Assembly: GCA_009787405.1 (NCBI GenBank)
Contig: WRGA01000123.1
Location: 8,369-72,368, forward strand
Direction of reading: 5' to 3'
Length of the DNA stretch: 64,000 bases
From: Candidatus Azobacteroides sp.
GTDB taxonomy: Bacteria > Bacteroidota > Bacteroidia > Bacteroidales > WRGA01
Shown here: positions 1-64,000 of the stretch, one piece after another
How positions within the stretch are numbered: the stretch's first letter is position 1
Layout: the number at the start of each line of letters is the position of its first letter
Program-made: the position numbers and the translations under genes
The notes under the pieces: generated by a model
The model's input: the letters and a program-made list of their open reading frames with translations, nothing else
Database searches by the model: none
Told to the model about the DNA's origin: nothing

Positions 1-1158
1 AATCACCCGCGGCTGTCCTACTTGCAATTCATATCCTTCGCGACGCATGGTTTCGATCAGTATGGAGAGGTGCAAAACTCCCCGTCCGTAAACAGTCCAA
101 ATATCTGCCGCTTCCGATTTTTCCACCTTCAATGCCAGATTCTTGTCCAATTCCCTCATCAACCGATCGTGAATATGCCGTGAGGTCACGTATTTTCCGT
201 CTTTTCCGAAAAACGGACTGTCGTTGATCGTAAACACCATGCTCATGGTCGGCTCGTCAATAGCAATCGGATCAAGCGGTTCCGGATTCTGAAGGTCGGT
301 GATCGTATCTCCGATTTCAAAACCTTCGATTCCGACCAATGCACAAATATCTCCGGAAGACACTTTATCAATTCTTGTCCTTCCGAGACCTTCGAACACG
401 TGCAACTCTTTGATGTGCGATTTCAGTATCGAACCGTCTCTTTTGCATAAAGCCACATCCATGCCTTCGCGCAATTCGCCTCTGTGTACGCGCCCCACGG
501 CGATACGTCCCACATATGATGAATAATCGAGCGAAGTAATCAACATTTGAGGAATTCCTTCGAGTTTTTTCGGTGCGGGAATGTATTCGATAATCGTATC
601 CAACAACGCAAAAATATCTTCTTTCGGCTCTTTCCGGTCGTTTGACATCCATCCCTGCTTGGCAGAACCGTAAATGGTCGGAAAATCCAATTGCTCTTCG
701 GTTGCATCCAAATTAAACATCAAATCAAACACCATCTCGTGCACTTCGTCAGGACGACAATTGGGTTTATCGACTTTATTGATGACTACGATCGGTTTTA
801 ATCCCAGGTTCAACGCTTTTTGCAATACAAAACGGGTTTGGGGCATCGGCCCTTCAAAAGCATCCACCAATAACAGGCAACCGTCAGCCATATTCAATAC
901 CCGTTCCACTTCTCCGCCGAAATCGGCATGTCCGGGAGTATCTATAATATTGATTTTATAATCTTTATAGGTGATGGAAACATTTTTGGAAAGAATGGTG
1001 ATTCCCCGTTCCCGTTCCAAATCGTTGCTATCGAGGATTAATTCGCCGGTTTGTTGATTTTCCCGGAATAAATGTCCGGCCAAAAGCATCTTATCGACTA
1101 ATGTCGTTTTACCATGGTCAACATGCGCTATGATCGCGATGTTTCTTATTTTTTGCAT
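1..1158 (-). CDS. typA: Translational GTPase TypA/BipA, N-terminal 386 codons (3' end runs off the left edge)
   Basis: Not in the ORF track because there is no stop inside the window. Hand translation of the minus strand from ATG 1158-1156 gives MQKIRNIAIIAHVDHGKTTLVDKMLLAGHLFRENQQTGELILDSNDLERERGITI, then IIDTPGHADFGGEVER and VINKVDKP. These are the G1/G3/G4 motifs of the EF-G/TypA family. The frame stays open to position 1. Confidence 0.9.
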   Translation of the reverse strand, partial: MQKIRNIAIIAHVDHGKTTLVDKMLLAGHLFRENQQTGELILDSNDLERERGITILSKNVSITYKDYKINIIDTPGHADFGGEVERVLNMADGCLLLVDAFEGPMPQTRFVLQKALNLGLKPIVVINKVDKPNCRPDEVHEMVFDLMFNLDATEEQLDFPTIYGSAKQGWMSNDRKEPKEDIFALLDTIIEYIPAPKKLEGIPQMLITSLDYSSYVGRIAVGRVHRGELREGMDVALCKRDGSILKSHIKELHVFEGLGRTRIDKVSSGDICALVGIEGFEIGDTITDLQNPEPLDPIAIDEPTMSMVFTINDSPFFGKDGKYVTSRHIHDRLMRELDKNLALKVEKSEAADIWTVYGRGVLHLSILIETMRREGYELQVGQPRVI

Positions 1159-1204
1159 ATCATACATCATAAAATTGGGGGTGCAAAGGTACGGAAAAAT
1201 ACAA

Positions 1205-1250
1205 CAATAAAAAAGGTTGCATCCTTCATTCATGCAACCTTATCTTTTTT
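1205..1250 (-). terminator. Stem-loop terminator downstream of the spt-like gene
   Basis: GGTTGCAT (1215-1222) pairs with ATGCAACC (1232-1239). An A-run and a T-run flank it, giving a U-tract on either strand. It sits between the spt stop (1263) and the typA start (1158). Confidence 0.5.
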
Positions 1251-1262
1251 ATCTTTTTATTA

Positions 1263-2468
1263 TCATACCGTAACGGATTGTTGTTTGATCAGACCATGTT
1301 TGAGAAAACATTTTTGAACTTTCCCGATGGCAAAGTTCAACTGTTCTTTGGTGTGCGTGGCCATTAACGAGAACCGGATCAAGGTATCACCGGGCGATAC
1401 CGCCGGAGAAACAACCGGATTGACAAACACGCCCTCATCCAGCAATTCGCACGTAATGCGGAACGTTTTTTCATTGTCGCGGATATACAGCGGAATGATG
1501 GGAGTTTTCGTGTGGCCGATTTCACAACCGATGGCCCGGAATCCGTCCAATGCATAATGAGTCAAATCCCACAAACGCTCCATTCGTTCGGGTTCCGACA
1601 ACATAATATCCAATGCGGCGGAAGCCGCGGCAACGGAGGCGGGAGTACAACTTGCGCTGAAAATATACGACCGGGAATGATGGCGCAAATATTCGGTGAT
1701 GATTTTATCCGTGGCAATAAATCCGCCCAAGGAAGCAAACGATTTGCTGAACGTTCCCATGATCAGATCCACACCATCGACTACGTCAAAATGATTGCAC
1801 GATCCACGTCCATGGTCGCCCAACACGCCGATTCCGTGAGCTTCGTCCACCATGACGGAAGCATTATATTTCTTTGCAAGTTCCACGATGCCGGGCAAAT
1901 TCGCGATATCGCCTTCCATGCTGAAAACCCCGTCTGTAACGATCAGTTTTACTTTATCGGAATCACAAGACATCAAACATTTTTCTAATGAATCCATGTC
2001 ATTGTGCTTATATTTCAATGCATTGGAAAACGAAAGTCTCCGTCCCTCAATAATTGATGCGTGGTCCAATTCATCAAGAATAAGATAATCTCCCCTTCCG
2101 GTCAAACAAGAAACAACCCCCAAATTCACCTGAAAACCGGTGGAATATATAATGGCATCTTCCTTCCCGACAAATTCGGCGAGCCTTCTTTCCAATTCAA
2201 TATGAATATCCAAAGTACCGTTTAAAAAACGGGAACCGGCACATCCTGTCCCGTATTTTTCAATCGCATGAATAGCCGCCTCTTTTACTTTCGGGTGGTT
2301 TGTCAATCCCAAATAACTGTTGGAACCGAACATCAATACTTTTTTACCTCCGATAATCACTTCCGTGCCTTGTTCACTCTCAATTTTTCGAAAATACGGA
2401 TAAATGCCTTTTGCTTTTACTATTTGAGACTCATCGTATTTAGCAAGTTTTTGTTGTAATAAATTCAT
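1263..2468 (-). CDS. spt: Alpha-oxoamine synthase (PLP-dependent), most likely serine palmitoyltransferase
   Basis: ORF track 1263..2495, with the start trimmed to the Met of MNLLQQKL. Motifs seen: GSNSYLGL, DEAHG and the PLP-lysine motif GTFSKS. The N-terminus (LLQQKLAKYD..GIYPYFRKIESEQGTEV) resembles Bacteroidota SPT rather than BioF/Kbl as I remember them. The family call is firm; the SPT call is from memory, not a search. Confidence 0.75.
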   Translation of the reverse strand: MNLLQQKLAKYDESQIVKAKGIYPYFRKIESEQGTEVIIGGKKVLMFGSNSYLGLTNHPKVKEAAIHAIEKYGTGCAGSRFLNGTLDIHIELERRLAEFVGKEDAIIYSTGFQVNLGVVSCLTGRGDYLILDELDHASIIEGRRLSFSNALKYKHNDMDSLEKCLMSCDSDKVKLIVTDGVFSMEGDIANLPGIVELAKKYNASVMVDEAHGIGVLGDHGRGSCNHFDVVDGVDLIMGTFSKSFASLGGFIATDKIITEYLRHHSRSYIFSASCTPASVAAASAALDIMLSEPERMERLWDLTHYALDGFRAIGCEIGHTKTPIIPLYIRDNEKTFRITCELLDEGVFVNPVVSPAVSPGDTLIRFSLMATHTKEQLNFAIGKVQKCFLKHGLIKQQSVTV

Positions 2469-2538
2469 ACGAATCGATAAATAATTAGGTATCAACTATA
2501 TGCATGGAGTAAAAAAAACACCCGCAAAAACAGGCTGG

Positions 2539-2546
2539 CAAAGGTA
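2539..2546 (-). promoter_or_regulatory. Candidate Bacteroidota -7 promoter box (TAnnTTTG) for spt
   Basis: The minus strand reads TACCTTTG, an exact match to the TAnnTTTG consensus, about 70 nt upstream of the ATG at 2468. Confidence 0.3.
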
Positions 2547-2687
2547 GTAAAAAAACAAAATCCGCCAAAAGATTTCCGGATTTTAATTCTTTCTCTTAAT
2601 TTTCAATAAAATATGTTCAATATGAATTGGATCCTTCCATTTTAAAAAAAATATTCCGGTAAAAATTATCGGTATCAATAAGTCTTT

Positions 2688-2695
2688 TAACTTTG
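2688..2695 (+). promoter_or_regulatory. Candidate -7 promoter box (TAnnTTTG) for the lipid kinase gene
   Basis: TAACTTTG on the plus strand, 46 nt upstream of the ATG at 2741. Confidence 0.3.
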
Positions 2696-2740
2696 TAGAA
2701 AATTATGTACTTATTTCAATAGTACAATGTTAATCATTTT

Positions 2741-3634
2741 ATGAACGAAAAAAAGAGCGTACTTGTCATCATTAATCCGATAGCGGGAACTTCTCCGAAA
2801 AATCAAATTCCTTCTGTATTGGCTAAACGATTGAATCCGGCTCAATATACCGTCGATATACAATTCTCTGAATATAAGGGACATGCAGGTGTTTTGGCCA
2901 AACAGGCCGTCGACAATCGATACCATTATGTATTGGCGGTAGGAGGAGACGGAACGGTTAACGAGATTGCGCGAAATTTAGTTCATACCGATACGGCACT
3001 GGCTATTATTCCGTCCGGTTCGGGTAACGGCTTGGCCCGGCATTTGGGTATTTCTCTGCAAATATCAAAGGCCGTTGATGTTTTTCTTGCCGAAAATGTG
3101 ACTCCGGTCGATTATTGCAAAGCGAACGACACGTTCTTTTTTTGTACTTTCGGGGTCGGCTTGGACGCTAAAGTGAGTCAGGCTTTTTCTCAAAGGAAAA
3201 CCCGCGGATTGCATTCTTATCTGACCGGAGCCATCACCGAATTTGCCAAACTGAAACCTGAATCATACAAGATCACTCCCGAAAATGAAAAAATGTTCCT
3301 GCAAAAGGCGTTGTTCATTACTTGCGCCAATGCATCCCAATGGGGATACAATGTGTATGTGGCACCTACTGCAAGTGTTCAGGACGGATTGTTGGACATG
3401 GTTATTCTTCTGCCTTTCCCGATATACGACGCGGCGCCTTTAGGGGTTCAGTTGCTGACCAAAAATCTGGATAAAAGTAATTATGTAAAAGTTATCAAAA
3501 CCCGTCATGTGACGATCGAACGGGAAAAGGAAGGGGTGGCTCATGTAGACGGAGAACCGATCTTTATGGGAAAGAAAATAGAAATCAATAATATCAGAGG
3601 TGGGCTGAAAGCGTTGGTGCCGAGGAAAATATGA
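2741..3634 (+). CDS. Lipid kinase of the DAGK-catalytic / LCB5 / YegS family
   Basis: 297 aa. Motifs seen: VLVIINPIAG, nucleotide-binding GGDGTVNE, PSGSGNG and a C-terminal VDGEP. Confidence 0.85.
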   Translation: MNEKKSVLVIINPIAGTSPKNQIPSVLAKRLNPAQYTVDIQFSEYKGHAGVLAKQAVDNRYHYVLAVGGDGTVNEIARNLVHTDTALAIIPSGSGNGLARHLGISLQISKAVDVFLAENVTPVDYCKANDTFFFCTFGVGLDAKVSQAFSQRKTRGLHSYLTGAITEFAKLKPESYKITPENEKMFLQKALFITCANASQWGYNVYVAPTASVQDGLLDMVILLPFPIYDAAPLGVQLLTKNLDKSNYVKVIKTRHVTIEREKEGVAHVDGEPIFMGKKIEINNIRGGLKALVPRKI

Positions 3635-3639
3635 GGAAA

Positions 3640-3684
3640 GTTAAGAATTAAGAGTTAAGAGTTAAGAGTTAAGAGTTAAGAGTT
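3640..3684. repeat. Heptamer array (G)TTAAGA x about 6
   Basis: gttaagaattaagagttaagagttaagagttaagagttaagagttg lies directly after the kinase stop codon. Confidence 0.9.
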
Positions 3685-3811
3685 GATAAATGTGGGTGTA
3701 TATCAATGTTCTGAATGTGGCAGAGAATTTTTGTCGGGTGCAAAATTCTGATGGTTTTGGTAACCGAAGATGGTAGAAGATCAGTCGATAAAACGGCAAA
3801 TACTCAAGTAA

Positions 3812-3952
3812 TAAGTATGTCGTAAAAACCGGTTTATATTTTAAACGCGAAGTCGCAAAGGAGGAAAGACGCGAAGTTTAAATTCTTTGTAGTTTTGTGT
3901 GTTTGCTTCTTTGCGTTTAAAATAGTAGATATTAAATTCTGCCGGGTACTTA
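3812..3952 (+). repeat. Rep-135 copy A (ad hoc name): imperfect palindromic intergenic element of about 135 bp
   Basis: TAAGTATG..GTAAAAACCGGTTTATATTTTAAACGCGAAGTCGCAAAG..GACGCGAAGTTTAAATTCTTTG..CTTTGCGTTTAAAATAGTAGATATTAAATTCTGCC..GTACTTA. The ends are inverted (TAAGTATG / GTACTTA). Internal arms AAACGCGAAG / CTTTGCGTTT and GCAAAG / CTTTGC pair. Confidence 0.85.
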
Positions 3953-3987
3953 GACAAAAATATGTTTAATCAATAAATTTAAAAATC

Positions 3988-4362
3988 ATGTATTGTCCAA
4001 ATTGTCAAAGTCAAAATGAAGAAAACGCACAATTCTGCAGAAACTGCGGCTCGAATTTGTGGTATACGCCAGATTTGAAACAAGATAACGATGTATTGCT
4101 GTTGGTCTATATTCTCATAGCATTTTTTGCCGCTGTTGTTCAATTCGTAATTCAAAGAGTTTTTTCAATATCTTATTTTGGGAAATCACCTTGGATATAT
4201 GTTATGGGGTTAATTTGGATTATATCCAATATCAGTTTAATTCTACCTGCATTAGCAATAAAAAACAAATCATTGAAAATTATCGGTATTATTTTTGCCG
4301 CGATAATTATAATCTATCACGCATACGGAAATATTGAATTTATGTTTAATAATTTTAAATGA
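3988..4362 (+). CDS. Zinc-ribbon domain membrane protein
   Basis: 124 aa. It has an N-terminal CPNC-x10-CRNC zinc ribbon followed by hydrophobic helices. The stop codon TGA (4360-4362) lies inside the terminal inverted repeat of the adjacent MITE. Confidence 0.6.
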   Translation: MYCPNCQSQNEENAQFCRNCGSNLWYTPDLKQDNDVLLLVYILIAFFAAVVQFVIQRVFSISYFGKSPWIYVMGLIWIISNISLILPALAIKNKSLKIIGIIFAAIIIIYHAYGNIEFMFNNFK

Positions 4363-4629
4363 TTATCGGATGTTATGCCCGGTTCTCCCTGCAGGGAGAG
4401 GCAAAAAATGTGTCAATGTTTCAAAATATTCGTCTTTTTTTGTCCCGCCGGGGACATTATATCGGTAGAAAAACACCACACCCCTTCACCCCTTGTCCCG
4501 CCGGGGACAAAATGTTTTCCCTAACGGGACGGAAAACAACATTTTTTAGAACGGATTTTTCAAAAAAACGAATATTACATTTTTACATCCTACTTGGGGG
4601 TAGATAGGTGCAACATCCGATAATCATTT
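4357..4629 (+). mobile_element. TIR-MITE copy 1 (273 bp, non-autonomous)
   Basis: A perfect 18-bp terminal inverted repeat: AAATGATTATCGGATGTT (4357-4374) and AACATCCGATAATCATTT (4612-4629). The interior is built from GTCCC-N4-GGGAC hairpins. Near-identical ends recur at 21331 and 24517. Confidence 0.85.
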
Positions 4630-4744
4630 AATTTTATTAATTAAAATAACCGGAATAATATACGCCCCCTGATAAACGGGTTGGTGCCGAGAGTTATATT
4701 ACGTACCTGCGGCACGTTGTGTGGTTATGGGGGGTATGCATCAT

Positions 4745-4777
4745 TCTACCAATATTTTGTTCCTGACGGAACAATGT
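4745..4777. repeat. Solo CTACCAATAT / GT(T/C)CC-N4-GG(A/G)AC hairpin unit
   Basis: The sequence reads ctaccaatattttgttcctgacggaacaatgtt. Confidence 0.7.
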
Positions 4778-4803
4778 TATTATTGACACTAATCATCGAA
4801 TAC

Positions 4804-4863
4804 AAACATAACACAAAACAGGATGAATCCATGAAAAGATTCATCCTGTTTTGTGTTATGTTT
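4804..4863 (-). terminator. Perfect 26-bp stem-loop immediately after nuoL
   Basis: aaacataacacaaaacaggatgaatc (4804-4829) pairs with gattcatcctgttttgtgttatgttt (4838-4863) around an 8-nt loop. It starts 8 nt downstream of the nuoL stop (4872-4874). Confidence 0.6.
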
Positions 4864-4871
4864 CGGCTTGA

Positions 4872-6776
4872 TTATAAGAAAATTGCCAGACTTGCAATGA
4901 TAACCGCACCCATGATAAATACCCAAACGTATTGTTGGACATTCCCGGATTGAAATTCTTTGATGGCTCCCGAAGTTTTGTATACCCAAAACGCCTGAAA
5001 ATTCATAAATCCGTCCACGACATGACGATCGAACCATGCAACCGGTTCACAAATACGTTTAAAAATGATACTTTTGGTAATGAACAGATATAATTCGTCG
5101 AAATAGAATTTATGATACGCCCATCGGTAAACGATGCCGAATCCGGATGCAACTTTATCCGAAAGATTACTCCCGCTTTTATAAATCCATGTCGCTATAC
5201 CTATCCCTGCCAATGCGATGCAAATGGAAGGAACGGCCACCGTCCAATCGATATGATGTCCGAATCCGATTCCGTCACTTGTAACTAATTCGGAAAACGG
5301 CACTAATCCGGCTACAATCGTCAATACCGCCAAGAACACAAGCGGACCAGTCATCACCGCTCCTACTTCGTGCGGCTGATGATGATAATGACCGGTTTTA
5401 CCCCAAAATATGTTGTAATATAATCGGAACATATAGAATGCCGTCAGGCCTGCAACCAAAAATTGACAGGCAAAAACTATTTTATCGGCATGTAAAGCGG
5501 CCACCATGATTTCGTCTTTACTGAAAAATCCCGAGAACGGAGGGATTCCGGCGATCGACAGACAAGCGATCAAAAACGTAATGTGCGTAACCGGCATAAA
5601 CTTCCGTAATCCGCCCATATCCTTCATCTCATTGCTGTGAACAGCATGGATGACGGCTCCCGCACACAGGAACAACAAGGCTTTGAAGAATGCGTGTGTA
5701 AATAAATGGAACATGGATGCCATGTATCCCAATCCGTTATGTCCGCCATAACCCGAAACACCCAAAGCAACAAGCATGTACGCAATTTGAGAAATGGTTG
5801 AAAAGGCCAGCACCCGCTTGATGTCTGTCTGCGTACAAGCCACAACAGCCGCAAACAAGGAGGTCGCCGCACCCACATAGGCAATCCCGTGAAGCACTCC
5901 CGGAGTGATAAAGTAATAAACCGGAAAAAATCGTGCCACCAAATATACTCCGGCCACCACCATCGTTGCGGCGTGAATAAGCGCCGAAACAGGCGTGGGG
6001 CCTTCCATGGCATCGGGTAACCAAATGTGCAGCGGAAGCATGGCCGATTTTCCGGCGCCTCCGATAAAAATCAATGCCATGGCCCAGGTAAATACCGATA
6101 ATCCCATAAAAGAAGGGCCGACCGAACTTGCGACCAACGCGGCATGATTATCGGTCAATGCGGTAAAATCAAACGTGTTGGTATAATACGACAGGAATAA
6201 AATTCCGATCAAAAAGCCCAAATCGGCAAAGCGGGTCACAATAAACGCTTTTTTTGCGGCAGCCACCGCCGAAGGTTTGGTATAGTAAAATCCGATGAGC
6301 GAGTAGGACGAAACTCCCACCAGTTCCCAGAAAATATACATCTGAAAGATATTGCCGGCAACCACCAATCCCAACATCGAGAAGGTAAACAAAGATAACA
6401 GAGCATAATAACGCTGAAATCCGGATTCACCCTTCATGTACCCTATACTGTAAATATGCACCATCAGCGATACAGTGGTGATCACCACCAGCATCATTAC
6501 CGAAATCGGATCCAAAAGGATTCCCAAATGCACCCTCAATGTTTCGGTAAACTTGAGCCAAAGCACGTCATAAGGTTGTATTTGCCGGAATACGTCGTCG
6601 ACTTTTCCCTCCACAAAAAAATACCGGTAAGCAATAAAATAGGACAAACAGGTAATGACAACCAACCCTAATGTCCCGAGCAGCCCCGCAACTTTAACAG
6701 ACATTTTATGTCCCGCCAATCCCAACAGCAAGAACATAAAAAAAGGTATCGCGATGATAAAAATACTACAATCCAT
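4872..6776 (-). CDS. nuoL: NADH-quinone oxidoreductase subunit L
   Basis: 634-aa polytopic membrane protein of the NuoL/Mrp antiporter-like family, placed after nuoK in the operon. Confidence 0.9.
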   Translation of the reverse strand: MDCSIFIIAIPFFMFLLLGLAGHKMSVKVAGLLGTLGLVVITCLSYFIAYRYFFVEGKVDDVFRQIQPYDVLWLKFTETLRVHLGILLDPISVMMLVVITTVSLMVHIYSIGYMKGESGFQRYYALLSLFTFSMLGLVVAGNIFQMYIFWELVGVSSYSLIGFYYTKPSAVAAAKKAFIVTRFADLGFLIGILFLSYYTNTFDFTALTDNHAALVASSVGPSFMGLSVFTWAMALIFIGGAGKSAMLPLHIWLPDAMEGPTPVSALIHAATMVVAGVYLVARFFPVYYFITPGVLHGIAYVGAATSLFAAVVACTQTDIKRVLAFSTISQIAYMLVALGVSGYGGHNGLGYMASMFHLFTHAFFKALLFLCAGAVIHAVHSNEMKDMGGLRKFMPVTHITFLIACLSIAGIPPFSGFFSKDEIMVAALHADKIVFACQFLVAGLTAFYMFRLYYNIFWGKTGHYHHQPHEVGAVMTGPLVFLAVLTIVAGLVPFSELVTSDGIGFGHHIDWTVAVPSICIALAGIGIATWIYKSGSNLSDKVASGFGIVYRWAYHKFYFDELYLFITKSIIFKRICEPVAWFDRHVVDGFMNFQAFWVYKTSGAIKEFQSGNVQQYVWVFIMGAVIIASLAIFL

Positions 6777-6785
6777 ATCTTTTTC

Positions 6786-6862
6786 AGTTAAGAGTTAAGA
6801 GTTAAGAGTTAAGAGTTGAAGTAATTTTAAACTTTTAACTCTTAATTCTTAACTCTTAACTT
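6786..6862. repeat. Heptamer-array hairpin (TTAAGAG arm / CTCTTAA arm) in the nuoK-nuoL spacer
   Basis: agttaagagttaagagttaagagttaagagttgaag..aacttttaactcttaattcttaactcttaac; the two arms are complementary. Confidence 0.85.
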
Positions 6863-6869
6863 TATTATA

Positions 6870-7181
6870 TTAGTTTTTCATTTTATTGAGATTCTTAATA
6901 TCGATGTTTTGAATATTGCGGTAAATGTTGATAATGATGGCAATGGCAACAGCCGTTTCCGCAGCGGATACCGCAATGGCAAAAAGGGTAAAGAAAAATC
7001 CCTCCATTTGTTCCGGATATAAAAAACGATTGAAAACGACAAAGTTTATATCAACCGCATTCAAAATCAATTCTAAAGAAATCAGGATAGTAAGTGTGTT
7101 TCGACGGGAGATAAACCCATACACTCCCGCAAAAAACATGATGGTACTCACCACCAGATATAATTCCATCGGAATGTCCAT
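6870..7181 (-). CDS. nuoK: NADH-quinone oxidoreductase subunit K
   Basis: 103 aa with three TM helices. The ISLELILNAVDINF and SAAETAVAIAII motifs are typical of NuoK. Confidence 0.9.
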   Translation of the reverse strand: MDIPMELYLVVSTIMFFAGVYGFISRRNTLTILISLELILNAVDINFVVFNRFLYPEQMEGFFFTLFAIAVSAAETAVAIAIIINIYRNIQNIDIKNLNKMKN

Positions 7182-7200
7182 ATTTTTGATTATTGATTGT

Positions 7201-7343
7201 TAAGCATGTGGTAAAAAACAGTATATATTTTAAACGCCGAGTCGCAAAGCCGGAAAGACGCGAAATTTAAATTTTCTTTGCGAATTTGTGTCTTTGCATC
7301 TTTGCGGTTGAAATAATATAAATTAAATTCCGGCATATATTTA
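7201..7343 (+). repeat. Rep-135 copy B, inside the nuo operon (nuoJ-nuoK spacer)
   Basis: TAAGCATG..TATATTTTAAACGCCGAGTCGCAAAGCCGGAAAGACGCGAAATTTAAATTTTCTTTGCG..CTTTGCGGTTGAAATAATATAAATTAAATTCCGGCATATATTTA. It has the same orientation as copy A. Confidence 0.85.
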
Positions 7344-7385
7344 GTTTTTTTATTTGTATGCGGTTTAACGGCAATACCGGTAAAA

Positions 7386-7898
7386 TCATCGTTTTCTCGC
7401 AATCATGATTCCGCCGATGATACAAGCCAACAGTAATATACTGATTGCTTCGAAGGGCAATAAATATTGGTATTTCTCCGTCCCCATCAATGTTATTCCG
7501 ATATGTTTCATATCGATTTCTCCTCCGGAAACCGCTTCCGTTATTTTAATTCCGTTTTTCAAAACCACGTACAAACAGACTCCGATTCCGAGCACGGCAG
7601 CCGTTATTCCGGCCAACGTCTTTTTCACCGGTATTTTTTCCAATTTATCACCGGCATGGCTGGTCAGGAAAATGGAAAATATAAACAAGACCAATATTCC
7701 TCCGGCATAAACCGTAACTTGTACGGCAGCCAGAAAATGATAATCCAACATGAGATAAATTCCTGCCGTAGCCAACAAAACAAACAGCAAATAGGTGGCC
7801 GACCGCAACACCCGCCTTGTTGTTACCGTCATGACGGAAAAAGCCACAATCATCACCGCCAAAATTCCGAAAATAATTTGTGAAACAGATATATCCAT
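7386..7898 (-). CDS. nuoJ: NADH-quinone oxidoreductase subunit J
   Basis: 170-aa membrane protein; the call rests on its operon position and NuoJ-like TM pattern. Confidence 0.85.
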   Translation of the reverse strand: MDISVSQIIFGILAVMIVAFSVMTVTTRRVLRSATYLLFVLLATAGIYLMLDYHFLAAVQVTVYAGGILVLFIFSIFLTSHAGDKLEKIPVKKTLAGITAAVLGIGVCLYVVLKNGIKITEAVSGGEIDMKHIGITLMGTEKYQYLLPFEAISILLLACIIGGIMIARKR

Positions 7899-7921
7899 TT
7901 TAATTGATATTGTTCATTTGT

Positions 7922-8413
7922 TTATGCTTCGCCGGACGCCGATTTTTTCTTTTCTTCCAAACGGGATCCTTCGTTGTTTAATTTCATGATCAACTTGGAA
8001 CGAGTGAAAATCGCAGTCTCATAGTCTTTGGAAAATACAATTGCATTTGAAGGACATGTCAAAACGCATAAATTACAAAAGGTACATTGTCCCAGATTAT
8101 ACAAATAGGTATCCAATATTTTTTTCTTTTTTCCGTCTTCCGTCTCAATGGTTTGAGACGTTATTTTAATCGTTCCGTTCGGGCAATTCATCTGGCAAAT
8201 ACCGCAAGCTGTGCATTTGTGCTCATTATTTTCGTTATGAGGCATTGTCAAAACCCCCTTAAAATGTTCCGGCATGACCAATGTTTTCCGGTTTTCGGGA
8301 TAACTTTCGGTAACTTTCGGACGGAAAAAATTCACAATGGATACTTTTAACCCGGTGAGCAAAGAAACAATTCCCGTCACCCACGATTTCAGATATGCTG
8401 CAAAACCACCCAT
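7922..8413 (-). CDS. nuoI: NADH-quinone oxidoreductase subunit I (2x[4Fe-4S] ferredoxin)
   Basis: It has two CxxCxxCxxxCP motifs: CTACGICQMNCP and CTFCNLCVLTCP. Confidence 0.9.
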   Translation of the reverse strand: MGGFAAYLKSWVTGIVSLLTGLKVSIVNFFRPKVTESYPENRKTLVMPEHFKGVLTMPHNENNEHKCTACGICQMNCPNGTIKITSQTIETEDGKKKKILDTYLYNLGQCTFCNLCVLTCPSNAIVFSKDYETAIFTRSKLIMKLNNEGSRLEEKKKSASGEA

Positions 8414-8418
8414 TTTTT

Positions 8419-8485
8419 AAATTAAGAGTTAAGAGTTAAAAGTTAAAAGTTAAATATTCAAATGATCCGGTCGTAATTTTTAATT
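8419..8485. repeat. Heptamer-array imperfect hairpin in the nuoH-nuoI spacer
   Basis: aaattaagagttaagagttaaaagttaaaagttaaat, followed by a degenerate complementary arm cgtaatttttaattcgtaatttc. Confidence 0.7.
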
Positions 8486-8492
8486 CGTAATT

Positions 8493-9572
8493 TCAAAAGT
8501 GCCATTTGAATATGACGATTAATGCCATGAATAAGATATTCAATAAATTAAGCGGCAATAAATATTTCCATTCCAGATGTAAAAGCTGGTCTATTCTCAA
8601 ACGGGGAAACGTCCACCGCACCCACAATGAAAGAAAAATGCAGAAAAAAGCTTTCCCCAGAAACCATACAGGAGTCGGAATATAATCCATGACATGATTA
8701 AATCCGTCCAACCCGGGAATATGCAAAGGCTGCCATCCGCCCAAGAAAACGGTGGTGGCAATCGCCGCAATGATAAACATGTTCAAATATTCGGCCAAAT
8801 AATAAAAGCCGAATTGAATACCCGAATATTCGGTGTGATAACCCGCCGTCAATTCCGATTCCGCTTCGGGCAGGTCAAACGGCCCGCGGCTTGTTTCGGC
8901 ATGTCCGGCAATCAAATAAACGAGAAAAGCAATCAAAGCGGGAACATGACCTTTGAAAATAAACCATAAATCCGCCTGCTGATTCACAATCTGCGAAAGC
9001 TGCATCGAACCGGCAAAAATCACCATCGTCAATAAAGACAATCCGACCGACAATTCGTAACTGACCATTTGTGCTCCGCTCCGCATCGCTCCGATCATCG
9101 AAAATTTATTGTTGCTCGACCAACCGGCAAGTAAAACGCCCAAAACACCCAACGACGACACGGCCATCATATAGAATATTCCGATGTTGAAATCGATCGC
9201 CTGCAAGCCTTTGCCGAAAGGCAATGCTCCGAACGACAGCATGGACGACAAAATCACGATAAACGGCGCCAGATAAAATAATATTTTATCATTGTTGTTG
9301 ATGGGGATCAACTCTTTCAGCAATATTTTTATGGTATCGGCAAACGTCTGCAAAAGTCCGAATATTCCGACACGATTCGGGCCGAGACGACATTGAAACC
9401 ACGCGCAAATTTTCCGCTCGAACCATATCAAAATAATAGCCAATATAGCATAAGCGGCCAAAAGAGCTATGCCGACAAGAACAAGCTCAATGACCAATAC
9501 GCCGAAATCAGGCAGGTTCAATGCCCGCAAACTTTGGTCAATCCACTGAGTCAGTACTTTAAAATCAAACAT
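8493..9572 (-). CDS. nuoH: NADH-quinone oxidoreductase subunit H
   Basis: 359-aa polytopic protein with NuoH/ND1-like motifs ([37 protein letters not shown]). Confidence 0.95.
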
Positions 9573-9606
9573 ATAGGTAATATTATTCGTTCTTTTTTAT
9601 CCCGTT

Positions 9607-11229
9607 TTATCGATCAATATCGGGAACCACATAGTCCAACGAACCGCCGATGGCAATCAGGTCGGCTATTTTTTCATTTCTTGAAATTAAATCGACAATC
9701 GACACCAAACTTAATCCGGGTGAGCGGAATTTCAAGCGATAAGGGCTTTTGTCTCCTTTACTGCATATATAAACTCCGAATAATCCGCGGGCTGCCTCCA
9801 CCGATTGGAAGTACTCGCCTTCCGGGATACGGATGATCGGCTTGGTTTTTGCTTGATACGGGCCTTCCGGAATATGATCCACTAATTGTTCCAAAATATT
9901 CAACGATTCGAGAATTTCATCCAAACGAACCATATAACGGGCAAACGTATCGCCTTCCTCACGGAGTACTTCGTTGAATTTAATCTTACCGTAAGCTGCA
10001 TAAGGACGATGTTTGCGCACATCGCAACTGAACCCGGACGCTCTTCCCGAAGGGCCGGTGACTCCATAAGACACCGCCTGCTCTTTCGACAAAATGCCGA
10101 TGCTTTTCATCCGTTCGTCGGCAATGACATTTCCCGTAAATATTTGGTGATACTCCTTCATGATCTTCCGCATGTAAGGAATAAATTCTTTGACCTTTTT
10201 TTGAAAATCGGGATGAAGATCATACATGACGCCTCCGATAACATTGTAGTTCATGATCAATCGGGCGCCGCAAGTATCCTGAAAAATATCGATGATTTTT
10301 TCGCGATCGCGCATACCGTAAATAAATGCGGTCAAAGCTCCCATGTCCATACACATGGCCGACCAGCCGAGCAAGTGGGAAGCAATACGCTGCAATTCGT
10401 CCATCATGGTACGGATATACTCCACCCGTTCCGAAACCTCGATCTCCACCGCTTTCTCAATACAAGAGCATAGCGCATGACGGTTGATATGGGCGGAAAG
10501 ATAATCCAGCCGGTCGGTCAAATGGAGCATTTGCGGGTAAGTCATGCTTTCACACATCTTTTCGATCCCGCGATGAATATACCCCAGATTCGGATCCACT
10601 TTACGGATCAACTCCCCGTCGAGTGAAACACGGAAATGAAGCACTCCGTGCGTCGACGGGTGTTGCGGGCCGATGTTCACCACATATTCTTCCTTTCCGA
10701 ACAGTTCTTTTTCTTTTTCGATAATATCGCCTTGAGTCGTAAACGACAGACTCCGTAATTTATCGGAAAACGGTTCACTTTCTATCGACAACGGATTGTT
10801 TTCGGGAGAGGCGTCATAATCTTTTCGAAGCGGAAATCCTTTCCATTTTTCGTTCAAAAACAAACGACGCATATCGGGATGGTTGATAAAGTTAATTCCC
10901 AGCAGCCCGTATGCCTCGCGCTCGTTCAAATTTGCCGTTTCCCACAAATCGGTGACACTGAATAATTGAGGATGTTCTTTGTCGGCCGTAGCCGTCTTTA
11001 AAACAATCATATCCAACGGGTTGCCCGACCGGGCCAAGTGATAAACAACCCCTAAAGAATCGCCCCAATCCACCCCGGTCAAAGAAACCAGAAAATCATA
11101 TCCTTCTTCCCGGCAAAGCATTGACGCCAACTCGTGTAATTTATCCGGTTCTACCGTAACCGTCGGATATTGTGCATCTTCAAATCCCGCATCGGGAAGC
11201 CGTTTCAATATTTTCTCCTTTAATTCCAT
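9607..11229 (-). CDS. nuoCD: Fused NADH-quinone oxidoreductase subunits C and D
   Basis: 540 aa. The N-terminal ~150 aa are NuoC-like. The remainder is NuoD-like (NIGPQHPSTHGVLHF..., C-terminal GGSLDYVVPDIDR). Confidence 0.95.
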   Translation of the reverse strand: MELKEKILKRLPDAGFEDAQYPTVTVEPDKLHELASMLCREEGYDFLVSLTGVDWGDSLGVVYHLARSGNPLDMIVLKTATADKEHPQLFSVTDLWETANLNEREAYGLLGINFINHPDMRRLFLNEKWKGFPLRKDYDASPENNPLSIESEPFSDKLRSLSFTTQGDIIEKEKELFGKEEYVVNIGPQHPSTHGVLHFRVSLDGELIRKVDPNLGYIHRGIEKMCESMTYPQMLHLTDRLDYLSAHINRHALCSCIEKAVEIEVSERVEYIRTMMDELQRIASHLLGWSAMCMDMGALTAFIYGMRDREKIIDIFQDTCGARLIMNYNVIGGVMYDLHPDFQKKVKEFIPYMRKIMKEYHQIFTGNVIADERMKSIGILSKEQAVSYGVTGPSGRASGFSCDVRKHRPYAAYGKIKFNEVLREEGDTFARYMVRLDEILESLNILEQLVDHIPEGPYQAKTKPIIRIPEGEYFQSVEAARGLFGVYICSKGDKSPYRLKFRSPGLSLVSIVDLISRNEKIADLIAIGGSLDYVVPDIDR

Positions 11230-11230
11230 G

Positions 11231-11857
11231 TTACTTTAATTTACCGTCGTTTTCCCTGATCTCCCTGACGGCTTCTTTTCTCCGCTTTTTCGATTTTTGG
11301 GCGCTTTCCAGAAACCGGTCGAGTTTCACTTTCCGCTGTAATTGCATCATTCCGTACAACAGACTTTCGGGACGCGGCGGACAACCGGGTACGAATACAT
11401 CCACGGGGATGATTTCCTGCACTCCCTTTGCGACATGATACGATTCGCAAAAAGGCCCTCCCGAGATGGCACAACTGCCCATGGCAATCACATATTTCGG
11501 TTCGGCCATCTGATCATATAGGCGTTTCAATACGGGAGCCATTTTATAGACAATGGTTCCGGCAACCACAATCACGTCGGCCTGACGAGGACTCGAACGG
11601 GTTACCTCGAACCCGAAACGTGCAAAGTCGAAACGTGCGGCGCCGACACACATAAATTCAATACCGCAGCAACTTGTGGCAAAGGTCAACGGCCACAGCG
11701 AATTTGACCGACCCCAATTGAGCAAATCATCCAAAGCGCCGATCACGATGTTTGATCCGTTTTGTTGAAGCTCTTCCACGTAATATTTTTGAAGATATTC
11801 GGTATCTTTAAACTCTTCGTTTTTAACTCCTTTAATATAGATGCCTTTTACTTCCAT
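11231..11857 (-). CDS. nuoB: NADH-quinone oxidoreductase subunit B
   Basis: ORF track 11231..12076, trimmed to MEVKG (11857) because the upstream part overlaps nuoA. Motifs seen: [27 protein letters not shown] and VPGCPPRPE. The alternative Met at 11878 cannot be excluded. Confidence 0.9.
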
Positions 11858-12198
11858 TCCAACGCTCCTTTCTTCCATGCATAAGCTAATCCCAGAATCA
11901 GGATGAACGCAAAGAACAATACGTTTATCAAACCGACGACTCCCAAAGATTTTACGATAACAGCCCACGGGAAAAGGAAAACCGCTTCCACATCGAACAT
12001 CAAAAAGAGAATGGCATACAAATAATATCCCACTTTGAACTGCATCCAAGAAGTCCCGCGAGTGGGAATACCGCATTCATAAGGCTCTCCCTTCTGAACG
12101 TTAAACGAAGCCGGGGCAATAAGCGCGGCGATCGCCAAAGCGCCCGCCACCATGACGACGGCTGTTAAAACTACGGCTATAAATAAAGCAGAATTCAT
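11848..12198 (-). CDS. nuoA: NADH-quinone oxidoreductase subunit A
   Basis: 116 aa with three TM helices, the YECG and FLMFDVE motifs, and first position in the operon. Confidence 0.9.
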
Positions 12199-12459
12199 AT
12201 TATTGAATGTAAATCAATCGTTTTTTCAAATAAGCGGCAGCTGATCCCACCGACATTTTCGACTTTTATGATGAAAAGACCAAAAACTAAATTTTGGCGC
12301 AAAAGTAGGGATTATATTGATAGATAAAAAGTATTCCGATAAATAGTTTTATATGGAGGTTTGTTAATAAATGTGAAAATAATAAAAGGGAGATAAGAAT
12401 TGCATATTTTTTTGTCAATATCATTGAAAATGATTCATTTAACGATGAATTTCCAAATG

Positions 12460-12725
12460 AAACCGTCCCGTCAGGGACAGAATACCGGTAGAAAAAATCG
12501 CCTCCTTCACCCAAAGCCCTTTGGGGAGATAAATGAATGGAATTATTAAAATGATTTGATACTGAATTTGACAAGAGATCTATTTTAAAAATCCGGAATA
12601 ATATTTTGTCCCTGACGGGACAAGGAGATGAGGTGCCGGATTTTTTCTACCAATATATTGTCCCTGGCGGGACAAAAAACGACATTCGCTTATCCCGTCA
12701 AGGGTATTATATTGGTAAAAAATTC
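12460..12725. repeat. Cluster of GTCCC-N4-GGGAC / ACCAATAT hairpin units (MITE debris)
   Basis: gtcccgtcagggac (12465-12478), gtccctgacgggac (12608-12621), gtccctggcgggac (12660-12673) and ctaccaatat / atattggta flanks. The MITE terminal repeats are absent. Confidence 0.8.
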
Positions 12726-13180
12726 GGTGCCTCTCTTTTTACCATGCCCTGTTGCCGCACGATAGCGGATGACTAAAAATTCTAAAACTAAAAATTACAA
12801 TATTTTTCAAGAGCTACAAAGCATAATCTGGCGAAAAAATACATTTTTGCCAAAAAAAATTGCGAATTTCAATTACTTTTATCCATAAAAGCAGTATTTT
12901 TGTCATCAGATGATTCATAAAAAATTTTTTGTGTGATATAGAGACAAAAAACGGTGCCAGTAAGCACTATTTGTTCCGATTTTTCGAAAACATAAGACAT
13001 GATTACGGATTCTTAACGGATAGTGTAATCCCCTGTCGACAGGGAGGGAGTATTCATAGCGCTTATCGAAATGCTTGTAGAACACCTCGCGGAAGGTTAA
13101 ATTGTCCATTTGGATGATGTGAGCGAAATGTATATACGATTTTATAGAAAGATATAATTATTTAAAACTATTTTTTTAGT

Positions 13181-14062
13181 ATGAAAAAAATTTTATTATA
13201 TATAGGTTATATGGCTGCTATTATTACAATTATATATGGTATAATAGACGCAATTAAAAATCAACGTTATCTGTTATCTATTGTTACAAATGTATGGACT
13301 TGGGTTGTAATCGTATTTATTATTTTGGCTATTATTTTGTATGGATTATACAAACACATATATAGATTAAATAAACGCATACAACAACTTGAAAATGAGG
13401 GTATTATACCAATAATTGAGGGTAATTTTATGGGTGGTATACATAAAAAACAAGAAAGAAGTAAATATATTAATAACAATATGTCTATAACATTATTGGA
13501 AAAAATCACAGAAATTAGTGGATTCGACGAGTGTAAAGCCTCAAAAACAATAATGAGAATACATGGGATATTATCAAGAGATTCGGATAACTTTAAGTTT
13601 ATTATTAGTAATGATTCAATCTCGCATTCTCGGAGTGATAAAATAGATATTACTGCTAAAGATATCAGTGATAGTACCCCTACCCCCCTTAATATCTCTA
13701 CATCTGATGAAAGTAATAACAAAGAGTATACTGTTTCTTATGAAAAAAGAAAAACAGCGGGTTCTCTTATTGCATTAGAAATTTCGTGGACTTGGCCTAA
13801 AATGTTTGATATAGACGGTGGCTATGTTACATTATCTACCTGTTATTCAAAAACAACAAAAAAAATCAAACATACATTTATTCCTCACAAAGAACAAACT
13901 TTTGATGAAATATCACTTTGGCAATATAAAATTTCAAAAACTCCTTCATTCTTGCGAAAAATAGCAAAAGAAAAAGATATTTTTTCTTACGAAATTGAAA
14001 ATCCAGATGAAATGACGGATTATATTATAATTTATAAAAACTTACAACACCTAATTAACTAA
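13181..14062 (+). CDS. Hypothetical membrane protein (2 N-terminal TM helices plus an unassigned ~200-aa C-terminal domain)
   Basis: 293 aa in AT-rich sequence. The TM segments are LLYIGYMAAIITIIYGIIDAI and WTWVVIVFIILAIILYGLY, followed by RLNKRIQQLENEG. I do not recognise a family. Confidence 0.6.
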   Translation: MKKILLYIGYMAAIITIIYGIIDAIKNQRYLLSIVTNVWTWVVIVFIILAIILYGLYKHIYRLNKRIQQLENEGIIPIIEGNFMGGIHKKQERSKYINNNMSITLLEKITEISGFDECKASKTIMRIHGILSRDSDNFKFIISNDSISHSRSDKIDITAKDISDSTPTPLNISTSDESNNKEYTVSYEKRKTAGSLIALEISWTWPKMFDIDGGYVTLSTCYSKTTKKIKHTFIPHKEQTFDEISLWQYKISKTPSFLRKIAKEKDIFSYEIENPDEMTDYIIIYKNLQHLIN

Positions 14063-14085
14063 ACACACTAAAATTTGAAAATACA

Positions 14086-15153
14086 ATGATTAACTTAAAA
14101 GATATGCTTGATGCGGATACTATTTTGAAAGAAAAATATCGTATTGAAAATTTGAATAATAGTATTATTACTTTAGAGTGTTTTATTAGCCAAGAATGTA
14201 ATCTGCAATGTAAACATTGCTATTTTGGTGATAAATTACCAAGCAAAAACCAATTATCGATTGATGAATGGATTGGCATCATAGAAAATGCAATACAAAA
14301 TGGGATTAAACATTTTCATTTTTCAGGTAAAGAACCATTATTAAATAATGATTTGTTTCCTATATTAAACTATATTTCGGAACGAAAGGATACATATGGA
14401 TTATTCTATGGCATTGTAAGTAATGGTGTAAGTGTTGAAAAACATATATATAAAAATCTTTTATTGACAAACTTAGATTATATTGAATTTAGTATTGAGG
14501 GGACAAAAGACATTAATGATTTTATTCGTGGAAATAATCATTTTGATAAATTGATAACAACATTAGGGGTTTTACTACCTAATGACAAAATCAGTACTTC
14601 AACTACTTTATCAGAAATAAATAAAGATTACTTTTTGGATTTAATGGACATATTGATAGAAAAGAAAGTAACAAAGATATTTGCTGCACCTATACATTTT
14701 GTAGGTAGTGCTACACAAAATTATATAAATATGATTTCACCTATTGATTTTTTAAACCTTATAGAAAATTCAATCAAAAAGATAATACAACTAAAACACA
14801 TAAACCATAAGATAGACTTAAAATTTTGTATCAGTGATTTTTATACGGAATATCTGATTAATAACGAGCATTTTATGTCAGAAAAATTAAAGTTGTATTT
14901 AGAAGATGGCGAACCTATATATTGGAATATTGATGGACATATCGTTGAAATTGTATTGCAGTTTGTTGATATGCCATTTGTAAAACAATTAATAATTACA
15001 GCTGACGGTTATATATTATCTAATGCCGATGATATAGATAAATACAATTATTATGAATCAAGTTTGGCTAATGCAAGAAATTGCGATTTTTCCAAAATAA
15101 TGAAATTAAGAAAAAAATATATTAATGATTACTTTACAAATTTAATTGTATAA
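14086..15153 (+). CDS. Radical SAM enzyme without a Cys-rich SPASM/twitch extension
   Basis: 355 aa, starting 23 nt after the previous gene. It has the CNLQCKHC (Cx3Cx2C) motif near residue 38, SGKEPLL (a GGE-like SAM motif), VSNG, EFSIEG and NDFIRG. The C-terminal ~130 aa contain only two Cys. Confidence 0.8.
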   Translation: MINLKDMLDADTILKEKYRIENLNNSIITLECFISQECNLQCKHCYFGDKLPSKNQLSIDEWIGIIENAIQNGIKHFHFSGKEPLLNNDLFPILNYISERKDTYGLFYGIVSNGVSVEKHIYKNLLLTNLDYIEFSIEGTKDINDFIRGNNHFDKLITTLGVLLPNDKISTSTTLSEINKDYFLDLMDILIEKKVTKIFAAPIHFVGSATQNYINMISPIDFLNLIENSIKKIIQLKHINHKIDLKFCISDFYTEYLINNEHFMSEKLKLYLEDGEPIYWNIDGHIVEIVLQFVDMPFVKQLIITADGYILSNADDIDKYNYYESSLANARNCDFSKIMKLRKKYINDYFTNLIV

Positions 15154-15156
15154 AAA

Positions 15157-15279
15157 ATGAAAAAATTAAAAATTAAAATACTGCCTGTCGAAGATGGTAG
15201 TGATTCAGGGAGTAAAGGGTTGTTCTTTTTCAATAAAAAGAAATTGGATAAAAGAAAAGAGAAACAACAAAAGAACTAA
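15157..15279 (+). CDS. Possible 40-codon micro-ORF 4 nt after the radical SAM gene
   Basis: Hand translation gives MKKLKIKILPVEDGSDSGSKGLFFFNKKKLDKRKEKQQKN*. It is too short for the ORF track. It may be a chance ORF in AT-rich DNA. Confidence 0.2.
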   Translation: MKKLKIKILPVEDGSDSGSKGLFFFNKKKLDKRKEKQQKN

Positions 15280-15323
15280 AAATATTTGGTTAGTAAATAA
15301 GACAAAGGGAAGTGCTTTGCCGT

Positions 15324-15356
15324 GGCGGACATGCTGTCCGTCCGCTTGTTTATTCA
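15324..15356 (+). terminator. Candidate terminator of the island cassette
   Basis: GCGGAC (15325-15330) pairs with GTCCGC (15340-15345) and is followed by TTGTTTATT. Confidence 0.35.
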
Positions 15357-15407
15357 AAAGGACTTGCAGTCCGACTCCGAACTCGGCATAGCGTCTTTCG
15401 TCATAGT

Positions 15408-15708
15408 CACCTAAGTCTGCCCCGATTTCGTGGTTAAGAAATCTAATCGGAATGATGTCAATCAGATAAAATCCTTGTTCGTGATAAAGTCCGCTTAGTG
15501 GCAAGGCAAGAATCTATATAACCAATTTCCCTTATTTTTGTACAAGGGTTTTGCCAAAAGACCCTGTCCGAAAAAGAAAGGAATAAGGGCGGCGGTTAGA
15601 TGTTATCCCTCTGCTACTAAACGTTCCTTTGTGAATAAGGGTTTCCTTATTCGTTCATATCCGGTAAATTGTATTTCTTAACCCCTAAATCGGGGCAGAC
15701 TCCGGTGG
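15408..15708. repeat. Inverted-repeat-bounded ~300-bp segment (candidate inverton or TIR element)
   Basis: The left repeat is cacctaAGTCTGCCCCGATTTcgtGGTTAAGAAAT (15408-15442). The right repeat is ATTTCTTAACCcctAAATCGGGGCAGACTccggtgg (15673-15708). The 15-bp and 11-bp blocks are perfectly complementary, and GCATAGC recurs just outside on both sides. Confidence 0.75.
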
Positions 15709-15791
15709 CTATGCGCAGCAGCGGGAGAACGGTACCGGGGTGTGGTTTTTCACCGGATATCGAAGGTAGTAGTATTTTATTCCCGTTATTT

Positions 15792-15869
15792 TCGCACAGA
15801 TTTCACGGATTTCACGGATTTTGAAAATATCCATTAAAAAAATCCGCGGAATCCGTGTAATCTGTGCGA
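15792..15869. repeat. CACGGATTT-type long hairpin
   Basis: tcgcacagatttcacggatttcacggatt (15792-15820) pairs with aatccgcggaatccgtgtaatctgtgcga (15841-15869). This is a stem of about 29 bp with a few mismatches and a 20-nt loop. Confidence 0.8.
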
Positions 15870-15884
15870 GGAATTATTCAATTT

Positions 15885-15915
15885 CTACCAATATTTTGTC
15901 CCTGACGGGAGACAA
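15885..15915. repeat. Solo CTACCAATAT-GTCCC-N4-GGGA hairpin unit
   Basis: The sequence reads ctaccaatattttgtccctgacgggagacaa. Confidence 0.7.
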
Positions 15916-15930
15916 AGGGATCATGGTGCT

Positions 15931-15972
15931 TATAAAACTAAAAAGACGAAACCTTCTAAAGTTTCGTCTTTT
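15931..15972 (-). terminator. Rho-independent-type terminator of the RRM gene
   Basis: aaagacgaaac (15942-15952) pairs with gtttcgtcttt (15961-15971). On the minus strand the stem is followed by TTAGTTTTATA. It lies about 70 nt downstream of the stop at 16040. Confidence 0.6.
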
Positions 15973-16039
15973 ATTCCGGTCGCCGAAAATCAAATCCGGC
16001 GTTTTAATATCCTGATTTCGCTTTCAGATTAAACAACAT

Positions 16040-16372
16040 TTACCAACGTTTACCGCCGCCGCTGCCGCCGCGTCCCGAATTATAACCGCCGCGATTGCCG
16101 CCGCCGCCGAAATTGTTACGGGGTCTTTCTTCTTTCGGACGGGCTTCGTTTACGGTAATTACTTTTCCGTCATATTCAGCTTGGTTTAACTCTTCAATCG
16201 CTTTTAAAGAAGCTGCCTGATCGGGCATCTCTACAAACCCGAAACCTCTTGAGCGTCCTGTCTCACGATCGGTTATCACTTTGGCGGAAGATACTTCGCC
16301 ATACTCTTCAAATACCTGCCTTAAATCTTCATCGCTTACTTTGAAGCTTAAATTAGAAACGTAAATGTTCAT
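16040..16372 (-). CDS. RRM-type RNA-binding protein with a Gly/Arg-rich tail
   Basis: 110 aa. It has RNP2 (IYVSNL), RNP1 (RGFGFVEM) and a C-terminal NFGGGGNRGGYNSGRGGSGGGKRW. Confidence 0.9.
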   Translation of the reverse strand: MNIYVSNLSFKVSDEDLRQVFEEYGEVSSAKVITDRETGRSRGFGFVEMPDQAASLKAIEELNQAEYDGKVITVNEARPKEERPRNNFGGGGNRGGYNSGRGGSGGGKRW

Positions 16373-16485
16373 TTTTTAATGAATTAAAATTTGTCTTGTG
16401 TTTCTCTTGAAAAATAAATGAACTAAAAAATAACATTATTTCTAATTGTCAAAGTTTGTCCGATTATAATTCTCAATAGAGTGGG

Positions 16486-16493
16486 CAAATGTA
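16486..16493 (-). promoter_or_regulatory. Candidate -7 promoter box (TAnnTTTG) for the RRM gene
   Basis: The minus strand reads TACATTTG, implying a leader of about 105 nt before the ATG at 16372. Confidence 0.3.
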
Positions 16494-16639
16494 CAAAAAA
16501 TATCCGGATATTCTAAAATCATTCAAAATTTTTCAAAAAAATTTATCTGAACCTGTTATCCGACCGGATATTCCCGAATACGATTGATTTTGCCGGTAAT
16601 GTCTTTTCCTGTATTTTCGTGCCTCCAAAAATTAGTGTT

Positions 16640-17656
16640 ATGCAGTTAGTCTGTTATCCATATACCTTACAACTGAAAAACGTTTTTACGTTGGCAAATT
16701 CGTCCCGAACGGTTACGCCGGTGATTTTAACGGAGATTCATCACGGTGATTTCACCGGATACGGAGAGGCTTCTCTCCCGCCCTATTTGGGCGAAACTCA
16801 GGAATCGGTCATGAAATTTCTGCAACGGATTGATTTAAGCGGCTTTTCATCGACGACTCTCATCGGGGAAATTATGCGGTATGTCGACGGCATTGACGTC
16901 GGAAATACCGCCGCAAAAGCTTCGGTCGATATCGCCATTCATGATTTGGCCGGAAAAATAAAAGGCAAACCTTGTTATGAATTATGGGGACTGAATCCCG
17001 AAGAAGCACCCGCAACATCGTTCACCATCGGAATCGATTCGCCGGAAGCGGTACGAAAGAAAGCGGAAGAGGCTTCCGCTTATTCGATGATCAAGGTCAA
17101 ACTCGGCAAGGAAACGGATAAAATGATGATCGAAACCATCCGTTCGGTCACGGATAAACCGATTTGCGTCGATGTCAATCAAGGATGGACGGATAAATAT
17201 TTTGCACTCGACATGTTGCATTGGTGTAAAAGTCAAAACGTTGTGTTTGTAGAACAACCGATGCCCGCGGAACAATGTCATGATATGGCCTGGTTGACGG
17301 CGCACAGTCCGATTCCGACCATCGCCGACGAATCGTTTCAACGCATCGGGGATTTGGCCGCCGTCAAAGACGTTTTTTCGGGAATCAACATCAAATTGAT
17401 GAAATGTACGGGTTTAAACGAGGCCGTTAAAATCATCGACCGGGCAAAAAAAATGAATCTGAAAATCATGCTCGGTTGTATGACGGAAACTTCCTGCGCC
17501 ATATCAGCTGCTTCGCAAATCGCATCTTCAGCCGATTACATCGATCTGGACGGAAATCTGTTGATCACCAACGACTGTTTCAAAGGGGCAAAAGTGCAAT
17601 CGGGAAAAGTCATTCCGGCTGCTCTTCCGGGAATCGGCGTCATCAAATGCTGTTAA
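16640..17656 (+). CDS. Dipeptide epimerase (L-Ala-D/L-Glu epimerase type), enolase superfamily
   Basis: The start is trimmed to MQLV. Catalytic and metal motifs appear in order: IKVKLG, VDVNQGW, VEQP, ADES, NIKLMKC. Confidence 0.8.
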   Translation: MQLVCYPYTLQLKNVFTLANSSRTVTPVILTEIHHGDFTGYGEASLPPYLGETQESVMKFLQRIDLSGFSSTTLIGEIMRYVDGIDVGNTAAKASVDIAIHDLAGKIKGKPCYELWGLNPEEAPATSFTIGIDSPEAVRKKAEEASAYSMIKVKLGKETDKMMIETIRSVTDKPICVDVNQGWTDKYFALDMLHWCKSQNVVFVEQPMPAEQCHDMAWLTAHSPIPTIADESFQRIGDLAAVKDVFSGINIKLMKCTGLNEAVKIIDRAKKMNLKIMLGCMTETSCAISAASQIASSADYIDLDGNLLITNDCFKGAKVQSGKVIPAALPGIGVIKCC

Positions 17657-17770
17657 AAATGTTTGATTTATTTTATTTATCCGAAGGGTTTTACTACCTT
17701 TACGCCCCTGTTTTGTAAGAGCAAAAACCGGATCACGGTATCATCCGGATCTAAAAACAATTGTTTCTGC

Positions 17771-18577
17771 ATGAAAATCAAAGTCTTATTGTATTTTATT
17801 CCTCTGTTATTATTGAACGTATCTTGCGGTGAATATAACAAGGTACTGAAAATAACAGACCCTGTTCAGAAATACAGCTACGCCAAAAAGTATTTTTCCG
17901 AAAAAAAGTATGATCGTTCCGCCACATTATTGACCGAATTGGTTCCTCTTTTCAAAGGAACGGACAAAGCGGAAGAATCGTTGTACTTGTTGGCGCAAAG
18001 TTATTACGGACAACGGGATTATACTACGGCAAGCCAATATTTCACCTCCTATTATAATACTTATCCCAAGGGGGAATATGCCGAATTATCCCGCTTTTAC
18101 AACGGATACGGCTTTTATTTGGAATCGCCTGCGTCGGAGTTGGATCAATCAACGACTTACAGGGCGCTCAGCGAGCTGCAATCTTTTTTGGAATATTATC
18201 CGGGCAGCGAACGGAAGCAGGAAGCGCTGGATGTGATTTTTTCTTTGCAGGAAAAATTGGCCAAGAAGGCTTTGATCAATTCACAATTGTATTATAATCT
18301 GGGTAATTACGGAGGAAACAATTACTTGAGTTGTGTGATCACTGCCGAAAATGCGCTGAAAGATTATCCGTACACCAAATATAAAGAAGATTTCCGCATT
18401 CTTATTTTACGTTCCAAATACGAACAGGCTTTTCATAGTGTTGCCGCAAAAGAACAAGAACGTTTCCGGGAAGTCGTCGACGAGTATTATGTATATATCG
18501 GAGATTTCCCGGTCGGAAAATACAGGAAAGAGGCCGAACAAATTTTATCGAGAACATTAAGCAAAATAAAAAGTTAA
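17771..18577 (+). CDS. bamD: Outer membrane protein assembly factor BamD (TPR lipoprotein)
   Basis: The start is trimmed to MKIKVLLYFIPLLLLNVSCGEY, which carries a lipobox. It has TPR-like repeats and sits next to the omega-like gene, as is usual in Bacteroidota. Confidence 0.8.
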   Translation: MKIKVLLYFIPLLLLNVSCGEYNKVLKITDPVQKYSYAKKYFSEKKYDRSATLLTELVPLFKGTDKAEESLYLLAQSYYGQRDYTTASQYFTSYYNTYPKGEYAELSRFYNGYGFYLESPASELDQSTTYRALSELQSFLEYYPGSERKQEALDVIFSLQEKLAKKALINSQLYYNLGNYGGNNYLSCVITAENALKDYPYTKYKEDFRILILRSKYEQAFHSVAAKEQERFREVVDEYYVYIGDFPVGKYRKEAEQILSRTLSKIKS

Positions 18578-18591
18578 AATAGATTTACAGT

Positions 18592-18924
18592 ATGGATTAC
18601 AGAAAAACCAATGCTCCGGCAAGTACCATAACGAGAGATATGTTGGATATATCGAAAGATACGGGAAACGTTTACGAAACGGTGCGCATCATCAGTAAAC
18701 GGGCAAATCAAATCAGTGAGGCCATTAAAAACGATTTAGGCAAAAAACTGCAAGATTTTGCTTCTTATTCCGACAATTTGGAAGAAATATTCGAAAACAG
18801 AGAGCAAATAGAGATTTCCCGTTATTACGAGAAATTACCCAAACCGACTCTTATTGCCGCTCAAGAATATCTCGACGGAAAAATTTACTACAAAAATCCG
18901 GCAAAAGAAAAAGATAAATTATAA
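18592..18924 (+). CDS. rpoZ: RNA polymerase omega (Rpb6-like) subunit
   Basis: 110 aa. NVYETVRIISKRANQI matches the omega n-Y-E-x-V-x4-K-R-A-x-Q motif. Confidence 0.65.
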   Translation: MDYRKTNAPASTITRDMLDISKDTGNVYETVRIISKRANQISEAIKNDLGKKLQDFASYSDNLEEIFENREQIEISRYYEKLPKPTLIAAQEYLDGKIYYKNPAKEKDKL

Positions 18925-18928
18925 TATT

Positions 18929-18999
18929 GAGCGTCAAGAGACAAAAGCCAAGGCTTACGAGGATTTATGATCGAAGTCTTGGCGCACGGCTCTTGCTTC
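18929..18999. repeat. Imperfect long hairpin with 7-nt periodic arms (diverged heptamer family) after rpoZ
   Basis: gccaaggctt (18947-18956) pairs with aagtcttggc (18974-18983), and caagag (18935-18940) pairs with ctcttg (18990-18995). Confidence 0.5.
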
Positions 19000-19021
19000 C
19001 CGATTCTTAAAAACAAAAGAT

Positions 19022-19477
19022 ATGCTTCAACGGATTCAAACCTTATATTTGTTCGGCATTGTTATATGCATGATTGTTTTGTTTTTTATCCCGGTGTTAA
19101 ATATTGACGTCACGTCTCAAATCACCGGGAATTATTATTTATTCGATAATGTCGACAGTCTGAATTTTATTCCCGATTATTTACAACACACTTTACTGAT
19201 ATTGGTTGCAGATATTTTGGTTCTTTCGTTAATCATTATTTTTTGTTACAAAAAACGCTCTCTTCAAATTAAACTGTGTTTTTTAAATGCCGTTTTTATC
19301 TTGTTGTTTTATGCCTGCATCGTTTATTTCAGAGTGATCATTAATCAAAATCAATCAGTCATCCACTTGCATGCGGGTGCGGTTCTGCCTGTCATTGCTT
19401 TCATTTTTAATTATTTGGCCGTGTATTTTATCAAAAAAGATGAAGCATTGATAAAATCCATGGACAGAATACGATAA
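19022..19477 (+). CDS. DUF4293-like membrane protein
   Basis: 151 aa with an MLQRIQTLYLF N-terminus and four TM helices, in the usual position after bamD-rpoZ. Confidence 0.55.
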   Translation: MLQRIQTLYLFGIVICMIVLFFIPVLNIDVTSQITGNYYLFDNVDSLNFIPDYLQHTLLILVADILVLSLIIIFCYKKRSLQIKLCFLNAVFILLFYACIVYFRVIINQNQSVIHLHAGAVLPVIAFIFNYLAVYFIKKDEALIKSMDRIR

Positions 19478-19493
19478 ACCGGGCTTGAATTCG

Positions 19494-19581
19494 GTAGTGT
19501 CATGAATTGACTTGATTTGAGAGATAAACACTACGATAACCGGCGTCTTATAATAAACTGTCAGTTAATTTATGACACTAC
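19494..19581. mobile_element. MITE-90 copy 1 (ad hoc name): ~88-bp palindromic element between convergent genes
   Basis: The ends are GTAGTGTCATGAATTGAC and GTCAGTTAATTTATGACACTAC. A related copy lies at 39392-39479. Confidence 0.7.
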
Positions 19582-19589
19582 GGGTTGTT

Positions 19590-20282
19590 TTATTTTTTCA
19601 ACGGCAATAAATAGGACAGCGTGATGTAAATGTCTTGATTGGAAGATTTGGCATAATAATCTTTTTTGTGATTGTTGAAAACATCTCCCAATCCGTAATA
19701 GTAACGGCTTTCCAACAAAAAACTTCCGATACCGGTGCGAAACTCAACCCCCATTCCTCCGGCAATGCCGTAATCGAATGTTTTGTCGATCGGAACACCG
19801 TAATATCCGGCTCCGTTGGTGCCCGGAGCATCATCCAAAGAAAAATTATAATTTTCCTTGTCTCCGATCAAAAATCGGGCTACCGGCCCCATATCAATAA
19901 AGAACCGGTATTTGTTTCCCCAATAAATATGTGTCATAAACGGAAATTCAAAATACCGGATCGAACGGGAATATGCTAATGTGCCGGTGTCGGCAAGGTT
20001 ATAATCGGCAAAATTTTCTTTCCACCCGACAACACAATAACTCGGCTCCAACAAAAAACCCAAATGATTTTCGGTGACATACAGGAGTTTTACCCCGAAT
20101 ATTCCTCCGGTCCTGTAGCTTTCTTTCATTTTAGGGCTGAATGATACTTTTGATAAAGTGGTTCCGACAAAAGGGCCTATCGATAATTCGGGAATGAATC
20201 TTTGCTCTTGTGCAAAGCTATTTGCACAAACAACCAAACTCAACCATATAACAAAAACAGTGTTTTTAAAAATAGCGTTCAT
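19590..20282 (-). CDS. Outer-membrane beta-barrel protein (porin/PorT-like family)
   Basis: 230 aa with a signal peptide, alternating beta-strand patterns and aromatic-rich strands (ESRYYYGLGDVF..). Confidence 0.6.
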   Translation of the reverse strand: MNAIFKNTVFVIWLSLVVCANSFAQEQRFIPELSIGPFVGTTLSKVSFSPKMKESYRTGGIFGVKLLYVTENHLGFLLEPSYCVVGWKENFADYNLADTGTLAYSRSIRYFEFPFMTHIYWGNKYRFFIDMGPVARFLIGDKENYNFSLDDAPGTNGAGYYGVPIDKTFDYGIAGGMGVEFRTGIGSFLLESRYYYGLGDVFNNHKKDYYAKSSNQDIYITLSYLLPLKK

Positions 20283-20287
20283 CCTTT

Positions 20288-20352
20288 GAGAGTTGAAAAT
20301 TGAAAGTTGAAAATTAAAAGTGAAAATGACTCATATATTTTATTTTCACTTT
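20288..20352. repeat. Heptamer-type array (AGTTGAAA / ATTGAAA) with a terminal hairpin
   Basis: gagagttgaaaattgaaagttgaaaattaaaagtgaaaat..attttcacttt. The 11-bp stem aaagtgaaaat / attttcacttt overlaps the stop codon of the next gene. Confidence 0.7.
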
Positions 20353-20996
20353 CCGGTTTCAGCTTGATCCGATTTATATACCAATTTCATTTCTTTTATC
20401 AAATAGGTATCATCAATCGAATAAAATTGTTTTCCTTTTACCCGGACTCCGGGTCTGACCAATGTTTTGCCCGAGGCTTTATTCATACAAACGGCAATCA
20501 ATTCGGTACAATATAATGATTCATCACTGCCTGCATCAAAGCTCAGATCGAAAGGTGTCTTTTTCCGTACATACCCCAAGGCTTTTTCAACGATTTTATC
20601 CCGCACGGATTGAGGAACATCCGGCCGATAAACAGCCCAGGGAAATGCATCTTCCATAAAGACGGGCAACGGATCTTCTTTCACCCCGCCGATTCCCGTA
20701 AATTCATCAGCTTCGGAATGTATCACAAATATCGAGTCATGTCTTATCTCTATGATCCCGGCATGGGAATATATTTTTTCCTTTTCCGAAAAATCCCTGA
20801 AATATCTCGAAAAATATCCGTTCCCATACCGGTAAATAATATCTCCGTTCAAAACAAAATCAAATGTCAAAGATTCGGTTTTTGTTTCAGCATCTTGTTT
20901 TACTCCGATACCGCCGCAAGCATTGCACAAGATCAAAAAACAAAAAAGAAACGGCGTTTTACTTATTCGACTCCATGTTGACTTTCCAATCGCCAT
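20346..20996 (-). CDS. YiiX/YaeF-like permuted papain-fold (NlpC/P60-related) lipoprotein
   Basis: 216 aa with a lipobox (FLILCNACGG). The SLYCTELI motif contains the catalytic-type Cys, and a His lies upstream (VIHSEAD). Confidence 0.5.
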   Translation of the reverse strand: MAIGKSTWSRISKTPFLFCFLILCNACGGIGVKQDAETKTESLTFDFVLNGDIIYRYGNGYFSRYFRDFSEKEKIYSHAGIIEIRHDSIFVIHSEADEFTGIGGVKEDPLPVFMEDAFPWAVYRPDVPQSVRDKIVEKALGYVRKKTPFDLSFDAGSDESLYCTELIAVCMNKASGKTLVRPGVRVKGKQFYSIDDTYLIKEMKLVYKSDQAETGK

Positions 20997-21297
20997 CGAT
21001 TTTTACAAGTTGTACCGATTGTTCTTCACCTCTTTTATTTATAAAATATACCCAAGCTCTGTTGTCGACGATTGAATCTCTCTGCGGTTTGAATTTAAAA
21101 TCCGGATCTACGGGAACGGAACTCATGGTACTCATGAAATCAAGCATTTTCCCGGTGGATTCGGTGGCATATTTCTTGGCTTCATCGACTTTTCCTTTTG
21201 ACAAGTTAGTCAGAAATTTCTCGGCAACTTTGTCCGGCCCCGATGAACAAGAAAACATTAAAATCGAAACAGAAAACAGTAACAATAATTTTTTCAT
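20959..21297 (-). CDS. Small lipoprotein, DUF4878-like
   Basis: 112 aa. MKKLLLLFSVSILMFSCSS provides the lipobox, followed by PDKVAEKFLTNLSKGKVDEAKKY. Confidence 0.45.
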   Translation of the reverse strand: MKKLLLLFSVSILMFSCSSGPDKVAEKFLTNLSKGKVDEAKKYATESTGKMLDFMSTMSSVPVDPDFKFKPQRDSIVDNRAWVYFINKRGEEQSVQLVKIDGDWKVNMESNK

Positions 21298-21330
21298 GAC
21301 GACAATGATTAATTGATTTATAATAAAACT

Positions 21331-21589
21331 AAATGATTATCGGATGTTATGCCCGACTCTCCCTGCAGGGAGATGCAAAAAATGTGTCAATATTTCAAAA
21401 TATTCGTCTTTTTTTGTCCCGCCGGGGACAAAATGTTTTCTTTTTCACATTACGTCCCCGGCGGGACTTTGGACACCGGAGAAATTCTCCTTTCTACCAA
21501 TATGTTGTCCCCGGCGGGACAAAAAAACGAATAGTACATTTTTACATCCCACTTGGGGGATAGATAGGTGCAACATCCGATAATCATTT
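21331..21589 (+). mobile_element. TIR-MITE copy 2 (259 bp)
   Basis: It has the same 18-bp terminal repeats as copy 1 (AAATGATTATCGGATGTT .. AACATCCGATAATCATTT) and the same orientation of the internal CAAAAAATGTGTCAAT..TTCAAAATATTCG segment. Confidence 0.85.
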
Positions 21590-21722
21590 AAAACTAATAA
21601 GTGTATGTCAAAAATCAGGTTATATCCATTCCGGGAACAAAAGAAATTATCGGAAGTTATCAGCCGGTGCCGACTTCCGATAATATTCCGTTTAACTTTC
21701 CGGATATATTCTTTACATGCAA

Positions 21723-23705
21723 TTAACGGTAAACCGTAGCGTCAATATTCGAATTGGGATTATATCGGATAAAATAAATGCTTTTATTGATGAATCCGCT
21801 CCAATAATTCACCCGTTCGAAATGATAATCCATTTGCAAACCCGATTGATAAAACGAACTTATATCAGACTGAAAATCAGTTCCGTATTTTTGCAATGCT
21901 TTCAAAAAATATTTTCCGGTATCATATCCCAACAATCCGAATTTGGGAAATGACAATTTAATATCTTTACTGTACGCTTTCGTAAATTCAGTTCGAAACC
22001 GGGTTATCGAAAATGAAGACATGTCGGCATAAAACATAGAATAGATGTACGTATCCAGCGGATGCAGGAATTTGTTCCGAATGTTTTTGGAATAGGTCTG
22101 CCATTCGGGATAACCGAACAGTTTAATGGTCAGATCGTGTTTATTTTCTTTCAGCTTAATGACTTGGGGTAAATATTTATCCAAAGACGCCGATGTACTG
22201 AAAACCGGCACGATCATATTGTCTTTGCTTGAAGATAATGCCGCTTCCAAAGTACCCGTCGCCGACGATTCGGACAAGGTTACGTCACGATAAGCAATGC
22301 CTTCCTGCTTCAAAGCGGAAGTCAGAGACGAAATAAAGTCTGTTTTGTCATCGGCGCTTCCACCCGAACGAAGTATAATGACATTGTATTTTTTAAATTC
22401 TGTGATAAAGGCTTCGCACACTTTCGGGTACAAATAATTTTGAGGGGTATTGATCTGAAAAATATTCGAATTGGTTTGATAACTGTCGTTTTTGGAGGTA
22501 AAAGGAATAACCAGCGGAATATTATTGGCGGAGGAAAATGATGATAAGGCGGGAATCAGATTGTCATAAACAGGACCGATGATCAAATTCATTTTTTTCA
22601 TCTCGTTCCGTTCGAGAATTTTTTTGACATCGGCTTCATTCGTATTGGTGTCATATACATAAACATTCGCCGAAAACCCGTCTGATTTCGCTTCGTTCAA
22701 CGCCATCAGGAATCCTTCGTAATACTCGACAAATTTATCGCGCTCCGATTTTTTACTGTTATCATTCAACATAAAAGGCAATAACAGAGCGATTTGAGGC
22801 GTCGTATTGACGGAAGCGGCCGATTTTACCGGCGTCGGGGGTTGTTGTTGCGCCGGAATATCCGGAATTTTGGACTTCAGGGACGGAATTTGAATTTTCT
22901 GTCCTTTCGATAGTTTTTTTGGAAGATCCGGATTCACTTTTTTCAATTCCGATACCGATACGTTAAATTTGGTCGCAATCTCTTCGATTTTTTCGTTTTT
23001 CTCGGCGATATACAGAAATGTTCCGGATTCGTTTTTTTCTTTTTCGGCTTTTGCTTTTTGAAAAGCGCTTACTTTTTTTGCATCCAGACGAATGACTTTT
23101 CCGGTATTAAACGTTGCCGGTGATAATCCGGGATTTGTTTCCAATACTCCATCCACCGTCAACCCGTATTTTTTGCTCACGGAATACAGCGTCTCTCCTT
23201 CCTGAATGGTATGATAAATATAATCGTCGGATACGTTGCCATTTCCTTGTTGAGGTATTTTAAGGATGCTTCCGACCTTGATCACGTTGTTTTTTTCGAT
23301 TTCGGGATTCAGCCGGCAGATTTCATCCACTGTCGTTCCGTAGGACGCGGCTATGGAGTAAAGTGTTTCTCCGGGCGAAACCGTATGATTGAATGCGTTT
23401 GATTGCCGGACTGCCGTTGATGTCGGAGTTGAAGTCGATCCGTCATTTTTTATCGGAATCCGTATTTCCTGTCCGTTTTTCAGTCCGTCTTTAATTTCGG
23501 GATTGGCCGCCATAATGTCGTCTCGGGAAATATTAAAACGCTTCGAAACAGAATAAAGTCCTTCGGCAGGCTGTACGGTATAGATATAATAGTTGATCCC
23601 GTTTATCTGAACGACCCGATAGTTGTTTGTTGTTTGGGACAAAACATTTAAGGACAAGGCAAATCCGAGAATTATGGCTGACAGAAATGGCAAATTACGA
23701 ATCAT
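21723..23705 (-). CDS. LysM-repeat protein with a C-terminal periplasmic-binding-protein-like domain
   Basis: 660 aa with four LysM units (YTVQPAEGLYSVSKRFNIS.., HTVSPGETLYSIAASYGTT.., HTIQEGETLYSVSKKYGLT.., YIAEKNEKIEEIATKFNVS..). A PBP type-1-like region follows. Confidence 0.75.
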   Translation of the reverse strand: MIRNLPFLSAIILGFALSLNVLSQTTNNYRVVQINGINYYIYTVQPAEGLYSVSKRFNISRDDIMAANPEIKDGLKNGQEIRIPIKNDGSTSTPTSTAVRQSNAFNHTVSPGETLYSIAASYGTTVDEICRLNPEIEKNNVIKVGSILKIPQQGNGNVSDDYIYHTIQEGETLYSVSKKYGLTVDGVLETNPGLSPATFNTGKVIRLDAKKVSAFQKAKAEKEKNESGTFLYIAEKNEKIEEIATKFNVSVSELKKVNPDLPKKLSKGQKIQIPSLKSKIPDIPAQQQPPTPVKSAASVNTTPQIALLLPFMLNDNSKKSERDKFVEYYEGFLMALNEAKSDGFSANVYVYDTNTNEADVKKILERNEMKKMNLIIGPVYDNLIPALSSFSSANNIPLVIPFTSKNDSYQTNSNIFQINTPQNYLYPKVCEAFITEFKKYNVIILRSGGSADDKTDFISSLTSALKQEGIAYRDVTLSESSATGTLEAALSSSKDNMIVPVFSTSASLDKYLPQVIKLKENKHDLTIKLFGYPEWQTYSKNIRNKFLHPLDTYIYSMFYADMSSFSITRFRTEFTKAYSKDIKLSFPKFGLLGYDTGKYFLKALQKYGTDFQSDISSFYQSGLQMDYHFERVNYWSGFINKSIYFIRYNPNSNIDATVYR

Positions 23706-23879
23706 ATTATATCCTGTTTCAAGTGTTTAACAAGTCAACAAAAGTAAGAAAAAACTTTATTGTCTCAAAAGATAATTTTCCGGTAATCGGGATATCTTCA
23801 TATTTTTATACTTTTGCTTTGAATACGATTGTCAAAAAATTCCCAATCTGTCATCCGATGAAAATAAACAATTGATAAT

Positions 23880-24353
23880 ATGAAAGTTACCTTATTGGTT
23901 GTCGGGAAAACAACCGAACGTTATTTTATTGACGCCGTCGATGAATACACCACAAGGCTCAAACATTATCTTCCGTTTGACCTGACAGTGATTCCGGATG
24001 TAAAAAACGCCAAAAATTTGAATTCCGATCAATTAAAAGAAAAGGAAGGAACCGAAATTTTAAACTATTTGGAACCGGGCGATTATATTATTTTACTGGA
24101 TGAGCACGGAAAGGAATTCACCTCCCTGAAATTTGCCGCTCACATGGAAAAAAGAATGGCCGGAAGCGGGAAAAGAATTGTTTTCGTGATCGGCGGCGCT
24201 TATGGATTTTCTCAAAAAGTATACGAAAAAGCTCACGATAAAATATCGTTGTCCAAAATGACTTTTTCGCATCAAATGATCCGCCTGATTTTCACGGAAC
24301 AGCTTTACAGAGCCATGACCATCCTTAAAGGACAAGCTTATCATCATGAGTAG
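23880..24353 (+). CDS. rlmH: 23S rRNA (pseudouridine1915-N3)-methyltransferase RlmH
   Basis: 157-aa SPOUT fold, with MKVTLLVVGKT, VFVIGGAYG and a C-terminal GQAYHHE. Confidence 0.9.
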   Translation: MKVTLLVVGKTTERYFIDAVDEYTTRLKHYLPFDLTVIPDVKNAKNLNSDQLKEKEGTEILNYLEPGDYIILLDEHGKEFTSLKFAAHMEKRMAGSGKRIVFVIGGAYGFSQKVYEKAHDKISLSKMTFSHQMIRLIFTEQLYRAMTILKGQAYHHE

Positions 24354-24377
24354 ATTTTTAATGAAAGAAACACAAAT

Positions 24378-24509
24378 TAAGTATGCGTAAAAAACGGTTT
24401 ATATTTTAAACGTTAAGGCGCAAAGACGTGAAGTTTAAATTCTTTGTGACTTTATGTCTTTGCATCTTCGCATTTAAAATAGTAGATATTAAATTTTGCC
24501 GCGTACTTA
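24378..24509 (+). repeat. Rep-135 copy C
   Basis: TAAGTATGCGTAAAAAACGGTTTATATTTTAAACG..GAAGTTTAAATTCTTTG..CATTTAAAATAGTAGATATTAAATTTTGCCGCGTACTTA. Confidence 0.85.
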
Positions 24510-24516
24510 TTAATAT

Positions 24517-24864
24517 AAATGATTATCGGATGTTATACACGGTTATTCCTACAGGCGGGATATAAAAAATGTATCAATGTTTCAAAAAAATATTCGTTCT
24601 TTTTTGTCCCGTCGGGGACATTATATCGGTAAAAAAACACCACCCCTCCACTTTTTGTCCCGTCAGGGACAAAATGTTTTCCTTCCCGCATCACGTCCCT
24701 GACGGGACTTTGGTCTCCGGAGGAATTCTCCTTTCTACCAATATGTTGTCCCTGACGGGACGGAAAACAACATTTTTCGTCCCGGATTTTTCAAAAATAA
24801 CGAATATTACACTTTTTACACCCCACCTGCGGGGATAGGTAGGTACAACATTCGATAATCATTT
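24517..24864 (+). mobile_element. TIR-MITE copy 3 (348 bp; carries extra internal hairpin modules)
   Basis: The left end is AAATGATTATCGGATGTT and the right end AACATTCGATAATCATTT (1 mismatch). Internally it combines the modules found separately in copies 1 and 2. It begins 7 bp after Rep-135 copy C. Confidence 0.8.
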
Positions 24865-24951
24865 TAATATTTAATTTCATAATACTACATACAAAGAATC
24901 ATTATGGGATTTTTCTTACATTCATTTCACCCGTTTTGGTTCTTGACTCTG

Positions 24952-25623
24952 TCAATATTCTCTCTGCCCGAAAATTCTGCTGCCGACCCGAACCAGTGTA
25001 CTGCCTTCTTCAACGGCAAGGACATAATCGTCGGACATGCCGGCGGAAAGTTCTTTAAAGAACGGATCGTTCGGGAAAAATTCTTTTTTGACGTCGTTAA
25101 AAAAGGAATGCAGCCGACTGAATTCTTTCCGAATTTGCCCCTTATCATCGGTATTGCTCGCCATTCCCATCAATCCGGCAATCGTTACGTTTTTCAATGA
25201 CCGGTATTCGGCGGATTGCAATAAATTCCGGCATTCTTCAAAATCCAAGCCGAATTTGCTTTCTTCTTCGGCAATATGAATTTGAAGCAGGCAAGGTATA
25301 TTCCGGTTATTTTTGAGAGCTTGCCGATCTACTTCCTGCAACAAGCGCAAGCTGTCGATGCTGTGAATCAAGGAAACGAACGGAGCGATATATTTTACTT
25401 TATTGGTTTGCAAATGGCCGATGAAGTGCCACTCGATGTCTTCGGGAAGCAACGGATATTTGGCCTGCAATTCCTGTGCTTTACTTTCTCCGAAAATACG
25501 ATGTCCTGCATCGTAAGCTTCCTTTATCGCTTCGACAGGATGAAATTTCGATACAGCCACTAACCGGACATTCTCGGGAAGACTGTTCTTAATCAACGAT
25601 AATCTGTCGGCTGTTTCACTCAC
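24952..25623 (-). CDS. yggS: YggS-family pyridoxal-phosphate homeostasis protein
   Basis: 223 aa with VAVSKF (the PLP Lys), HFIGHLQTNKVK, LSAGMSDDY and TLVRVGSRIFG. Confidence 0.9.
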   Translation of the reverse strand: MSETADRLSLIKNSLPENVRLVAVSKFHPVEAIKEAYDAGHRIFGESKAQELQAKYPLLPEDIEWHFIGHLQTNKVKYIAPFVSLIHSIDSLRLLQEVDRQALKNNRNIPCLLQIHIAEEESKFGLDFEECRNLLQSAEYRSLKNVTIAGLMGMASNTDDKGQIRKEFSRLHSFFNDVKKEFFPNDPFFKELSAGMSDDYVLAVEEGSTLVRVGSRIFGQREY

Positions 25624-26111
25624 ATCATGTTAATTTTTTGATCGTCGGAATTTACCGGCGATGTTCGATTGAATTCCGGTTCTTCCGCGACATAATGATA
25701 AATGTCCATGATTGTGGTTTCGGTGATGGAAGCGACTTCGTAATCGGCCATCGTACCCTTCATCCCTTCGGTCAGGTTGGTCAATGCCGTTTGAATGTCG
25801 GGCGCCTGCACCAACATGTTTGAAGCCGTTTTTTTTTCGGCGGCGCTTTTTTCGTCGATCGTAATGAAAAGAACTTTACATTTGTACCATTTATCGCCGT
25901 CGGGATTTTCAAACAATTCGGCATATTTTGCCCGCTTAATGTCCGATACCGTAAATTCTCCGCTGATAAACGGGATCATTTCTTTGATGATTCTCGCTTC
26001 CGCTTCGGTAAATGATAACGCATCGACCAGATACGGCTCGGTTACTTTTTTCTGCATTCCGTTTTCCATCGTTTTTTCATAACGGACTTTACATTCAAAC
26101 CAGTTACTCAT
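25620..26111 (-). CDS. DUF4494-like protein
   Basis: 163 aa. The N-terminal WFECKVRYEKTMENG resembles that family as I remember it. It overlaps the yggS start by 4 nt. Confidence 0.5.
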   Translation of the reverse strand: MSNWFECKVRYEKTMENGMQKKVTEPYLVDALSFTEAEARIIKEMIPFISGEFTVSDIKRAKYAELFENPDGDKWYKCKVLFITIDEKSAAEKKTASNMLVQAPDIQTALTNLTEGMKGTMADYEVASITETTIMDIYHYVAEEPEFNRTSPVNSDDQKINMM

Positions 26112-26123
26112 TATCGTTAAAAT

Positions 26124-27497
26124 TTAATTCTGTTTTTTGGGCGGATCTTCGTGAAAACTGTCTTTGTACATGACCTGTTTGATTGCCGCTTCGGCAAGAG
26201 CCGGATCATCATCAGAGTTTTCGGAGTCATCCGGTTCATTATTTTCCGGCAATTGTTCAGAATCTTTCACAAAATTTTTATCTTTCAAAATTTCGGAAGG
26301 AATGATCGTGCGACTGATGCTGAGCATGATGCCGAAATAAACACACGTAATACAAAGAGAAGTTCCTCCTTTACTGATCAACGGCAGCGGTTGTCCCGTA
26401 ACAGGCATCAAATGTACACATACCAGCATGTGCATAAGGGCTTGGCAAAAAATGATCAACGCGCAACCTATCAATAAAAACGCGGGAAACTTGCGCCGGC
26501 ATTTTTGAACCAGCCGTCCGCACCGGACCAATAACGCCACGTACAAACCGATGACGAATATTCCGCCGAATATTCCGAGTTCTTCAATGATCACGGCATA
26601 GATAAAATCAGAATTGGCCTCGGGCAAAAAATTGCGGGCATAACTGTTTCCGGGCAGTTTCGGGGAAAATCCTCCCCGTGCAATAGCGATACGGGCATAA
26701 CCCGGCTGAAAGTTTTTGTCTTCTTCCATGTATTCTTTCGGCGATTTGTCGTGAACAACATAATCCACAAACCGGTCGATCCGGTTCCTCCATGTCGGAA
26801 TACGATTAAACGCCCCCATAATGCCGGACGAAACTTCCGTTTGCTCCGTATCGGCGTCTCTGTTTTCCGAGGCTCGACCAAACAACGGTGCGACAAAATA
26901 CATCATCGCCACCAACCCGATGACGGGAAGCAGAAGTTTTCCTATTTTGAGCAATGAGACGTTTCCGATGATCATCATGATCATACATACCGAAAATAAC
27001 AATACTGCTGTTGAAAGATTGTCCAACATAATGGTAAAACACATGACGGAAATTCCGATCATCAGCACCTTAAACGTGTTATCCCGCGAAACCTTCGTAT
27101 CCTGCATCCTGCTTAACAAAAAAGCGACGGAAATAATGATCGATAATTTCGCCAGTTCCGACGGTTGAAATTGGAATCCCATCACTCTAAACCATCGGGA
27201 AGCATTTCCTCTTTCTTCGCCCCAAATCATCACTGCGATCAAAAATATAAAAGAGATCGGAACTAAAATCATTCCCGACGAATACCAACGATAAGGGACA
27301 TTGTGCACAAGGATGACGATGAACAGCCCGAATATCAACAGCATGAAATGTTTCATGATCGGCGCCCAGTGTATTCCTTGCGTACTGGATAAAGCAATGG
27401 ACGAACTGAATACTTCTACCATCGATATGACACAAAGGAGAAAAAATATGGCCCAGATCCCTTTATCTCCTCTGAATATGCTTTTTGCTAAATCCAT
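26124..27497 (-). CDS. ftsW: SEDS-family peptidoglycan glycosyltransferase FtsW
   Basis: 457-aa polytopic protein with EANSDFIYAVIIEELG and TGQPLPLISKGGTS, following murD. It has an acidic C-terminal tail. Confidence 0.85.
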   Translation of the reverse strand: MDLAKSIFRGDKGIWAIFFLLCVISMVEVFSSSIALSSTQGIHWAPIMKHFMLLIFGLFIVILVHNVPYRWYSSGMILVPISFIFLIAVMIWGEERGNASRWFRVMGFQFQPSELAKLSIIISVAFLLSRMQDTKVSRDNTFKVLMIGISVMCFTIMLDNLSTAVLLFSVCMIMMIIGNVSLLKIGKLLLPVIGLVAMMYFVAPLFGRASENRDADTEQTEVSSGIMGAFNRIPTWRNRIDRFVDYVVHDKSPKEYMEEDKNFQPGYARIAIARGGFSPKLPGNSYARNFLPEANSDFIYAVIIEELGIFGGIFVIGLYVALLVRCGRLVQKCRRKFPAFLLIGCALIIFCQALMHMLVCVHLMPVTGQPLPLISKGGTSLCITCVYFGIMLSISRTIIPSEILKDKNFVKDSEQLPENNEPDDSENSDDDPALAEAAIKQVMYKDSFHEDPPKKQN

Positions 27498-27511
27498 ATC
27501 TTACCCATACT

Positions 27512-28849
27512 TTATAAATGTCTGACGCACTCTTTGAATTGTTGTCCGCGGTCTTCGTAATTTTTGAATAAATCAAAGCTTGCGCAACAGGGTGATAATA
27601 ATACCACATCGCCTTTCCGGGCCAATTCGTATGCTTTGGATACGGCTTCCTGCATGGAACGGGCGTCAACGGTTTGCGAAACTTTATCGTCGAAAAATGC
27701 ATGCAGCTTGTTATTGTCGACGCCGAGATAAATCAAGGCTCGCACTTTTTCTTTCACCAACGCTTCAATTTCCGTATAATCGTTTCCTTTATCCGTTCCT
27801 CCGAGAATAAGCACGACCGGCGTTTTCATGCTTTGTAAGGCATACCAGCACGAATTGACGTTTGTCGCTTTCGAATCGTTGATATATTTAACTCCCTTCG
27901 CGCTCGCAACGTATTCCAAACGATGCTCCACCCCGCTGAAATCGCTCAATGATTTGCGGATATCTTCATTTTTGATATTCAATACACTTCCGGTAATTGC
28001 GGCTGCCAACGAATTGTACAAATTATGCACTCCCGTTAAAGCCAATAAATCCTGTTCCATTGTAAAGGTATGATTTGGTGTGTTTACTATCAGTTGATTA
28101 TTTTCGGTGTATGCTTTTACTCCGTCCGATTTGGTTTCGGCAAACGGATAGCATTGTGATTTAATCGTTTTTCTTTTCAATTCTTCCCGAATGACCGGAT
28201 CATCGTTCCAATAAATGAAAACATCGTTTTCGGTTTGGTTCCGGATAATCCTGAATTTCGCATCAATATAATTCTGAAATTTATACTCGTACCGATCCAA
28301 ATGATCGGGGGTAATATTTAATAAAATTGCAATGTCGGCCTTGAAATCATACATGTTGTCCAATTGAAAACTGCTCAACTCCACCACATAATAATCATAT
28401 ATATCCTCAACAACCTGAAAGGCCAAACTGTTTCCGACATTCCCCGCCAGTCCGACATTCAAGCCTGCATTTTTAAGCAAATGATAAATCAGAGTCGTTG
28501 TCGTTGTTTTTCCGTTGCTGCCGGTGATGCAAATCTTTTTTGCCGAAGTATAACGACCGGCAAACTCGATCTCGGAGATGATCGGCGTTCCTTTTTCCGT
28601 CAGTTTTTTGATTAACGGAACTTTATCGGAAATTCCGGGACTTTTGATCACTTCGTCCGCAACCAGAATTTTGTCTTCGGAGTGTCGGCCTTCTTCCCAC
28701 CGGATTTGATGTTCATTCAGTATATTTTTGTATTTTTCTTTTATTTCCGACAGATCGGAGACGAACACGTCGAATCCTTTTTTCTTCGCAAGAACGGCGG
28801 CTCCCGTTCCGCTTTCTCCCGCACCGAGGATAACTATTTTATTTTTCAT
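27512..28849 (-). CDS. murD: UDP-N-acetylmuramoylalanine--D-glutamate ligase
   Basis: The start is trimmed to MKNKIVILGAGESGTG. It has the Mur ligase P-loop ITGSNGKTTTT and the expected cluster position. Confidence 0.9.
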   Translation of the reverse strand: MKNKIVILGAGESGTGAAVLAKKKGFDVFVSDLSEIKEKYKNILNEHQIRWEEGRHSEDKILVADEVIKSPGISDKVPLIKKLTEKGTPIISEIEFAGRYTSAKKICITGSNGKTTTTTLIYHLLKNAGLNVGLAGNVGNSLAFQVVEDIYDYYVVELSSFQLDNMYDFKADIAILLNITPDHLDRYEYKFQNYIDAKFRIIRNQTENDVFIYWNDDPVIREELKRKTIKSQCYPFAETKSDGVKAYTENNQLIVNTPNHTFTMEQDLLALTGVHNLYNSLAAAITGSVLNIKNEDIRKSLSDFSGVEHRLEYVASAKGVKYINDSKATNVNSCWYALQSMKTPVVLILGGTDKGNDYTEIEALVKEKVRALIYLGVDNNKLHAFFDDKVSQTVDARSMQEAVSKAYELARKGDVVLLSPCCASFDLFKNYEDRGQQFKECVRHL

Positions 28850-28857
28850 TTTTCGAT

Positions 28858-30123
28858 TTATCTCAATTTCAATGTAACCAGAGTGATGACAGCCAAAATA
28901 ATTCCGATGATCCAAAAACGAACGACGATCTTGGATTCCGGCACCGGTGTAACCGGCCGTTGAATAACAGCTTCCACTCCCGAATATCCCCGTTTCTGAA
29001 AATGATGATGTAACGGCGTCATTTTAAATATTCGTTTCCCGACTCCGGTTTTCCTTTTGGTCATTTTGAAAAAAGCCACCTGTAAAACCACCGACAGATT
29101 TTCCACGACGAATACGCCGCATAAAATCGGAATCAATAATTCTTTATGAATGACAATGGCGAAAACGGCAATGATTCCACCCAATGTCAAACTTCCTGTA
29201 TCGCCCATAAATACTTGGGCGGGGAATGCATTATACCATAAGAACCCGACGGTTGCCCCGATAAACGCACTGATAAAGATCGTCAATTCTTCACAGCCGG
29301 GGATGTACATGATATTCAGGTAAGAAGCAAATTCCACATGCCCCGACACGTAGGCCAAAATACCCAGCGTAACCCCGATGATGGCCGAACTTCCGGTTGC
29401 CAACCCATCCAATCCGTCGGTGAGATTAGCCCCGTTCGATACTGCTATAACAATAAAAATAGTAACCAGCGCAAACAATATCCAACCGGCATTTTGCTTG
29501 GCCGATTCTTTGACAAACGGAACAAGGTCGGAATAATCCAGGTTGTTGTTTTTTACAAACGGAATCGTCGTTTGGGTCAGTTTAATGTTTTCTTTTTTAT
29601 GTTCGATGCGCAATATATCGCCTTCTTTTATAATTTCGACATTTTCACGAATCGTGATGTTCGGACTCAAATACATAACGGCCGCCACGATGATGCCCAA
29701 TCCGACTTGTCCGACGATTTTGAAACGGCCGTGCAACCCTTCCTTATCCTTTTTGAATACTTTGATGTAATCGTCCAAAAAACCGATAAGCCCCAACCAA
29801 GCAGTGGTTATCAGCATCAAAATCATGTAAATATTCCCCAAACGGCCGAGCAACAAACACGGAATAAGGATTGATATAATGATGATCACCCCTCCCATCG
29901 TCGGCGTTCCTTTTTTGCTCATTTGTCCTTCCAATCCTAAATCCCGAACGATTTCCCCGATTTGCATCAATTGTAATTTATTGATCAACCGCCTTCCGAT
30001 GATGGTGGAAATGAACAGTGATAAAATCAATGTGGCCATTGCCCGGAATGATACATACTTAAATACTCCGGCTCCGGGAAAATCAAATGTCGTATCGAGA
30101 TAATGAAACAGGTAATAAAGCAT
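28858..30123 (-). CDS. mraY: Phospho-N-acetylmuramoyl-pentapeptide transferase
   Basis: 421 aa with [26 protein letters not shown] and TPLHHHF. Confidence 0.95.
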
Positions 30124-30182
30124 GAATAATATTATCTTAATGTAAATGATTCAATTATTTTAATGCATCGCGAAACTTTATA

Positions 30183-31646
30183 CTATGATTCGAAAATCGC
30201 CTTCACCACCTCTTTATCATCGAAATGATGTTTAACGCCTTTCACTTCCTGATAATTTTCGTGTCCTTTTCCGGCGATTAAGATGATATCGTCTTTTCGG
30301 GCCAACATCACAGCAGTTTTAATGGCTTCTTTCCGGTCGGTGATGGTCAATGTTTTTTTCCGTTGTACGGTATCCAATCCGTCGTACATATCCGCAATAA
30401 TGGCTTCGGGTTCTTCGAAGCGCGGATTGTCTGACGTGAGGATCAGTGTATCGCTGTATTTGGCGGCTTCTTGCGCCATGAGCGGACGTTTTCCTTTGTC
30501 GCGGTTTCCGCCCGCTCCGACCACCGTGATTAATTTTCCCTTACCGTCCATCACTTGGTGAATGCCTGTCAACACATTCGTCAAGGCATCAGGCGTATGG
30601 GCATAATCGACAATGGCCGTGAAACCTTGCGGGGAACGTATCGGTTCGAATCGTCCGGCAACAGGTTTTAACGTGCTCAATCGCACCAATACTTCTTCTT
30701 CGTTTTTCCCCAGCAGGCAGGCTGTGCCAAAGACAGCCAACAAATTGTATGCGTTGAATTTCCCGATAAAATGCACCGCAACTTCTCGTTTGTTGATTTC
30801 CAAAAGCATACCTTCAAAATGATTTTCCAGAATACGCCCTTTAAAATCGGCCAAGGTGTGCAATGAATACGTATACTTCTGCGCTTTCGAGTTTTGCAAC
30901 ATGACTAATCCGTTTTTATCGTCAAGATTGGTTAACGCAAATGCCTCGCGGGGTAACCGGTCGAAAAATGCTTTTTTGGCTTTCAAATATACTTCAAACG
31001 TTTTATGATAATCCAAATGATCGCGGGTGATATTCGAAAAAACAGCTCCGGCAAATTTCAATCCGGCTATCCGTTTTTGATCCACGGCATGAGAACTGAC
31101 TTCCATAAACGCATATTCACATCCGGCATCCGTCATTTTTTTCATCAATTCATTCAAGGCAATCGGATCGGGAGTCGTGTGAGTGGCTTCAAACGGTTTA
31201 TCATCCACATAATTGCATACGGTGGATAGCAGACCGACTTTATGTCCGAACTGCCTGAACAGGTGATAAAGTAATGTAACCGTGGTTGTTTTTCCGTTTG
31301 TTCCGGTCACTCCGACCAATTTCAACTTGGCGGAAGGATTCCCGAACCGGTTCGAAGCGATAATTCCCAACGCTTCAGCGCTGTCATCCACTTTGATGTA
31401 GCAAACGGCGTCGCTCAACATATCGGGAAGTGTTTCGCATACAACAGCCGCGGCGCCTTTTTCCACAGCAGAAGCGATATAATCGTGTCCGTCGGATTGC
31501 GTACCGCGAACGGCGATAAACATCCAACCGGGTTGTATTTTCCTTGAATCGGAATGAACATCAACAATTTCACCGGCATCCGATCCATGGATACTTTTGT
31601 TTTTTATGTTATTCAGCAACGTTTGAATGGTCAATTTTGTATTCAT
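30183..31646 (-). CDS. murE: UDP-N-acetylmuramoyl-L-alanyl-D-glutamate--2,6-diaminopimelate ligase
   Basis: 487 aa with VTGTNGKTT, the DNPR motif (LTSDNPRFE) and the expected cluster position. Confidence 0.9.
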
Positions 31647-31697
31647 AACAATTTTTTAAACGCACAAAAATAGAAAAAACATCCCTAATATCATCTA

Positions 31698-33944
31698 TCA
31701 ATCCAACTGTATCGTTATTAATTGTCCCTTTTGGAACCCGCTTCCCGGAAGAAGACTTTGCCGGGTTACTTTTCCCAGCCCCGAAAGTTTTACTCTCAAT
31801 CCGATTTTCTCCATGACATAAACAGCATCCTTGGCACCCATTCCCGTGACATCGGGAATAACGTTTTTCGGAAGCGTCATATAGTCCAGATAAATATTAT
31901 TTTGTCCCTCGCTTTGCTTCATCCATTCGGCACTCCCCGCATTATCATGAAAAGACAGATTCAAGATCGACAACACCTCTTTCGTGTCGCGTAAATTTCC
32001 TTTCTTGATGACGGGTGTCAAAACATGCAGCGTATCTTTTGCAGCTGCAACCGGTAATTTCATGTGTGCAACATAAATTTGCTCGGCGATGTTTTTGAAA
32101 ACGATTCCGGCCGTCGCTCCGGCCGACAAGTTTCCGTCTACTCCGCATAACATGACCAGACAGGTATATTTCGGATCGTCAGCCGGGAAATATCCGCAAA
32201 ATGAAACATTGGTAAAATCGGTTCCGTGAATTTGTGTCGTACCCGTTTTTCCGGCAATTTTCATGTATTTCGACCGCACGGGCTTCCCCGTCCCTTTTTC
32301 CACCACTCCAAGCAACATGCTTTGAATGGTTGCCAATGTCGGCGGGGTACAGATGGCCGGATTCAACACTTCCGTCCGGAAGGTTTGTACTACTTTATCG
32401 TTGAGCTTCGCTTCTTTCGCAAATAGGGGACGAACCATCACGCCTCCGTTGGCAATGGCATTGTAGAAGTTCAGCGTATAAATCGGCGTCATGTAAAATT
32501 CATATCCGAACGACATCCAGGGCAACGTGGTTACCGACCATGCTCCCAACAACGACGTCGAATCTTTTTGATGCCGCGTACCCGGATTATTCACCACCGG
32601 ATCCCGCGTTCCCGGAATTTCTATTTTTATCGGTTTAATGGCTCCGATGGCATTCAGCCGATCAATATATTTTTGCGGATTATTTTTGTATCCCTGCATA
32701 ATGATTTTGGAAATTCCGATGTTGGAAGAATTATAAATTACTTCCGGCACGGTCAACGACTCATATCCGCCCCGCCTCCAATTATGATCGCGGATGGGTT
32801 TTACGCCCGGCCGGAATTGCCAGACTCCGTGTTCACCGGAAATCGGAGGATCATCGACTTTCACGACATTGTCTTCCAATGCTGCCATCATGGAGGCGGT
32901 TTTAAAGGTGGAACCCGGTTCCAGCATGGCCACCAAAATCTCATTTCGAACTTCCTGATAAGTTCCGTCAGGCATTTTCGCCAAATTGGCTACGGCTTTT
33001 ACCTCTCCGGTTTTTACTTCCATCAACGCTACCATACCCAATCGTGCATTATTGGCAACCACTTGTCGGAATAATGCTTTTTCGGCTATTTCCTGCATAC
33101 CGATGTCGATGGTGGAAACCAAATCGCTTCCGGATTTAGGTTCTTTCATGGTCACAACCAATGCTTTTGCTTCATTCCGTCCTTTCACGGGATTATTGAT
33201 GCTGGCATAAACATACCTTCCGAGTCCCGGCTCTCCTCTCAACAAGGAATCATAAGCATATTCCAATCCGTTTTTACCACCCGCCGATCTATTGGCGGAA
33301 ATATCTCCGATAGTCCGGGAAGCCAACGAACCGTAAGGCTTCACCCGTTTCACTTCTACCATCGGAATCAAACCGCTGAGGTTAGATTTATAGGCTGTAT
33401 ATCCTTCGATATTTACCTCTTTCATTCCGATTCTGAAATACGGAAAATCTTTGATGCGCAGCATTTGTTGATAGGTTGCCTTTTTACGGCTCACCAAGTA
33501 ATAACCGCTTTTTTTGTCGGCACCATCCTGCAAATAACGCTTATACCCGGAAGGCGTTCTGTCTCCGAATTCTTTCGACAAACAGTAAGACAACGAATCC
33601 AAATAATAATTAAACGCTTTCCGCATTTTCGTTTTCCGGGCTTCTTCTTTACCGATTCCCAATACCACCTGCGATCCTCTCCATGTAAATGAGTCGATCT
33701 GCCCGAAATCCATGTAAAAAGTATATTGAGGCAATGTGCTTGAAAGCAAATGTTCGTTACAGTCGTAAATGTTTCCCCTTTCGGCGGGAATGGTATCGAC
33801 CACATGCAAACGACGTTCTCCGTATGCAGCCCAACCTCCTTTATCCATGGAGAAATAGAAAATGCGGTAAATAATGCATCCCGTAATGATGCTCAACAAT
33901 ACCACAAACAAACTGTATACAAATAATATTCGTTTTTTCTCCAT
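31698..33944 (-). CDS. ftsI: Class B penicillin-binding protein (FtsI/PBP3) with a C-terminal PASTA-like domain
   Basis: 748 aa with an N-terminal TM helix and the transpeptidase motifs STFK, SSN and KTGT. The tail reads IPDVTGMGAKDAVYVMEKIGLRVKLSG. Confidence 0.9.
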   Translation of the reverse strand: MEKKRILFVYSLFVVLLSIITGCIIYRIFYFSMDKGGWAAYGERRLHVVDTIPAERGNIYDCNEHLLSSTLPQYTFYMDFGQIDSFTWRGSQVVLGIGKEEARKTKMRKAFNYYLDSLSYCLSKEFGDRTPSGYKRYLQDGADKKSGYYLVSRKKATYQQMLRIKDFPYFRIGMKEVNIEGYTAYKSNLSGLIPMVEVKRVKPYGSLASRTIGDISANRSAGGKNGLEYAYDSLLRGEPGLGRYVYASINNPVKGRNEAKALVVTMKEPKSGSDLVSTIDIGMQEIAEKALFRQVVANNARLGMVALMEVKTGEVKAVANLAKMPDGTYQEVRNEILVAMLEPGSTFKTASMMAALEDNVVKVDDPPISGEHGVWQFRPGVKPIRDHNWRRGGYESLTVPEVIYNSSNIGISKIIMQGYKNNPQKYIDRLNAIGAIKPIKIEIPGTRDPVVNNPGTRHQKDSTSLLGAWSVTTLPWMSFGYEFYMTPIYTLNFYNAIANGGVMVRPLFAKEAKLNDKVVQTFRTEVLNPAICTPPTLATIQSMLLGVVEKGTGKPVRSKYMKIAGKTGTTQIHGTDFTNVSFCGYFPADDPKYTCLVMLCGVDGNLSAGATAGIVFKNIAEQIYVAHMKLPVAAAKDTLHVLTPVIKKGNLRDTKEVLSILNLSFHDNAGSAEWMKQSEGQNNIYLDYMTLPKNVIPDVTGMGAKDAVYVMEKIGLRVKLSGLGKVTRQSLLPGSGFQKGQLITIQLD

Positions 33945-33949
33945 ATCCT

Positions 33950-34303
33950 TTACTTCCCGGAAATAACATAAACGGGCGATTGAGATTCTTCCAATTCAAG
34001 ATGTCGTTTTTCGACCATATTGTTGATGTTGGCCCGACGGCTTTTTGTCACCAATTCCACCGATTGATTCAGGGACTCGTTTTTGACTTTTATCTCTTCT
34101 TTTTGAAGCGTTTCGATATCTTTCAGTTCAGACAATGCGCTGTATCCGTAACTCATATATACAAAGATCAAAAAAACGATCCACACGATCAGCAAAATAT
34201 TTTTGGTGAATATTTCCTTTTCAAGGATGTCTCCTCCCAACACTTCGCCGATGAAAGCATACCGACTCTTTTTTTTCTTTTTCTTCTTGTTATTGTCTGT
34301 CAT
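33950..34303 (-). CDS. ftsL: FtsL-like small bitopic division protein
   Basis: 117 aa with a single TM helix (ILLIVWIVFLIFVYMSYGY) followed by a coiled coil. It lies between rsmH and ftsI and overlaps rsmH by 4 nt. Confidence 0.6.
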   Translation of the reverse strand: MTDNNKKKKKKKSRYAFIGEVLGGDILEKEIFTKNILLIVWIVFLIFVYMSYGYSALSELKDIETLQKEEIKVKNESLNQSVELVTKSRRANINNMVEKRHLELEESQSPVYVISGK

Positions 34304-35220
34304 TTTGTTGTTTGTTCCGATAAATTCATTTTTTCGGCGATTCTCAATTTAGCGCTTCTCACTCTCGGATTTCGGGCAATTTCTTCTTCTGAAGGAACAA
34401 TATGTTTTTTGGTAACTAATTTAAAGGGACTTAACGGATTCCCAAAAAAATCTTTTTCCAAAACACCTTTGAAATTGCCTGTTTTCATAAAGTTTTTGAC
34501 CAAACGATCTTCCAATGAATGATATGAAACAACGACCAATCGTCCGCCGGGTTTCAATACTTGCCCGGCCTGAAGCAGCATTTTTTTAAGAACTTCCGTT
34601 TCGTTGTTGACTTCCATCCGCAACGCTTGAAAAACCTGTGCCAATTCTTTTTTTTCCTGTTTTTTGGATAAAAACGGCTGAATAACGGACACAAATTCGC
34701 CGATTGATCCGAGTTGTTTTTTTTCTCTTTGATTGACAATACTTTCCGATATTTTTCGCGAATTATTCAATTCTCCGTAACGATAAAAAACATCGGCCAA
34801 TTGTTCTTTTGTATAGGTGTTCAATACCTGAGCCGCGTCCTTTTTGCTTTGCCGGTTCATCCGCATATCCAGATTTCCTTCGAAACGGAACGAAAATCCT
34901 CGTCCGGCGTCATCGAAATGTCGGGACGAAACGCCCAAATCGGCCAATATTCCGTCGACTTCATCTATGCCGTGAAATCTCAAGAAATTGGATAAAAAAC
35001 GGAAATTCGAATGCACAAACGTAAACCGTTCGTCTTCGGGAATGTTTTGCTTTGCCTCCGCGTCTTGGTCGAATCCGAGCAGCCGTCCGTTTTGCCCCAG
35101 ACGGTTCAAAATCTCGCATGAATGGCCCCCGCCTCCGAATGTGACATCCACGTATGTGCCGTCGGGACAGATGTTCAATCCATCCATACATTCGTACAAT
35201 AAAGCGGGAATATGATACAT
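34300..35220 (-). CDS. rsmH: 16S rRNA (cytosine1402-N4)-methyltransferase
   Basis: 306 aa with YHIPALL, DVTFGGGGHS, ADLGVSS and SYHSLEDR. Confidence 0.95.
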   Translation of the reverse strand: MYHIPALLYECMDGLNICPDGTYVDVTFGGGGHSCEILNRLGQNGRLLGFDQDAEAKQNIPEDERFTFVHSNFRFLSNFLRFHGIDEVDGILADLGVSSRHFDDAGRGFSFRFEGNLDMRMNRQSKKDAAQVLNTYTKEQLADVFYRYGELNNSRKISESIVNQREKKQLGSIGEFVSVIQPFLSKKQEKKELAQVFQALRMEVNNETEVLKKMLLQAGQVLKPGGRLVVVSYHSLEDRLVKNFMKTGNFKGVLEKDFFGNPLSPFKLVTKKHIVPSEEEIARNPRVRSAKLRIAEKMNLSEQTTK

Positions 35221-35261
35221 GATGTTGTTTTTAAATGCGTTACAAAGGTAATACTCCGGGT

Positions 35262-35711
35262 TTATTCTTCACTCATCAAATGTTGAATTTCTTGACTGAA
35301 TTCTTCCGGGGTCATCAACGGTTTTTCCAACAGCGATTTCGGCCAAATCTCGATGACGTTATCAATTCCCAAAAATCGGATATCGGAAGTTATTCCCGTC
35401 AATTGCAAATATCGACCGGGAATGAGTATCCGTCCCGAAGCATCGACAACCACCCGTTCGGCATCCAACATAAAATTACGCAACACTTCTTGATGACGGG
35501 CATTCCACTTATTCAACCGACTCCGCAATTCAGCCACATTTTCGTCCCACACACTTGTCGGATATAAGATCAAACAATTTTGGAAAATATCTTTTTTCAG
35601 CACCAACGATTCGACTCCTTCCGTCTGCAATATCTTCCGAAATTGCGCGGGAATGGCTACACGTCCTTTGTTGTCGAGCTTAGCTTCGATATTTCCCAAA
35701 AAATTCAACAT
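35262..35711 (-). CDS. mraZ: Division/cell-wall cluster transcriptional regulator MraZ
   Basis: 149 aa with two SpoVT/AbrB-type halves (KLDNKGRVAIPAQFR and VVVDASGRILIPGRY). Confidence 0.9.
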   Translation of the reverse strand: MLNFLGNIEAKLDNKGRVAIPAQFRKILQTEGVESLVLKKDIFQNCLILYPTSVWDENVAELRSRLNKWNARHQEVLRNFMLDAERVVVDASGRILIPGRYLQLTGITSDIRFLGIDNVIEIWPKSLLEKPLMTPEEFSQEIQHLMSEE

Positions 35712-35755
35712 CCGTTTTTATTCATCAATAATTCGGATGTAAAGGTACATATTTT

Positions 35756-35780
35756 CCCACATATACCCACTTTTTCCCAC
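35756..35780 (-). promoter_or_regulatory. Candidate MraZ operator: three direct GTGGG repeats with 10-bp periodicity
   Basis: The plus strand has CCCAC at 35756-60, 35766-70 and 35776-80. The minus strand therefore reads GTGGGaaaaaGTGGGtatatGTGGG, 45-69 nt upstream of the mraZ ATG and just upstream of a near-consensus TACCTTTA box. Confidence 0.6.
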
Positions 35781-36111
35781 TAAAAGTTGTGAACATACTG
35801 TTAATAAAACAAAACAAATTTTCTGCTTAAGAAACTGTTTAAAATTCAATCGGAGTCCGTCTTGGTTATCAGCCTTCGGCGTCAATACAAAATTTAAACA
35901 ACCTCTAAAAAACAGTTATTAATCTTGAGTATTCTTTTTTTGAGTTTTTCCGGGAATGCACAAAAGAATCGGGAAGTATAAGCTCACCCACAACACAAAG
36001 GTTGTGAGGTTAAAATTATTCCTACTTTTTAACCCTTATTTCTAAAAAACACCCTTAGTAACTAGGATATAGCTGCCCCCTGCCCTTCGTGTGGTAGCGG
36101 AGGCAGCGGAA

Positions 36112-36236
36112 AATAAATATTTTGTCCCTGACTAGACAAGGTAAAAGGGAGAACCCGTACTTTCTATCAATATAATACCCCTGACGAGATAAGCGAATGT
36201 CGTTTTTTGTCCCGTCAGGGACAAAATATTGGTAGA
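36112..36236. repeat. Cluster of GTCCC-N4-GGGAC / ATATTGGTAG hairpin units
   Basis: aatattttgtccctgactagacaagg .. tttgtcccgtcagggacaaaatattggtagaa. Confidence 0.75.
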
Positions 36237-36417
36237 ATAGGAATTAAGAATTAAGAATCGGGTAGCAGAATAGGATTATTGTGTTTTTGATTATTCTTTC
36301 TATCAGACAACATGTCCGACAGAATATCGAACAATAACCATAAAAAATATTACCGGATATTTTGCAGAAAATATCCGGTAATATTTTTTGTTTTTGAAAA
36401 ATTAACTTTTCGGAATC

Positions 36418-37584
36418 TTATTTTGCAATTTTCACTGTTTCCGTTTGACCTCCGGCGATTATTTTGGCGATGTAAATACCGTTAGCCAAGTTCGACAAAT
36501 CGATCGTCGACACATTTTGTCTCGAAATAAGAAGACGACCATTGACATCGTAAATTTGGGCTGTACCGACAACATTCAAATAAAGCGTATTGTTTGAATA
36601 ATAATAACTATCGGTAATCGACGGTATATTGATCCCTGTAGATTGTGATAAAAATTTAATATTATCAAGATAAAAATTCGAATTGTTATAACTAAAACCT
36701 AACGCCATATCAAATGTATTTAATGCTAATAACCCATCATCAGATAATAACTCGGATAAAGGAATTTCTTTCAACAACCATGTTCCGGTTGCATCATTCA
36801 AAATCAAATTATTAACAGAGACAGGGGGGTCAACAGTTGTCGAGAATGAAGTGCCTTCTGGCCCGATGTAACAATTAACACGCTTATATTGATTTTGATC
36901 ACCGAAACCCGGCATAAAATAAATATTAAACGTTATTTTTTCGATATCAGCCAATGTTTTTCCATCCGGCAATTCAACTGTAAATCTAGGATAAGCATTA
37001 TAATTCGTTACAATGACGTGCAGGGATTTTTCGCTGGCCCCAGTCGGATCAGGTTCAACAGTTGCCACAACATCGTTATTAGCCCATCTATACGCACTCG
37101 GATACGCATCATCAATCTCATCCCCCTCAAAATCAAGAGATGTCGATGGAACCAACGGAATAACAGCCGCACTTACGACTATACTGACAAGGGTTGCTCC
37201 GTTATATACATTAATGGTGATGCCACTTTGACTATACTGGTCAACATAATATACTCCGTTTTCTTTCGCATAATCCTTAAAATCGGCAATCGTAAATTCA
37301 TAAACATTCTCTGCTCCTTCCGATGAAGCGGCTTTGCAAACAAAATCATAAGGTGCCGCATTACTTCCGGAATAATTAATCGGCTTGATTGTTCCTATAC
37401 CCCAACCCGGAGCGACACTGGAATTAGCGTTACTGACACTCAACGTAACGGTTACCTTTTGGTTATCTGCATAATTTTCGAAGTCGCTCAATTGAACATT
37501 GCCATATTGATCAAAAGGAATATCTGCTGCAAAAACACCTGCACTCAAAAATATGGCACATACGACAAGTAATGTCTTTTTCAT
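36418..37584 (-). CDS. Secreted protein with one CBM-like module and a T9SS C-terminal sorting domain
   Basis: 388 aa with a signal peptide. The module LDFEGDE..HVIVTNYNAYPRFTVELPDGKTLADIEKITF..NFYLDNIKF is paralogous to the modules of 37857..39080. The C-terminal domain (CTD) ends IYDVNGRLL..IDLSNLANGIYIAKIIAGGQTETVKIAK. Confidence 0.7.
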   Translation of the reverse strand: MKKTLLVVCAIFLSAGVFAADIPFDQYGNVQLSDFENYADNQKVTVTLSVSNANSSVAPGWGIGTIKPINYSGSNAAPYDFVCKAASSEGAENVYEFTIADFKDYAKENGVYYVDQYSQSGITINVYNGATLVSIVVSAAVIPLVPSTSLDFEGDEIDDAYPSAYRWANNDVVATVEPDPTGASEKSLHVIVTNYNAYPRFTVELPDGKTLADIEKITFNIYFMPGFGDQNQYKRVNCYIGPEGTSFSTTVDPPVSVNNLILNDATGTWLLKEIPLSELLSDDGLLALNTFDMALGFSYNNSNFYLDNIKFLSQSTGINIPSITDSYYYSNNTLYLNVVGTAQIYDVNGRLLISRQNVSTIDLSNLANGIYIAKIIAGGQTETVKIAK

Positions 37585-37714
37585 AATAATTAATTTTAAA
37601 AATGAATAATATAAATGACGGAAAGAAAAATAAATAATCTATAGCGAGATAAGTTACGAAATTCAACCGGCTTGGAACAAATAATGATTATACGTTATTT
37701 ATTATTCCGACCTG

Positions 37715-37859
37715 AACAAAGGTCGCAAAAACCGGTTTATTTTTTTAAACGCTGGATCGCAAAGACAGAAAGACGGGAAGTTTTAATTCTGTGCCTTTGT
37801 GTCTTTGCTTCTTCGCGGCTGAAAATAACAGACATTAAATGCTGTCTGTCATGTACTTA
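37715..37859 (+). repeat. Rep-135 copy D
   Basis: GGTCGCAAAAACCGGTTTATTTTTTTAAACGCTGGATCGCAAAGAC..GGGAAGTTTTAATTCTGTG..CTTCGCGGCTGAAAATAACAGACATTAAATGCTG..CATGTACTTA. The last 3 nt form the stop codon of the next gene. Confidence 0.8.
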
Positions 37860-39080
37860 TTTTGCAATTTTCACTGTTTCCGTTTGACCTCCGGCAATTA
37901 TTTTGGCAATGTAAATACCGTTAGTCAAATTCGTCAAATCTACCGTCGATACATTTTTGACCGCAACCAGTAATCGACCATTCGTATCATAAACATATAC
38001 TTCTTCGGCTTGTGCATTTCCTACGTAAAGGATGTTATCGGAAAAGTAACCGGTTTTGCCGACGGATATTTCCGGGACGCCTGTATTTTCTTTGGCTCTC
38101 AACGTCACGTTGTCCAGGTAATAATTTCCGGCTTCGTGAGACATTCCGAATGCCAACGTAACCGGATTGCCTGATGTTGCGCCTGCTAAGGAATACGTTT
38201 TGGTCACCCATGTATTCGCCGAACCTTGAGCCGGATAACCGGCATCAACATAAAATTGACTTCCGTCAATATAAATGTTCATTTGTTTGTATTCCTGTTG
38301 AACAGTATATAAATCAAACGAAAATTCATCATAATCGGCCAAGGTTTTCCCATCCGGAAGCGTTACCGCCAAACTCAAGAAAGCATCGTAATCCGTTGTT
38401 ACAATATGCGCACATTGTCCGTGCGTTCCGGCAGTCGATGGGTCGTCTACTACAGTCGCCGTTATCTTTCCGTCGCCGTTTTTTGAAATAACGGGAAGAC
38501 TTTCTCCAAGTGTGTAACCTTCAAAATCGAGGGTTAAATAGCGATCGGGGGAAATTACTTCTTCCAACCGGACATTGGTAATATAATAATTTCCGGCTTC
38601 GTGAGATATTCCAAGCGCTAATGTAAACGTGTTATCCGCTGTAGTAGTAGCACCTTCCAAGGAATATGATTTGGCATTCCATGTATTTGCCGAACCTTGA
38701 GAAGGATAACCGGCATCGACATAAAATTGTTTTCCGTCAATATAAATATTCATTTGTTTGTATTCTGTCGCAGAAGTATACATATCAAACTTTAATGCTC
38801 CGTAATCGGCAATGGTTTTTCCTGCCGGCAACGTTACATCCAACTGCCAAAAAGCATCGTAATCCGTTGTTACAATATGCGCACAATTTCCCTTTGTTCC
38901 GGCAGTCGATGGATCGGCTGCTACCGTTACCGTTATTTTACCATCGCCGTTTTTTGAGAAAACGGACAGGGCATCACCTATGTTTTTGCCGGCCAGGCCG
39001 TCAATCACCACTTCGGCAGCAGAAATGTTTGCTGTAAAGGCAAATGCTGCCATAAAAAAAATTGAGAATAGCTTTTTCAT
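37857..39080 (-). CDS. Secreted protein with two tandem CBM-like modules and a T9SS C-terminal sorting domain
   Basis: 407 aa. Residues ~21-178 and ~179-335 are clear duplicates (SKNGDGKIT.TV..DPSTAGT.G.CAHIVTTDYDAF..L.VTLP.GKT.ADY..F.FD.YT...EYKQMNIYIDG.QFYVDAGYP.QGSANTW). The CTD tail is identical to that of 36418..37584. Confidence 0.7.
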   Translation of the reverse strand: MKKLFSIFFMAAFAFTANISAAEVVIDGLAGKNIGDALSVFSKNGDGKITVTVAADPSTAGTKGNCAHIVTTDYDAFWQLDVTLPAGKTIADYGALKFDMYTSATEYKQMNIYIDGKQFYVDAGYPSQGSANTWNAKSYSLEGATTTADNTFTLALGISHEAGNYYITNVRLEEVISPDRYLTLDFEGYTLGESLPVISKNGDGKITATVVDDPSTAGTHGQCAHIVTTDYDAFLSLAVTLPDGKTLADYDEFSFDLYTVQQEYKQMNIYIDGSQFYVDAGYPAQGSANTWVTKTYSLAGATSGNPVTLAFGMSHEAGNYYLDNVTLRAKENTGVPEISVGKTGYFSDNILYVGNAQAEEVYVYDTNGRLLVAVKNVSTVDLTNLTNGIYIAKIIAGGQTETVKIAK

Positions 39081-39113
39081 AAAGATTAATTTTTAAAAAG
39101 TGAATACTTGTTT

Positions 39114-39386
39114 TTACTTGATTATTTTAATCGTTTTTATTTCGTTTCCGGCGATAATTTTGGCAATATAAACTCCCGGATAAATGTTTGATAAATCAAT
39201 TGACGAAATCTGTTGTTTTTTCAGGAACAGATGACCGTTAATGCCATAGATTTCGATGGTGACGGGGCATGCCGAATAAAGTGTATTCCCGGAAAAACAA
39301 ACATTATCCGCATCAAAAGATGTGATCGAAACCGTCGGGCCTTGATTTGTTTTTGCGACAAGCGTAATATTGTCTAAATAATAAAT
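39114..39386 (-). pseudogene. 5'-truncated remnant of a T9SS-tailed paralogue (only the ...YYLDNITL module end plus CTD remain)
   Basis: Hand translation of the minus strand gives ..YYLDNITLVAKTNQGPTVSITSFDADNVCFSGNTLYSACPVTIEIYGINGHLFLKKQQISSIDLSNIYPGVYIAKIIAGNEIKTIKIIK*. Homology ends exactly where MITE-90 copy 2 begins. There is no start codon. Confidence 0.7.
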
Positions 39387-39391
39387 TACAT

Positions 39392-39479
39392 GATAGTGTA
39401 TGAATTGACTGATTTAAGAGATAAATTCACTTACAACCAACGTTTTATGATAATCCATCAACTCATTTATGATATTACC
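39392..39479. mobile_element. MITE-90 copy 2, abutting the truncated paralogue
   Basis: gatagtgtatgaattgactgatttaagagataaa..catttatgatattacc aligns along its length with 19494-19581. Confidence 0.65.
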
Positions 39480-39670
39480 TTCGAACAAGTGTCGTCATGA
39501 ATAATAAGAAAATGAATCTTATTTTTCCATAATGGATAGGCTTATAAAAGTTATATAAAGGTAAAGTAATAAGCTCAAATACAGTGGTTTATTTGTAACA
39601 ATTGTTTTGTTTGCGGTAACATGTCTATTCCGGCAGAATCTATTTCTCTATGCCGGGTTACATCGCTCAC

Positions 39671-39743
39671 CCGTAAAAGTTGTGGAGTTAAAAAGTGCAT
39701 AGCGTTTATGCGTTTTCAACCTCACACTCATAACTTTTACAGG
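39671..39743. repeat. GTAAAAGTTGTG-base hairpin, copy 1
   Basis: ccgtaaaagttgtggagttaaaaa .. ttttcaacctcacactcataacttttacagg. The base of the stem is shared with 59335-59395, and the apical part differs but stays complementary. Confidence 0.6.
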
Positions 39744-39857
39744 TGATCTGCTTTCAATCTTAACCTCGAAAACGGGCAGGTTCCGGCAACTGTAGATTGT
39801 ATCTACGGTAAATAAAGACAAATAAACGAGGCCGGCCCGGTGACATCCGAAACTCGT

Positions 39858-40235
39858 CTACTTGTTTACTTTCACATAATAAATCTGTTCGTTTGTGGTT
39901 ATTTTTACCAAATAAACGCCGGTTTTTAATCCGGAAATATCCAAAGAGGAAGAAATATTATTCCGGGAGAGCAGCAAATTCCCGCCGGCATCGAAAACAG
40001 ATATATTGTCTGCGGATGTATTTCCCATGTACAGCACGCTGTCGGAATAATAAAAGTTGTTGTCCGCCCGGAATGCCGATTTCCCGGAAATATCCGGTAT
40101 TCTTTTTAATCTAATGTTGTCGAGATAGAAAAATCCGTTCCCGGTGTTAAATTCCAAATAAAGATCAAAAACGGTTGAAAAATGATACCGGATTTTTCTA
40201 CCAATATAACGTCCCTGCAGGCCGGAAAACAACAT
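39858..40235 (-). pseudogene. 5'-truncated remnant of a T9SS-tailed paralogue
   Basis: Only ..DLYLEFNTGNGFFYLDNIRLKRIP.. plus the CTD (VFDAGGNLLL..LDISGLKTGVYLVKITTNEQIYYVKVNK) is paralogue-like. The N-terminal 15-20 codons of the ORF are read from a CTACCAATAT/GTCCC repeat unit (40198-40228). Confidence 0.65.
40198..40228. repeat. Solo CTACCAATAT-GTCCC unit at the truncation point of the pseudogene
   Basis: The sequence reads ctaccaatataacgtccctgcaggccggaaa. Confidence 0.65.
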
Positions 40236-40359
40236 TTTTTAGATTGTAATTTTCAAAAAAAACGATTAATAAAAATAATATTAAAAAAAGCTTGCGAAAT
40301 GATTTCCGCAAGCTTTACACACAAAACACACAAAATACAGGATAAATTTTTACGACAGT

Positions 40360-41976
40360 TTATTTTACAACGATTTTGTACCCTTTACCGGCTACATTCA
40401 GCAAATACAATCCCGGCGTCAATTTGCCGGAAATAAACTCATTTTTGACCGAAACGGCCGATTCTACAATTTCTCCGTTCAAATGGTATAGGTATACATT
40501 ATTTATATCGTTTTCGGCTGTTATTTTTATTTGCCCGGTTTGAGAATAAATTTTGATGCCGGTTATTTCCGTATCTTGCACTCCGGTGATTGATGCGTCC
40601 AAATCTTTCAACGATAAATCACTGATGGCGATATTCATCGGAGCATTCCATGAACCGGTTCTGATAATAAAATTATAGGCTCCGCTTTCCGTCGGAACGA
40701 AAACGCAAAGGCTTCCCGTATGCAATTTCCCTTTTATGGCTTGATTTTTAAACGGGCCGTTATACGCTTTGGGGCTTCCGGCGCCATTGTCTCCCCACGA
40801 CGTTAATTCGCCGATCGTCAAAATGCCGCTTCCCTGCACCGCTTCCTGCGCTATCGCCAAATCGTGAGCGTCAGACGGTTCTTCTTTTGTAATAAACACT
40901 TGCAGCCACATGCCTTCTGCCGCTCCCGACAAATCTTTGAACAAACAATTGAACTCATACCGGTGTCCGGCCGTCAATATCACCGGTTGATATATGGCTA
41001 TGCCCGACGATGCATTCGATATATAATTTGTTTGGATACGCAGCGCATCTCCGATCGAACCGGCCGGTTTATCCGCTGTATAATCCCAGGTCAAAACAGC
41101 CGGAGTCGAATATCCCAATGTCGAAACGCTCCAAATGCCCCGGGTCAACGGAAGTCCGTTTATCAACAATTCGTCCGTCGAAGGATTCTGACCGTCATAA
41201 ATTTTAATGGTCGATGAGGCGACATCGGTCGCATTTTCATCGTTCCGGACTGTCAATGTAACAGTATACGTTCCCGCCGAAGTATAAACATGAACCGGAT
41301 TTTCAACCGTGCTTGTTTCTTCGTCTCCGAAATCCCAGGAATAAGAGGTTGCATTCAGAGAGGTATTGGTGAAAGTGATCGGTTCATTCACCAATCCGCT
41401 TGTTACCGCATTGAAACTTGCCGAAAGATCGGAACCTATATAACTGAAAGTAGCCGTTTGAATGTTCCGATAATCATTGTTCACTTTCAATTGAACTTCC
41501 AATTTGTAAACTCCGGTATTTTCCGCGGCTAACGCCAAAAGATCTACATTTTCGCCGGAAACCTGATACCTTTTATCTTGTCCCGAAGCTCCGATCAACA
41601 CATTTACCGGAAAAGAACTCCAGGCAGGAGCCGTACTTCCCTGTTTATACACACGATATTGGAGCGTATACGTATTATCTCCGTAACTTCCTCCCCAACT
41701 GATCATGGCACCTCCATCCAAAATTAATGAAGCCGGCGTCCCGAAATCCATGTTATTGAAATAAGTCAACCCGCCGTTTCCATCATTCAGAATGGAATAA
41801 TTCACATCACTCCCGTTACACAAGGGATTTTCCCACCAATTTTCGGTATTGATTTTGTACAAAACCGCAGCGCCTCCGTCTTTGATTATGGATACCGTGT
41901 GAGGTCCGTCGCCGTCGGCAAAAGCAAAAGATACTGTTGCGAATAAGGCAAATACAGATAAAATTATTTTTTTCAT
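40360..41976 (-). CDS. Secreted PKD-domain protein with a T9SS C-terminal sorting domain
   Basis: 538 aa with a signal peptide, a PKD motif (YSWDFGDEETSTVENPVHVYTSAGTYTVTLTV) and a CTD (VYLYHLNGEIV..GKLTPGLYLLNVAGKGYKIVVK). Confidence 0.75.
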   Translation of the reverse strand: MKKIILSVFALFATVSFAFADGDGPHTVSIIKDGGAAVLYKINTENWWENPLCNGSDVNYSILNDGNGGLTYFNNMDFGTPASLILDGGAMISWGGSYGDNTYTLQYRVYKQGSTAPAWSSFPVNVLIGASGQDKRYQVSGENVDLLALAAENTGVYKLEVQLKVNNDYRNIQTATFSYIGSDLSASFNAVTSGLVNEPITFTNTSLNATSYSWDFGDEETSTVENPVHVYTSAGTYTVTLTVRNDENATDVASSTIKIYDGQNPSTDELLINGLPLTRGIWSVSTLGYSTPAVLTWDYTADKPAGSIGDALRIQTNYISNASSGIAIYQPVILTAGHRYEFNCLFKDLSGAAEGMWLQVFITKEEPSDAHDLAIAQEAVQGSGILTIGELTSWGDNGAGSPKAYNGPFKNQAIKGKLHTGSLCVFVPTESGAYNFIIRTGSWNAPMNIAISDLSLKDLDASITGVQDTEITGIKIYSQTGQIKITAENDINNVYLYHLNGEIVESAVSVKNEFISGKLTPGLYLLNVAGKGYKIVVK

Positions 41977-41984
41977 GTGTTTAT

Positions 41985-43550
41985 TTATTTAACGATTACT
42001 TTATACACTTTTTCATTGATTTTCACCAAATAAATTCCTGCGGACAACCCGCCGATATTCCATGTGTCTTGCGCCGAGGTTTGGATTACCGATTTCCCTT
42101 GAATCGTGAAAACGGAAACCGAGGCAAAACCTTCGAAAACGGCAGAGATGGAGGAATTGCCGCCGACAACAAGTACAGGATCGGATAAAATCCGTTGAAG
42201 ATTGACGGTCGAATTGGCAGTTGATAATGATACATTACTGATAGCCAAATCCATATCACCTTTATCATTATTATCGGCACTATACCCCCAAGTCCCGATA
42301 TCCAGAATTAAATAATACATTCCTGACGTCGCAGGGGTAAACGTGCATGGATCTCCGGAATAGCCGGTTCCCGCTATGGCAAGGCTTGAAAATTCGCCAT
42401 TTATACCCGTGGGGGAATGTCCGGATGTCCAGGTAGACAATATTCCGATTTCCTCATGATTGTCCTCTCCCTCCAAATTAGTCAGATCCCCGGGTTGTTC
42501 CGTATTACTGATATATACCCGTATCCATGTATTTCGTGCATAATCCAGATCTTTTACCAGACATTCGAAATTATATTCTTTTCCCGCTTCCAGATATACC
42601 GGCTGATACAATGCCATGCCGTAATCTTTGCTGTTTGTGCTGAGCGCTGATATTTCAAATGTTACAGCATCCGTCCATTCATAATCATCGGGCGCTTCTC
42701 TTCCCAATGCGGCAACAAACCAATTGCTGTTCACGACTTTCTCCGTAGGGGAAGTAGAACCCTGAACAATTTCAATGATCTCCGTGTAAGCTACAAGAGG
42801 ATTGTCATCTGCCGTTAAAGTAACGGTATAAGTTCCCGGATCGGCAAATGTATACTCAGGATCCACCTCTGTGCTTTCCCCTGTTCCATCACCAAAATCC
42901 CATGAATAAGTTGTCGTATTCCGGGAAGTATTCCGGAAATTCAACGGTACTCCGGCAAGCCCGACCGTGAAAACATCGAAACTTGCAACCGGAAGGTTAT
43001 CGAGAACCGTAAAAGTTGCTGTTTGAGTACCATACGTATTTACATAGCTTTCTGTATTGTTATTCCAATAATCTTTCCTTAACAGCCTGACTTCAAACCG
43101 ATACGTTCCGGGTCCGGATGCAGCCATGGCTAAAATATCAATACTCTTTCCGTTTGCATCCCATTTTTGGTCATTTCCATTCTGAGCAGCCGGGAAATCT
43201 AAGGGTAGAGATGTCCAACCGGTAGCCGTACCGGAAGCCAAATACACCCGGTACTCGATCACAAACGAATCATTCAAGAAATTATTACCACCGTCAGCCC
43301 AACCAATGGCAACTCCTCCATCCAATATTAAAGAAGTCAATGTTCCAAAATTCTTTTCGCTAAACTGAGTATTCGAGTTAAACGTAGCCAACGGATTTCC
43401 ATTCCAAGATTCAGTATTTATTTTGTAAAGATATGCAGTTGCTCCATTTTCTATGACAGAGACAGCAGCAGGCCCCTGACCGGAACCGGCATAAACTAAA
43501 GTTGTTAATGAAAACAACATCAATCCAAAAAATAAAGTTAATTTTTTCAT
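41985..43550 (-). CDS. Secreted PKD-domain protein with a T9SS CTD (paralogue of 40360..41976)
   Basis: 521 aa with the same architecture, including PKD (YSWDFGDGTGESTEVDPEYTFADPGTYTVTLT) and a CTD ending GIYLVKINEKVYKVIVK. It lies 8 nt upstream of its paralogue. Confidence 0.75.
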   Translation of the reverse strand: MKKLTLFFGLMLFSLTTLVYAGSGQGPAAVSVIENGATAYLYKINTESWNGNPLATFNSNTQFSEKNFGTLTSLILDGGVAIGWADGGNNFLNDSFVIEYRVYLASGTATGWTSLPLDFPAAQNGNDQKWDANGKSIDILAMAASGPGTYRFEVRLLRKDYWNNNTESYVNTYGTQTATFTVLDNLPVASFDVFTVGLAGVPLNFRNTSRNTTTYSWDFGDGTGESTEVDPEYTFADPGTYTVTLTADDNPLVAYTEIIEIVQGSTSPTEKVVNSNWFVAALGREAPDDYEWTDAVTFEISALSTNSKDYGMALYQPVYLEAGKEYNFECLVKDLDYARNTWIRVYISNTEQPGDLTNLEGEDNHEEIGILSTWTSGHSPTGINGEFSSLAIAGTGYSGDPCTFTPATSGMYYLILDIGTWGYSADNNDKGDMDLAISNVSLSTANSTVNLQRILSDPVLVVGGNSSISAVFEGFASVSVFTIQGKSVIQTSAQDTWNIGGLSAGIYLVKINEKVYKVIVK

Positions 43551-43583
43551 GACAATAAATTTTAAAATTAATACTATTGATCA

Positions 43584-45968
43584 TTATTTGATTTTTATGA
43601 AATTAAGTTTTTCAATCACCGGTAAATCCGGATTACTCAGTTCCATAATGTAATAAGCCGGCGGCAACAAAGATATATCCACCGCACTATTGCCTTCCCG
43701 GAGGTTCACGGTTTGCCGGATTCGTCCGTCGAGACCGATTATTTTGCAAACGTAAAGATGTTCCGGGTGCAATCCTTTGACATAGATTACGCCGGAGGAT
43801 GGATTCGGATAAATCGTAAGCGTTCCTTTACCGTCCATTTCAGGCATATAGGTATAGGTAGCGCCTTCCGCAATTCTGAAAAGCCATTTCTGATTGTCGC
43901 CGTCGACATATTCCCACAGATGAACATTCGCACCGTTATCCCGTGATGGCCCCTCAACATCCAATGCTTTCGAACTGTAGGTGTTGATTATTTTATAGAC
44001 CTCTTCGCTTCCGATGCTGTACAGATAAGTTAATTCCCATTCTTGCGTGTTATTCCCGGTAAACGGTTGCTGCACGACACCGGCTCCGTTGTTTGTCCCT
44101 GTCGCCGTCAAATAATACCGGTTGGCAAAATTCGATTGAATATAATAAAAATCTCCTCCGGCGGATTCAAACAGCCATTGTTGATTATCGCCTCCCGATC
44201 CTTCCAATTCCCATTGCTGGACGGAAGCTCCCGGATTTTGATTTTTATCTTTTACGTCCAACGCCTTATTGCTGTAAACGGAAATCAGATTATAAACAAG
44301 AGGAAAGGGATTGGAGCCTTCTTTTACGGTCACCGTGCAGGTTGCCGTTTTTTGCTCGTTTACGGTCGTACAGGTAATGATCGCCATACCCGGGCGGCGC
44401 CCTCTGACTAACCCGTCAGTACTTACCGTTGCCACGGATTCGTTGTTCGAAGACCACCTCACCGTTTTCAGAGATGCATTTCCGGGCAATACGGTTTCAT
44501 GAAGTTGCAAAGTTTCTCCGGCGCTGATTTCACCGGATTGAGGCGATACGCTGACACTTTCAACTTGAACCGTTATTTCAACCGGTTTCCAGATTAAAGA
44601 TGCTGCCGTATTTCCGGCCAGCGAATAAGAGCAAGCGCTTCCGTTATAAACAACATCAAAGTTTTTTTGTTGCCCGCCTCTGTTATAAACGACCAAAGCG
44701 GTGGATCCGTCGGGATTGGAGAATGCGACTTCCAACAAATCGCCGTCGCCGGAAGTGGATTTGATCCTTACCGCTCCGCTTTTTGCCGCTTTCGACATTT
44801 GCGCAGCCGTATAGAAAGTCGCCTGATAAGTGATTGCTTTAGAGTTGCTGTTGATGGTCAGCGCCCCCTTGCAAAGATTACAGCCTCCGTTATCGGTGTG
44901 AGGCTGCCAATTCTGGTCGGATGCCACATTCCATGCATAAGCCGTTTTGGCATAGTTTTTTACGGATCTGATTTGAACATTTTCCATGTGATACCTGAAA
45001 TCCGAGTCAAACGGATCGTTTCCGCCTGTCCATTGTTCCGTAAAATAAACGCTCTTTCCGGTGGCGTTGTAAACAGTGGTCATTGCATCAATGGAACCTC
45101 CGTACAAGTGAAATGCCGAGCCGTCGATGTATTGACTTCTCGCCACATAAATCGGATAATCCGTATTATCGCAGTTATGGTCGTACCCGATAATCTTGAC
45201 CTCCTTAAATTTACTTGCTCTGATTTTGGGGCCTAAATGATTTTCGACAAAATCGTACTGTTCTTCCTTTGACATATACATGCTCGGATTGTTTCCGTCA
45301 TGCAACGGTTCGTTTTGGACTGTTACGGCATATATTTTGATGCCTTGATCTTCCATGGCTTGAAAATAGTTCAGAAAATAATCGGCATAAGCTGCATAAC
45401 AATCCGTTCTCAATTTACCGCCGATGAAATGATCGTTGTTTTTCATCCAGGGGGGAGCTGTCCATGGCGAAGCCATAAGTTTAATATCGGGATTAATCGC
45501 CACGACTTCTTTCAATACCGGAATCAGGTAATCCAAATCAGGGCCGGCCAAACTAAACGGCTTGTTTCGGTCGTCCTGATAGGTATAGACTCCCTGTCCC
45601 AAATCGGAAGCGCCCAACGCAATACGCATGGACGCGCTGCCGATATACTTGTCATTATCTTCCAAAGAAAAGAGTTCTTTCAAGATTGCCGTCCGGGCAG
45701 CTTGCGACAATTGCATCAGCCAATACGCACTGCCTTGCGTCATCGTCCAACCGAAACCGTCGATGGTTTGATAAGTTACGGCATCGTCAATCGTGATTTT
45801 TGTGCCGTTACTGCCGGAGCCGGCGATAAAATCAACATCATTCTGTCGTTGCAACAATTTGCTCCGGTTCGCTGAAGTTTGCCATGACTGTACCGTTGTT
45901 TGGGACACCATCTGCTGCAAAAAAAAGGAACAAAGACCGAATAGGGTGAATAATAGTTTTTTTCTCAT
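43584..45968 (-). CDS. Glycoside hydrolase family 30 with Big_2-like, two ricin-type lectin repeats and a T9SS CTD
   Basis: 794 aa. GH30 blocks: IDGFGWTMTQGSA, MASPWTAPPWMK and VTVQNEP. An Ig-like segment (VSVSPQSGEISAGETLQL..) follows. QxW lectin motifs are present (VQQWEL, NQQWLF, TQEWEL, NQKWLF). The CTD contains YPNPSSGVIYV. Confidence 0.85.
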   Translation of the reverse strand: MRKKLLFTLFGLCSFFLQQMVSQTTVQSWQTSANRSKLLQRQNDVDFIAGSGSNGTKITIDDAVTYQTIDGFGWTMTQGSAYWLMQLSQAARTAILKELFSLEDNDKYIGSASMRIALGASDLGQGVYTYQDDRNKPFSLAGPDLDYLIPVLKEVVAINPDIKLMASPWTAPPWMKNNDHFIGGKLRTDCYAAYADYFLNYFQAMEDQGIKIYAVTVQNEPLHDGNNPSMYMSKEEQYDFVENHLGPKIRASKFKEVKIIGYDHNCDNTDYPIYVARSQYIDGSAFHLYGGSIDAMTTVYNATGKSVYFTEQWTGGNDPFDSDFRYHMENVQIRSVKNYAKTAYAWNVASDQNWQPHTDNGGCNLCKGALTINSNSKAITYQATFYTAAQMSKAAKSGAVRIKSTSGDGDLLEVAFSNPDGSTALVVYNRGGQQKNFDVVYNGSACSYSLAGNTAASLIWKPVEITVQVESVSVSPQSGEISAGETLQLHETVLPGNASLKTVRWSSNNESVATVSTDGLVRGRRPGMAIITCTTVNEQKTATCTVTVKEGSNPFPLVYNLISVYSNKALDVKDKNQNPGASVQQWELEGSGGDNQQWLFESAGGDFYYIQSNFANRYYLTATGTNNGAGVVQQPFTGNNTQEWELTYLYSIGSEEVYKIINTYSSKALDVEGPSRDNGANVHLWEYVDGDNQKWLFRIAEGATYTYMPEMDGKGTLTIYPNPSSGVIYVKGLHPEHLYVCKIIGLDGRIRQTVNLREGNSAVDISLLPPAYYIMELSNPDLPVIEKLNFIKIK

Positions 45969-45981
45969 TGCTTTTTTATTT

Positions 45982-46278
45982 AATTAAGAATTAAGAGTTA
46001 TGAATTAAGAATTAAGAGTTAAGAGTTAAATCAGGGTTAGTATGTTTTTTGAAGAATGTTAAATTATTTTTCCTTGTCCTGTCATGTATGAAATATTTAT
46101 TACGCATATTTCGTACATGACGGGACTAAAAGGAATGAACGCTTTTTATGACATTGACACATTTTTTATACCCCATCTGTTGGGATTGCTCCGCAAAACA
46201 GAGCAAGGATAAGTGTGTATTTGTCTTGAATTTAATGTGAAAAATCGAAACTAACTTTTAACTTTTAATTTCCAACTT
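45982..46278. repeat. Composite repeat: inverted heptamer arms enclosing a GTCC..GGGAC long hairpin
   Basis: The left arm is aattaagaattaagagttatgaattaagaattaagagttaagagttaaat (45982-46031). The right arm is aactaacttttaacttttaatttccaactt (46249-46278). The inner hairpin is gtcctgtcatgta..tacatgacgggac (46071-46132). Confidence 0.75.
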
Positions 46279-46282
46279 CAGT

Positions 46283-47281
46283 TTATTTTACAATTACTTT
46301 TTGGGAAACGCCGTCTACATTGACGATGTAGAATCCGGACGGCAGGTTGGTTGTTCCGGTCGATTGACCTGAAAATGTATATACTTTGACCAAATTGTAT
46401 GTACCTGTAACCACGATATTATTTCCCGATACCGAAATGTCAATGTTTTGATCGAGTCCGGTCTTTTTTATACTCGAAGGAGTCCAACCTCCTCCCCAAA
46501 ACAAGACTTCATCGTATTGAATATCATCTTCCGCATAGGTCAAACTACGATTTTCAGCACGTTTGGTTCCTTCCGCATCGACGGTTTCTTCCGTATCCCA
46601 TGAATCACTTGTCCACCAATATTTGTATTCTTGCGTTTCATTGCCTTTCGGAATCTGCGTCCCGTCAATTTCATACAGCCAAAAACCGTATTCTCCACTG
46701 TAAATTGCTTCAACCGTATTGTTCCAATCGCCGTACAATCCTCTCACAAATACTTTTTGAGTGCCGGCAGGAGCTGTAACGGCTAATGTCATGATTCCTT
46801 CATTGTATTCTATCACTTGTTCCACTTCTACCGAGGTGACTCCGGTGATGGTTCCGTCGTTTTCCACTTCAAATTTCGGATTTCCGGTAAAGGGAAAAAC
46901 AGTCATCCGGGTATTAATATCTTTCCATCCCAAACTTTTGGCGCCCGGATTCCATTCGTAAACACCGGGGGCTACATTCAGCGTCAGCGTCCATTCCAAC
47001 TTACCGTCTCCTTGCACCATGGCTCCATGAGGAGTTATCGAATGATCTTCGTACATGGGAAACCACCAATTATCCGGCTCCGGCGAACGAGGATTCAAGG
47101 CTTTCAACCCATCATCAATCCAAGTGTAAATATTCGCATCGGTATTATCCGCATCTGTTTTGGGGTTTGTTTTTTCCCCGTTCGTCAGGTCAATCACTTT
47201 AAGTGTAACCGTGTACTGCGCGTTGCCCGTCAAAGAAAAAGCAACCATGGCAACCAATGAAAGTAAAAAATTCCTTTTCAT
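46283..47281 (-). CDS. Secreted protein of unknown function with a T9SS CTD
   Basis: 332 aa with a signal peptide (..SLTGNAQ) and Trp-rich beta-sandwich-like regions. The CTD ends KVYTFSGQS..LPSGFYIVNVDGVSQKVIVK. Confidence 0.6.
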   Translation of the reverse strand: MKRNFLLSLVAMVAFSLTGNAQYTVTLKVIDLTNGEKTNPKTDADNTDANIYTWIDDGLKALNPRSPEPDNWWFPMYEDHSITPHGAMVQGDGKLEWTLTLNVAPGVYEWNPGAKSLGWKDINTRMTVFPFTGNPKFEVENDGTITGVTSVEVEQVIEYNEGIMTLAVTAPAGTQKVFVRGLYGDWNNTVEAIYSGEYGFWLYEIDGTQIPKGNETQEYKYWWTSDSWDTEETVDAEGTKRAENRSLTYAEDDIQYDEVLFWGGGWTPSSIKKTGLDQNIDISVSGNNIVVTGTYNLVKVYTFSGQSTGTTNLPSGFYIVNVDGVSQKVIVK

Positions 47282-47302
47282 GATTTGAATTGTTTTAAAT
47301 TA

Positions 47303-48751
47303 TTAATTTTTAATTAAGAACGATGCCACTGCATCATTTTGGATCGTATAAGTCAATCGCCTATCTCCGTCTTTTAACGTAACGGCGGCTTTATTTCCCG
47401 ACCGGTTGACGAGTACAACGCCTTTGGAGCCATCTGGATTTAAAAAAGCATTTATGTAGAATTTGTCGGGTAATTTTCCCGCAATACTTGTTGAAATTCG
47501 TTTGGAACCGGTGCGGCAAACTTTGGAGAAATGTCCCAATAAATAATACTCCAATTCTTTTTTATACGAATAATCGGGTTGAACAGTCACCACACCGCGG
47601 CATTCTTCACAAAAAGTACCTCCCGGAGTGGTCGGGCCGTTTGCGGTATTCAAAGCCAGATTCCACATCAAAAAGTTTTTCGAACCTTTTTGTATGCATG
47701 GAATTAAATATTCCGTCAGATAATAAAACATGGTTTCCATCCGGTCTGTCTCCAAATCGGTATTCCATCCGGAACCTCCCGACAGTTCCGAAAAATAAAT
47801 CTCTTTATCAGGATGAGCCGCCACAACGGCATCTATGGCATCGGGAACACCTCCATAACCGTGAAATGCCGTTCCAGCCACATATTGGCGGGCGTTTATG
47901 TCATTCAACACATTGATGGGATATTGATACAAATCAAAATTATGGTCAAGAATCAGAATCTTGGCGGTAATCCCCGCGGCACGGAATCCGGGGCCTACAT
48001 AATCACGGATGATTTCAGCTTGTTGCTGCCATTCCATCAACATGGTCGGGTGTGTTTCCGAACTGAACATGGCTTCGTTTTGCAAAGTGACGGCATCAAT
48101 GGCAATGCCTTCCCGGGCCATTGCCTGTACATATTTCACAAAATAAGCTGCAAAATCGGCGTATTTATCGGGTTTCAATTGTCCGCCGTTCAACATTCCG
48201 CCTGTTTTCATCCAAGCGGGAGGAGACCAGGGACTTGCCATAATTTTAATTTCCGGATTAATGGTCAAAATTTCTTTCAGAATCGGAATTAAATCCCGTT
48301 TATCGATTTCGGGAACGGCAAAATTTTCGATTCCTTCTTTATCGCAGTAAGTATACATGGCCATGGAGAAGTCGGACGATCCTATCGTTATCCGCAGATA
48401 ATTCATTCCGGCTCCGGTTTCGGGATTAAACAGGTCATTCAGCAACGCGCTTCTTTGCTCATCGCTCATTTGTTTGATCAAAAAAGCGGAAGAGCCGGTC
48501 AATGCAGCGCCAAAACCATCCATTTCCTGATATGTTTTTTCAGGCTCCAGCCGTATGGAAAAATCTCCGATTTCGTTTGTATAATCTACGGCCGACTCTT
48601 TAAACAAATAATATTCATTGCGGGTCGTTTGCCATAAATGGACATCACCGCTGATTCTGTTATCTTCATCCGTAAAACCGGAATCGGTATTATAGTCTAT
48701 ACATCCGAAGAACAAAACGCATAAACTTGCCGGATATATTATTGATTTCAT
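47303..48751 (-). CDS. Glycoside hydrolase family 30 (lipoprotein-type signal)
   Basis: 482 aa. The N-terminus LCVLFFGC suggests a lipoprotein. GH30 blocks: MDGFGAALTGSSA, MASPWSPPAWMK and VTLQNEA. Confidence 0.85.
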   Translation of the reverse strand: MKSIIYPASLCVLFFGCIDYNTDSGFTDEDNRISGDVHLWQTTRNEYYLFKESAVDYTNEIGDFSIRLEPEKTYQEMDGFGAALTGSSAFLIKQMSDEQRSALLNDLFNPETGAGMNYLRITIGSSDFSMAMYTYCDKEGIENFAVPEIDKRDLIPILKEILTINPEIKIMASPWSPPAWMKTGGMLNGGQLKPDKYADFAAYFVKYVQAMAREGIAIDAVTLQNEAMFSSETHPTMLMEWQQQAEIIRDYVGPGFRAAGITAKILILDHNFDLYQYPINVLNDINARQYVAGTAFHGYGGVPDAIDAVVAAHPDKEIYFSELSGGSGWNTDLETDRMETMFYYLTEYLIPCIQKGSKNFLMWNLALNTANGPTTPGGTFCEECRGVVTVQPDYSYKKELEYYLLGHFSKVCRTGSKRISTSIAGKLPDKFYINAFLNPDGSKGVVLVNRSGNKAAVTLKDGDRRLTYTIQNDAVASFLIKN

Positions 48752-48781
48752 ACGTTAATAATTTTTTAATGACGGATTTAT

Positions 48782-50164
48782 TTAATTTATTCGTTCAATC
48801 ACTGTCGTGTGGTCATTGATGTTGATGATGACACGGTAAACTCCCGGAATGACATCGGCGCCGGCCACCCAGTTTCCGTTGGGCTGCCCTTGATTATCGA
48901 CGCCCGTTTTGATAAGCGATGCAGGGGTCAAGGTATACATCTCCGAATTTTCTTCTCCGCCCCACATGCGTTGGTGGAAAAACTTCATGTCAAAGGATTC
49001 GGCATAGAAGGTGGCTTGGAAAATTCCGTCCGAAATCTTGCGGCAGAAAACATAATCTTCGGGCTTGTTCCAGTTCCATGAGGTCGTCGTTTTGTAAGGC
49101 GCTCCGGGAAATCCCAATCCTGTGCCGTCGAGCCACAATGCATCCGGATACAAGGCGTCAGTCTGCTCAACATACATAAATCCTTCAGCGTTGTTATATA
49201 ACAACTTGTATGTTCCCGGCAATCCCAAGAAACGAGCGTTATTCCCGGAAGTACAAGCAAAGAAATCGGGATTTAACGTATTTTGAAGATCGGCAATTCC
49301 CGAAAATTCCAATTCCTGATCAAGCGTAAATGCAATCAAAGAACTTAAATAAGTGTTCCCGTCCATGGTTTCGACGCCCATTTGCCTTCCGTTGATTGTT
49401 ACGGGCGCTAATCTTTCAGCATCTATTTCAAAATCAAACGAGTATACGTTAAATAAAAATTGCCGCATAGTCAAAATCAAAGGATCGGTATATTCATAGA
49501 ATCCGTCTTCTTCGGCACAAACGGCAAGAGCTCCGTTCACATTCCCCCAAACAATTCCAGAATAATCAATTTCATTATTACCGGTTATTTTTTCCGCCAG
49601 TTTAAACTTTATATTATTTCCGGATAAATTCATTCTGGAAGATTGAAATTCGATTTGACTGCCCAATTTTTTACTCAAATTGTAAATTGTTCCGTCCTGC
49701 ATCACCATATACATCCTGTTCGGAAAACCGGGACGATCGGCATGTACTTTATTCTTAATGGTTTGCGTTACGGTATTTCCTTCCACATTCGTCAAGGTCA
49801 AATAGGCTTCCACATCCATATTATCGTCTGCGAAAGCAACTAACGGAACTTTGAATTTTCGGGCAATGATACAATTATATCCCTGAGTACGAATCTGTTG
49901 CCTTTCAATCAGGTTGTCGTTTACTACGATTTCAACTTCCAACGTAGACAGCGGTGTTTTCGGATCTGATAAAGCAGCCGTGACCAAAACCGAATCGCCG
50001 AAAACGATGGCGGAAGGATCGGCTTCATTTCCCGAACTTAAATCGGCCGATTCGATTACCGGTACGGATTCCGGGAACCGGGTTCGTAATTCATCTTCCG
50101 AACAAGCCCAAAAGCAACTTGCCGTAAAAAAGAAGAACGCTGTTTTTATTATATCTTTTTTCAT
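48782..50164 (-). CDS. PUL-encoded surface lipoprotein (SusE/F-position, putative glycan-binding protein)
   Basis: The start is trimmed from a TTG at 50185 to the ATG of MKKDIIKTAFFFFTASCFWACSEDE, which carries a lipobox. It lies immediately downstream of susD. No catalytic motifs were recognised. Confidence 0.55.
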   Translation of the reverse strand: MKKDIIKTAFFFFTASCFWACSEDELRTRFPESVPVIESADLSSGNEADPSAIVFGDSVLVTAALSDPKTPLSTLEVEIVVNDNLIERQQIRTQGYNCIIARKFKVPLVAFADDNMDVEAYLTLTNVEGNTVTQTIKNKVHADRPGFPNRMYMVMQDGTIYNLSKKLGSQIEFQSSRMNLSGNNIKFKLAEKITGNNEIDYSGIVWGNVNGALAVCAEEDGFYEYTDPLILTMRQFLFNVYSFDFEIDAERLAPVTINGRQMGVETMDGNTYLSSLIAFTLDQELEFSGIADLQNTLNPDFFACTSGNNARFLGLPGTYKLLYNNAEGFMYVEQTDALYPDALWLDGTGLGFPGAPYKTTTSWNWNKPEDYVFCRKISDGIFQATFYAESFDMKFFHQRMWGGEENSEMYTLTPASLIKTGVDNQGQPNGNWVAGADVIPGVYRVIININDHTTVIERIN

Positions 50165-50170
50165 CTGTTT

Positions 50171-50209
50171 ATTCTTAATTTTCAACTCTTAACTTTTAAC
50201 TCTTAACTC
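50171..50209. repeat. Heptamer array (CTCTTAA orientation) filling the susD-lipoprotein spacer
   Basis: The sequence reads attcttaattttcaactcttaacttttaactcttaactc. Confidence 0.8.
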
Positions 50210-51703
50210 TCAATACCCGTCATTTTGAGTCAACGAAGTATTCAAATCCAATTCGGCTTGAGGAATCGGCCACAACCACCTCGTGCCGTCGGCCAGACGA
50301 TAGGCATTCTTATTTTGTTTGTCGGAACAAGATTTCATGACATCATAAAGCCTTCCGGTGCGCTTCAGATCGAACCAGCGGTATCCTTCGAATGCCAATT
50401 CCAACCGGCGTTCTTTTTCGATGGCCAACCGCATGTCTTGTTGATTATTCGCCGTCGTTTCGGACAATTTCGCACGAGCGCGGATTTTGTTCACAATGGT
50501 TTTTGCTCCGGCCAAATCGCCCAGTTCATTGCGTGCTTCGGCTTCAAGCAACATCACATGCGGCAAACGGATCATAATGATATTGGTGTTGTCGGGGCCT
50601 TGAATTTTGTAACAGAAAGGATAATTGTTGCTATCCCAATCCTGATCGCTCCAAGTGGCTTTGTCGAATTTGACGGAGACACTTAAACGAACAACATCTC
50701 CTTCCGCCTTGAATGCATTTACCAAATCAATGCTCGGCGTACAGAATTTTCGCCAATCTGTTCCGATAAACATGTAATAGGCCCAGTTTCCGGTCGATGT
50801 GTTGTGAACGCATTCCAGTTCAAAAATACTTTCGGCGCTGTTCGGATTGGCCAAATCGCCTCCCGAAACTTTAAACACATCCGCAAAATTGTCCAGCATT
50901 CTATAATTCGGGTTGGTCGTCACTTTGCTTGCGTATTCAAGCACTTTATTCCAGTCGATGTTGCCGGGAGCGCCCTTGGTGGCATAAATTTCGGCCAATT
51001 TGGAATATACGACAGGCTTCGTGACTTTGAATTTCGACGAACTGTAATCGGCGACGCCGGCGGCAGCCGTTTCCATATCTTTGATGATTTGATCGTAAAT
51101 CGCATCCACTTCTTCCCGCGGAGGATACAACAACGGATAAATCTCGTCGAAATTTTCGTTCGTGATGGCGGGAATATCTTTCAACGTAAGCGGACAAGCC
51201 CCATACAGACGCACCAGATTGAAATAACATTGCGCCCGGATGTAAGATGCTTCGGCAACGATTTCTGTTCGGCGTGTTTCCGTCAATGCCGCATCAACCA
51301 CTTTCGGAACCCATTCGATGAGGGTGTTGCATACTCCGATTTGCCGGTACATATACCCCCAGTCGCGGGATACGTTTCCGTTGCTTGCATCCAACGAATA
51401 TTCGTCCAATTGTATGGTTTGAGCCTTCAATTCGCCGCCGTAGCAATTATCGGACTGGGCGTCTCCGTTCAAATAAACGTCCAATTGATAAAATTCACCG
51501 CCGAAAGCGTTATATGCCGATGACAATTGTGCTTCGGCTTGCTCCGCATTATTGATTTTCGGCGCATCTTTTACATAAGGATCGATTCCCTGCATTTCGG
51601 CCGTTAATTCGGAAATCGGTTTCCGATCCAGGAAATCATCGCAAGAGGAAAGAATCAGGGAGATTCCCGGAATGATGATCGTCAAATATATTATCTTCTT
51701 CAT
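50210..51703 (-). CDS. susD: SusD/RagB-family nutrient-binding outer-membrane lipoprotein
   Basis: The start is trimmed to MKKIIYLTIIIPGISLILSSCDDFLDRKP, the hallmark SusD N-terminus. TPR-like helices follow. It starts 11 nt after susC. Confidence 0.9.
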   Translation of the reverse strand: MKKIIYLTIIIPGISLILSSCDDFLDRKPISELTAEMQGIDPYVKDAPKINNAEQAEAQLSSAYNAFGGEFYQLDVYLNGDAQSDNCYGGELKAQTIQLDEYSLDASNGNVSRDWGYMYRQIGVCNTLIEWVPKVVDAALTETRRTEIVAEASYIRAQCYFNLVRLYGACPLTLKDIPAITNENFDEIYPLLYPPREEVDAIYDQIIKDMETAAAGVADYSSSKFKVTKPVVYSKLAEIYATKGAPGNIDWNKVLEYASKVTTNPNYRMLDNFADVFKVSGGDLANPNSAESIFELECVHNTSTGNWAYYMFIGTDWRKFCTPSIDLVNAFKAEGDVVRLSVSVKFDKATWSDQDWDSNNYPFCYKIQGPDNTNIIMIRLPHVMLLEAEARNELGDLAGAKTIVNKIRARAKLSETTANNQQDMRLAIEKERRLELAFEGYRWFDLKRTGRLYDVMKSCSDKQNKNAYRLADGTRWLWPIPQAELDLNTSLTQNDGY

Positions 51704-51714
51704 TGTATCTGTTT

Positions 51715-54700
51715 TTAAAATGTTAGATTTAACCCGAATATGCAAGACCGGTTTTGCGGATAAGTTCCGTAATCGACACCCATCACATGGAAATTCGGCA
51801 TTTGAGAATCTGTCGTAGTGTTTGTATTCACTTCCGGGTCAAATCCCGTATATTTGGTGAATGTCAACAGGTTATTTCCCGTCGCATAAACACTCAAGGC
51901 TTCCAAGCCTAATTTCCGGATCAAGTCTTTCCTGATATTGTATGATAAAGTGATTGTTTTTAATCTCAAATAAGATCCGTCTTCGATGAAACGGGAAGAG
52001 TTTCGAACATTAAAAGTAGATCCGTCCGATGCCGCTTTCGGGATGGAAGTGACCATGCCGGGACGTTGCCATCTGTCCAGCACGTTTTTGCTTTGATTGT
52101 TGGTGTTTGTCATTCCTTCGGTATCGATTTTGGATGCATTGAAAATATCGTTTCCGTAAGTTCCCTGAATAAAAAAGCTGAGTGTGAACCCTTTGTAGCG
52201 CATGGTATTGGTCATCCCGTATATAAAATCGGGGTTCGGATTTCCGATGACCGTCCGGTCTCCCATATCCATGTCTCCCGGCCGGGATTTTCTTCCGTTT
52301 TCATTCACATCTTTATAAATAAGATTACCGGTTTCGGGATCAACGCCTTCGGAAACAAATCCGAAGAAACTTCCGACCGGCAGCCCTTGTTTAATAATGA
52401 CCGCATTATCTCCGTTGGTTTCAAAAAATCCTGTATACGTCGTTACGTTGTTGTATATTTTTGTCAATTTATTTTTGTTGAACGACATATTAAGTTCAGT
52501 ATCCCATCCGAAAGTTCCCTGCAGGTTCCGGCTCATGATCTCAAATTCAAATCCTTTGTTCGTCATTTCGGCACAGTTTCGCAAAGGACTTTGAATGCCT
52601 GCCCCATCGGGCAATTTCAGGGTCATCAACAAGTCGGATGTTTTTTTGTAGTACGCATCCATGGTCAACGCAATACGCGAATTTAAAAAACTGAAATCAA
52701 GCCCGACATTGGTTTGAGTCGTTGTTTCCCAGGTCAAATCAACATTCTGCATGGTGGGATTTATTCCGTATGCGACACCGGGTTTATTTCTGTCGGCCAC
52801 TTTATCGTTGGACGGATCTTGGATGCTCATCGGGTAACGGGCCAAATAATCGTAATCTCCCACTCCCGACTGGTTCCCGGTTTGTCCCCATCCGGCTCTG
52901 AGCTTCAAATCATTGACCACACCGGTCAATCCTTCAAAAAAAGGTTCTGCGGAAATACGCCAGCCGGCCGAAAAAGAAGGAAAATAACCCCAACGATGAC
53001 CGGGAGCGAATTTGGAAGAAGCATCGGCCCGGAAATTGGCGGTTGCCAAATATTTGCCGTCATAGTTGTAATGTACCCGGGCAAGCGCCGAAACCATGGT
53101 GCTTTCCGCTTTTTTACCGTTGGAGCCGGAACTCACTTGATTGGCAAATGCAAGCGAACCCGGCGTATCTCCCGGAAGTCCTCTGATGTAATCATTCTTT
53201 TCCAGATAAGTATTATCCCACGTTTTTTCCTGCAGGGTAAAACCACCCATTACGTTCAGATTATGTTTTTCATTGAATGTCGCGTCATACGTCAAAATGT
53301 TTTCGTTCACCCAATCGAAATTCGTTGTCCGGTCGACTTTTCCGATCCCGTTGTTCTGAATCCCGTAATCCGTTTTTTGAGGATCCAAGAAATAGTCCCA
53401 GTTATGCGCCTGATACATAATCGAAAGACTCGGTTTAAACGTCAGCCCTTTCAAAATGGAAAATTCCAACGAGGCATTTCCCGTCAACCAATAATCCTTG
53501 TTCAAATCGTAAACAGAAGCTGCTCCCACCGGATTTTCCCTCGGTTCGAAAGGATTGGACTGATATTTTCCCGGATTATTCGGATCCCAAACCGAAAGAA
53601 AAGGAGGAGTGTTGATCACGGAAAGGATCACTCCGCCGCGGCTTGCACCATTGTTATCGGGTGTATCTCTGCGATCGGTTCGCGAGAAATCAAAAACGGT
53701 CGATAATTTCACCCGGCTTTTCAACCGGGTGTCAATATTCGCATGAAACGAAGCCCGTTTGTAATAAGCCGGTTCCACGATGCCGGTTTCATCCTGAAAT
53801 CCTCCGGAAACGTAATAGGTTGTTTTATCGTTTCCTCCGCTCAACGAAAGTTGATAATTTTGTTGAATGCCGGTGCGAAACACCTCGTCATACCAGTTGG
53901 TGTAATTATGATTGCTTCTGTCGACATATCCTTCTCCTTTGATTGCGTCGATCAAATCATAATATTCTTTTGTATTGAGCGCTTCGATCGCTTTCCCTAA
54001 TTGTGAAAAACCGGCATACATGTTGAAACTGATTTTGCTTTCGCCCGATTTTCCTTTTTTGGTGGTGATCAATACCACTCCGTTGGCCGCACGAGAACCG
54101 TAAATGGCAGCCGAAGAAGCATCCTTCAATATTTGCATACTCTCTATGTCGTTCGGACTGACGCTTGTAATATTTTCCATCAGCACTCCGTCCACCACAT
54201 ACAGCGGCTCGTTGCTTGCGGTAATGGACGTATTTCCCCGCACCCTTACGGTAATGTCGCCGCCCGGCTTTCCCGAAGTTTGCACCACCTGCACTCCGGC
54301 TGCTTTTCCTTGCAATCCCTGAGCCGCCGCAATCACCGGACGATCTTCAATCGCCTTGGCAGTCACGGTGGAAACGGCAGTGGTAATATCTTTTTTCTTT
54401 TGTGTTCCGTAACCGATCACCACCACTTCGTTCAAATTCTGCAAGGCATCTTGAAGCACAATTTTCATGGGCCTTTCGTCTGCTTTCTTCTCAAGCGGTT
54501 GCATTCCGACATAGAAAAATACGACGATTGCATTTTTTTCGGCCTGAAGGGAGAAGTCGCCGTCGAGATCGGTAACGGTTCCGGTAACGGTTCCCTTCAC
54601 CGTAACGCTTACTCCCGTCAATGGGTCTCCTTGGGAATCAGTTACGTTTCCCGTAACCGTAATCTGCTGCGCAAATGCTCCTGCGGAAATCATCAGCAAA

Positions 54701-54738
54701 AGACAAATGTTCATCATGTAGCGAGTCATGTTTTTCAT
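51715..54738 (-). CDS. susC: SusC/RagA-family TonB-dependent transporter
   Basis: 1007 aa with a CarboxypepD_reg-like N-terminus (ITVTGNVTDSQGDPLTGVSVTVKGT), the motif VVVIGYGTQKKKDITTAVS, a plug and a 22-strand-type barrel, and a C-terminal F. Confidence 0.95.
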   Translation of the reverse strand: MKNMTRYMMNICLLLMISAGAFAQQITVTGNVTDSQGDPLTGVSVTVKGTVTGTVTDLDGDFSLQAEKNAIVVFFYVGMQPLEKKADERPMKIVLQDALQNLNEVVVIGYGTQKKKDITTAVSTVTAKAIEDRPVIAAAQGLQGKAAGVQVVQTSGKPGGDITVRVRGNTSITASNEPLYVVDGVLMENITSVSPNDIESMQILKDASSAAIYGSRAANGVVLITTKKGKSGESKISFNMYAGFSQLGKAIEALNTKEYYDLIDAIKGEGYVDRSNHNYTNWYDEVFRTGIQQNYQLSLSGGNDKTTYYVSGGFQDETGIVEPAYYKRASFHANIDTRLKSRVKLSTVFDFSRTDRRDTPDNNGASRGGVILSVINTPPFLSVWDPNNPGKYQSNPFEPRENPVGAASVYDLNKDYWLTGNASLEFSILKGLTFKPSLSIMYQAHNWDYFLDPQKTDYGIQNNGIGKVDRTTNFDWVNENILTYDATFNEKHNLNVMGGFTLQEKTWDNTYLEKNDYIRGLPGDTPGSLAFANQVSSGSNGKKAESTMVSALARVHYNYDGKYLATANFRADASSKFAPGHRWGYFPSFSAGWRISAEPFFEGLTGVVNDLKLRAGWGQTGNQSGVGDYDYLARYPMSIQDPSNDKVADRNKPGVAYGINPTMQNVDLTWETTTQTNVGLDFSFLNSRIALTMDAYYKKTSDLLMTLKLPDGAGIQSPLRNCAEMTNKGFEFEIMSRNLQGTFGWDTELNMSFNKNKLTKIYNNVTTYTGFFETNGDNAVIIKQGLPVGSFFGFVSEGVDPETGNLIYKDVNENGRKSRPGDMDMGDRTVIGNPNPDFIYGMTNTMRYKGFTLSFFIQGTYGNDIFNASKIDTEGMTNTNNQSKNVLDRWQRPGMVTSIPKAASDGSTFNVRNSSRFIEDGSYLRLKTITLSYNIRKDLIRKLGLEALSVYATGNNLLTFTKYTGFDPEVNTNTTTDSQMPNFHVMGVDYGTYPQNRSCIFGLNLTF

Positions 54739-54783
54739 AAAAAATATATTAAAATTTACATTGGGTTATATTCAGGTTGCCCT

Positions 54784-56205
54784 TTAATCGACAGACCACC
54801 GCAAACTGATCACGTTTTTTGCTTCGAGCGTCAAGTTAATATATCGGTCTCCGTCTTTTACGGCAATTTTTTTATCCGAATCGCCATTGTTGAACAAGAT
54901 CATTGCCCGCGAGTCGTCGGGATTGATAAATGCGACTTGCTTCACGCCATTGCTTTCGGGTGCGCCGCTGTCAATTCTTTTGGCGCCGGGCCGGATGATT
55001 TTACCGGCATGGGCAATCGCGTAAAATTCAACGTTGTAACGTACTGCTTTGGTTTTTTTATTGATGTCGATCACGCCGCGGCAATTAGTCGGACCACCTG
55101 CCGCCACAGGGCCGAAATGTCCGTTCCCGCCGTTTGTATCTAAGGCCAGATTCCAATAAATCAGTCCGGAACCGTAATTTTGCAGATTGCCGATCACCGT
55201 GTTGTTCATGGCCCATATAAAATCTTCGGGCGTACCGTCGGACGTTGTATGCCCGGTGATTTCCGTCAGCAAAATGTCTTTGGAATAATCCAGATTTTTC
55301 ACCCGGGTTTGTTCGGACACATTTCCGTTGTATGCGTGAAACGCCGCTCCGGCCACATATTTTCGCACGGATTTGTCTTGATAAATGGTATTCACGTAAT
55401 CAAAAGCATGATCCCAATTATGATCATACACATACAGCCCGGTACGGAGATTACGTTTTTTGTTGTTGTTGAAAAGTCTGCGGCCGAAATCGTTTTTGAT
55501 GAAATCCCGTTGTTGCTCGGCCGACATATACATGCACATATATTTTGCCGTATTATATAAAGGTTCGTTCTGAATCGTAACGGCATCCACTTTCAGATTG
55601 CGCCGGTCCATTTCATTGATGAAACGAATGAAATAATCGGCCAGATCGCGTCCTTTCGCCGGGTCAAAGCTTCCTCCCACCAACGATTCCGTATTTTTTT
55701 TCATATAGGCGGGAGGACTCCAGAGTGAAGCCATTATTTTTAAACCGGGATTAATGGATTTGACGGTTTGCAGAATGGGAACGACTCCTTCGGGATCTTT
55801 AAATTCAAAGGTCCGATTATCGTTTCGGGTGTGAGTCCAATTATAGGCGGAAAAATCGGAAGCGCCGATCGAAATGCGCAAATAATTAAAACCGGATCCC
55901 GAATCCGGATCAAAGATATTTTTCAGTAATCCGGTTCTTTCTTTTTCGTCCAGATAATTCAGCACCAAAGCGGAAGAACCGGTCAATGCAGCTCCGAAAC
56001 CTTCGATGGTTTGGCAGTCGACAACGGCATTAATGATGTACAGATGATCGCATACGGATGAAGGTTCCCCGAATTTCAGTTGAAGCGGCGAGAGTTTTTT
56101 CGAAAGATCAGCATTCGTGACAAATGCAGTGATTTGCTGTGCCGAAATCATTCCTTTTGAGAGAACAAAAATACAACTAAGGATAAATATGTTTTTGAGC
56201 TGCAT
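54784..56205 (-). CDS. Glycoside hydrolase family 30
   Basis: The start is trimmed to MQLKNIF because a TAnnTTTG box abuts the upstream ATG at 56229. GH30 blocks: IEGFGAALTGSSA, MASLWSPPAYMK and VTIQNEP. Confidence 0.85.
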   Translation of the reverse strand: MQLKNIFILSCIFVLSKGMISAQQITAFVTNADLSKKLSPLQLKFGEPSSVCDHLYIINAVVDCQTIEGFGAALTGSSALVLNYLDEKERTGLLKNIFDPDSGSGFNYLRISIGASDFSAYNWTHTRNDNRTFEFKDPEGVVPILQTVKSINPGLKIMASLWSPPAYMKKNTESLVGGSFDPAKGRDLADYFIRFINEMDRRNLKVDAVTIQNEPLYNTAKYMCMYMSAEQQRDFIKNDFGRRLFNNNKKRNLRTGLYVYDHNWDHAFDYVNTIYQDKSVRKYVAGAAFHAYNGNVSEQTRVKNLDYSKDILLTEITGHTTSDGTPEDFIWAMNNTVIGNLQNYGSGLIYWNLALDTNGGNGHFGPVAAGGPTNCRGVIDINKKTKAVRYNVEFYAIAHAGKIIRPGAKRIDSGAPESNGVKQVAFINPDDSRAMILFNNGDSDKKIAVKDGDRYINLTLEAKNVISLRWSVD

Positions 56206-56230
56206 GTCTTTTCGGTATTGATTGACCATG

Positions 56231-56238
56231 CAAATCTA
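56231..56238 (-). promoter_or_regulatory. Candidate -7 promoter box (TAnnTTTG) of the PUL structural genes
   Basis: The minus strand reads TAGATTTG, about 26 nt upstream of the ATG at 56205. Confidence 0.4.
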
Positions 56239-56279
56239 AGCTCATGTGATTTTTTTCGACAACAAAAACAATATTCAAA

Positions 56280-56323
56280 AATACGTCAATCGACAAAAAA
56301 GAATACGTCAATAGTACGTCAAC
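56280..56323 (-). promoter_or_regulatory. Three direct 11-mers A(A/G)TACGTCAA(T/C): candidate operator for the LuxR-type PUL regulator
   Basis: AATACGTCAAT occurs at 56280-56290 and 56302-56312, and AGTACGTCAAC at 56313-56323. The start-to-start spacings are 22 and 11 bp. The repeats lie 42-85 bp upstream of the candidate -7 box. Confidence 0.45.
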
Positions 56324-56458
56324 AAAAGGATACTATACCTGTAAAATATTGATTTATAATTATATAATTGAACAGTATTGAAACAGAATAATTCGTCGGT
56401 CTAAAATATTACATCCGAATCACCGGAATATGCACAGGGCGAAGGCGACTATATCGGC

Positions 56459-59302
56459 CTACATTTGGTTCAAAAAACCGGTCAGGCTGTCTTTTCCGGT
56501 CAGGTCGAATTTTTTCCGCAACCGGTAACGCAGTGTTTCGATACCTCTCAGTGAAATATTCAACAACGGCGCTATTTCTTTGGAAGAAAGCTGCATTTTG
56601 ATAAAAGCACACATTTTGCGCTCATTCAATGATAATTCGGGATATTTTTCCGATAACCGCCGCATAAAATTATTGTGTACGAGATCAAAATGTTCTTCAA
56701 ATTTCTTTAAATTATCGTCATGGCGGATATTTTCATCTATTTTGGTATTCAGCCGCAAAATATTTCTTCGCAAAGGCGCCGCTTTTTCAACCGGTTTCAA
56801 ATCTTCCGACAGTTTGGATAAATCGGATTTTATTTCCGTGAGGATTTCGTTTTTTCCGACCAGATTGATGGCAATATTAGCCAATTCCTGACTTTTATGT
56901 TTGATTTCCAGCTCTAAATGTTCGTTTTTCAATTGAATGATTTCCCGGTCTTTTTTCTCCGCTTCTTCTTTGAATGCTTGTTCCTGCATCTGTATTTCGC
57001 GCTGTTTGACCAATTCGATCTGTTTCTTTTTTTTCTTGATGCGAATATCATCCCAACGCCAAACACCGATCAAAAAACATATCAAAAGGATACCGTAGGC
57101 CATGTAAGCCGGAACCGTACGATACCACGGCGGTAAAATCACCAACGTAAAGCTGTCGGTCAGATAAGTCCCGTTTTCCAATAATGCTTCTACATAAAAC
57201 GTGTATTTTCCTTCTTCCAGATTGCTGTATTCTTTCACGGCGGCCGCCGTCGATTCCGACCATTCCTCATCATTCAGGCGGTAACGGTAAACGGCCTGAA
57301 TATGTTTGGAAAAAGACATCAAGCCGTATCGGAACCGGATCGTATTGTTTCTGTATGCAATTTCGGGAATGTATTTTTCGCCGGCGAAATTACTCGAATA
57401 AATCAATGAATCGCCTGTTTTAGAGATGCTTACTTTGTTGATGGACAATGTTTCGTGTAATTGGTTCTGATTATTATACGCCGAATTCCAAAGAGCGAAT
57501 CCGTTTTCGTTGCAAATGATCACTTCCGAGTCATTGATGAACGTCAATCGCTCAAAGTCCGTTATTAACGGTAAGTTATGCCTGTAAAAAACAATCGAAT
57601 CGCCGGTTGTTTTACGAATGGATGTCGGCCCCAAGTACCAGACGGAACAATCTTTTTTAACCACGGTGGTAACATGTAATCCCTGCACATTCAACGTTTT
57701 ATCCGGCTCGAATCCTGCATCGGTATAATCGTAAATGCCCGAAGGAGAACAAAACAACAATTTGTCGTCCACCTTACATAAATAGGAGTCGACGGGCATT
57801 CTGTCGACGGGCGTAAAATGTTTGCTCTGATCGACCTTATCCAATGCCTCATTTACCATGATTCTTAAAATCTCTTCCCGTCCCGTCCGAATCCAGATTT
57901 GTTTGGGAGAGTCTTCCACGTAATTGATTGCGGAGCCCGGATAACCGTACACGTAACTTTGTTTTTCCCAGTTTCCGTTTATTTTCCGGAAAACATAAAA
58001 ACCGTCGTAGGTGGAAGCCCAAATTTTCGTCGAATCTCCGAGCAACTGCCGTACGCTCCAAACACCTGTTTTCCGGTCGACCGGATACAATTTCGTTTCT
58101 TTGATCAAGAAAAGGCCTTTGTCAGCCGAACAAAACAAATCGTTTCCGACCTGATCAATGCTCCAAATCTGTCCTTGCGAACCTTCAATCAATTCCAACC
58201 GGGTCGGAGCATCCGTCACGGGCATCGGCCATTTTGTGTAAAACAATCCGCGGTTGGTGGCAAAATAGAGTTTATTGTGATGTAAAATCGCACCGTATCC
58301 CGCGCCGTAAAAATTTTGACTGCTGTACAAATTCGTCAACGGACTGTTAAGCATAATGTAACTGATTCCGTTATCCAATCCCAACCATACGTTTTCATCT
58401 TTATCGAACAAGATCCCCAGCACCGTATTATTTTGCAATCCGTTCGATTCGTTGATATATTTAACCGCTTTTCCTTCATAATCGACCAGCACAAGCCCCT
58501 TGAGCACGGTTCCGATCGCCAGGTGATTTTTGCCGGCGGCCATGGAAAACACTTCGTTTTTACCGATAAAATCATCGATGTCTGTTTTAAACCGTACCAC
58601 TTCTTTTTCGTCGATCAAAAACAGCCCTTCCGAAGCCGTCGCCACCAACATTTTATCATTGAAAGGCAGAATGCTTCTGATTTTTTTATTTTTAAAATAC
58701 TCGGAATGAGGAAGAAAATAGAATTTTTCGCCGACCGATGCATAAATTCCGGAGGCTGTTCCGAGATAAAGAACACCATGAATGATGCACGACGATTGTA
58801 CTTTTTCGGGTGTTTTCACAATCGTATGTTTTCCGTCTGCATATTTAATGAATACATTATCCGCAACGAAATAAAGCGTTTCGTCTATACGAAAGATTCG
58901 CCAGATATTTCCGAAAAAAAGTTGTTCCCGGTATAAACTGTCGGACATGCATATATAGCGCATCTTGCCGTTTTTTTCGGGTTTCAGATAGCCGAATTCA
59001 TTCAATCCGCCCAAATAAATACGGTCGTTCGAACATTCGATGGCGCGTACATCCGACCGGTTATTCAATGTGTACAGATTCCAATCGTTTCCGTTAAATT
59101 CCAGAACTCCCGATTTATTGGCAAAATACATCCAATTGTTGTTTTGTTGAATGATCTGCCAATTTTGGCTTCCGGCATTATAATCGCTTCGGGAATAGTT
59201 GTAGAGAAGATTAGTCCAGTTGGCGTATGCGGTGTCTGCCGCAAACAACAGGATACAATATAAACAGGAGTTGATTATGTAAAACAACAACTTTCCTTTC
59301 AT
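56459..59302 (-). CDS. Transmembrane one-component regulator: periplasmic beta-propeller/Y_Y_Y sensor plus a cytoplasmic LuxR-type HTH
   Basis: The start is trimmed from a TTG at 59323 to the ATG of MKGKLLFYIINSCLYCILLFAADTAYA. The long propeller-like repeat region is followed by a Y_Y_Y-like segment (YRYRLNDEEWSES..GKYTFYVEA). It has a TM helix (AYMAYGILLICFLIGVW), a coiled coil and a C-terminal LSLNERKMCAFIKMQLSSKEIAPLLNISLRGIETLRYRLRKKF. No His-kinase or receiver motifs were seen. Confidence 0.8.
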   Translation of the reverse strand: MKGKLLFYIINSCLYCILLFAADTAYANWTNLLYNYSRSDYNAGSQNWQIIQQNNNWMYFANKSGVLEFNGNDWNLYTLNNRSDVRAIECSNDRIYLGGLNEFGYLKPEKNGKMRYICMSDSLYREQLFFGNIWRIFRIDETLYFVADNVFIKYADGKHTIVKTPEKVQSSCIIHGVLYLGTASGIYASVGEKFYFLPHSEYFKNKKIRSILPFNDKMLVATASEGLFLIDEKEVVRFKTDIDDFIGKNEVFSMAAGKNHLAIGTVLKGLVLVDYEGKAVKYINESNGLQNNTVLGILFDKDENVWLGLDNGISYIMLNSPLTNLYSSQNFYGAGYGAILHHNKLYFATNRGLFYTKWPMPVTDAPTRLELIEGSQGQIWSIDQVGNDLFCSADKGLFLIKETKLYPVDRKTGVWSVRQLLGDSTKIWASTYDGFYVFRKINGNWEKQSYVYGYPGSAINYVEDSPKQIWIRTGREEILRIMVNEALDKVDQSKHFTPVDRMPVDSYLCKVDDKLLFCSPSGIYDYTDAGFEPDKTLNVQGLHVTTVVKKDCSVWYLGPTSIRKTTGDSIVFYRHNLPLITDFERLTFINDSEVIICNENGFALWNSAYNNQNQLHETLSINKVSISKTGDSLIYSSNFAGEKYIPEIAYRNNTIRFRYGLMSFSKHIQAVYRYRLNDEEWSESTAAAVKEYSNLEEGKYTFYVEALLENGTYLTDSFTLVILPPWYRTVPAYMAYGILLICFLIGVWRWDDIRIKKKKKQIELVKQREIQMQEQAFKEEAEKKDREIIQLKNEHLELEIKHKSQELANIAINLVGKNEILTEIKSDLSKLSEDLKPVEKAAPLRRNILRLNTKIDENIRHDDNLKKFEEHFDLVHNNFMRRLSEKYPELSLNERKMCAFIKMQLSSKEIAPLLNISLRGIETLRYRLRKKFDLTGKDSLTGFLNQM

Positions 59303-59334
59303 AGTATCAGGGTATAAACCCAAATGGGATCATT

Positions 59335-59395
59335 TGTAAAAGTTGTGTGATATGAAAAAGCGATATGCGCCTTTTCATATCATACAACTTTTGCG
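59335..59395. repeat. GTAAAAGTTGTG-base hairpin, copy 2
   Basis: tgtaaaagttgtgtgatatgaaaaag (59335-59360) pairs with cttttcatatcatacaacttttgcg (59371-59395) around a 10-nt loop. CCCAAATG flanks it on both sides. Confidence 0.7.
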
Positions 59396-59464
59396 GGCGA
59401 ACTCCCAAATGTATGAAGATAAAAAACAGGGAATTTTTGGTTAAAAAGTAAAAGGTAAAAAGCG

Positions 59465-59604
59465 TAAGGATGTCACAAAAAACAATTTATATTTTAAACG
59501 CCAAGTCGCAAAGACGGAAAGGCGCAAGTTTAAATTCTTTGCGACTTGGTGTCTTTGCATCTTCGCGGTTGAAATAATAGATATTAAATTCTGCCATGTT
59601 GCTT
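59465..59604 (+). repeat. Rep-135 copy E, nested between inverted GTAAAAG-type heptamer arms
   Basis: TAAGGATGTCACAAAAAACAATTTATATTTTAAACGCCAAGTCGCAAAGACGGAAAGGCGCAAGTTTAAATTCTTTGCGACTTGGTGTCTTTGCATCTTCGCGGTTGAAATAATAGATATTAAATTCTGCC. The flanking arms are ggttaaaaagtaaaaggtaaaaag (59441-59464) and ctttttactttttcagccttttttacttt (about 59609-59637). Confidence 0.85.
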
Positions 59605-59647
59605 GCCTCTTTTTACTTTTTCAGCCTTTTTTACTTTCTACATCCGA

Positions 59648-60340
59648 TTACCTCTTTTTTCCCGTCAATGTAGCTTGATAATAATTTGATTTGTCAAGAT
59701 CATTGGCCGATAATTTTCCGAACACGCTCACATCCACGCCGTTTTTCTTGTTGATCGTAATGTTTTTAATGTATTGATAAGAATATTTCGAATCGTCTTT
59801 GTATTTTGCCATCGCGTCTTTCACGATTTGGCACAAGATATCGGGTGTAAGAGGCGTTAAGTCGAACATTTCATTTTCGAGACGGAAATTTTCGGCATTT
59901 CCGCCGATGAGTTGCACCGTTTTAACAGATCCTTCGTCCCAATCTTTGTTTCCCGAATAATAATTTACGTTGTATAATTTTTTCTTGTCTTCGGGATACA
60001 AATACGTGATATCCAAATTCAGATTATCCGGTTCGTCTTTTCGGATGATCGTACCTTCCGAAGACGGGCGTCTGACACTGATGTAAATTTTATCCACAGC
60101 CTTCGCGTTGTCTCCGAGTTTCGTAAGAATCATGCCGTAAACTTTTTTCAAATCGGCTTCGTTACTCAACATCTTGTAATCGATCTCTTTCGGAAAAGGA
60201 ACGCTTACATTTTCTTTTTTTTCACCATCTTTACCATCATTACCATCAGCATTTCGGGTTTGCCCGGCATCTCCGCTTTTTCCTGTGCAAGCGCCGAGTA
60301 ATACCGATACTGAAAACAAAGCAACAAAAATCTTCTTCAT
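59648..60340 (-). CDS. Hypothetical lipoprotein
   Basis: The start is trimmed to MKKIFVALFSVSVLLGACTGKS, which carries a lipobox. No family was recognised. Confidence 0.5.
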   Translation of the reverse strand: MKKIFVALFSVSVLLGACTGKSGDAGQTRNADGNDGKDGEKKENVSVPFPKEIDYKMLSNEADLKKVYGMILTKLGDNAKAVDKIYISVRRPSSEGTIIRKDEPDNLNLDITYLYPEDKKKLYNVNYYSGNKDWDEGSVKTVQLIGGNAENFRLENEMFDLTPLTPDILCQIVKDAMAKYKDDSKYSYQYIKNITINKKNGVDVSVFGKLSANDLDKSNYYQATLTGKKR

Positions 60341-60418
60341 GTCAGTTTTTTTTAAGTTAAACAATCATTAATTCTCTCTTTTATCCATTGATTTTCTCCG
60401 AGTTCCGACATCTTGTTG

Positions 60419-60426
60419 CAAATGTA
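60419..60426 (-). promoter_or_regulatory. Candidate -7 promoter box (TAnnTTTG) for the lipoprotein gene
   Basis: The minus strand reads TACATTTG, about 80 nt upstream of the ATG at 60340. Confidence 0.3.
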
Positions 60427-60475
60427 TAAAAAGATTTAATTTTAACTAATGTCTTGATGTGAAATTATCTTAAAT

Positions 60476-60583
60476 AAAAAGGTTATTCCATATTTTAAAC
60501 GCCAAGCCGCAAAAACGGAAAGACGCGAAGGTTAAATTCTTTGTAACTTTGTATCTTCGCGTTTGAAATAACAGTTAATAATT
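60476..60583 (+). repeat. Rep-135 copy F (shortened), ending 6 nt before the folC start codon
   Basis: ..CCATATTTTAAACGCCAAGCCGCAAAAACGGAAAGACGCGAAGGTTAAATTCTTTGTAACTTTGTATCTTCGCGTTTGAAATAACAGTTAATAATTTAT. It lacks the GTCTTTGCA segment. Confidence 0.75.
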
Positions 60584-60589
60584 TATAAA

Positions 60590-61879
60590 ATGAATTACGA
60601 ACAAACGGTCGAATACCTGTACGCTCAACTTCCCGTTTTCCAAAAGACAGGCGGAAGCGCCTATAAAGAAGGCCTTGACAACAGTCTTCAATTAGATGAT
60701 CTGCTCGGGCATCCGCACCGAAAATATAAAACCATCCACGTCGCCGGAACCAACGGAAAAGGTTCTGTTTCTCATTTATCGGCTGCCATCCTGCAAGAAT
60801 CGGGGTACAAAACCGGCTTATACACTTCTCCGCATCTGATCGATTTCAGGGAGCGCATCCGTGTCAACGGGCAAATGATCGACAAAGATTACATCGTCGA
60901 TTTTACGGAAAAAATGAAACCGGCGGTTTCCGATATCCGGCCGTCTTTTTTCGAATTGACCATGATGATGGCGTTTTCGTATTTTGCCGAAATGAACGTG
61001 GAGGTCGCCGTGATCGAAACGGGGCTCGGCGGACGGTTGGACAGTACCAACATTATCCGGCCCGATTTGTCCGTGATCACCAACATCAGTTTAGATCATA
61101 CGCAATTTTTAGGCCGGACATTACCTGAAATAGCCGGTGAAAAAGCAGGAATTATCAAACCGGATATTCCCGTCATTATCGGAGAAGCAAAAAATATGGA
61201 GGTTCGAAAAGTTTTTGAAAAAAAAGCGGAAGAAGTAAAGACCCGCATCTTTTTTGCGGAAGACAAAAAACCGATTCAAGAAACCGGATTCAAAGACGGA
61301 TATCAAATTTTTCAAACCGAAAACTACCCCGATTTGGCATGCGAATTGACCGGTTTTTACCAGCAGGAAAATGCCGGCACGGTTTTAACGATTGTGAATC
61401 TGTTGAAAGAATTGAACTACCGGATTCCCGATCAGGCTGTTTATTCGGGATTTAAAAATGTCCGGTCATTGACGGGACTTTCGGGCCGTTGGCAAATTTT
61501 ACAAACCAATCCCAAAATCATTTGCGACACAGGACACAATGAAGCCGGCATCAGCCGGATCATCGAGCAGCTGAAAACGGAAAAATACAAAGTATTACGA
61601 ATTGTTTTCGGAATGGTCAATGACAAAGACATTTCGAATGTTATGGCCTTATTGCCGAAGGATGCCGTTTATTACTTCACCAAGGCATCCGTCCCGCGTG
61701 CATTGGATGAAAAAGAATTGCAATTGAAAGCCGCCCCGGAAAATTTGAAGGGAAAAACTTATCCTTCGGTGAAAGAAGCTGTGGATGCCGCCAAATTCGA
61801 TGCCGCCAAAAACGACCTGATCTTTATCGGCGGCAGCACATTCATCGTTGCAGATGCATTATGTTTATTCAACGACTAA
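60590..61879 (+). CDS. folC: Bifunctional folylpolyglutamate synthase / dihydrofolate synthase
   Basis: 429 aa with the Mur-ligase-type P-loop HVAGTNGKGS, plus TSPHL, ETGLGGRLD and GIIK. Confidence 0.9.
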   Translation: MNYEQTVEYLYAQLPVFQKTGGSAYKEGLDNSLQLDDLLGHPHRKYKTIHVAGTNGKGSVSHLSAAILQESGYKTGLYTSPHLIDFRERIRVNGQMIDKDYIVDFTEKMKPAVSDIRPSFFELTMMMAFSYFAEMNVEVAVIETGLGGRLDSTNIIRPDLSVITNISLDHTQFLGRTLPEIAGEKAGIIKPDIPVIIGEAKNMEVRKVFEKKAEEVKTRIFFAEDKKPIQETGFKDGYQIFQTENYPDLACELTGFYQQENAGTVLTIVNLLKELNYRIPDQAVYSGFKNVRSLTGLSGRWQILQTNPKIICDTGHNEAGISRIIEQLKTEKYKVLRIVFGMVNDKDISNVMALLPKDAVYYFTKASVPRALDEKELQLKAAPENLKGKTYPSVKEAVDAAKFDAAKNDLIFIGGSTFIVADALCLFND

Positions 61880-61950
61880 TAACCCCTGAATAAACGATGA
61901 CCTGCAGATTTTTTATATCCACAAAATTTTGGATAGTTCCAAAAAAATTT

Positions 61951-62166
61951 TTATGCCTTTATTTTTTCCAATAATTCTTCGTAATTATTTCTCACAATTT
62001 TTGTGTCGGGATGTTCCGCTCTGAGAACTTTTTCGCAGATTTTTAATGCTTTTTTGTAATACTCCAAAGCTTTTTTATGGTCACCTTGTTTTTTGTAAAC
62101 TACTACAATATTATTGTAGATTGTTTGAAAATTACAAATCGTTTGCTGCGTTATTTCGGCAGACAA
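61951..62166 (-). pseudogene. Isolated TPR-repeat fragment (probable gene remnant)
   Basis: The 71-aa ORF starts at a TTG. YNNIVVVYKKQGDHKKALEYYKKALKICEKVLRAEHPDT is a TPR_12-like unit that normally occurs at the C-terminus of much larger proteins. The flanks are AT-rich. Confidence 0.4.
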
Positions 62167-62232
62167 AGTCGGACAAGCGTGAAATAACTCTCATAGAAAG
62201 AGTGACTGTACTAACTAAGAAACAATGATTTT

Positions 62233-63996
62233 TTATCCCTTCATCTTTTCGTCAATGGCTTCTATCTTACCGACAATCAATTCCAGCTCTTCTTTCAACT
62301 TCTCGATTTTACGTTCCATTTCTTTCAGAAGAGTTCCCGCATTTTTAGAGGATGCAGACAAAAAACCGATATTATTTTCGTATGTTTGAATTTCATTTTT
62401 CAGAATTTCATACATTTTGTACAATTTATCGCGTTCTCTGAACAATCTGTTTTTATTCGAATCGGAAATGTCTTTCAACGAATCTTTGAAAGAAGAAAGT
62501 TTCCGGGTATTGCGATCCACATTCAACCGGTCAAATTGCCGGTCAAGTTCGGCATGATACTCTTTATAAATCTTGTCTTTTTCTTTGAATGGGACATGTC
62601 CGACTTCGCTGAACTCTTTCGCCAACGTCCGCAGCGATTGCAACGTCGTCTCGCTGTCGGTTGCCGGGTCTAATTGTCGGATTTTTTCGATAATTTCTTT
62701 TTTGCGGTTCAAATTTTCGTTTTCATGCGATTTTTCCGACGAGGTATGTTTGTTCTTTTGTTCGAAAAAATAATCGCACGCTCCGATAAAACGCAGCCAC
62801 AACGCTTCCGAATATTTTTTCGGAACAGCTCCGATGGCTTTCCATTCTTTTTGCAAAGCGATCAAGGCATCTGTCGTCGATTTCCAGTCGGTACTGTCTT
62901 TCAACGCTTTCGCCTTTTCACACAACTCTTTTTTCTTTTCGTAATTGGCGGACAAATCGCTTTTTACATTTTTGTAAAATTCTCCTTTTTCATGGAAAAA
63001 TTTATCGCATACCGTTCTAAATCGTTCGAATATTTTCTCGTTGACTTTTTTCGGGGCAAAACCGATGGTTTTCCATTTGGCCTGACAATCCAATACCACT
63101 TGTGTTTTCTCGTTCCAGTCCTTAAAGGTATTCAACAAACTGGTGTCAACGGCTTCCACCGCCTCACAAAGAGCCGTCTTTTCTTTCAGGTTCTTGTTTT
63201 CCTCTTCCCGCAACTTTTCAAAATGCTCTTGATGCCTTTTGTTAATAACCGTTGAGGCCGCTTTGAAACGATTCCATATTTCTTCGCGTTGCTCACGGGC
63301 AACCGGGCCTATTTCGCGCCATTGCTGATGTAAATTCTGCAGCCGGTGAAAAGCGGAAATGACATCCGGTTCTTTGTCCAACTTTTCGGCAGCTTCGCAT
63401 AAAGCCGTCTTGGCTTCCATGTTCTTTTTGAAATCGTAATCCCGAAATTCGTTGTTTATTTTTACCAGATCATAGAATTTTTCGACTTGCATTTGATAGC
63501 CATGCCATACTTCATTGACTTTTATCTGAGGGATGAGCGTAATTTCATTCCATTCTTGTTGGATTTTTTTAAATTCGTTATAAGCTTTATTGATATCTCC
63601 GGAAGATTCTGTCAGATTTTTGATTTCTTCAATTAGTTGTTCTTTGCGTTTCAGATTTTCTTCTTTCACTTTTTCCTGATGCTCAAGAAACTGCGTCCGT
63701 TTTTCTTTGAAAACATTCAACAACTTTTTTAATTCCGTCTCCAATTTGTCGTCTCCGGACACAAAGTCTTTCTCTTCTCCTCCGTTTTCAACAAACTGTT
63801 TCTTTTGTTCTTCGATCTCGACCTTCCGAAGCTTATAAAAAGTACGCTTTAATAAATCAACCTCATCTTTGACCTCTTCGGGAGCTTTTTGCACGATGAG
63901 TTTCAATTTGTCGATCACCGACTCTTTGGTCAATTTATCGTCGTCTTTTTTTGTTCCTGCGGGAATCTCGATTTTTTGAATAACAACCTCCGGCAT
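62233..63996 (-). CDS. DUF349 repeat protein (the N-terminus may extend beyond the right edge)
   Basis: At least 587 aa with repeated units of ~75 aa containing W..IG....E.LW.RF....D.FF (for example QQWREIGPVAREQREEIWNRFKAA and KEWKAIGAVPKKYSEALWLRFIGACDYFF). The frame is still open at position 64000. Confidence 0.7.
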   Translation of the reverse strand: MPEVVIQKIEIPAGTKKDDDKLTKESVIDKLKLIVQKAPEEVKDEVDLLKRTFYKLRKVEIEEQKKQFVENGGEEKDFVSGDDKLETELKKLLNVFKEKRTQFLEHQEKVKEENLKRKEQLIEEIKNLTESSGDINKAYNEFKKIQQEWNEITLIPQIKVNEVWHGYQMQVEKFYDLVKINNEFRDYDFKKNMEAKTALCEAAEKLDKEPDVISAFHRLQNLHQQWREIGPVAREQREEIWNRFKAASTVINKRHQEHFEKLREEENKNLKEKTALCEAVEAVDTSLLNTFKDWNEKTQVVLDCQAKWKTIGFAPKKVNEKIFERFRTVCDKFFHEKGEFYKNVKSDLSANYEKKKELCEKAKALKDSTDWKSTTDALIALQKEWKAIGAVPKKYSEALWLRFIGACDYFFEQKNKHTSSEKSHENENLNRKKEIIEKIRQLDPATDSETTLQSLRTLAKEFSEVGHVPFKEKDKIYKEYHAELDRQFDRLNVDRNTRKLSSFKDSLKDISDSNKNRLFRERDKLYKMYEILKNEIQTYENNIGFLSASSKNAGTLLKEMERKIEKLKEELELIVGKIEAIDEKMKG

Positions 63997-64000
63997 TTCG

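Follow-up and report, generated by a model that had tools for sequence, protein, structure and literature searches.

Small non-coding repeats of 100–150 bp, present in many intergenic copies, are known from several bacteria, such as the Correia/NEMIS elements of Neisseria, the enterobacterial ERIC/IRU sequences and the pneumococcal RUP elements. Rep-135, the imperfect palindrome described here from a window of 64 kb (the whole stretch of DNA that was analysed), resembles them in these features, in its terminal inverted repeats and in forming one long hairpin when transcribed. Its copies likewise lie within operons and at gene ends, and their presence varies between related genomes. Correia and RUP elements have TA at both ends, and the same possibly holds for Rep-135. 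Unlike all of these elements, Rep-135 has arms that are tandem octamer arrays, shows no sequence similarity to any of them, and has no cognate insertion sequence, transposase or demonstrable target duplication in the DNA examined. It also reverses the classical MITE pattern, in that the centre and not the termini is conserved between lineages. Several features of a MITE were found: Rep-135 is well below the usual limit of about 500 bp, non-coding and dispersed, with terminal inverted repeats and insertion polymorphism, its copies measuring 108–145 nt, with relatives in five other contigs and no ORF involved. A presumed resemblance to the end sequences of IS903 and IS5 was unconvincing and was dropped.

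Arrays of short tandem units occur in the intergenic DNA of cyanobacteria as STRR sequences, built of 7-nt units; these are not generally described as palindromic units of 130–140 bp. The eukaryotic foldback (FB) transposons, which are kilobase-sized and linked to a transposase, have at their termini inverted arms built from short tandem repeats. Judged from the descriptions of these systems only, Rep-135 is like STRR in its tandem-unit arrays and like FB in its inverted, repeat-built arms.

REP sequences and REPINs are dispersed extragenic palindromes of several phyla, located mostly downstream of genes or between convergent genes; REPs form inverted dimers that give larger hairpins, and the CGTC REPs are without known transposase (PMC3733652, PMC3116915). 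The REP unit is a hairpin of 20–40 nt, with stems of 5–13 bp in the GTAG families and 8–9 bp in the CGTC families, and an unpaired GTAG or CGTC tag (PMC3733652). Rep-135 is likewise a dispersed extragenic palindrome with inverted, paired arms, and its core recurs in several phyla; unlike a REP, it is built from a non-palindromic tandem 8-mer without a tag, and the REP unit as such is absent. The octamer contains GACG/CGTC. Identity with the CGTC-tagged REPs was nevertheless rejected, because those are hairpins with a stem of 8–9 bp, a loop of 4–5 nt and an unpaired tag. No RAYT gene flanked by repeats was seen in the DNA examined, which represents a partial genome.

The closest architectural match is found in Geobacter metallireducens, where three classes of multicopy intergenic sites (classes 1–3) consist of three to five tandem units of 7–9 nt (Aklujkar et al. 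2009, PMC2700814). The units are GTTGCTYN (four times), TCTCCGTS[Y] (three times) and MTYCTGA (five times); the sites are paired on opposite strands at variable distance, and ISGme8 and ISGme9 insert beside them (PMC2700814). They were described from one genome, with IHF or HU binding as their authors' guess, and no distribution across phyla or in phages was reported (PMC2700814). Rep-135 has this architecture, its six copies each having two opposed arms of about four octamers on either side of an 8-nt loop, although its unit (NCGCNAAG / CTTNGCGN) is unlike any of the three Geobacter consensus sequences.

A profile HMM built from the six copies returned all of them at the positions given in the first-pass annotation (nhmmer, 100–150 bits, E-values 1e-30 to 1e-45) and nothing further above noise in the window. 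No additional copy was present in the extensions of the source contig (8.7 kb upstream and 7.9 kb downstream), which makes six copies in about 81 kb. All six have the same orientation, on the + strand. Copy A (3812–3952, 141 nt, 148 bits) is of full length and lies between a diacylglycerol-kinase-like gene (2741–3634, +) and a zinc-ribbon ORF (3988–4362, +). Copy B (7201–7343, +, 143 nt, 141 bits) is situated inside the nuo operon, as had been claimed, antisense to it and between nuoK (6870–7181, −; Pfam Oxidored_q2) and nuoJ (7386–7898, −; Pfam Oxidored_q3). Copy C (24378–24509, +, 132 nt, 122 bits), in which one left-arm octamer is absent (an 8-nt alignment gap), begins 25 nt past an rlmH-like gene (23880–24353, +) and abuts a different repeat of ~300 nt. 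The neighbours of copy D (37715–37859, +, 145 nt, 133 bits), whose left terminus is degraded, are two tandem paralogues with Por_Secre_tail domains (Pfam). Copy E (59465–59604, +, 140 nt, 150 bits) is degraded at the right terminus and flanked by two − strand genes (59648–60364 and 56459–59323). Copy F (60476–60583, +, about 108 nt, 100 bits) is degenerate and covers model positions 23–140 only; it is without the TAAGTATG and GTACTTA ends and without one right-arm octamer. The neighbours of copy F are divergent genes, and the stated distance of 6 nt from its end to the folC ATG (60590) was confirmed. The description of all copies as strictly intergenic applies to the others but not to copy D, the final TTA of which is the stop codon (TAA, − strand) of the gene at 37857–39080. 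The region is AT-rich, and the window also holds other simple repeats and a (TTAAGAG)n foldback.

Each arm of the element consists of about four tandem 8-nt units, with NCGCNAAG followed by the loop TTTAAATT and the inverted CTTNGCGN. The octamer can be written as CGCAAAG+N and its array as (CGCAAAGN)3-4. Autocorrelation showed the period of eight, with an identity of 0.66 at lag 8 as against 0.19–0.33 at other lags, and the length differences between copies are exact 8-nt indels; differences of whole units fit slippage within the arrays. Outside the arrays lie a left flank of ~33 nt, which is family-specific and begins with TAAGTATG, the border TTTTAAAC coming next, and a family-specific right flank of ~36 nt ending in GTACTTA. 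In copy A, the left flank (3812–3844, TAAGTATG...TATATTTTAA, including the conserved border TTTTAAAC) is followed by the purine-rich left arm (3845–3876, octamers ACGCGAAG TCGCAAAG GAGGAAAG ACGCGAAG), the loop (3877–3884, TTTAAATT), the pyrimidine-rich right arm (3885–3916, inverted octamers CTTTGTAG TTTTGTGT GTTTGCTT CTTTGCGT), which forms G.T wobbles with the left arm, and the right flank (3917–3952, TTAAAATAGTAGATATTAAATTCTGCCGGGTACTTA), all on the + strand. The left flank is kept in ten of the twelve aligned family members, and that of copy A pairs with the right flank in the minimum free energy (MFE) fold. The termini form the inverted repeats TAAGTA(T/C)...GTACTTA. The statement that the ends are inverted is true of copies A and C and of most relatives; it fails for copy D on the left and copy E on the right, where the termini are degraded, and for copy F, which lacks these ends. 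Not described in the first-pass annotation were the construction of the arms from octamer arrays, the shared orientation of the copies and a core common to distant phyla and phages.

Evidence for insertion was obtained at the nuoJ-nuoK gap, where presence/absence polymorphism was detected. This gap measures 204 nt and holds copy B both in the window and in a second contig (L046) with a 99% identical nuoJ protein, while it measures 12, 6 and 6 nt, without the element, in relatives at 86, 82 and 78% identity. In about 55 kb from relatives at 78–86% identity no copy was found. The filled site contains 61 nt beyond the element; because of these extra nucleotides, and because the 'empty' relatives are only 78–86% identical, the insertion is not defined to the base. 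At copy D, the identity between the paralogues at 36418–37584 and 37857–39080 extends through ...GCAAAATAAG and breaks off precisely where the element ends; the unoccupied paralogous site already has TAAG. No direct repeats were seen outside the termini, and the TA at both ends, the only candidate for a target duplication, may equally well belong to the inverted termini. Family members with the same flanks occupy non-syntenic sites in five contigs of one metagenome (90–137 bits), and since the window and these JGI relatives have no synteny, there is no base-exact empty site among them. Samples representing this lineage or close strains are ERZ27257293, SRR5248864, JGI 3300042614 and JGI24699J35502. 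A related copy in contig L035 carries in its loop a foreign insertion of ~268 nt flanked by TAA/TAA, degeneration is seen in copy F and at one end each of D and E, and the contig L022 of a second sample breaks inside copy E. A search of the window for a transposase, RAYT or recombinase gene with matching ends was negative. Nor did the window and about 17 kb of contig extensions contain an autonomous partner, and in 407 kb scanned there were no lone arms with a distant partner or with an ORF between them. A candidate autonomous element in L018, with two cores 1.8 kb apart, was discarded, the gene between them being an ordinary transporter-like gene and not a transposase. The idea of an orientation locked to the replication strand (all six copies on the C-rich + strand, p about 0.03) was weakened because L024 and L035 hold oppositely oriented copies.

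The core of the element, TTTTAAAC-(GCAAAGNC)n-loop-(GNCTTTGC)n, recurs in Chlamydiota, Bacteroidota, Acidobacteriota, Myxococcota, Gammaproteobacteria and Omnitrophota. A 25-base core pattern was matched by 20 loci in genomes, spread over at least six phyla, and by 23 loci in metagenomes, with a chance expectation of about 0.03 by our own calculation; the strict-pattern genome search covered 185,579 species genomes and gave about 20 loci. Polaribacter sp. BAL334, possibly a cultivable carrier, has a core in locus L009. BLAST searches of the core against plasmids returned no match. The cores adjoin unrelated housekeeping genes, which rules out a hairpin travelling with a single gene cassette. 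The conserved arrays occupy the centre in all lineages, surrounded by sequence that is lineage-specific. The polarity, a purine arm followed by a pyrimidine arm, is retained in nearly all bacterial cores, with locus L031 as a possible small exception, and also in CACAGAG foldbacks (25 vs 2). Among cross-phylum cores, the two arms formed Watson-Crick pairs at the variable octamer position in 34 of 63 cases, the value for shuffles being 28.5 (p = 0.08), and mismatches of the G.T and A.C kinds were balanced (88 vs 77). This near-random pairing, together with the balanced mismatches, indicates that it is the sequence of the unit and not the helix that is conserved across lineages. Literature string searches for CGCAAAG and CACAGAG arrays on either strand found no published description. 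Sharing of one short unit across phyla could in principle result from convergence on a favoured motif instead of common descent or transfer.

Arrays of the unit are also present in viral contigs, many of them from uncultured tailed phages. Three-unit CGCAAAG arrays were found at 81 viral-contig loci, compared to six for a permuted unit; ORFs make up about 88% of that DNA, yet about 61% of the arrays were intergenic. They are mostly lone arms in short intergenic spacers, often 5–40 nt from a start codon; in viral contigs only the single-arm pattern gave matches, the full hairpin pattern none, and copy C had no BLAST match among phages. A protein family common to 80 phage loci was not found, the largest cluster comprising 12 of the 80. 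The array-bearing phage contigs hold many different 7–8-nt units.

The MFE of the Rep-135 copies ranges from −23 to −48 kcal/mol on the + strand. Copy A folds at −43.1 kcal/mol on the + strand compared to −23.5 kcal/mol on the − strand, and copy C, the whole 132 nt of which pair end to end, is a nearly perfect hairpin (−47.9 vs −30.5 kcal/mol on the opposite strand). These folds agree with the single long hairpin that had been suggested, and the element is indeed a genuine multi-copy imperfect palindrome without a named family. The internal pairings described as mutually exclusive are real, but represent register shifts between tandem octamers and not alternative functional folds, since each arm contains about four of these. 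The assertion that substitutions often preserve pairing was not borne out. Two-sided changes were limited to 2 of 31 pairs, a frequency that shuffles also reach, and in the example quoted for copies B and E, copy E pairs at 12 of 12 positions and copy B at only 9 of 12. The covariation score was 0.128 with a shuffle mean of 0.124, and 166 of 500 shuffles scored at least as high; in the family alignment the covariation term was +0.42 and 95.4% of cells were paired compared to 95.0% in shuffles. In Rfam, the whole window had no match that reached the gathering score; for copy C, the E-value mode yielded sub-threshold matches only (14–26 bits, with gathering scores of 40–211), mostly to generic miRNA-precursor hairpins. 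With covariation equal to the shuffle controls and no Rfam match, the earlier hint of a selected RNA structure is unsupported.

Several explanations were weighed against these data. That Rep-135 reflects chance or low-complexity similarity, or an assembly artefact, might be suggested by the AT-rich region with its other simple repeats, but is practically negligible as an explanation given the E-values above, the recovery of the same copies in independent assemblies of other samples (L022 and L046) and the diverged relatives in a different metagenome. A structured non-coding or cis-acting RNA, i.e. a long hairpin with alternative folds and selection on base pairing, would account for the more stable folding of all twelve family members in the sense orientation of the element, for the excess of G.T over A.C among their stem mismatches (87 vs 46), for one-sided changes that mostly yield G.U and for the location of all six window copies on one strand. 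We regard it as very improbable. Besides the covariation and Rfam results, the G.T pairs are largely those of the family consensus and hence inherited from a master copy, not repeatedly selected; cross-phylum cores, with the mismatch counts given above, have no strand asymmetry. Orientation is unrelated to the neighbours as well, with A and C co-directional, B, D and E antisense and F between divergent genes, and L024 and L035 carry oppositely oriented copies within 1–4 kb. No Bacteroidetes-type TAnnTTTG promoter was seen by eye in the consensus. Hardly more probable, and in our opinion unlikely, are intrinsic bidirectional terminators or REP-like 3' mRNA stabilisers, in which case the likeness between copies would reflect a function at transcript ends. 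Cores of other phyla are mostly located less than 60 nt after a stop codon, many of them between convergent genes, copies A, C, D and E come after gene ends, and because of the fixed polarity a transcript of either strand ends in ...GCG-UUUAAAA. Intrinsic terminators were defined by a G+C-rich stem followed by a U-tract with at least five U in eight; the tails of all six copies are TTTAAAAT or G(T/C)TGAAA and contain only three U. A generic scan of 3000–8500 for sigma-70 promoters and terminators called nothing at copies A and B, the two that it covered. The direction test was negative: the better U-tract had no preference for the transcribed side, with TTT starting 64% of 'used' and 70% of 'unused' tails (p = 0.67). 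A terminator would be polar at copy B, between nuoJ and nuoK, and also at the Chlamydiota core, which lies directly past nuoL with a same-strand gene immediately downstream; copy F is placed between divergent promoters. Furthermore, function alone leaves the identical loops and flanks among copies unexplained.

A further explanation holds that these are arrays of binding sites for a sequence-specific DNA-binding protein serving host or phage, e.g. a nucleoid-associated protein or global regulator. Use by the protein would then be what maintains the repeats, and the palindrome would amount to two inverted arrays on double-stranded DNA. Ribbon-helix-helix proteins bind tandem 7–8-bp units (MetJ metboxes, omega repressor, ParG). 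Conservation of the octamer sequence across lineages without that of arm complementarity, the nearly fixed purine-then-pyrimidine polarity and the phage arrays, being mostly lone arms in short spacers near start codons, all speak in favour, as does the same architecture in G. metallireducens, annotated there as 'predicted global regulator binding sites' (PMC2700814), an assignment that is, however, its authors' guess. Nevertheless, the distribution is sporadic, with absence from the 55 kb of relatives and only about 20 strict-pattern loci in all the species genomes searched. Moreover, no candidate protein is encoded nearby, the phage loci have no protein family in common, and a separate protein for each of the many 7–8-nt units that these phage contigs carry would be an uneconomical assumption. 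We therefore consider binding-site arrays rather doubtful, though to be taken seriously.

The account we favour is that Rep-135 is probably a lineage-specific, MITE/REPIN-like foldback DNA repeat that inserted into intergenic DNA of an uncultured, termite-gut-type Bacteroidales genome, with a putative factor recognising its octamers. The nearest named relative of this lineage is Candidatus Azobacteroides. In its behaviour the repeat resembles a small, mobile 'selfish' DNA. It would have spread by means of a trans-acting, sequence-specific protein, transposase-like or another DNA-binding protein, for which the repeated octamers serve as the recognition sequence. Such a protein is suggested by the conservation of the octamer sequence, as opposed to arm-to-arm pairing, across lineages. 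Phages could carry the module between hosts. After insertion, the element would be mostly neutral baggage and would not represent a canonical terminator, promoter or structured RNA gene. When transcribed, it would give a long hairpin from either strand, which may serve as an RNase III target or 3' stabiliser.

A broader reading, which we offer tentatively as a possibility, unites the cross-phylum and phage-borne foldbacks and the lone arrays of octamers of the form C[GA]CA[AG]AG+N (CGCAAAG, CACAGAG) in one class that is read by a conserved putative protein. This protein might be a new transposition or recombination enzyme that acts on 8-bp sites in multimeric form, or else a DNA- or RNA-binding factor of wide occurrence; transfer of the module from one phylum to another would be the work of phages. 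Further members might be the Geobacter 'global regulator sites', the (TTAAGAG)n foldback of the window and the phage heptamer arrays.

By itself, Rep-135 adds another family to the small palindromic repeats already on record; it can serve in strain typing and can explain assembly breaks. It also shows that the nuoJ-nuoK junction can accommodate 143 nt of hairpin-forming DNA. Of broader interest is a sequence-specific core module common to distant phyla, with arrays of its unit in many phages. If one factor reads the octamer arrays, this would mean either a novel mechanism of element mobility or an additional level at which genes or the nucleoid are organised, and the orphan Geobacter repeat classes of 2009 would be explained as well.

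Rep-135 is a real, oriented, multi-copy palindromic element made of octamer arrays, with indels of whole units. The six copies proposed in the first-pass annotation (A, 3812–3952; B, 7201–7343; C, 24378–24509; D, 37715–37859; E, 59465–59604; F, 60476–60583) were all found and align over ~140 nt with a mean column identity of 76%. A profile HMM built from them recovered exactly these six from the 64-kb window (100–150 bits, E 1e-30 to 1e-45), which confirms the original observation, and no other match was better than E ~3; the window contains neither a tRNA gene nor any Rfam match at gathering score. Since reverse-strand self-matches of the copies reach merely 24–43 bits, the element has a direction, and 6/6 copies share it (+ strand).

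Each arm of the palindrome consists of tandem octamers, about four per arm. On the + strand of copy A, the left flank (3812–3844, TAAGTATG...TATATTTTAA) is followed by the left arm (3845–3876, ACGCGAAG TCGCAAAG GAGGAAAG ACGCGAAG), the loop (3877–3884, TTTAAATT), the right arm (3885–3916, CTTTGTAG TTTTGTGT GTTTGCTT CTTTGCGT) and the right flank (3917–3952, ...GGGTACTTA). Self-identity inside the arms is 0.66 at lag 8 vs 0.19–0.33 at lags 3–12. Because the arms are such arrays, the internal pairings noted earlier do exist, but their supposedly mutually exclusive folds are 8-nt register shifts. In an alignment of 12 family members (the six window copies and six relatives) all length differences are exact 8-nt units, a left unit being absent from C and the relative L024b, a right unit from F and one unit per side from the relative L035c. 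Length changes of this kind are the hallmark of slippage from one tandem unit to another.

As RNA, the + strand of each copy is predicted to form a long hairpin (−23.5 to −47.9 kcal/mol). This fold is more stable than that of the − strand in every copy (A, −43.1 vs −23.5; C, −47.9 vs −30.5), and 12/12 family members fold more stably in the element orientation. Stem mismatches over the 12 members comprise 87 G.T vs 46 A.C; most wobbles already stand in the family consensus and are hence inherited, not independent events. Rep-135 is without covariation: RNAalifold gave a covariation term of +0.42 with both sides changed in 2/31 pairs, paired cells amount to 95.4% vs 95.0% in shuffles, and the covariation score of 0.128 vs 0.124 was equalled or exceeded in 166 of 500 shuffles. 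In the example of compensatory change between copies B and E that had been put forward, E pairs at 12/12 positions and B at just 9/12. The RNA-covariation interpretation is not supported. Canonical terminators or promoters are likewise absent at the scanned copies, a generic scan of 3000–8500 calling neither A nor B, and the tails of 6/6 copies hold three T only. Hairpin formation in transcripts would be a side effect, which may influence mRNA processing.

The genes flanking Rep-135 are ordinary. Copy A has a DAGK-like gene on one side and a zinc-ribbon ORF on the other (both + strand); B lies between nuoJ and nuoK (− strand), C downstream of rlmH (+ strand), D between tandem Por_Secre_tail paralogues (− strand), E between two genes on the − strand and F between divergent genes, with folC 6 nt further on as originally described. 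As the flanking strands differ among A–F, the orientation of Rep-135 is independent of its neighbouring genes. The description of all copies as strictly intergenic holds for B, inside the nuo operon, but not for D, whose terminal TTA is the TAA stop of the gene at 37857–39080. Throughout the window the + strand has a negative GC skew, so that with respect to the replication strand, too, A–F are oriented alike. In the related contigs L024 and L035, oppositely oriented copies lie 1–4 kb apart, and the common orientation in the window (p ~0.03) may be due to chance.

Copy B is a lineage-specific insertion at a conserved operon junction. The window lies in a 127-kb metagenome contig (ENA ERZ27257293) of a Bacteroidota organism, which nuoJ homologues place near Candidatus Azobacteroides (78% identity). 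With copy B, the nuoJ–nuoK gap measures 204 nt, as it does, likewise with copy B, in a JGI contig (L046) whose nuoJ protein is 99% identical. The presence/absence comparison suggested in the first-pass annotation bore this out: between the TAA and the ATG, relatives with 86, 82 and 78% identity have 12, 6 and 6 nt, and neither Rep-135 nor any core (two inverted octamer runs round a loop) occurs in ~55 kb of these relatives. The boundaries of the insertion are not fixable to the base because the filled site has 42 + 19 nt beyond the element. The paralogues at 36418–37584 and 37857–39080 remain identical up to and including ...GCAAAATAAG, and their divergence sets in exactly at the boundary of copy D; they belong to a tandem set of three paralogues (36418–40235) whose C-termini carry Por_Secre_tail domains for type IX secretion sorting, and the 3′ ends are identical in two of the three. 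Members with the same flanks (90–137 bits) occupy non-syntenic sites in five contigs of sample JGI24699J35502, which also bear the other repeat family of the window, and a contig of a second sample (L022) ends inside copy E. One copy in L035 is split in its loop by a ~268-nt foreign element (3113–3385, − strand) with TAA on either side and its own internal hairpin CCCGCCTATTCCCTTATT...AATAAGGGAATAGGCGGG; here a third element appears to have nested inside Rep-135 and to have duplicated 3 bp on insertion.

No enzyme, target duplication or base-exact empty site was found for Rep-135 insertion. Flanking direct repeats are absent except for TA, itself part of the inverted termini, and the search for a transposase with matching ends gave none near the copies, in the window or its contig extensions. 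About 9 kb past the left edge of the window, directly after mnmE, the source contig carries an HTH_17 gene and then a tyrosine integrase (Arm-DNA-bind_5, Phage_int_SAM_5, Phage_integrase; L053 20176–21206), which probably mark the border of an integrated mobile element.

The window holds further repeats. The unrelated second family (~270–360 nt) has terminal inverted repeats of 50–60 nt (TAAATGATTATCGGATGTT...) as well as GTCCC-N-GGGAC hairpins in its interior, with copies at 4325–4640, 21299–21600 and 24509–24875 and fragments at 12446–12739, 15876–15924, 36143–36249, 40195–40259 and 46143–46186. It abuts copy C, adjoins Rep-135 copies in the related contigs L037 and L042, and looks like another MITE. 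Tandem TTAAGAG heptamer arrays (and complement) occupy short intergenic spacers at 3627–3698, 6774–6861, 8415–8472, 45970–46041 and 50157–50222, two of them within the nuo operon. The array at 6774–6861, between nuoK and nuoL, is a foldback, (AGTTAAG)4-loop-(CTTAACT)4, alike in architecture to Rep-135, although its unit is 7 nt. Right after the nuoL stop, 4789–4878 forms an inverted repeat that is nearly perfect (arms of 41 nt, spacer of 8 nt) and is called as a strong terminator-like site on the − strand; nuoL is not followed by nuoM/nuoN in the window or in the relatives L049 and L051. The segment 12001–16000 has a G+C of 0.32 vs ~0.42 and the sole positive GC skew of the window, contains an ORF without Pfam match (13181–14062) and a radical-SAM gene (14086–15153), and may be acquired DNA.

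The Rep-135 core is common to several phyla. A 25-base pattern, TTTTAAACG-N6-CGCAAA...TTTG-NN-TCTT-N-GC, which matches 6/6 copies, was found at 20 loci in a 596-Gb genome collection (chance expectation ~0.03 by our own calculation) and at 23 metagenome loci. Nine genome loci are from Chlamydiota MAGs and three from MAGs labelled only ‘uncultured bacterium’; the others are from a MAG labelled Bacteroides fragilis, Polaribacter, Prolixibacteraceae, Blastocatellia, Byssovorax, Wenzhouxiangella and Omnitrophota. The common core is TTTTAAAC, 2–4 units of (GCAAAGNC), an AT-rich loop, an equal number of inverted units and GTT(T/G)AA; the outer flanks are inverted repeats too, yet lineage-specific. 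Several loci have two or three copies within 2–14 kb. Neighbours are unrelated housekeeping genes, and most cores lie ≤60 nt past a stop codon. In a Chlamydiota MAG (L001 4137–4226) the core lies 25 nt past the nuoL stop with a same-strand gene immediately downstream, which gives a second example, in a different phylum, of a tight junction next to a nuo gene that contains an element of this kind. The purine-rich arm nearly always precedes the pyrimidine-rich one (a possible small exception is L031), no lone arms with a distant partner were found in the 407 kb scanned, and the better U-tract shows no preference for the transcribed side. The octamer has one variable base, at which the arms are complementary in 34/63 cases vs 28.5 in shuffles (p = 0.08), and cross-lineage mismatches are balanced overall (G.T 88, A.C 77); hence it is the unit sequence that is kept across lineages, not the helix.

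Arrays of the same unit occur in phages. Three consecutive CGCAAAG units were found at 81 viral-contig loci vs 6 for a permuted unit of the same composition. With portal, terminase and capsid genes, these contigs are genuine tailed phages; they have no protein family in common. Most of their arrays are single arms bordered by TCTCAC/TCTCGC, many of them 5–40 nt from a start codon, and ~61% are intergenic vs ~88% of the DNA in ORFs (crude call). A second unit, CACAGAG, is equally common (89 loci) and forms the same foldback, AAC-(CACAGAGN)3...(CTCTGTGN)3-GTT, with a polarity of 25 to 2. Such CACAGAG+N foldbacks with AAC...GTT borders (L142–L220; for example L147 9801–9886, L161 4755–4860 and L174 558–646) number up to three or more per GC-rich phage contig. 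Two adjacent modules in L065 have the common frame AGAGATAATCTTTTAAA and different units (CTCTGTG, CTTTGCG), a sequence pattern that suggests unit turnover inside a conserved frame. Heptamer arrays of many different units occur in the same phage contigs at ~1 per 4 kb.

Correia, ERIC and RUP are MITEs that are palindromic over their whole length, and Rep-135 behaves like them; of the features that define a MITE, two, a target duplication and a cognate transposase, could not be demonstrated for Rep-135. REPs tagged with CGTC or GTAG form small hairpins that leave the tag unpaired (PMC3733652), a different design, and Rep-135 was therefore rejected as such a REP. The nearest parallel comes from Geobacter metallireducens, where a catalogue of multicopy sequences (Aklujkar et al., 2009; PMC2700814) includes sites with four octanucleotides in tandem (GTTGCTYN) or with three to five units of 7–9 nt; the sites are paired on opposite strands and have IS elements inserted alongside, and IHF/HU binding was only a guess of the authors at their function. 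No paper in the literature searched was found to contain the array strings CGCAAAG or CACAGAG.

We infer that Rep-135 is selfish non-autonomous DNA, which would be spread by a trans-acting protein reading the octamers, and phages may carry the octamer module between hosts. This reading is weakest in that the search yielded no enzyme, no target duplication and no base-exact empty site; in addition, the conserved part is central, not terminal. The main rival explanation is that the octamer arrays are binding sites retained for a host or phage protein. Selfish spread and protein binding are compatible and not exclusive. Rep-135 adds a new family to a known general kind, the MITE/REPIN-like palindromic repeats, and stands out by its unusual octamer-array design; its core belongs to a wider class, which appears to be undescribed.

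Follow-up and report, generated by a model that had tools for sequence, protein, structure and literature searches.

A 312-bp imperfect palindrome of two inverted repeat-unit copies, probably a low-copy MITE-like element, between converging genes of Candidatus Azobacteroides

The stretch of Candidatus Azobacteroides DNA analysed here, 64 kb long and called the window throughout, has a Pfam content of housekeeping genes, a T9SS-cargo cluster and a GH30 polysaccharide-utilisation locus. The products of a gene run at 36418-45968 carry C-terminal sorting domains of the T9SS type (PKD, GH30 plus ricin lectin), and within the spacer at 39081-39857 an apparent degraded Por_Secre_tail-like remnant can be made out by eye. 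The element that is the subject of this report lies elsewhere, in an intergenic region reached from the left through a nuo operon on the minus strand and then an AT-rich island (GC 0.25-0.29; 0.269) with three genes on the plus strand. These genes encode a 293-aa protein that belongs to no Pfam family (13181-14062), a radical SAM enzyme (14086-15153, Pfam scan) and a 40-aa peptide called as a gene at 15157-15279 and starting MKKLKIKILPVEDGSDSGSKGLFFFNKK. The cassette looks like a RiPP precursor plus maturase, and a predicted terminator-like hairpin at 15324-15342 (plus strand) closes its radical-SAM/peptide part. An orphan 64-aa ORF on the minus strand (12915-13109), again with no Pfam family, lies at the island's left end and may be the fragment of a gene. 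To the right of the element, the gene of an RRM-domain protein is found on the minus strand at 16040-16372 (Pfam scan), with its predicted terminator at 15941-15972 on the same strand, and beyond it follow a dipeptide epimerase gene and bamD. With the cassette on the plus strand and the RRM gene on the minus strand, the element is situated between two converging transcription units.

The nucleotide homology of the cassette (~13202-15289) extends at 80-83% identity to a Prevotellaceae MAG (L119) and to two short contigs, and in the MAG the cassette is part of a defence or mobile island that also carries an integrase fragment, DUF3987, Dcm and Z1. Only about eight homologues of the cassette (13181-15289) are present in a collection of 5.8 billion protein clusters, and the C-terminus of its peptide differs by a frameshift in an A-run. 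The homology with L119, L120 and L121 stops at 15289, more than 100 bp short of the element, and for this reason a tie between the element and the radical-SAM cassette was rejected. The GC content of the element is 0.413, compared with a window mean of 0.412 and 0.269 in the island. In the closest syntenic relative (L109; epimerase 73% identical in amino acids, RRM gene 82.6% identical in nucleotides) the interval from nuoA to the RRM gene holds a methyltransferase and nothing resembling window positions 12383-16039, so the element is absent there; a scan of a genome collection with the neighbouring epimerase returned only relatives of 51-59% identity, which were uninformative for synteny. The end of the shared homology, the GC content and the absence from L109 together indicate that the element does not belong to the acquired cassette and is not conserved at this locus either. 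An earlier note on this DNA had placed it at the right border of the AT-rich island; it does lie there, but the link is one of position only, since GC content and the homology end set the element apart.

The same note had described 35-bp inverted repeats, and the repeats are real. A repeat finder places two arms of 46 nt each at 15402-15447 (plus strand, the best-kept block) and 15668-15713 (minus strand), 85% complementary and 220 nt apart, the right arm being delimited also by a three-copy alignment and an identity profile. The sequence motifs that had been reported recur where they were said to be: AGTCTGCCCCGATTT at 15414-15428 on the plus strand and 15687-15701 on the minus strand, GGTTAAGAAAT at 15432-15442 with its reverse complement at 15673-15683, and, outside the 35-bp arms, GCATAGC at 15387-15393 and GCTATGC at 15708-15714. 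Two hairpins, CCCTTATT...AATAAGGG at 15529-15589 and GAATAAGG-GTTT-CCTTATTC at 15633-15652, were likewise located as described. The longest exact core common to both arms is 15 nt, and the 15-mer AGTCTGCCCCGATTT has no more than two matches in the 64-kb window even when two mismatches are allowed. The left arm includes a short dyad, CCCCGATTTCG(T)GG. When the region 15300-15800 was compared with its own reverse complement, the best local score was 28.5, against 10.8 +/- 2.0 with a maximum of 18 in 300 dinucleotide shuffles (z about 9). The predicted fold of 15385-15725 is one long imperfect rod with a free energy of -129.1 kcal/mol on the plus strand (z -7.8) and -122 kcal/mol on the minus strand (z -9.2). 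The inverted-repeat feature is therefore far above chance.

What the arms enclose is not unrelated DNA, and on this point the earlier description does not stand. A single-sequence nhmmer comparison aligns positions 20-335 of the element with its reverse complement (E = 4e-22). A self-match of nearly full length means that the element does not consist of two arms around foreign DNA, but of two diverged copies of one unit, and the whole is a diverged palindrome. The unit is ~155 bp long, and its two copies, joined head to head, meet at about 15555: the left one occupies 15395-15540 on the minus strand, the right one 15567-15716 on the plus strand, and between them, at 15541-15566, lies the centre of symmetry with the CAAGGGTTTTGCCAAAAGACCCTG hairpin, as seen in the sequence, the folds and a three-way alignment. 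The 35-bp inverted repeats are the well-kept outer ends of these two copies. The local hairpin at 15633-15652 belongs to the right copy only; the homologous stretches of the left copy and of the third copy described below do not form it.

The third copy of the unit was found in a metagenome contig (L137, JGI24699J35502_10919796), where it occupies positions 511-679, solitary and without an inverted partner. Used as an nhmmer query, this unit matches the left copy with E 2.8e-6 and the right copy with E 9.4e-12, and blastn aligns the right copy with positions 532-671 of the contig at 69% identity over 151 nt (E 2e-7). A model built from the three copies gives E 3.6e-40 for the left copy, yet that copy was among the sequences from which the model was built. 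The contig is 1.1 kb long, carries no genes and consists of repeats only; among these are copies, at 85-89% identity, of a family present in the window and described below as MITE-A, which indicates a related organism but a different locus. The unit copy is nested within a further element, whose ends are inverted repeats of ~90 nt (418-509 and 777-866). That surrounding element (418-866) has arms about 90% complementary with 267 bp between them, and its fold reaches -231 kcal/mol (z -14.7).

The left and right copies are 62% identical to each other, and 62% and 55% identical, respectively, to the copy in L137. Since the halves have diverged from each other as far as they have from L137, the pair is either old or made of two independent copies. 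Divergence is uneven along the unit: the terminal 40 nt are 72-88% identical across the three copies and the interior 43-54%. Conserved ends with a variable interior are the pattern expected if a protein recognises the ends. The three-copy homology stops exactly at the outer CTATG/CCATG, and it is this stop that sets the boundaries of the element at 15402 and 15713, a length of 312 bp. An assembly artefact was considered and rejected, since the 127-kb contig continues on both sides of the element and the two halves share only 62% identity.

Several other repeats surround the element. A separate hairpin repeat of ~115 bp at 15769-15883 has 31-nt arms (15792-15822 and 15839-15869) and 9-mers of the CACGGATTT type, and two copies of it, at 92% and 86% identity, were found by blastn in another metagenome locus (L122). 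The hairpin at 15790-15870 gave spurious below-threshold miRNA matches in Rfam. To the right of this unit, at about 15897, is a degenerate palindrome of the GTCCC-N4-GGGAC type, and exact palindromes of this type occur 13 times in the window, where none is expected. The exact sites are at 4442-4508, 12465-12673, 21416-21520, 24606-24761 and 36209-36222, mostly within TTTTGTCCCnnnnGGGACAAAAT. Some lie inside MITE-A and others stand by themselves, as at the left edge of the AT-rich island, where the orphan 64-aa ORF lies between them and the cassette. MITE-A itself has three copies in the window (4357-4629, 21331-21589 and 24517-24864), recognised by their terminal inverted repeats (TIRs) and by clean 6-bp target duplications (AATTTT, AAAACT and TAATAT). 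Its ends read TAAATGATTATCGGATGTT, its imperfect TIRs are 29-57 nt long, its internal GTCCC-N4-GGGAC modules vary in number, and further copies at 83-89% identity are present in several JGI24699J35502 contigs. MITE-A is a true, active-looking MITE family of this genome. The hairpin unit, the palindromes and MITE-A, taken together, indicate that the genome accumulates non-autonomous palindromic elements. Two other hairpins were seen in the window, one of tandem AGTTAAG heptamers between nuo genes (6786-6861) and one with 41-nt arms downstream of nuoL (4789-4878).

Further copies of the unit were sought. DNA of related organisms was sampled by a metagenome scan with the conserved MITE-A end, which recovered L137 and, in all, ~108 kb of loci, ~48 kb of them from the sample that holds copies of the window's repeats. 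The unit was searched for with the three-copy HMM. The one additional candidate is a borderline, possibly degenerate solo terminal arm at 39757-39791 (plus strand), which matches positions 124-159 of the three-copy HMM with E 0.0044 and whose pairwise score is not above that of shuffles. With this sole exception, the earlier statement that no second copy of the inverted repeat exists in the window holds, and no further unit copies were found in 15 kb of additional contig or in the ~108 kb of metagenome loci. The arm pattern had no matches in one scan of JGI metagenomes, and a degenerate three-copy consensus pattern had none in viral contigs. In the viral contigs the 15-mer had 103 matches, all single and unpaired, about the number we estimated from the size of the collection. 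Blastn of the element against plasmid and phage collections gave no match, nor did its six-frame translations match called proteins in the 5.8 billion protein clusters; the longest ORF inside it is 47 aa, and a tRNA/tmRNA scan found none. The copies known so far are thus three, at two unrelated loci and in two metagenomes: two in the element and one in L137, besides the borderline fragment.

From these observations the element is probably a low-copy MITE-like or foldback palindromic repeat that codes for nothing. The earlier note had offered a new TIR element as one of two alternatives, and this is the one that gains support, from the dispersed unit in L137, the conserved ends, the lack of coding capacity and the other repeats around. 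The size, TIRs and stable stem-loop published for prokaryotic MITEs fit the element (PMC10969869). At 312 bp it is under ~500 bp and carries no transposase gene, its 46-nt arms are 85% complementary, and it lies in a convergent spacer with predicted folds of -129.1 and -122 kcal/mol. Prokaryotic MITEs have typical TIRs of ~4-30 bp (PMC10969869), shorter than the arms here. Around the boundaries (15380-15415 and 15699-15734) only asymmetric 3-5-nt matches at chance level were found and no target-site duplication; such direct repeats decay in older MITEs (PMC10969869). No insertion sequence with matching ends, and no transposase, was found in the window or the retrieved loci. The Bacteroidales offer a precedent in BrickBuilt of Porphyromonas gingivalis (PMC4596501).

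Like ERIC/IRU, QMITE2 of Coxiella, and MITE239 and BrickBuilt of P. gingivalis, the element is shorter than 500 bp, non-coding and intergenic and has TIRs, and it shares with them a very stable stem-loop in the transcript, apparently more than one dispersed copy, modular reuse of a sub-unit and other repeat families alongside. Unlike them it lacks a target-site duplication and a known cognate insertion sequence, has been observed in very few copies, has arms as long as 46 nt, and has one homologue that is a single unit without an inverted partner. MITE-A, in the same genome, is similar in size (260-350 bp), has long imperfect TIRs, is intergenic and is found in JGI24699J35502 contigs; it differs in its 6-bp target duplications, its copy number of at least three per 64 kb and its GTCCC-N4-GGGAC modules, and the two have no sequence in common. 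The element also recalls REP and BIME sequences, which are palindromic and intergenic, often occupy the space where two genes converge, and may incidentally affect termination or the stability of mRNA. REPs, however, are units of 20-40 nt, high in copy number and linked to RAYT transposases, whereas the element is built of a 155-bp unit in low copy, and no transposase or recombinase families were found by Pfam among the scanned window proteins.

The solitary unit in L137 is one observation that weighs against a MITE, as the pair could stem from a local inverted duplication and not from transposition of a 312-bp MITE. A one-off duplication of this kind, acting on a conserved sequence that is not mobile, such as a protein-binding or regulatory site present at a few loci per genome, is an unlikely alternative that nevertheless accounts for several findings: the missing target-site duplication, the low copy number, the solitary state of the L137 copy, and the short dyad of the terminal block, which could be an operator-like site. 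Against it, the halves differ from each other (62%) as much as they do from L137 (62% and 55%), every known copy lies in gene-free DNA dense in repeats and none beside a recurring gene, and the unit is missing from the syntenic site in L109.

The other alternative in the earlier note was a phase-variable inverton. On such a reading an invertase acting in trans would recombine the two arms and flip a promoter at 15533-15540, so that it fired antisense into the RRM gene or the radical-SAM cassette. The element does share with the Mpi- or Tsr-dependent, fin-type promoter invertons of Bacteroidales, as detected by PhaseFinder, an intergenic segment of 200-300 bp flanked by inverted repeats; here ~220 bp lie between the repeats in a Bacteroidales genome, one TAnnTTTG match falls inside, and the size agrees with a set of invertons identified by PhaseFinder, more than 75% of which are shorter than 300 bases (PMC11602134). 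Against this, what lies between the arms is a palindrome of that same ~155-bp unit, and flipping it would largely regenerate the same sequence. The box TATTTTTG is present at 15533-15540 on the plus strand, as the note had it, but its exact match to the Bacteroidota -7 promoter element carries no meaning. In the window TAnnTTTG is found 84 times, where 65 would be expected, a density of about one per 760 bp, and the box is present in one of the three copies, the homologous positions reading CTTTTTCG in the right copy and TATTTTTC in L137; it was judged a chance match.

Nor is there anything for such a promoter to drive. The note had seen no obvious downstream target gene, rightly so, as the neighbouring units run towards the element from both sides and stop at terminators (15324-15342 on the plus strand, 15972-15941 on the minus strand), leaving no target in either orientation; transcription from 15533 would run towards the 3' end of the convergent gene or, when flipped, towards that of the cassette. 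It had also reported no recombinase gene in the window, which Pfam scans of its ~45 proteins bear out: no recombinase or transposase is among them or among the gene calls of the 15 kb of additional contig, and about 79 kb of contig contain no gene for an invertase. The arms are imperfect, with an exact core of only 15 nt, and the L137 homologue has one arm only. In all, the element departs from promoter invertons in its symmetric interior, its imperfect arms and its lack of a conserved promoter, a target gene and a nearby invertase.

Two retrieved contigs cover the element; both are one and the same ENA record (ERZ27257293, k141_174308), in the reference orientation. The Logan k=31 assembly of SRR5248864 matches exactly over 12671-15373 and 15793-20372 and does not span the 420 bp of 15374-15792, and a break near the element is what an inverton might produce. 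By our reasoning, however, branching of a k=31 graph would be expected near 15428 and 15687, not at 15373 and 15793. Logan contig ends were seen at 3667, 12671, 15373, 15793 and 59492, mostly inside or beside repeats. Since Logan also breaks at 12671 and 59492, in or by repeats, the breaks fit a repeat or coverage problem. With a palindromic interior, a box at chance level, converging neighbours and no invertase in ~79 kb, we consider an inverton very unlikely.

A bolder reading would hold that the ~40-nt terminal block, with its short dyad, is the recognition site of a recombinase or transposase in an Azobacteroides-like lineage, and that the pair is an active substrate for inversion or excision, or else the source of a ~310-nt regulatory hairpin RNA between the RRM gene and the cassette. 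We regard this as highly improbable.

Least probable of all is a gene for a large structured non-coding RNA of ~310-330 nt, closed by the long stem. The predicted folds are indeed very stable (z -7.8 and -9.2), the interior folds well even alone (z -4.4 and -3.6), and a weak terminator-like hairpin is located on the minus strand just past the element (15372-15360). The two strands, however, fold about equally, as a DNA palindrome does. Rfam gave no match for the element, be it at gathering thresholds across the window or even at E <= 10 over 15200-16050, which speaks against a structured RNA. RNAalifold on the three copies yielded -10.4 and -7.2 kcal/mol with one and zero compensatory pairs, a comparison of low power with three sequences. 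The internal hairpins are not conserved, the one at 15633-15652 being absent from the other copies, the L137 copy has no partner for the closing stem, and the element is absent at the syntenic site in L109. An integron attC site was dropped because such a site is much shorter than the element, the core sites misfit and no integrase is present, and a retron, omega-RNA or bridge-RNA because no RT, TnpB/IscB or IS110 gene is nearby.

For the MITE-like repeat, a plausible course of events can be proposed. The conserved ends, with their CCCGA-N2-3-TCGGG-like dyad, would be bound by a transposase or recombinase whose gene lies elsewhere, and this enzyme may have placed or duplicated the unit here. 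The element would have no switch function and would be selfish, non-coding DNA that has settled where convergent genes leave a permissive spacer. Transcription from either neighbour would turn it into an imperfect hairpin of ~310 nt (-129 or -122 kcal/mol), which may incidentally block read-through or stabilise 3' ends, as do the hairpins of REP, ERIC and other MITEs (PMC10969869).

The unit is a previously undescribed low-copy repeat of a well-known kind of element, and its importance outside annotation is small. It illustrates that, in Bacteroidales MAGs rich in repeats, an intergenic segment of 200-300 bp flanked by inverted repeats can be a palindromic repeat instead of an inverton, a point that matters for inverton prediction done without reads. 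In this genome, the several repeat families fragment short-read assemblies at such sites.
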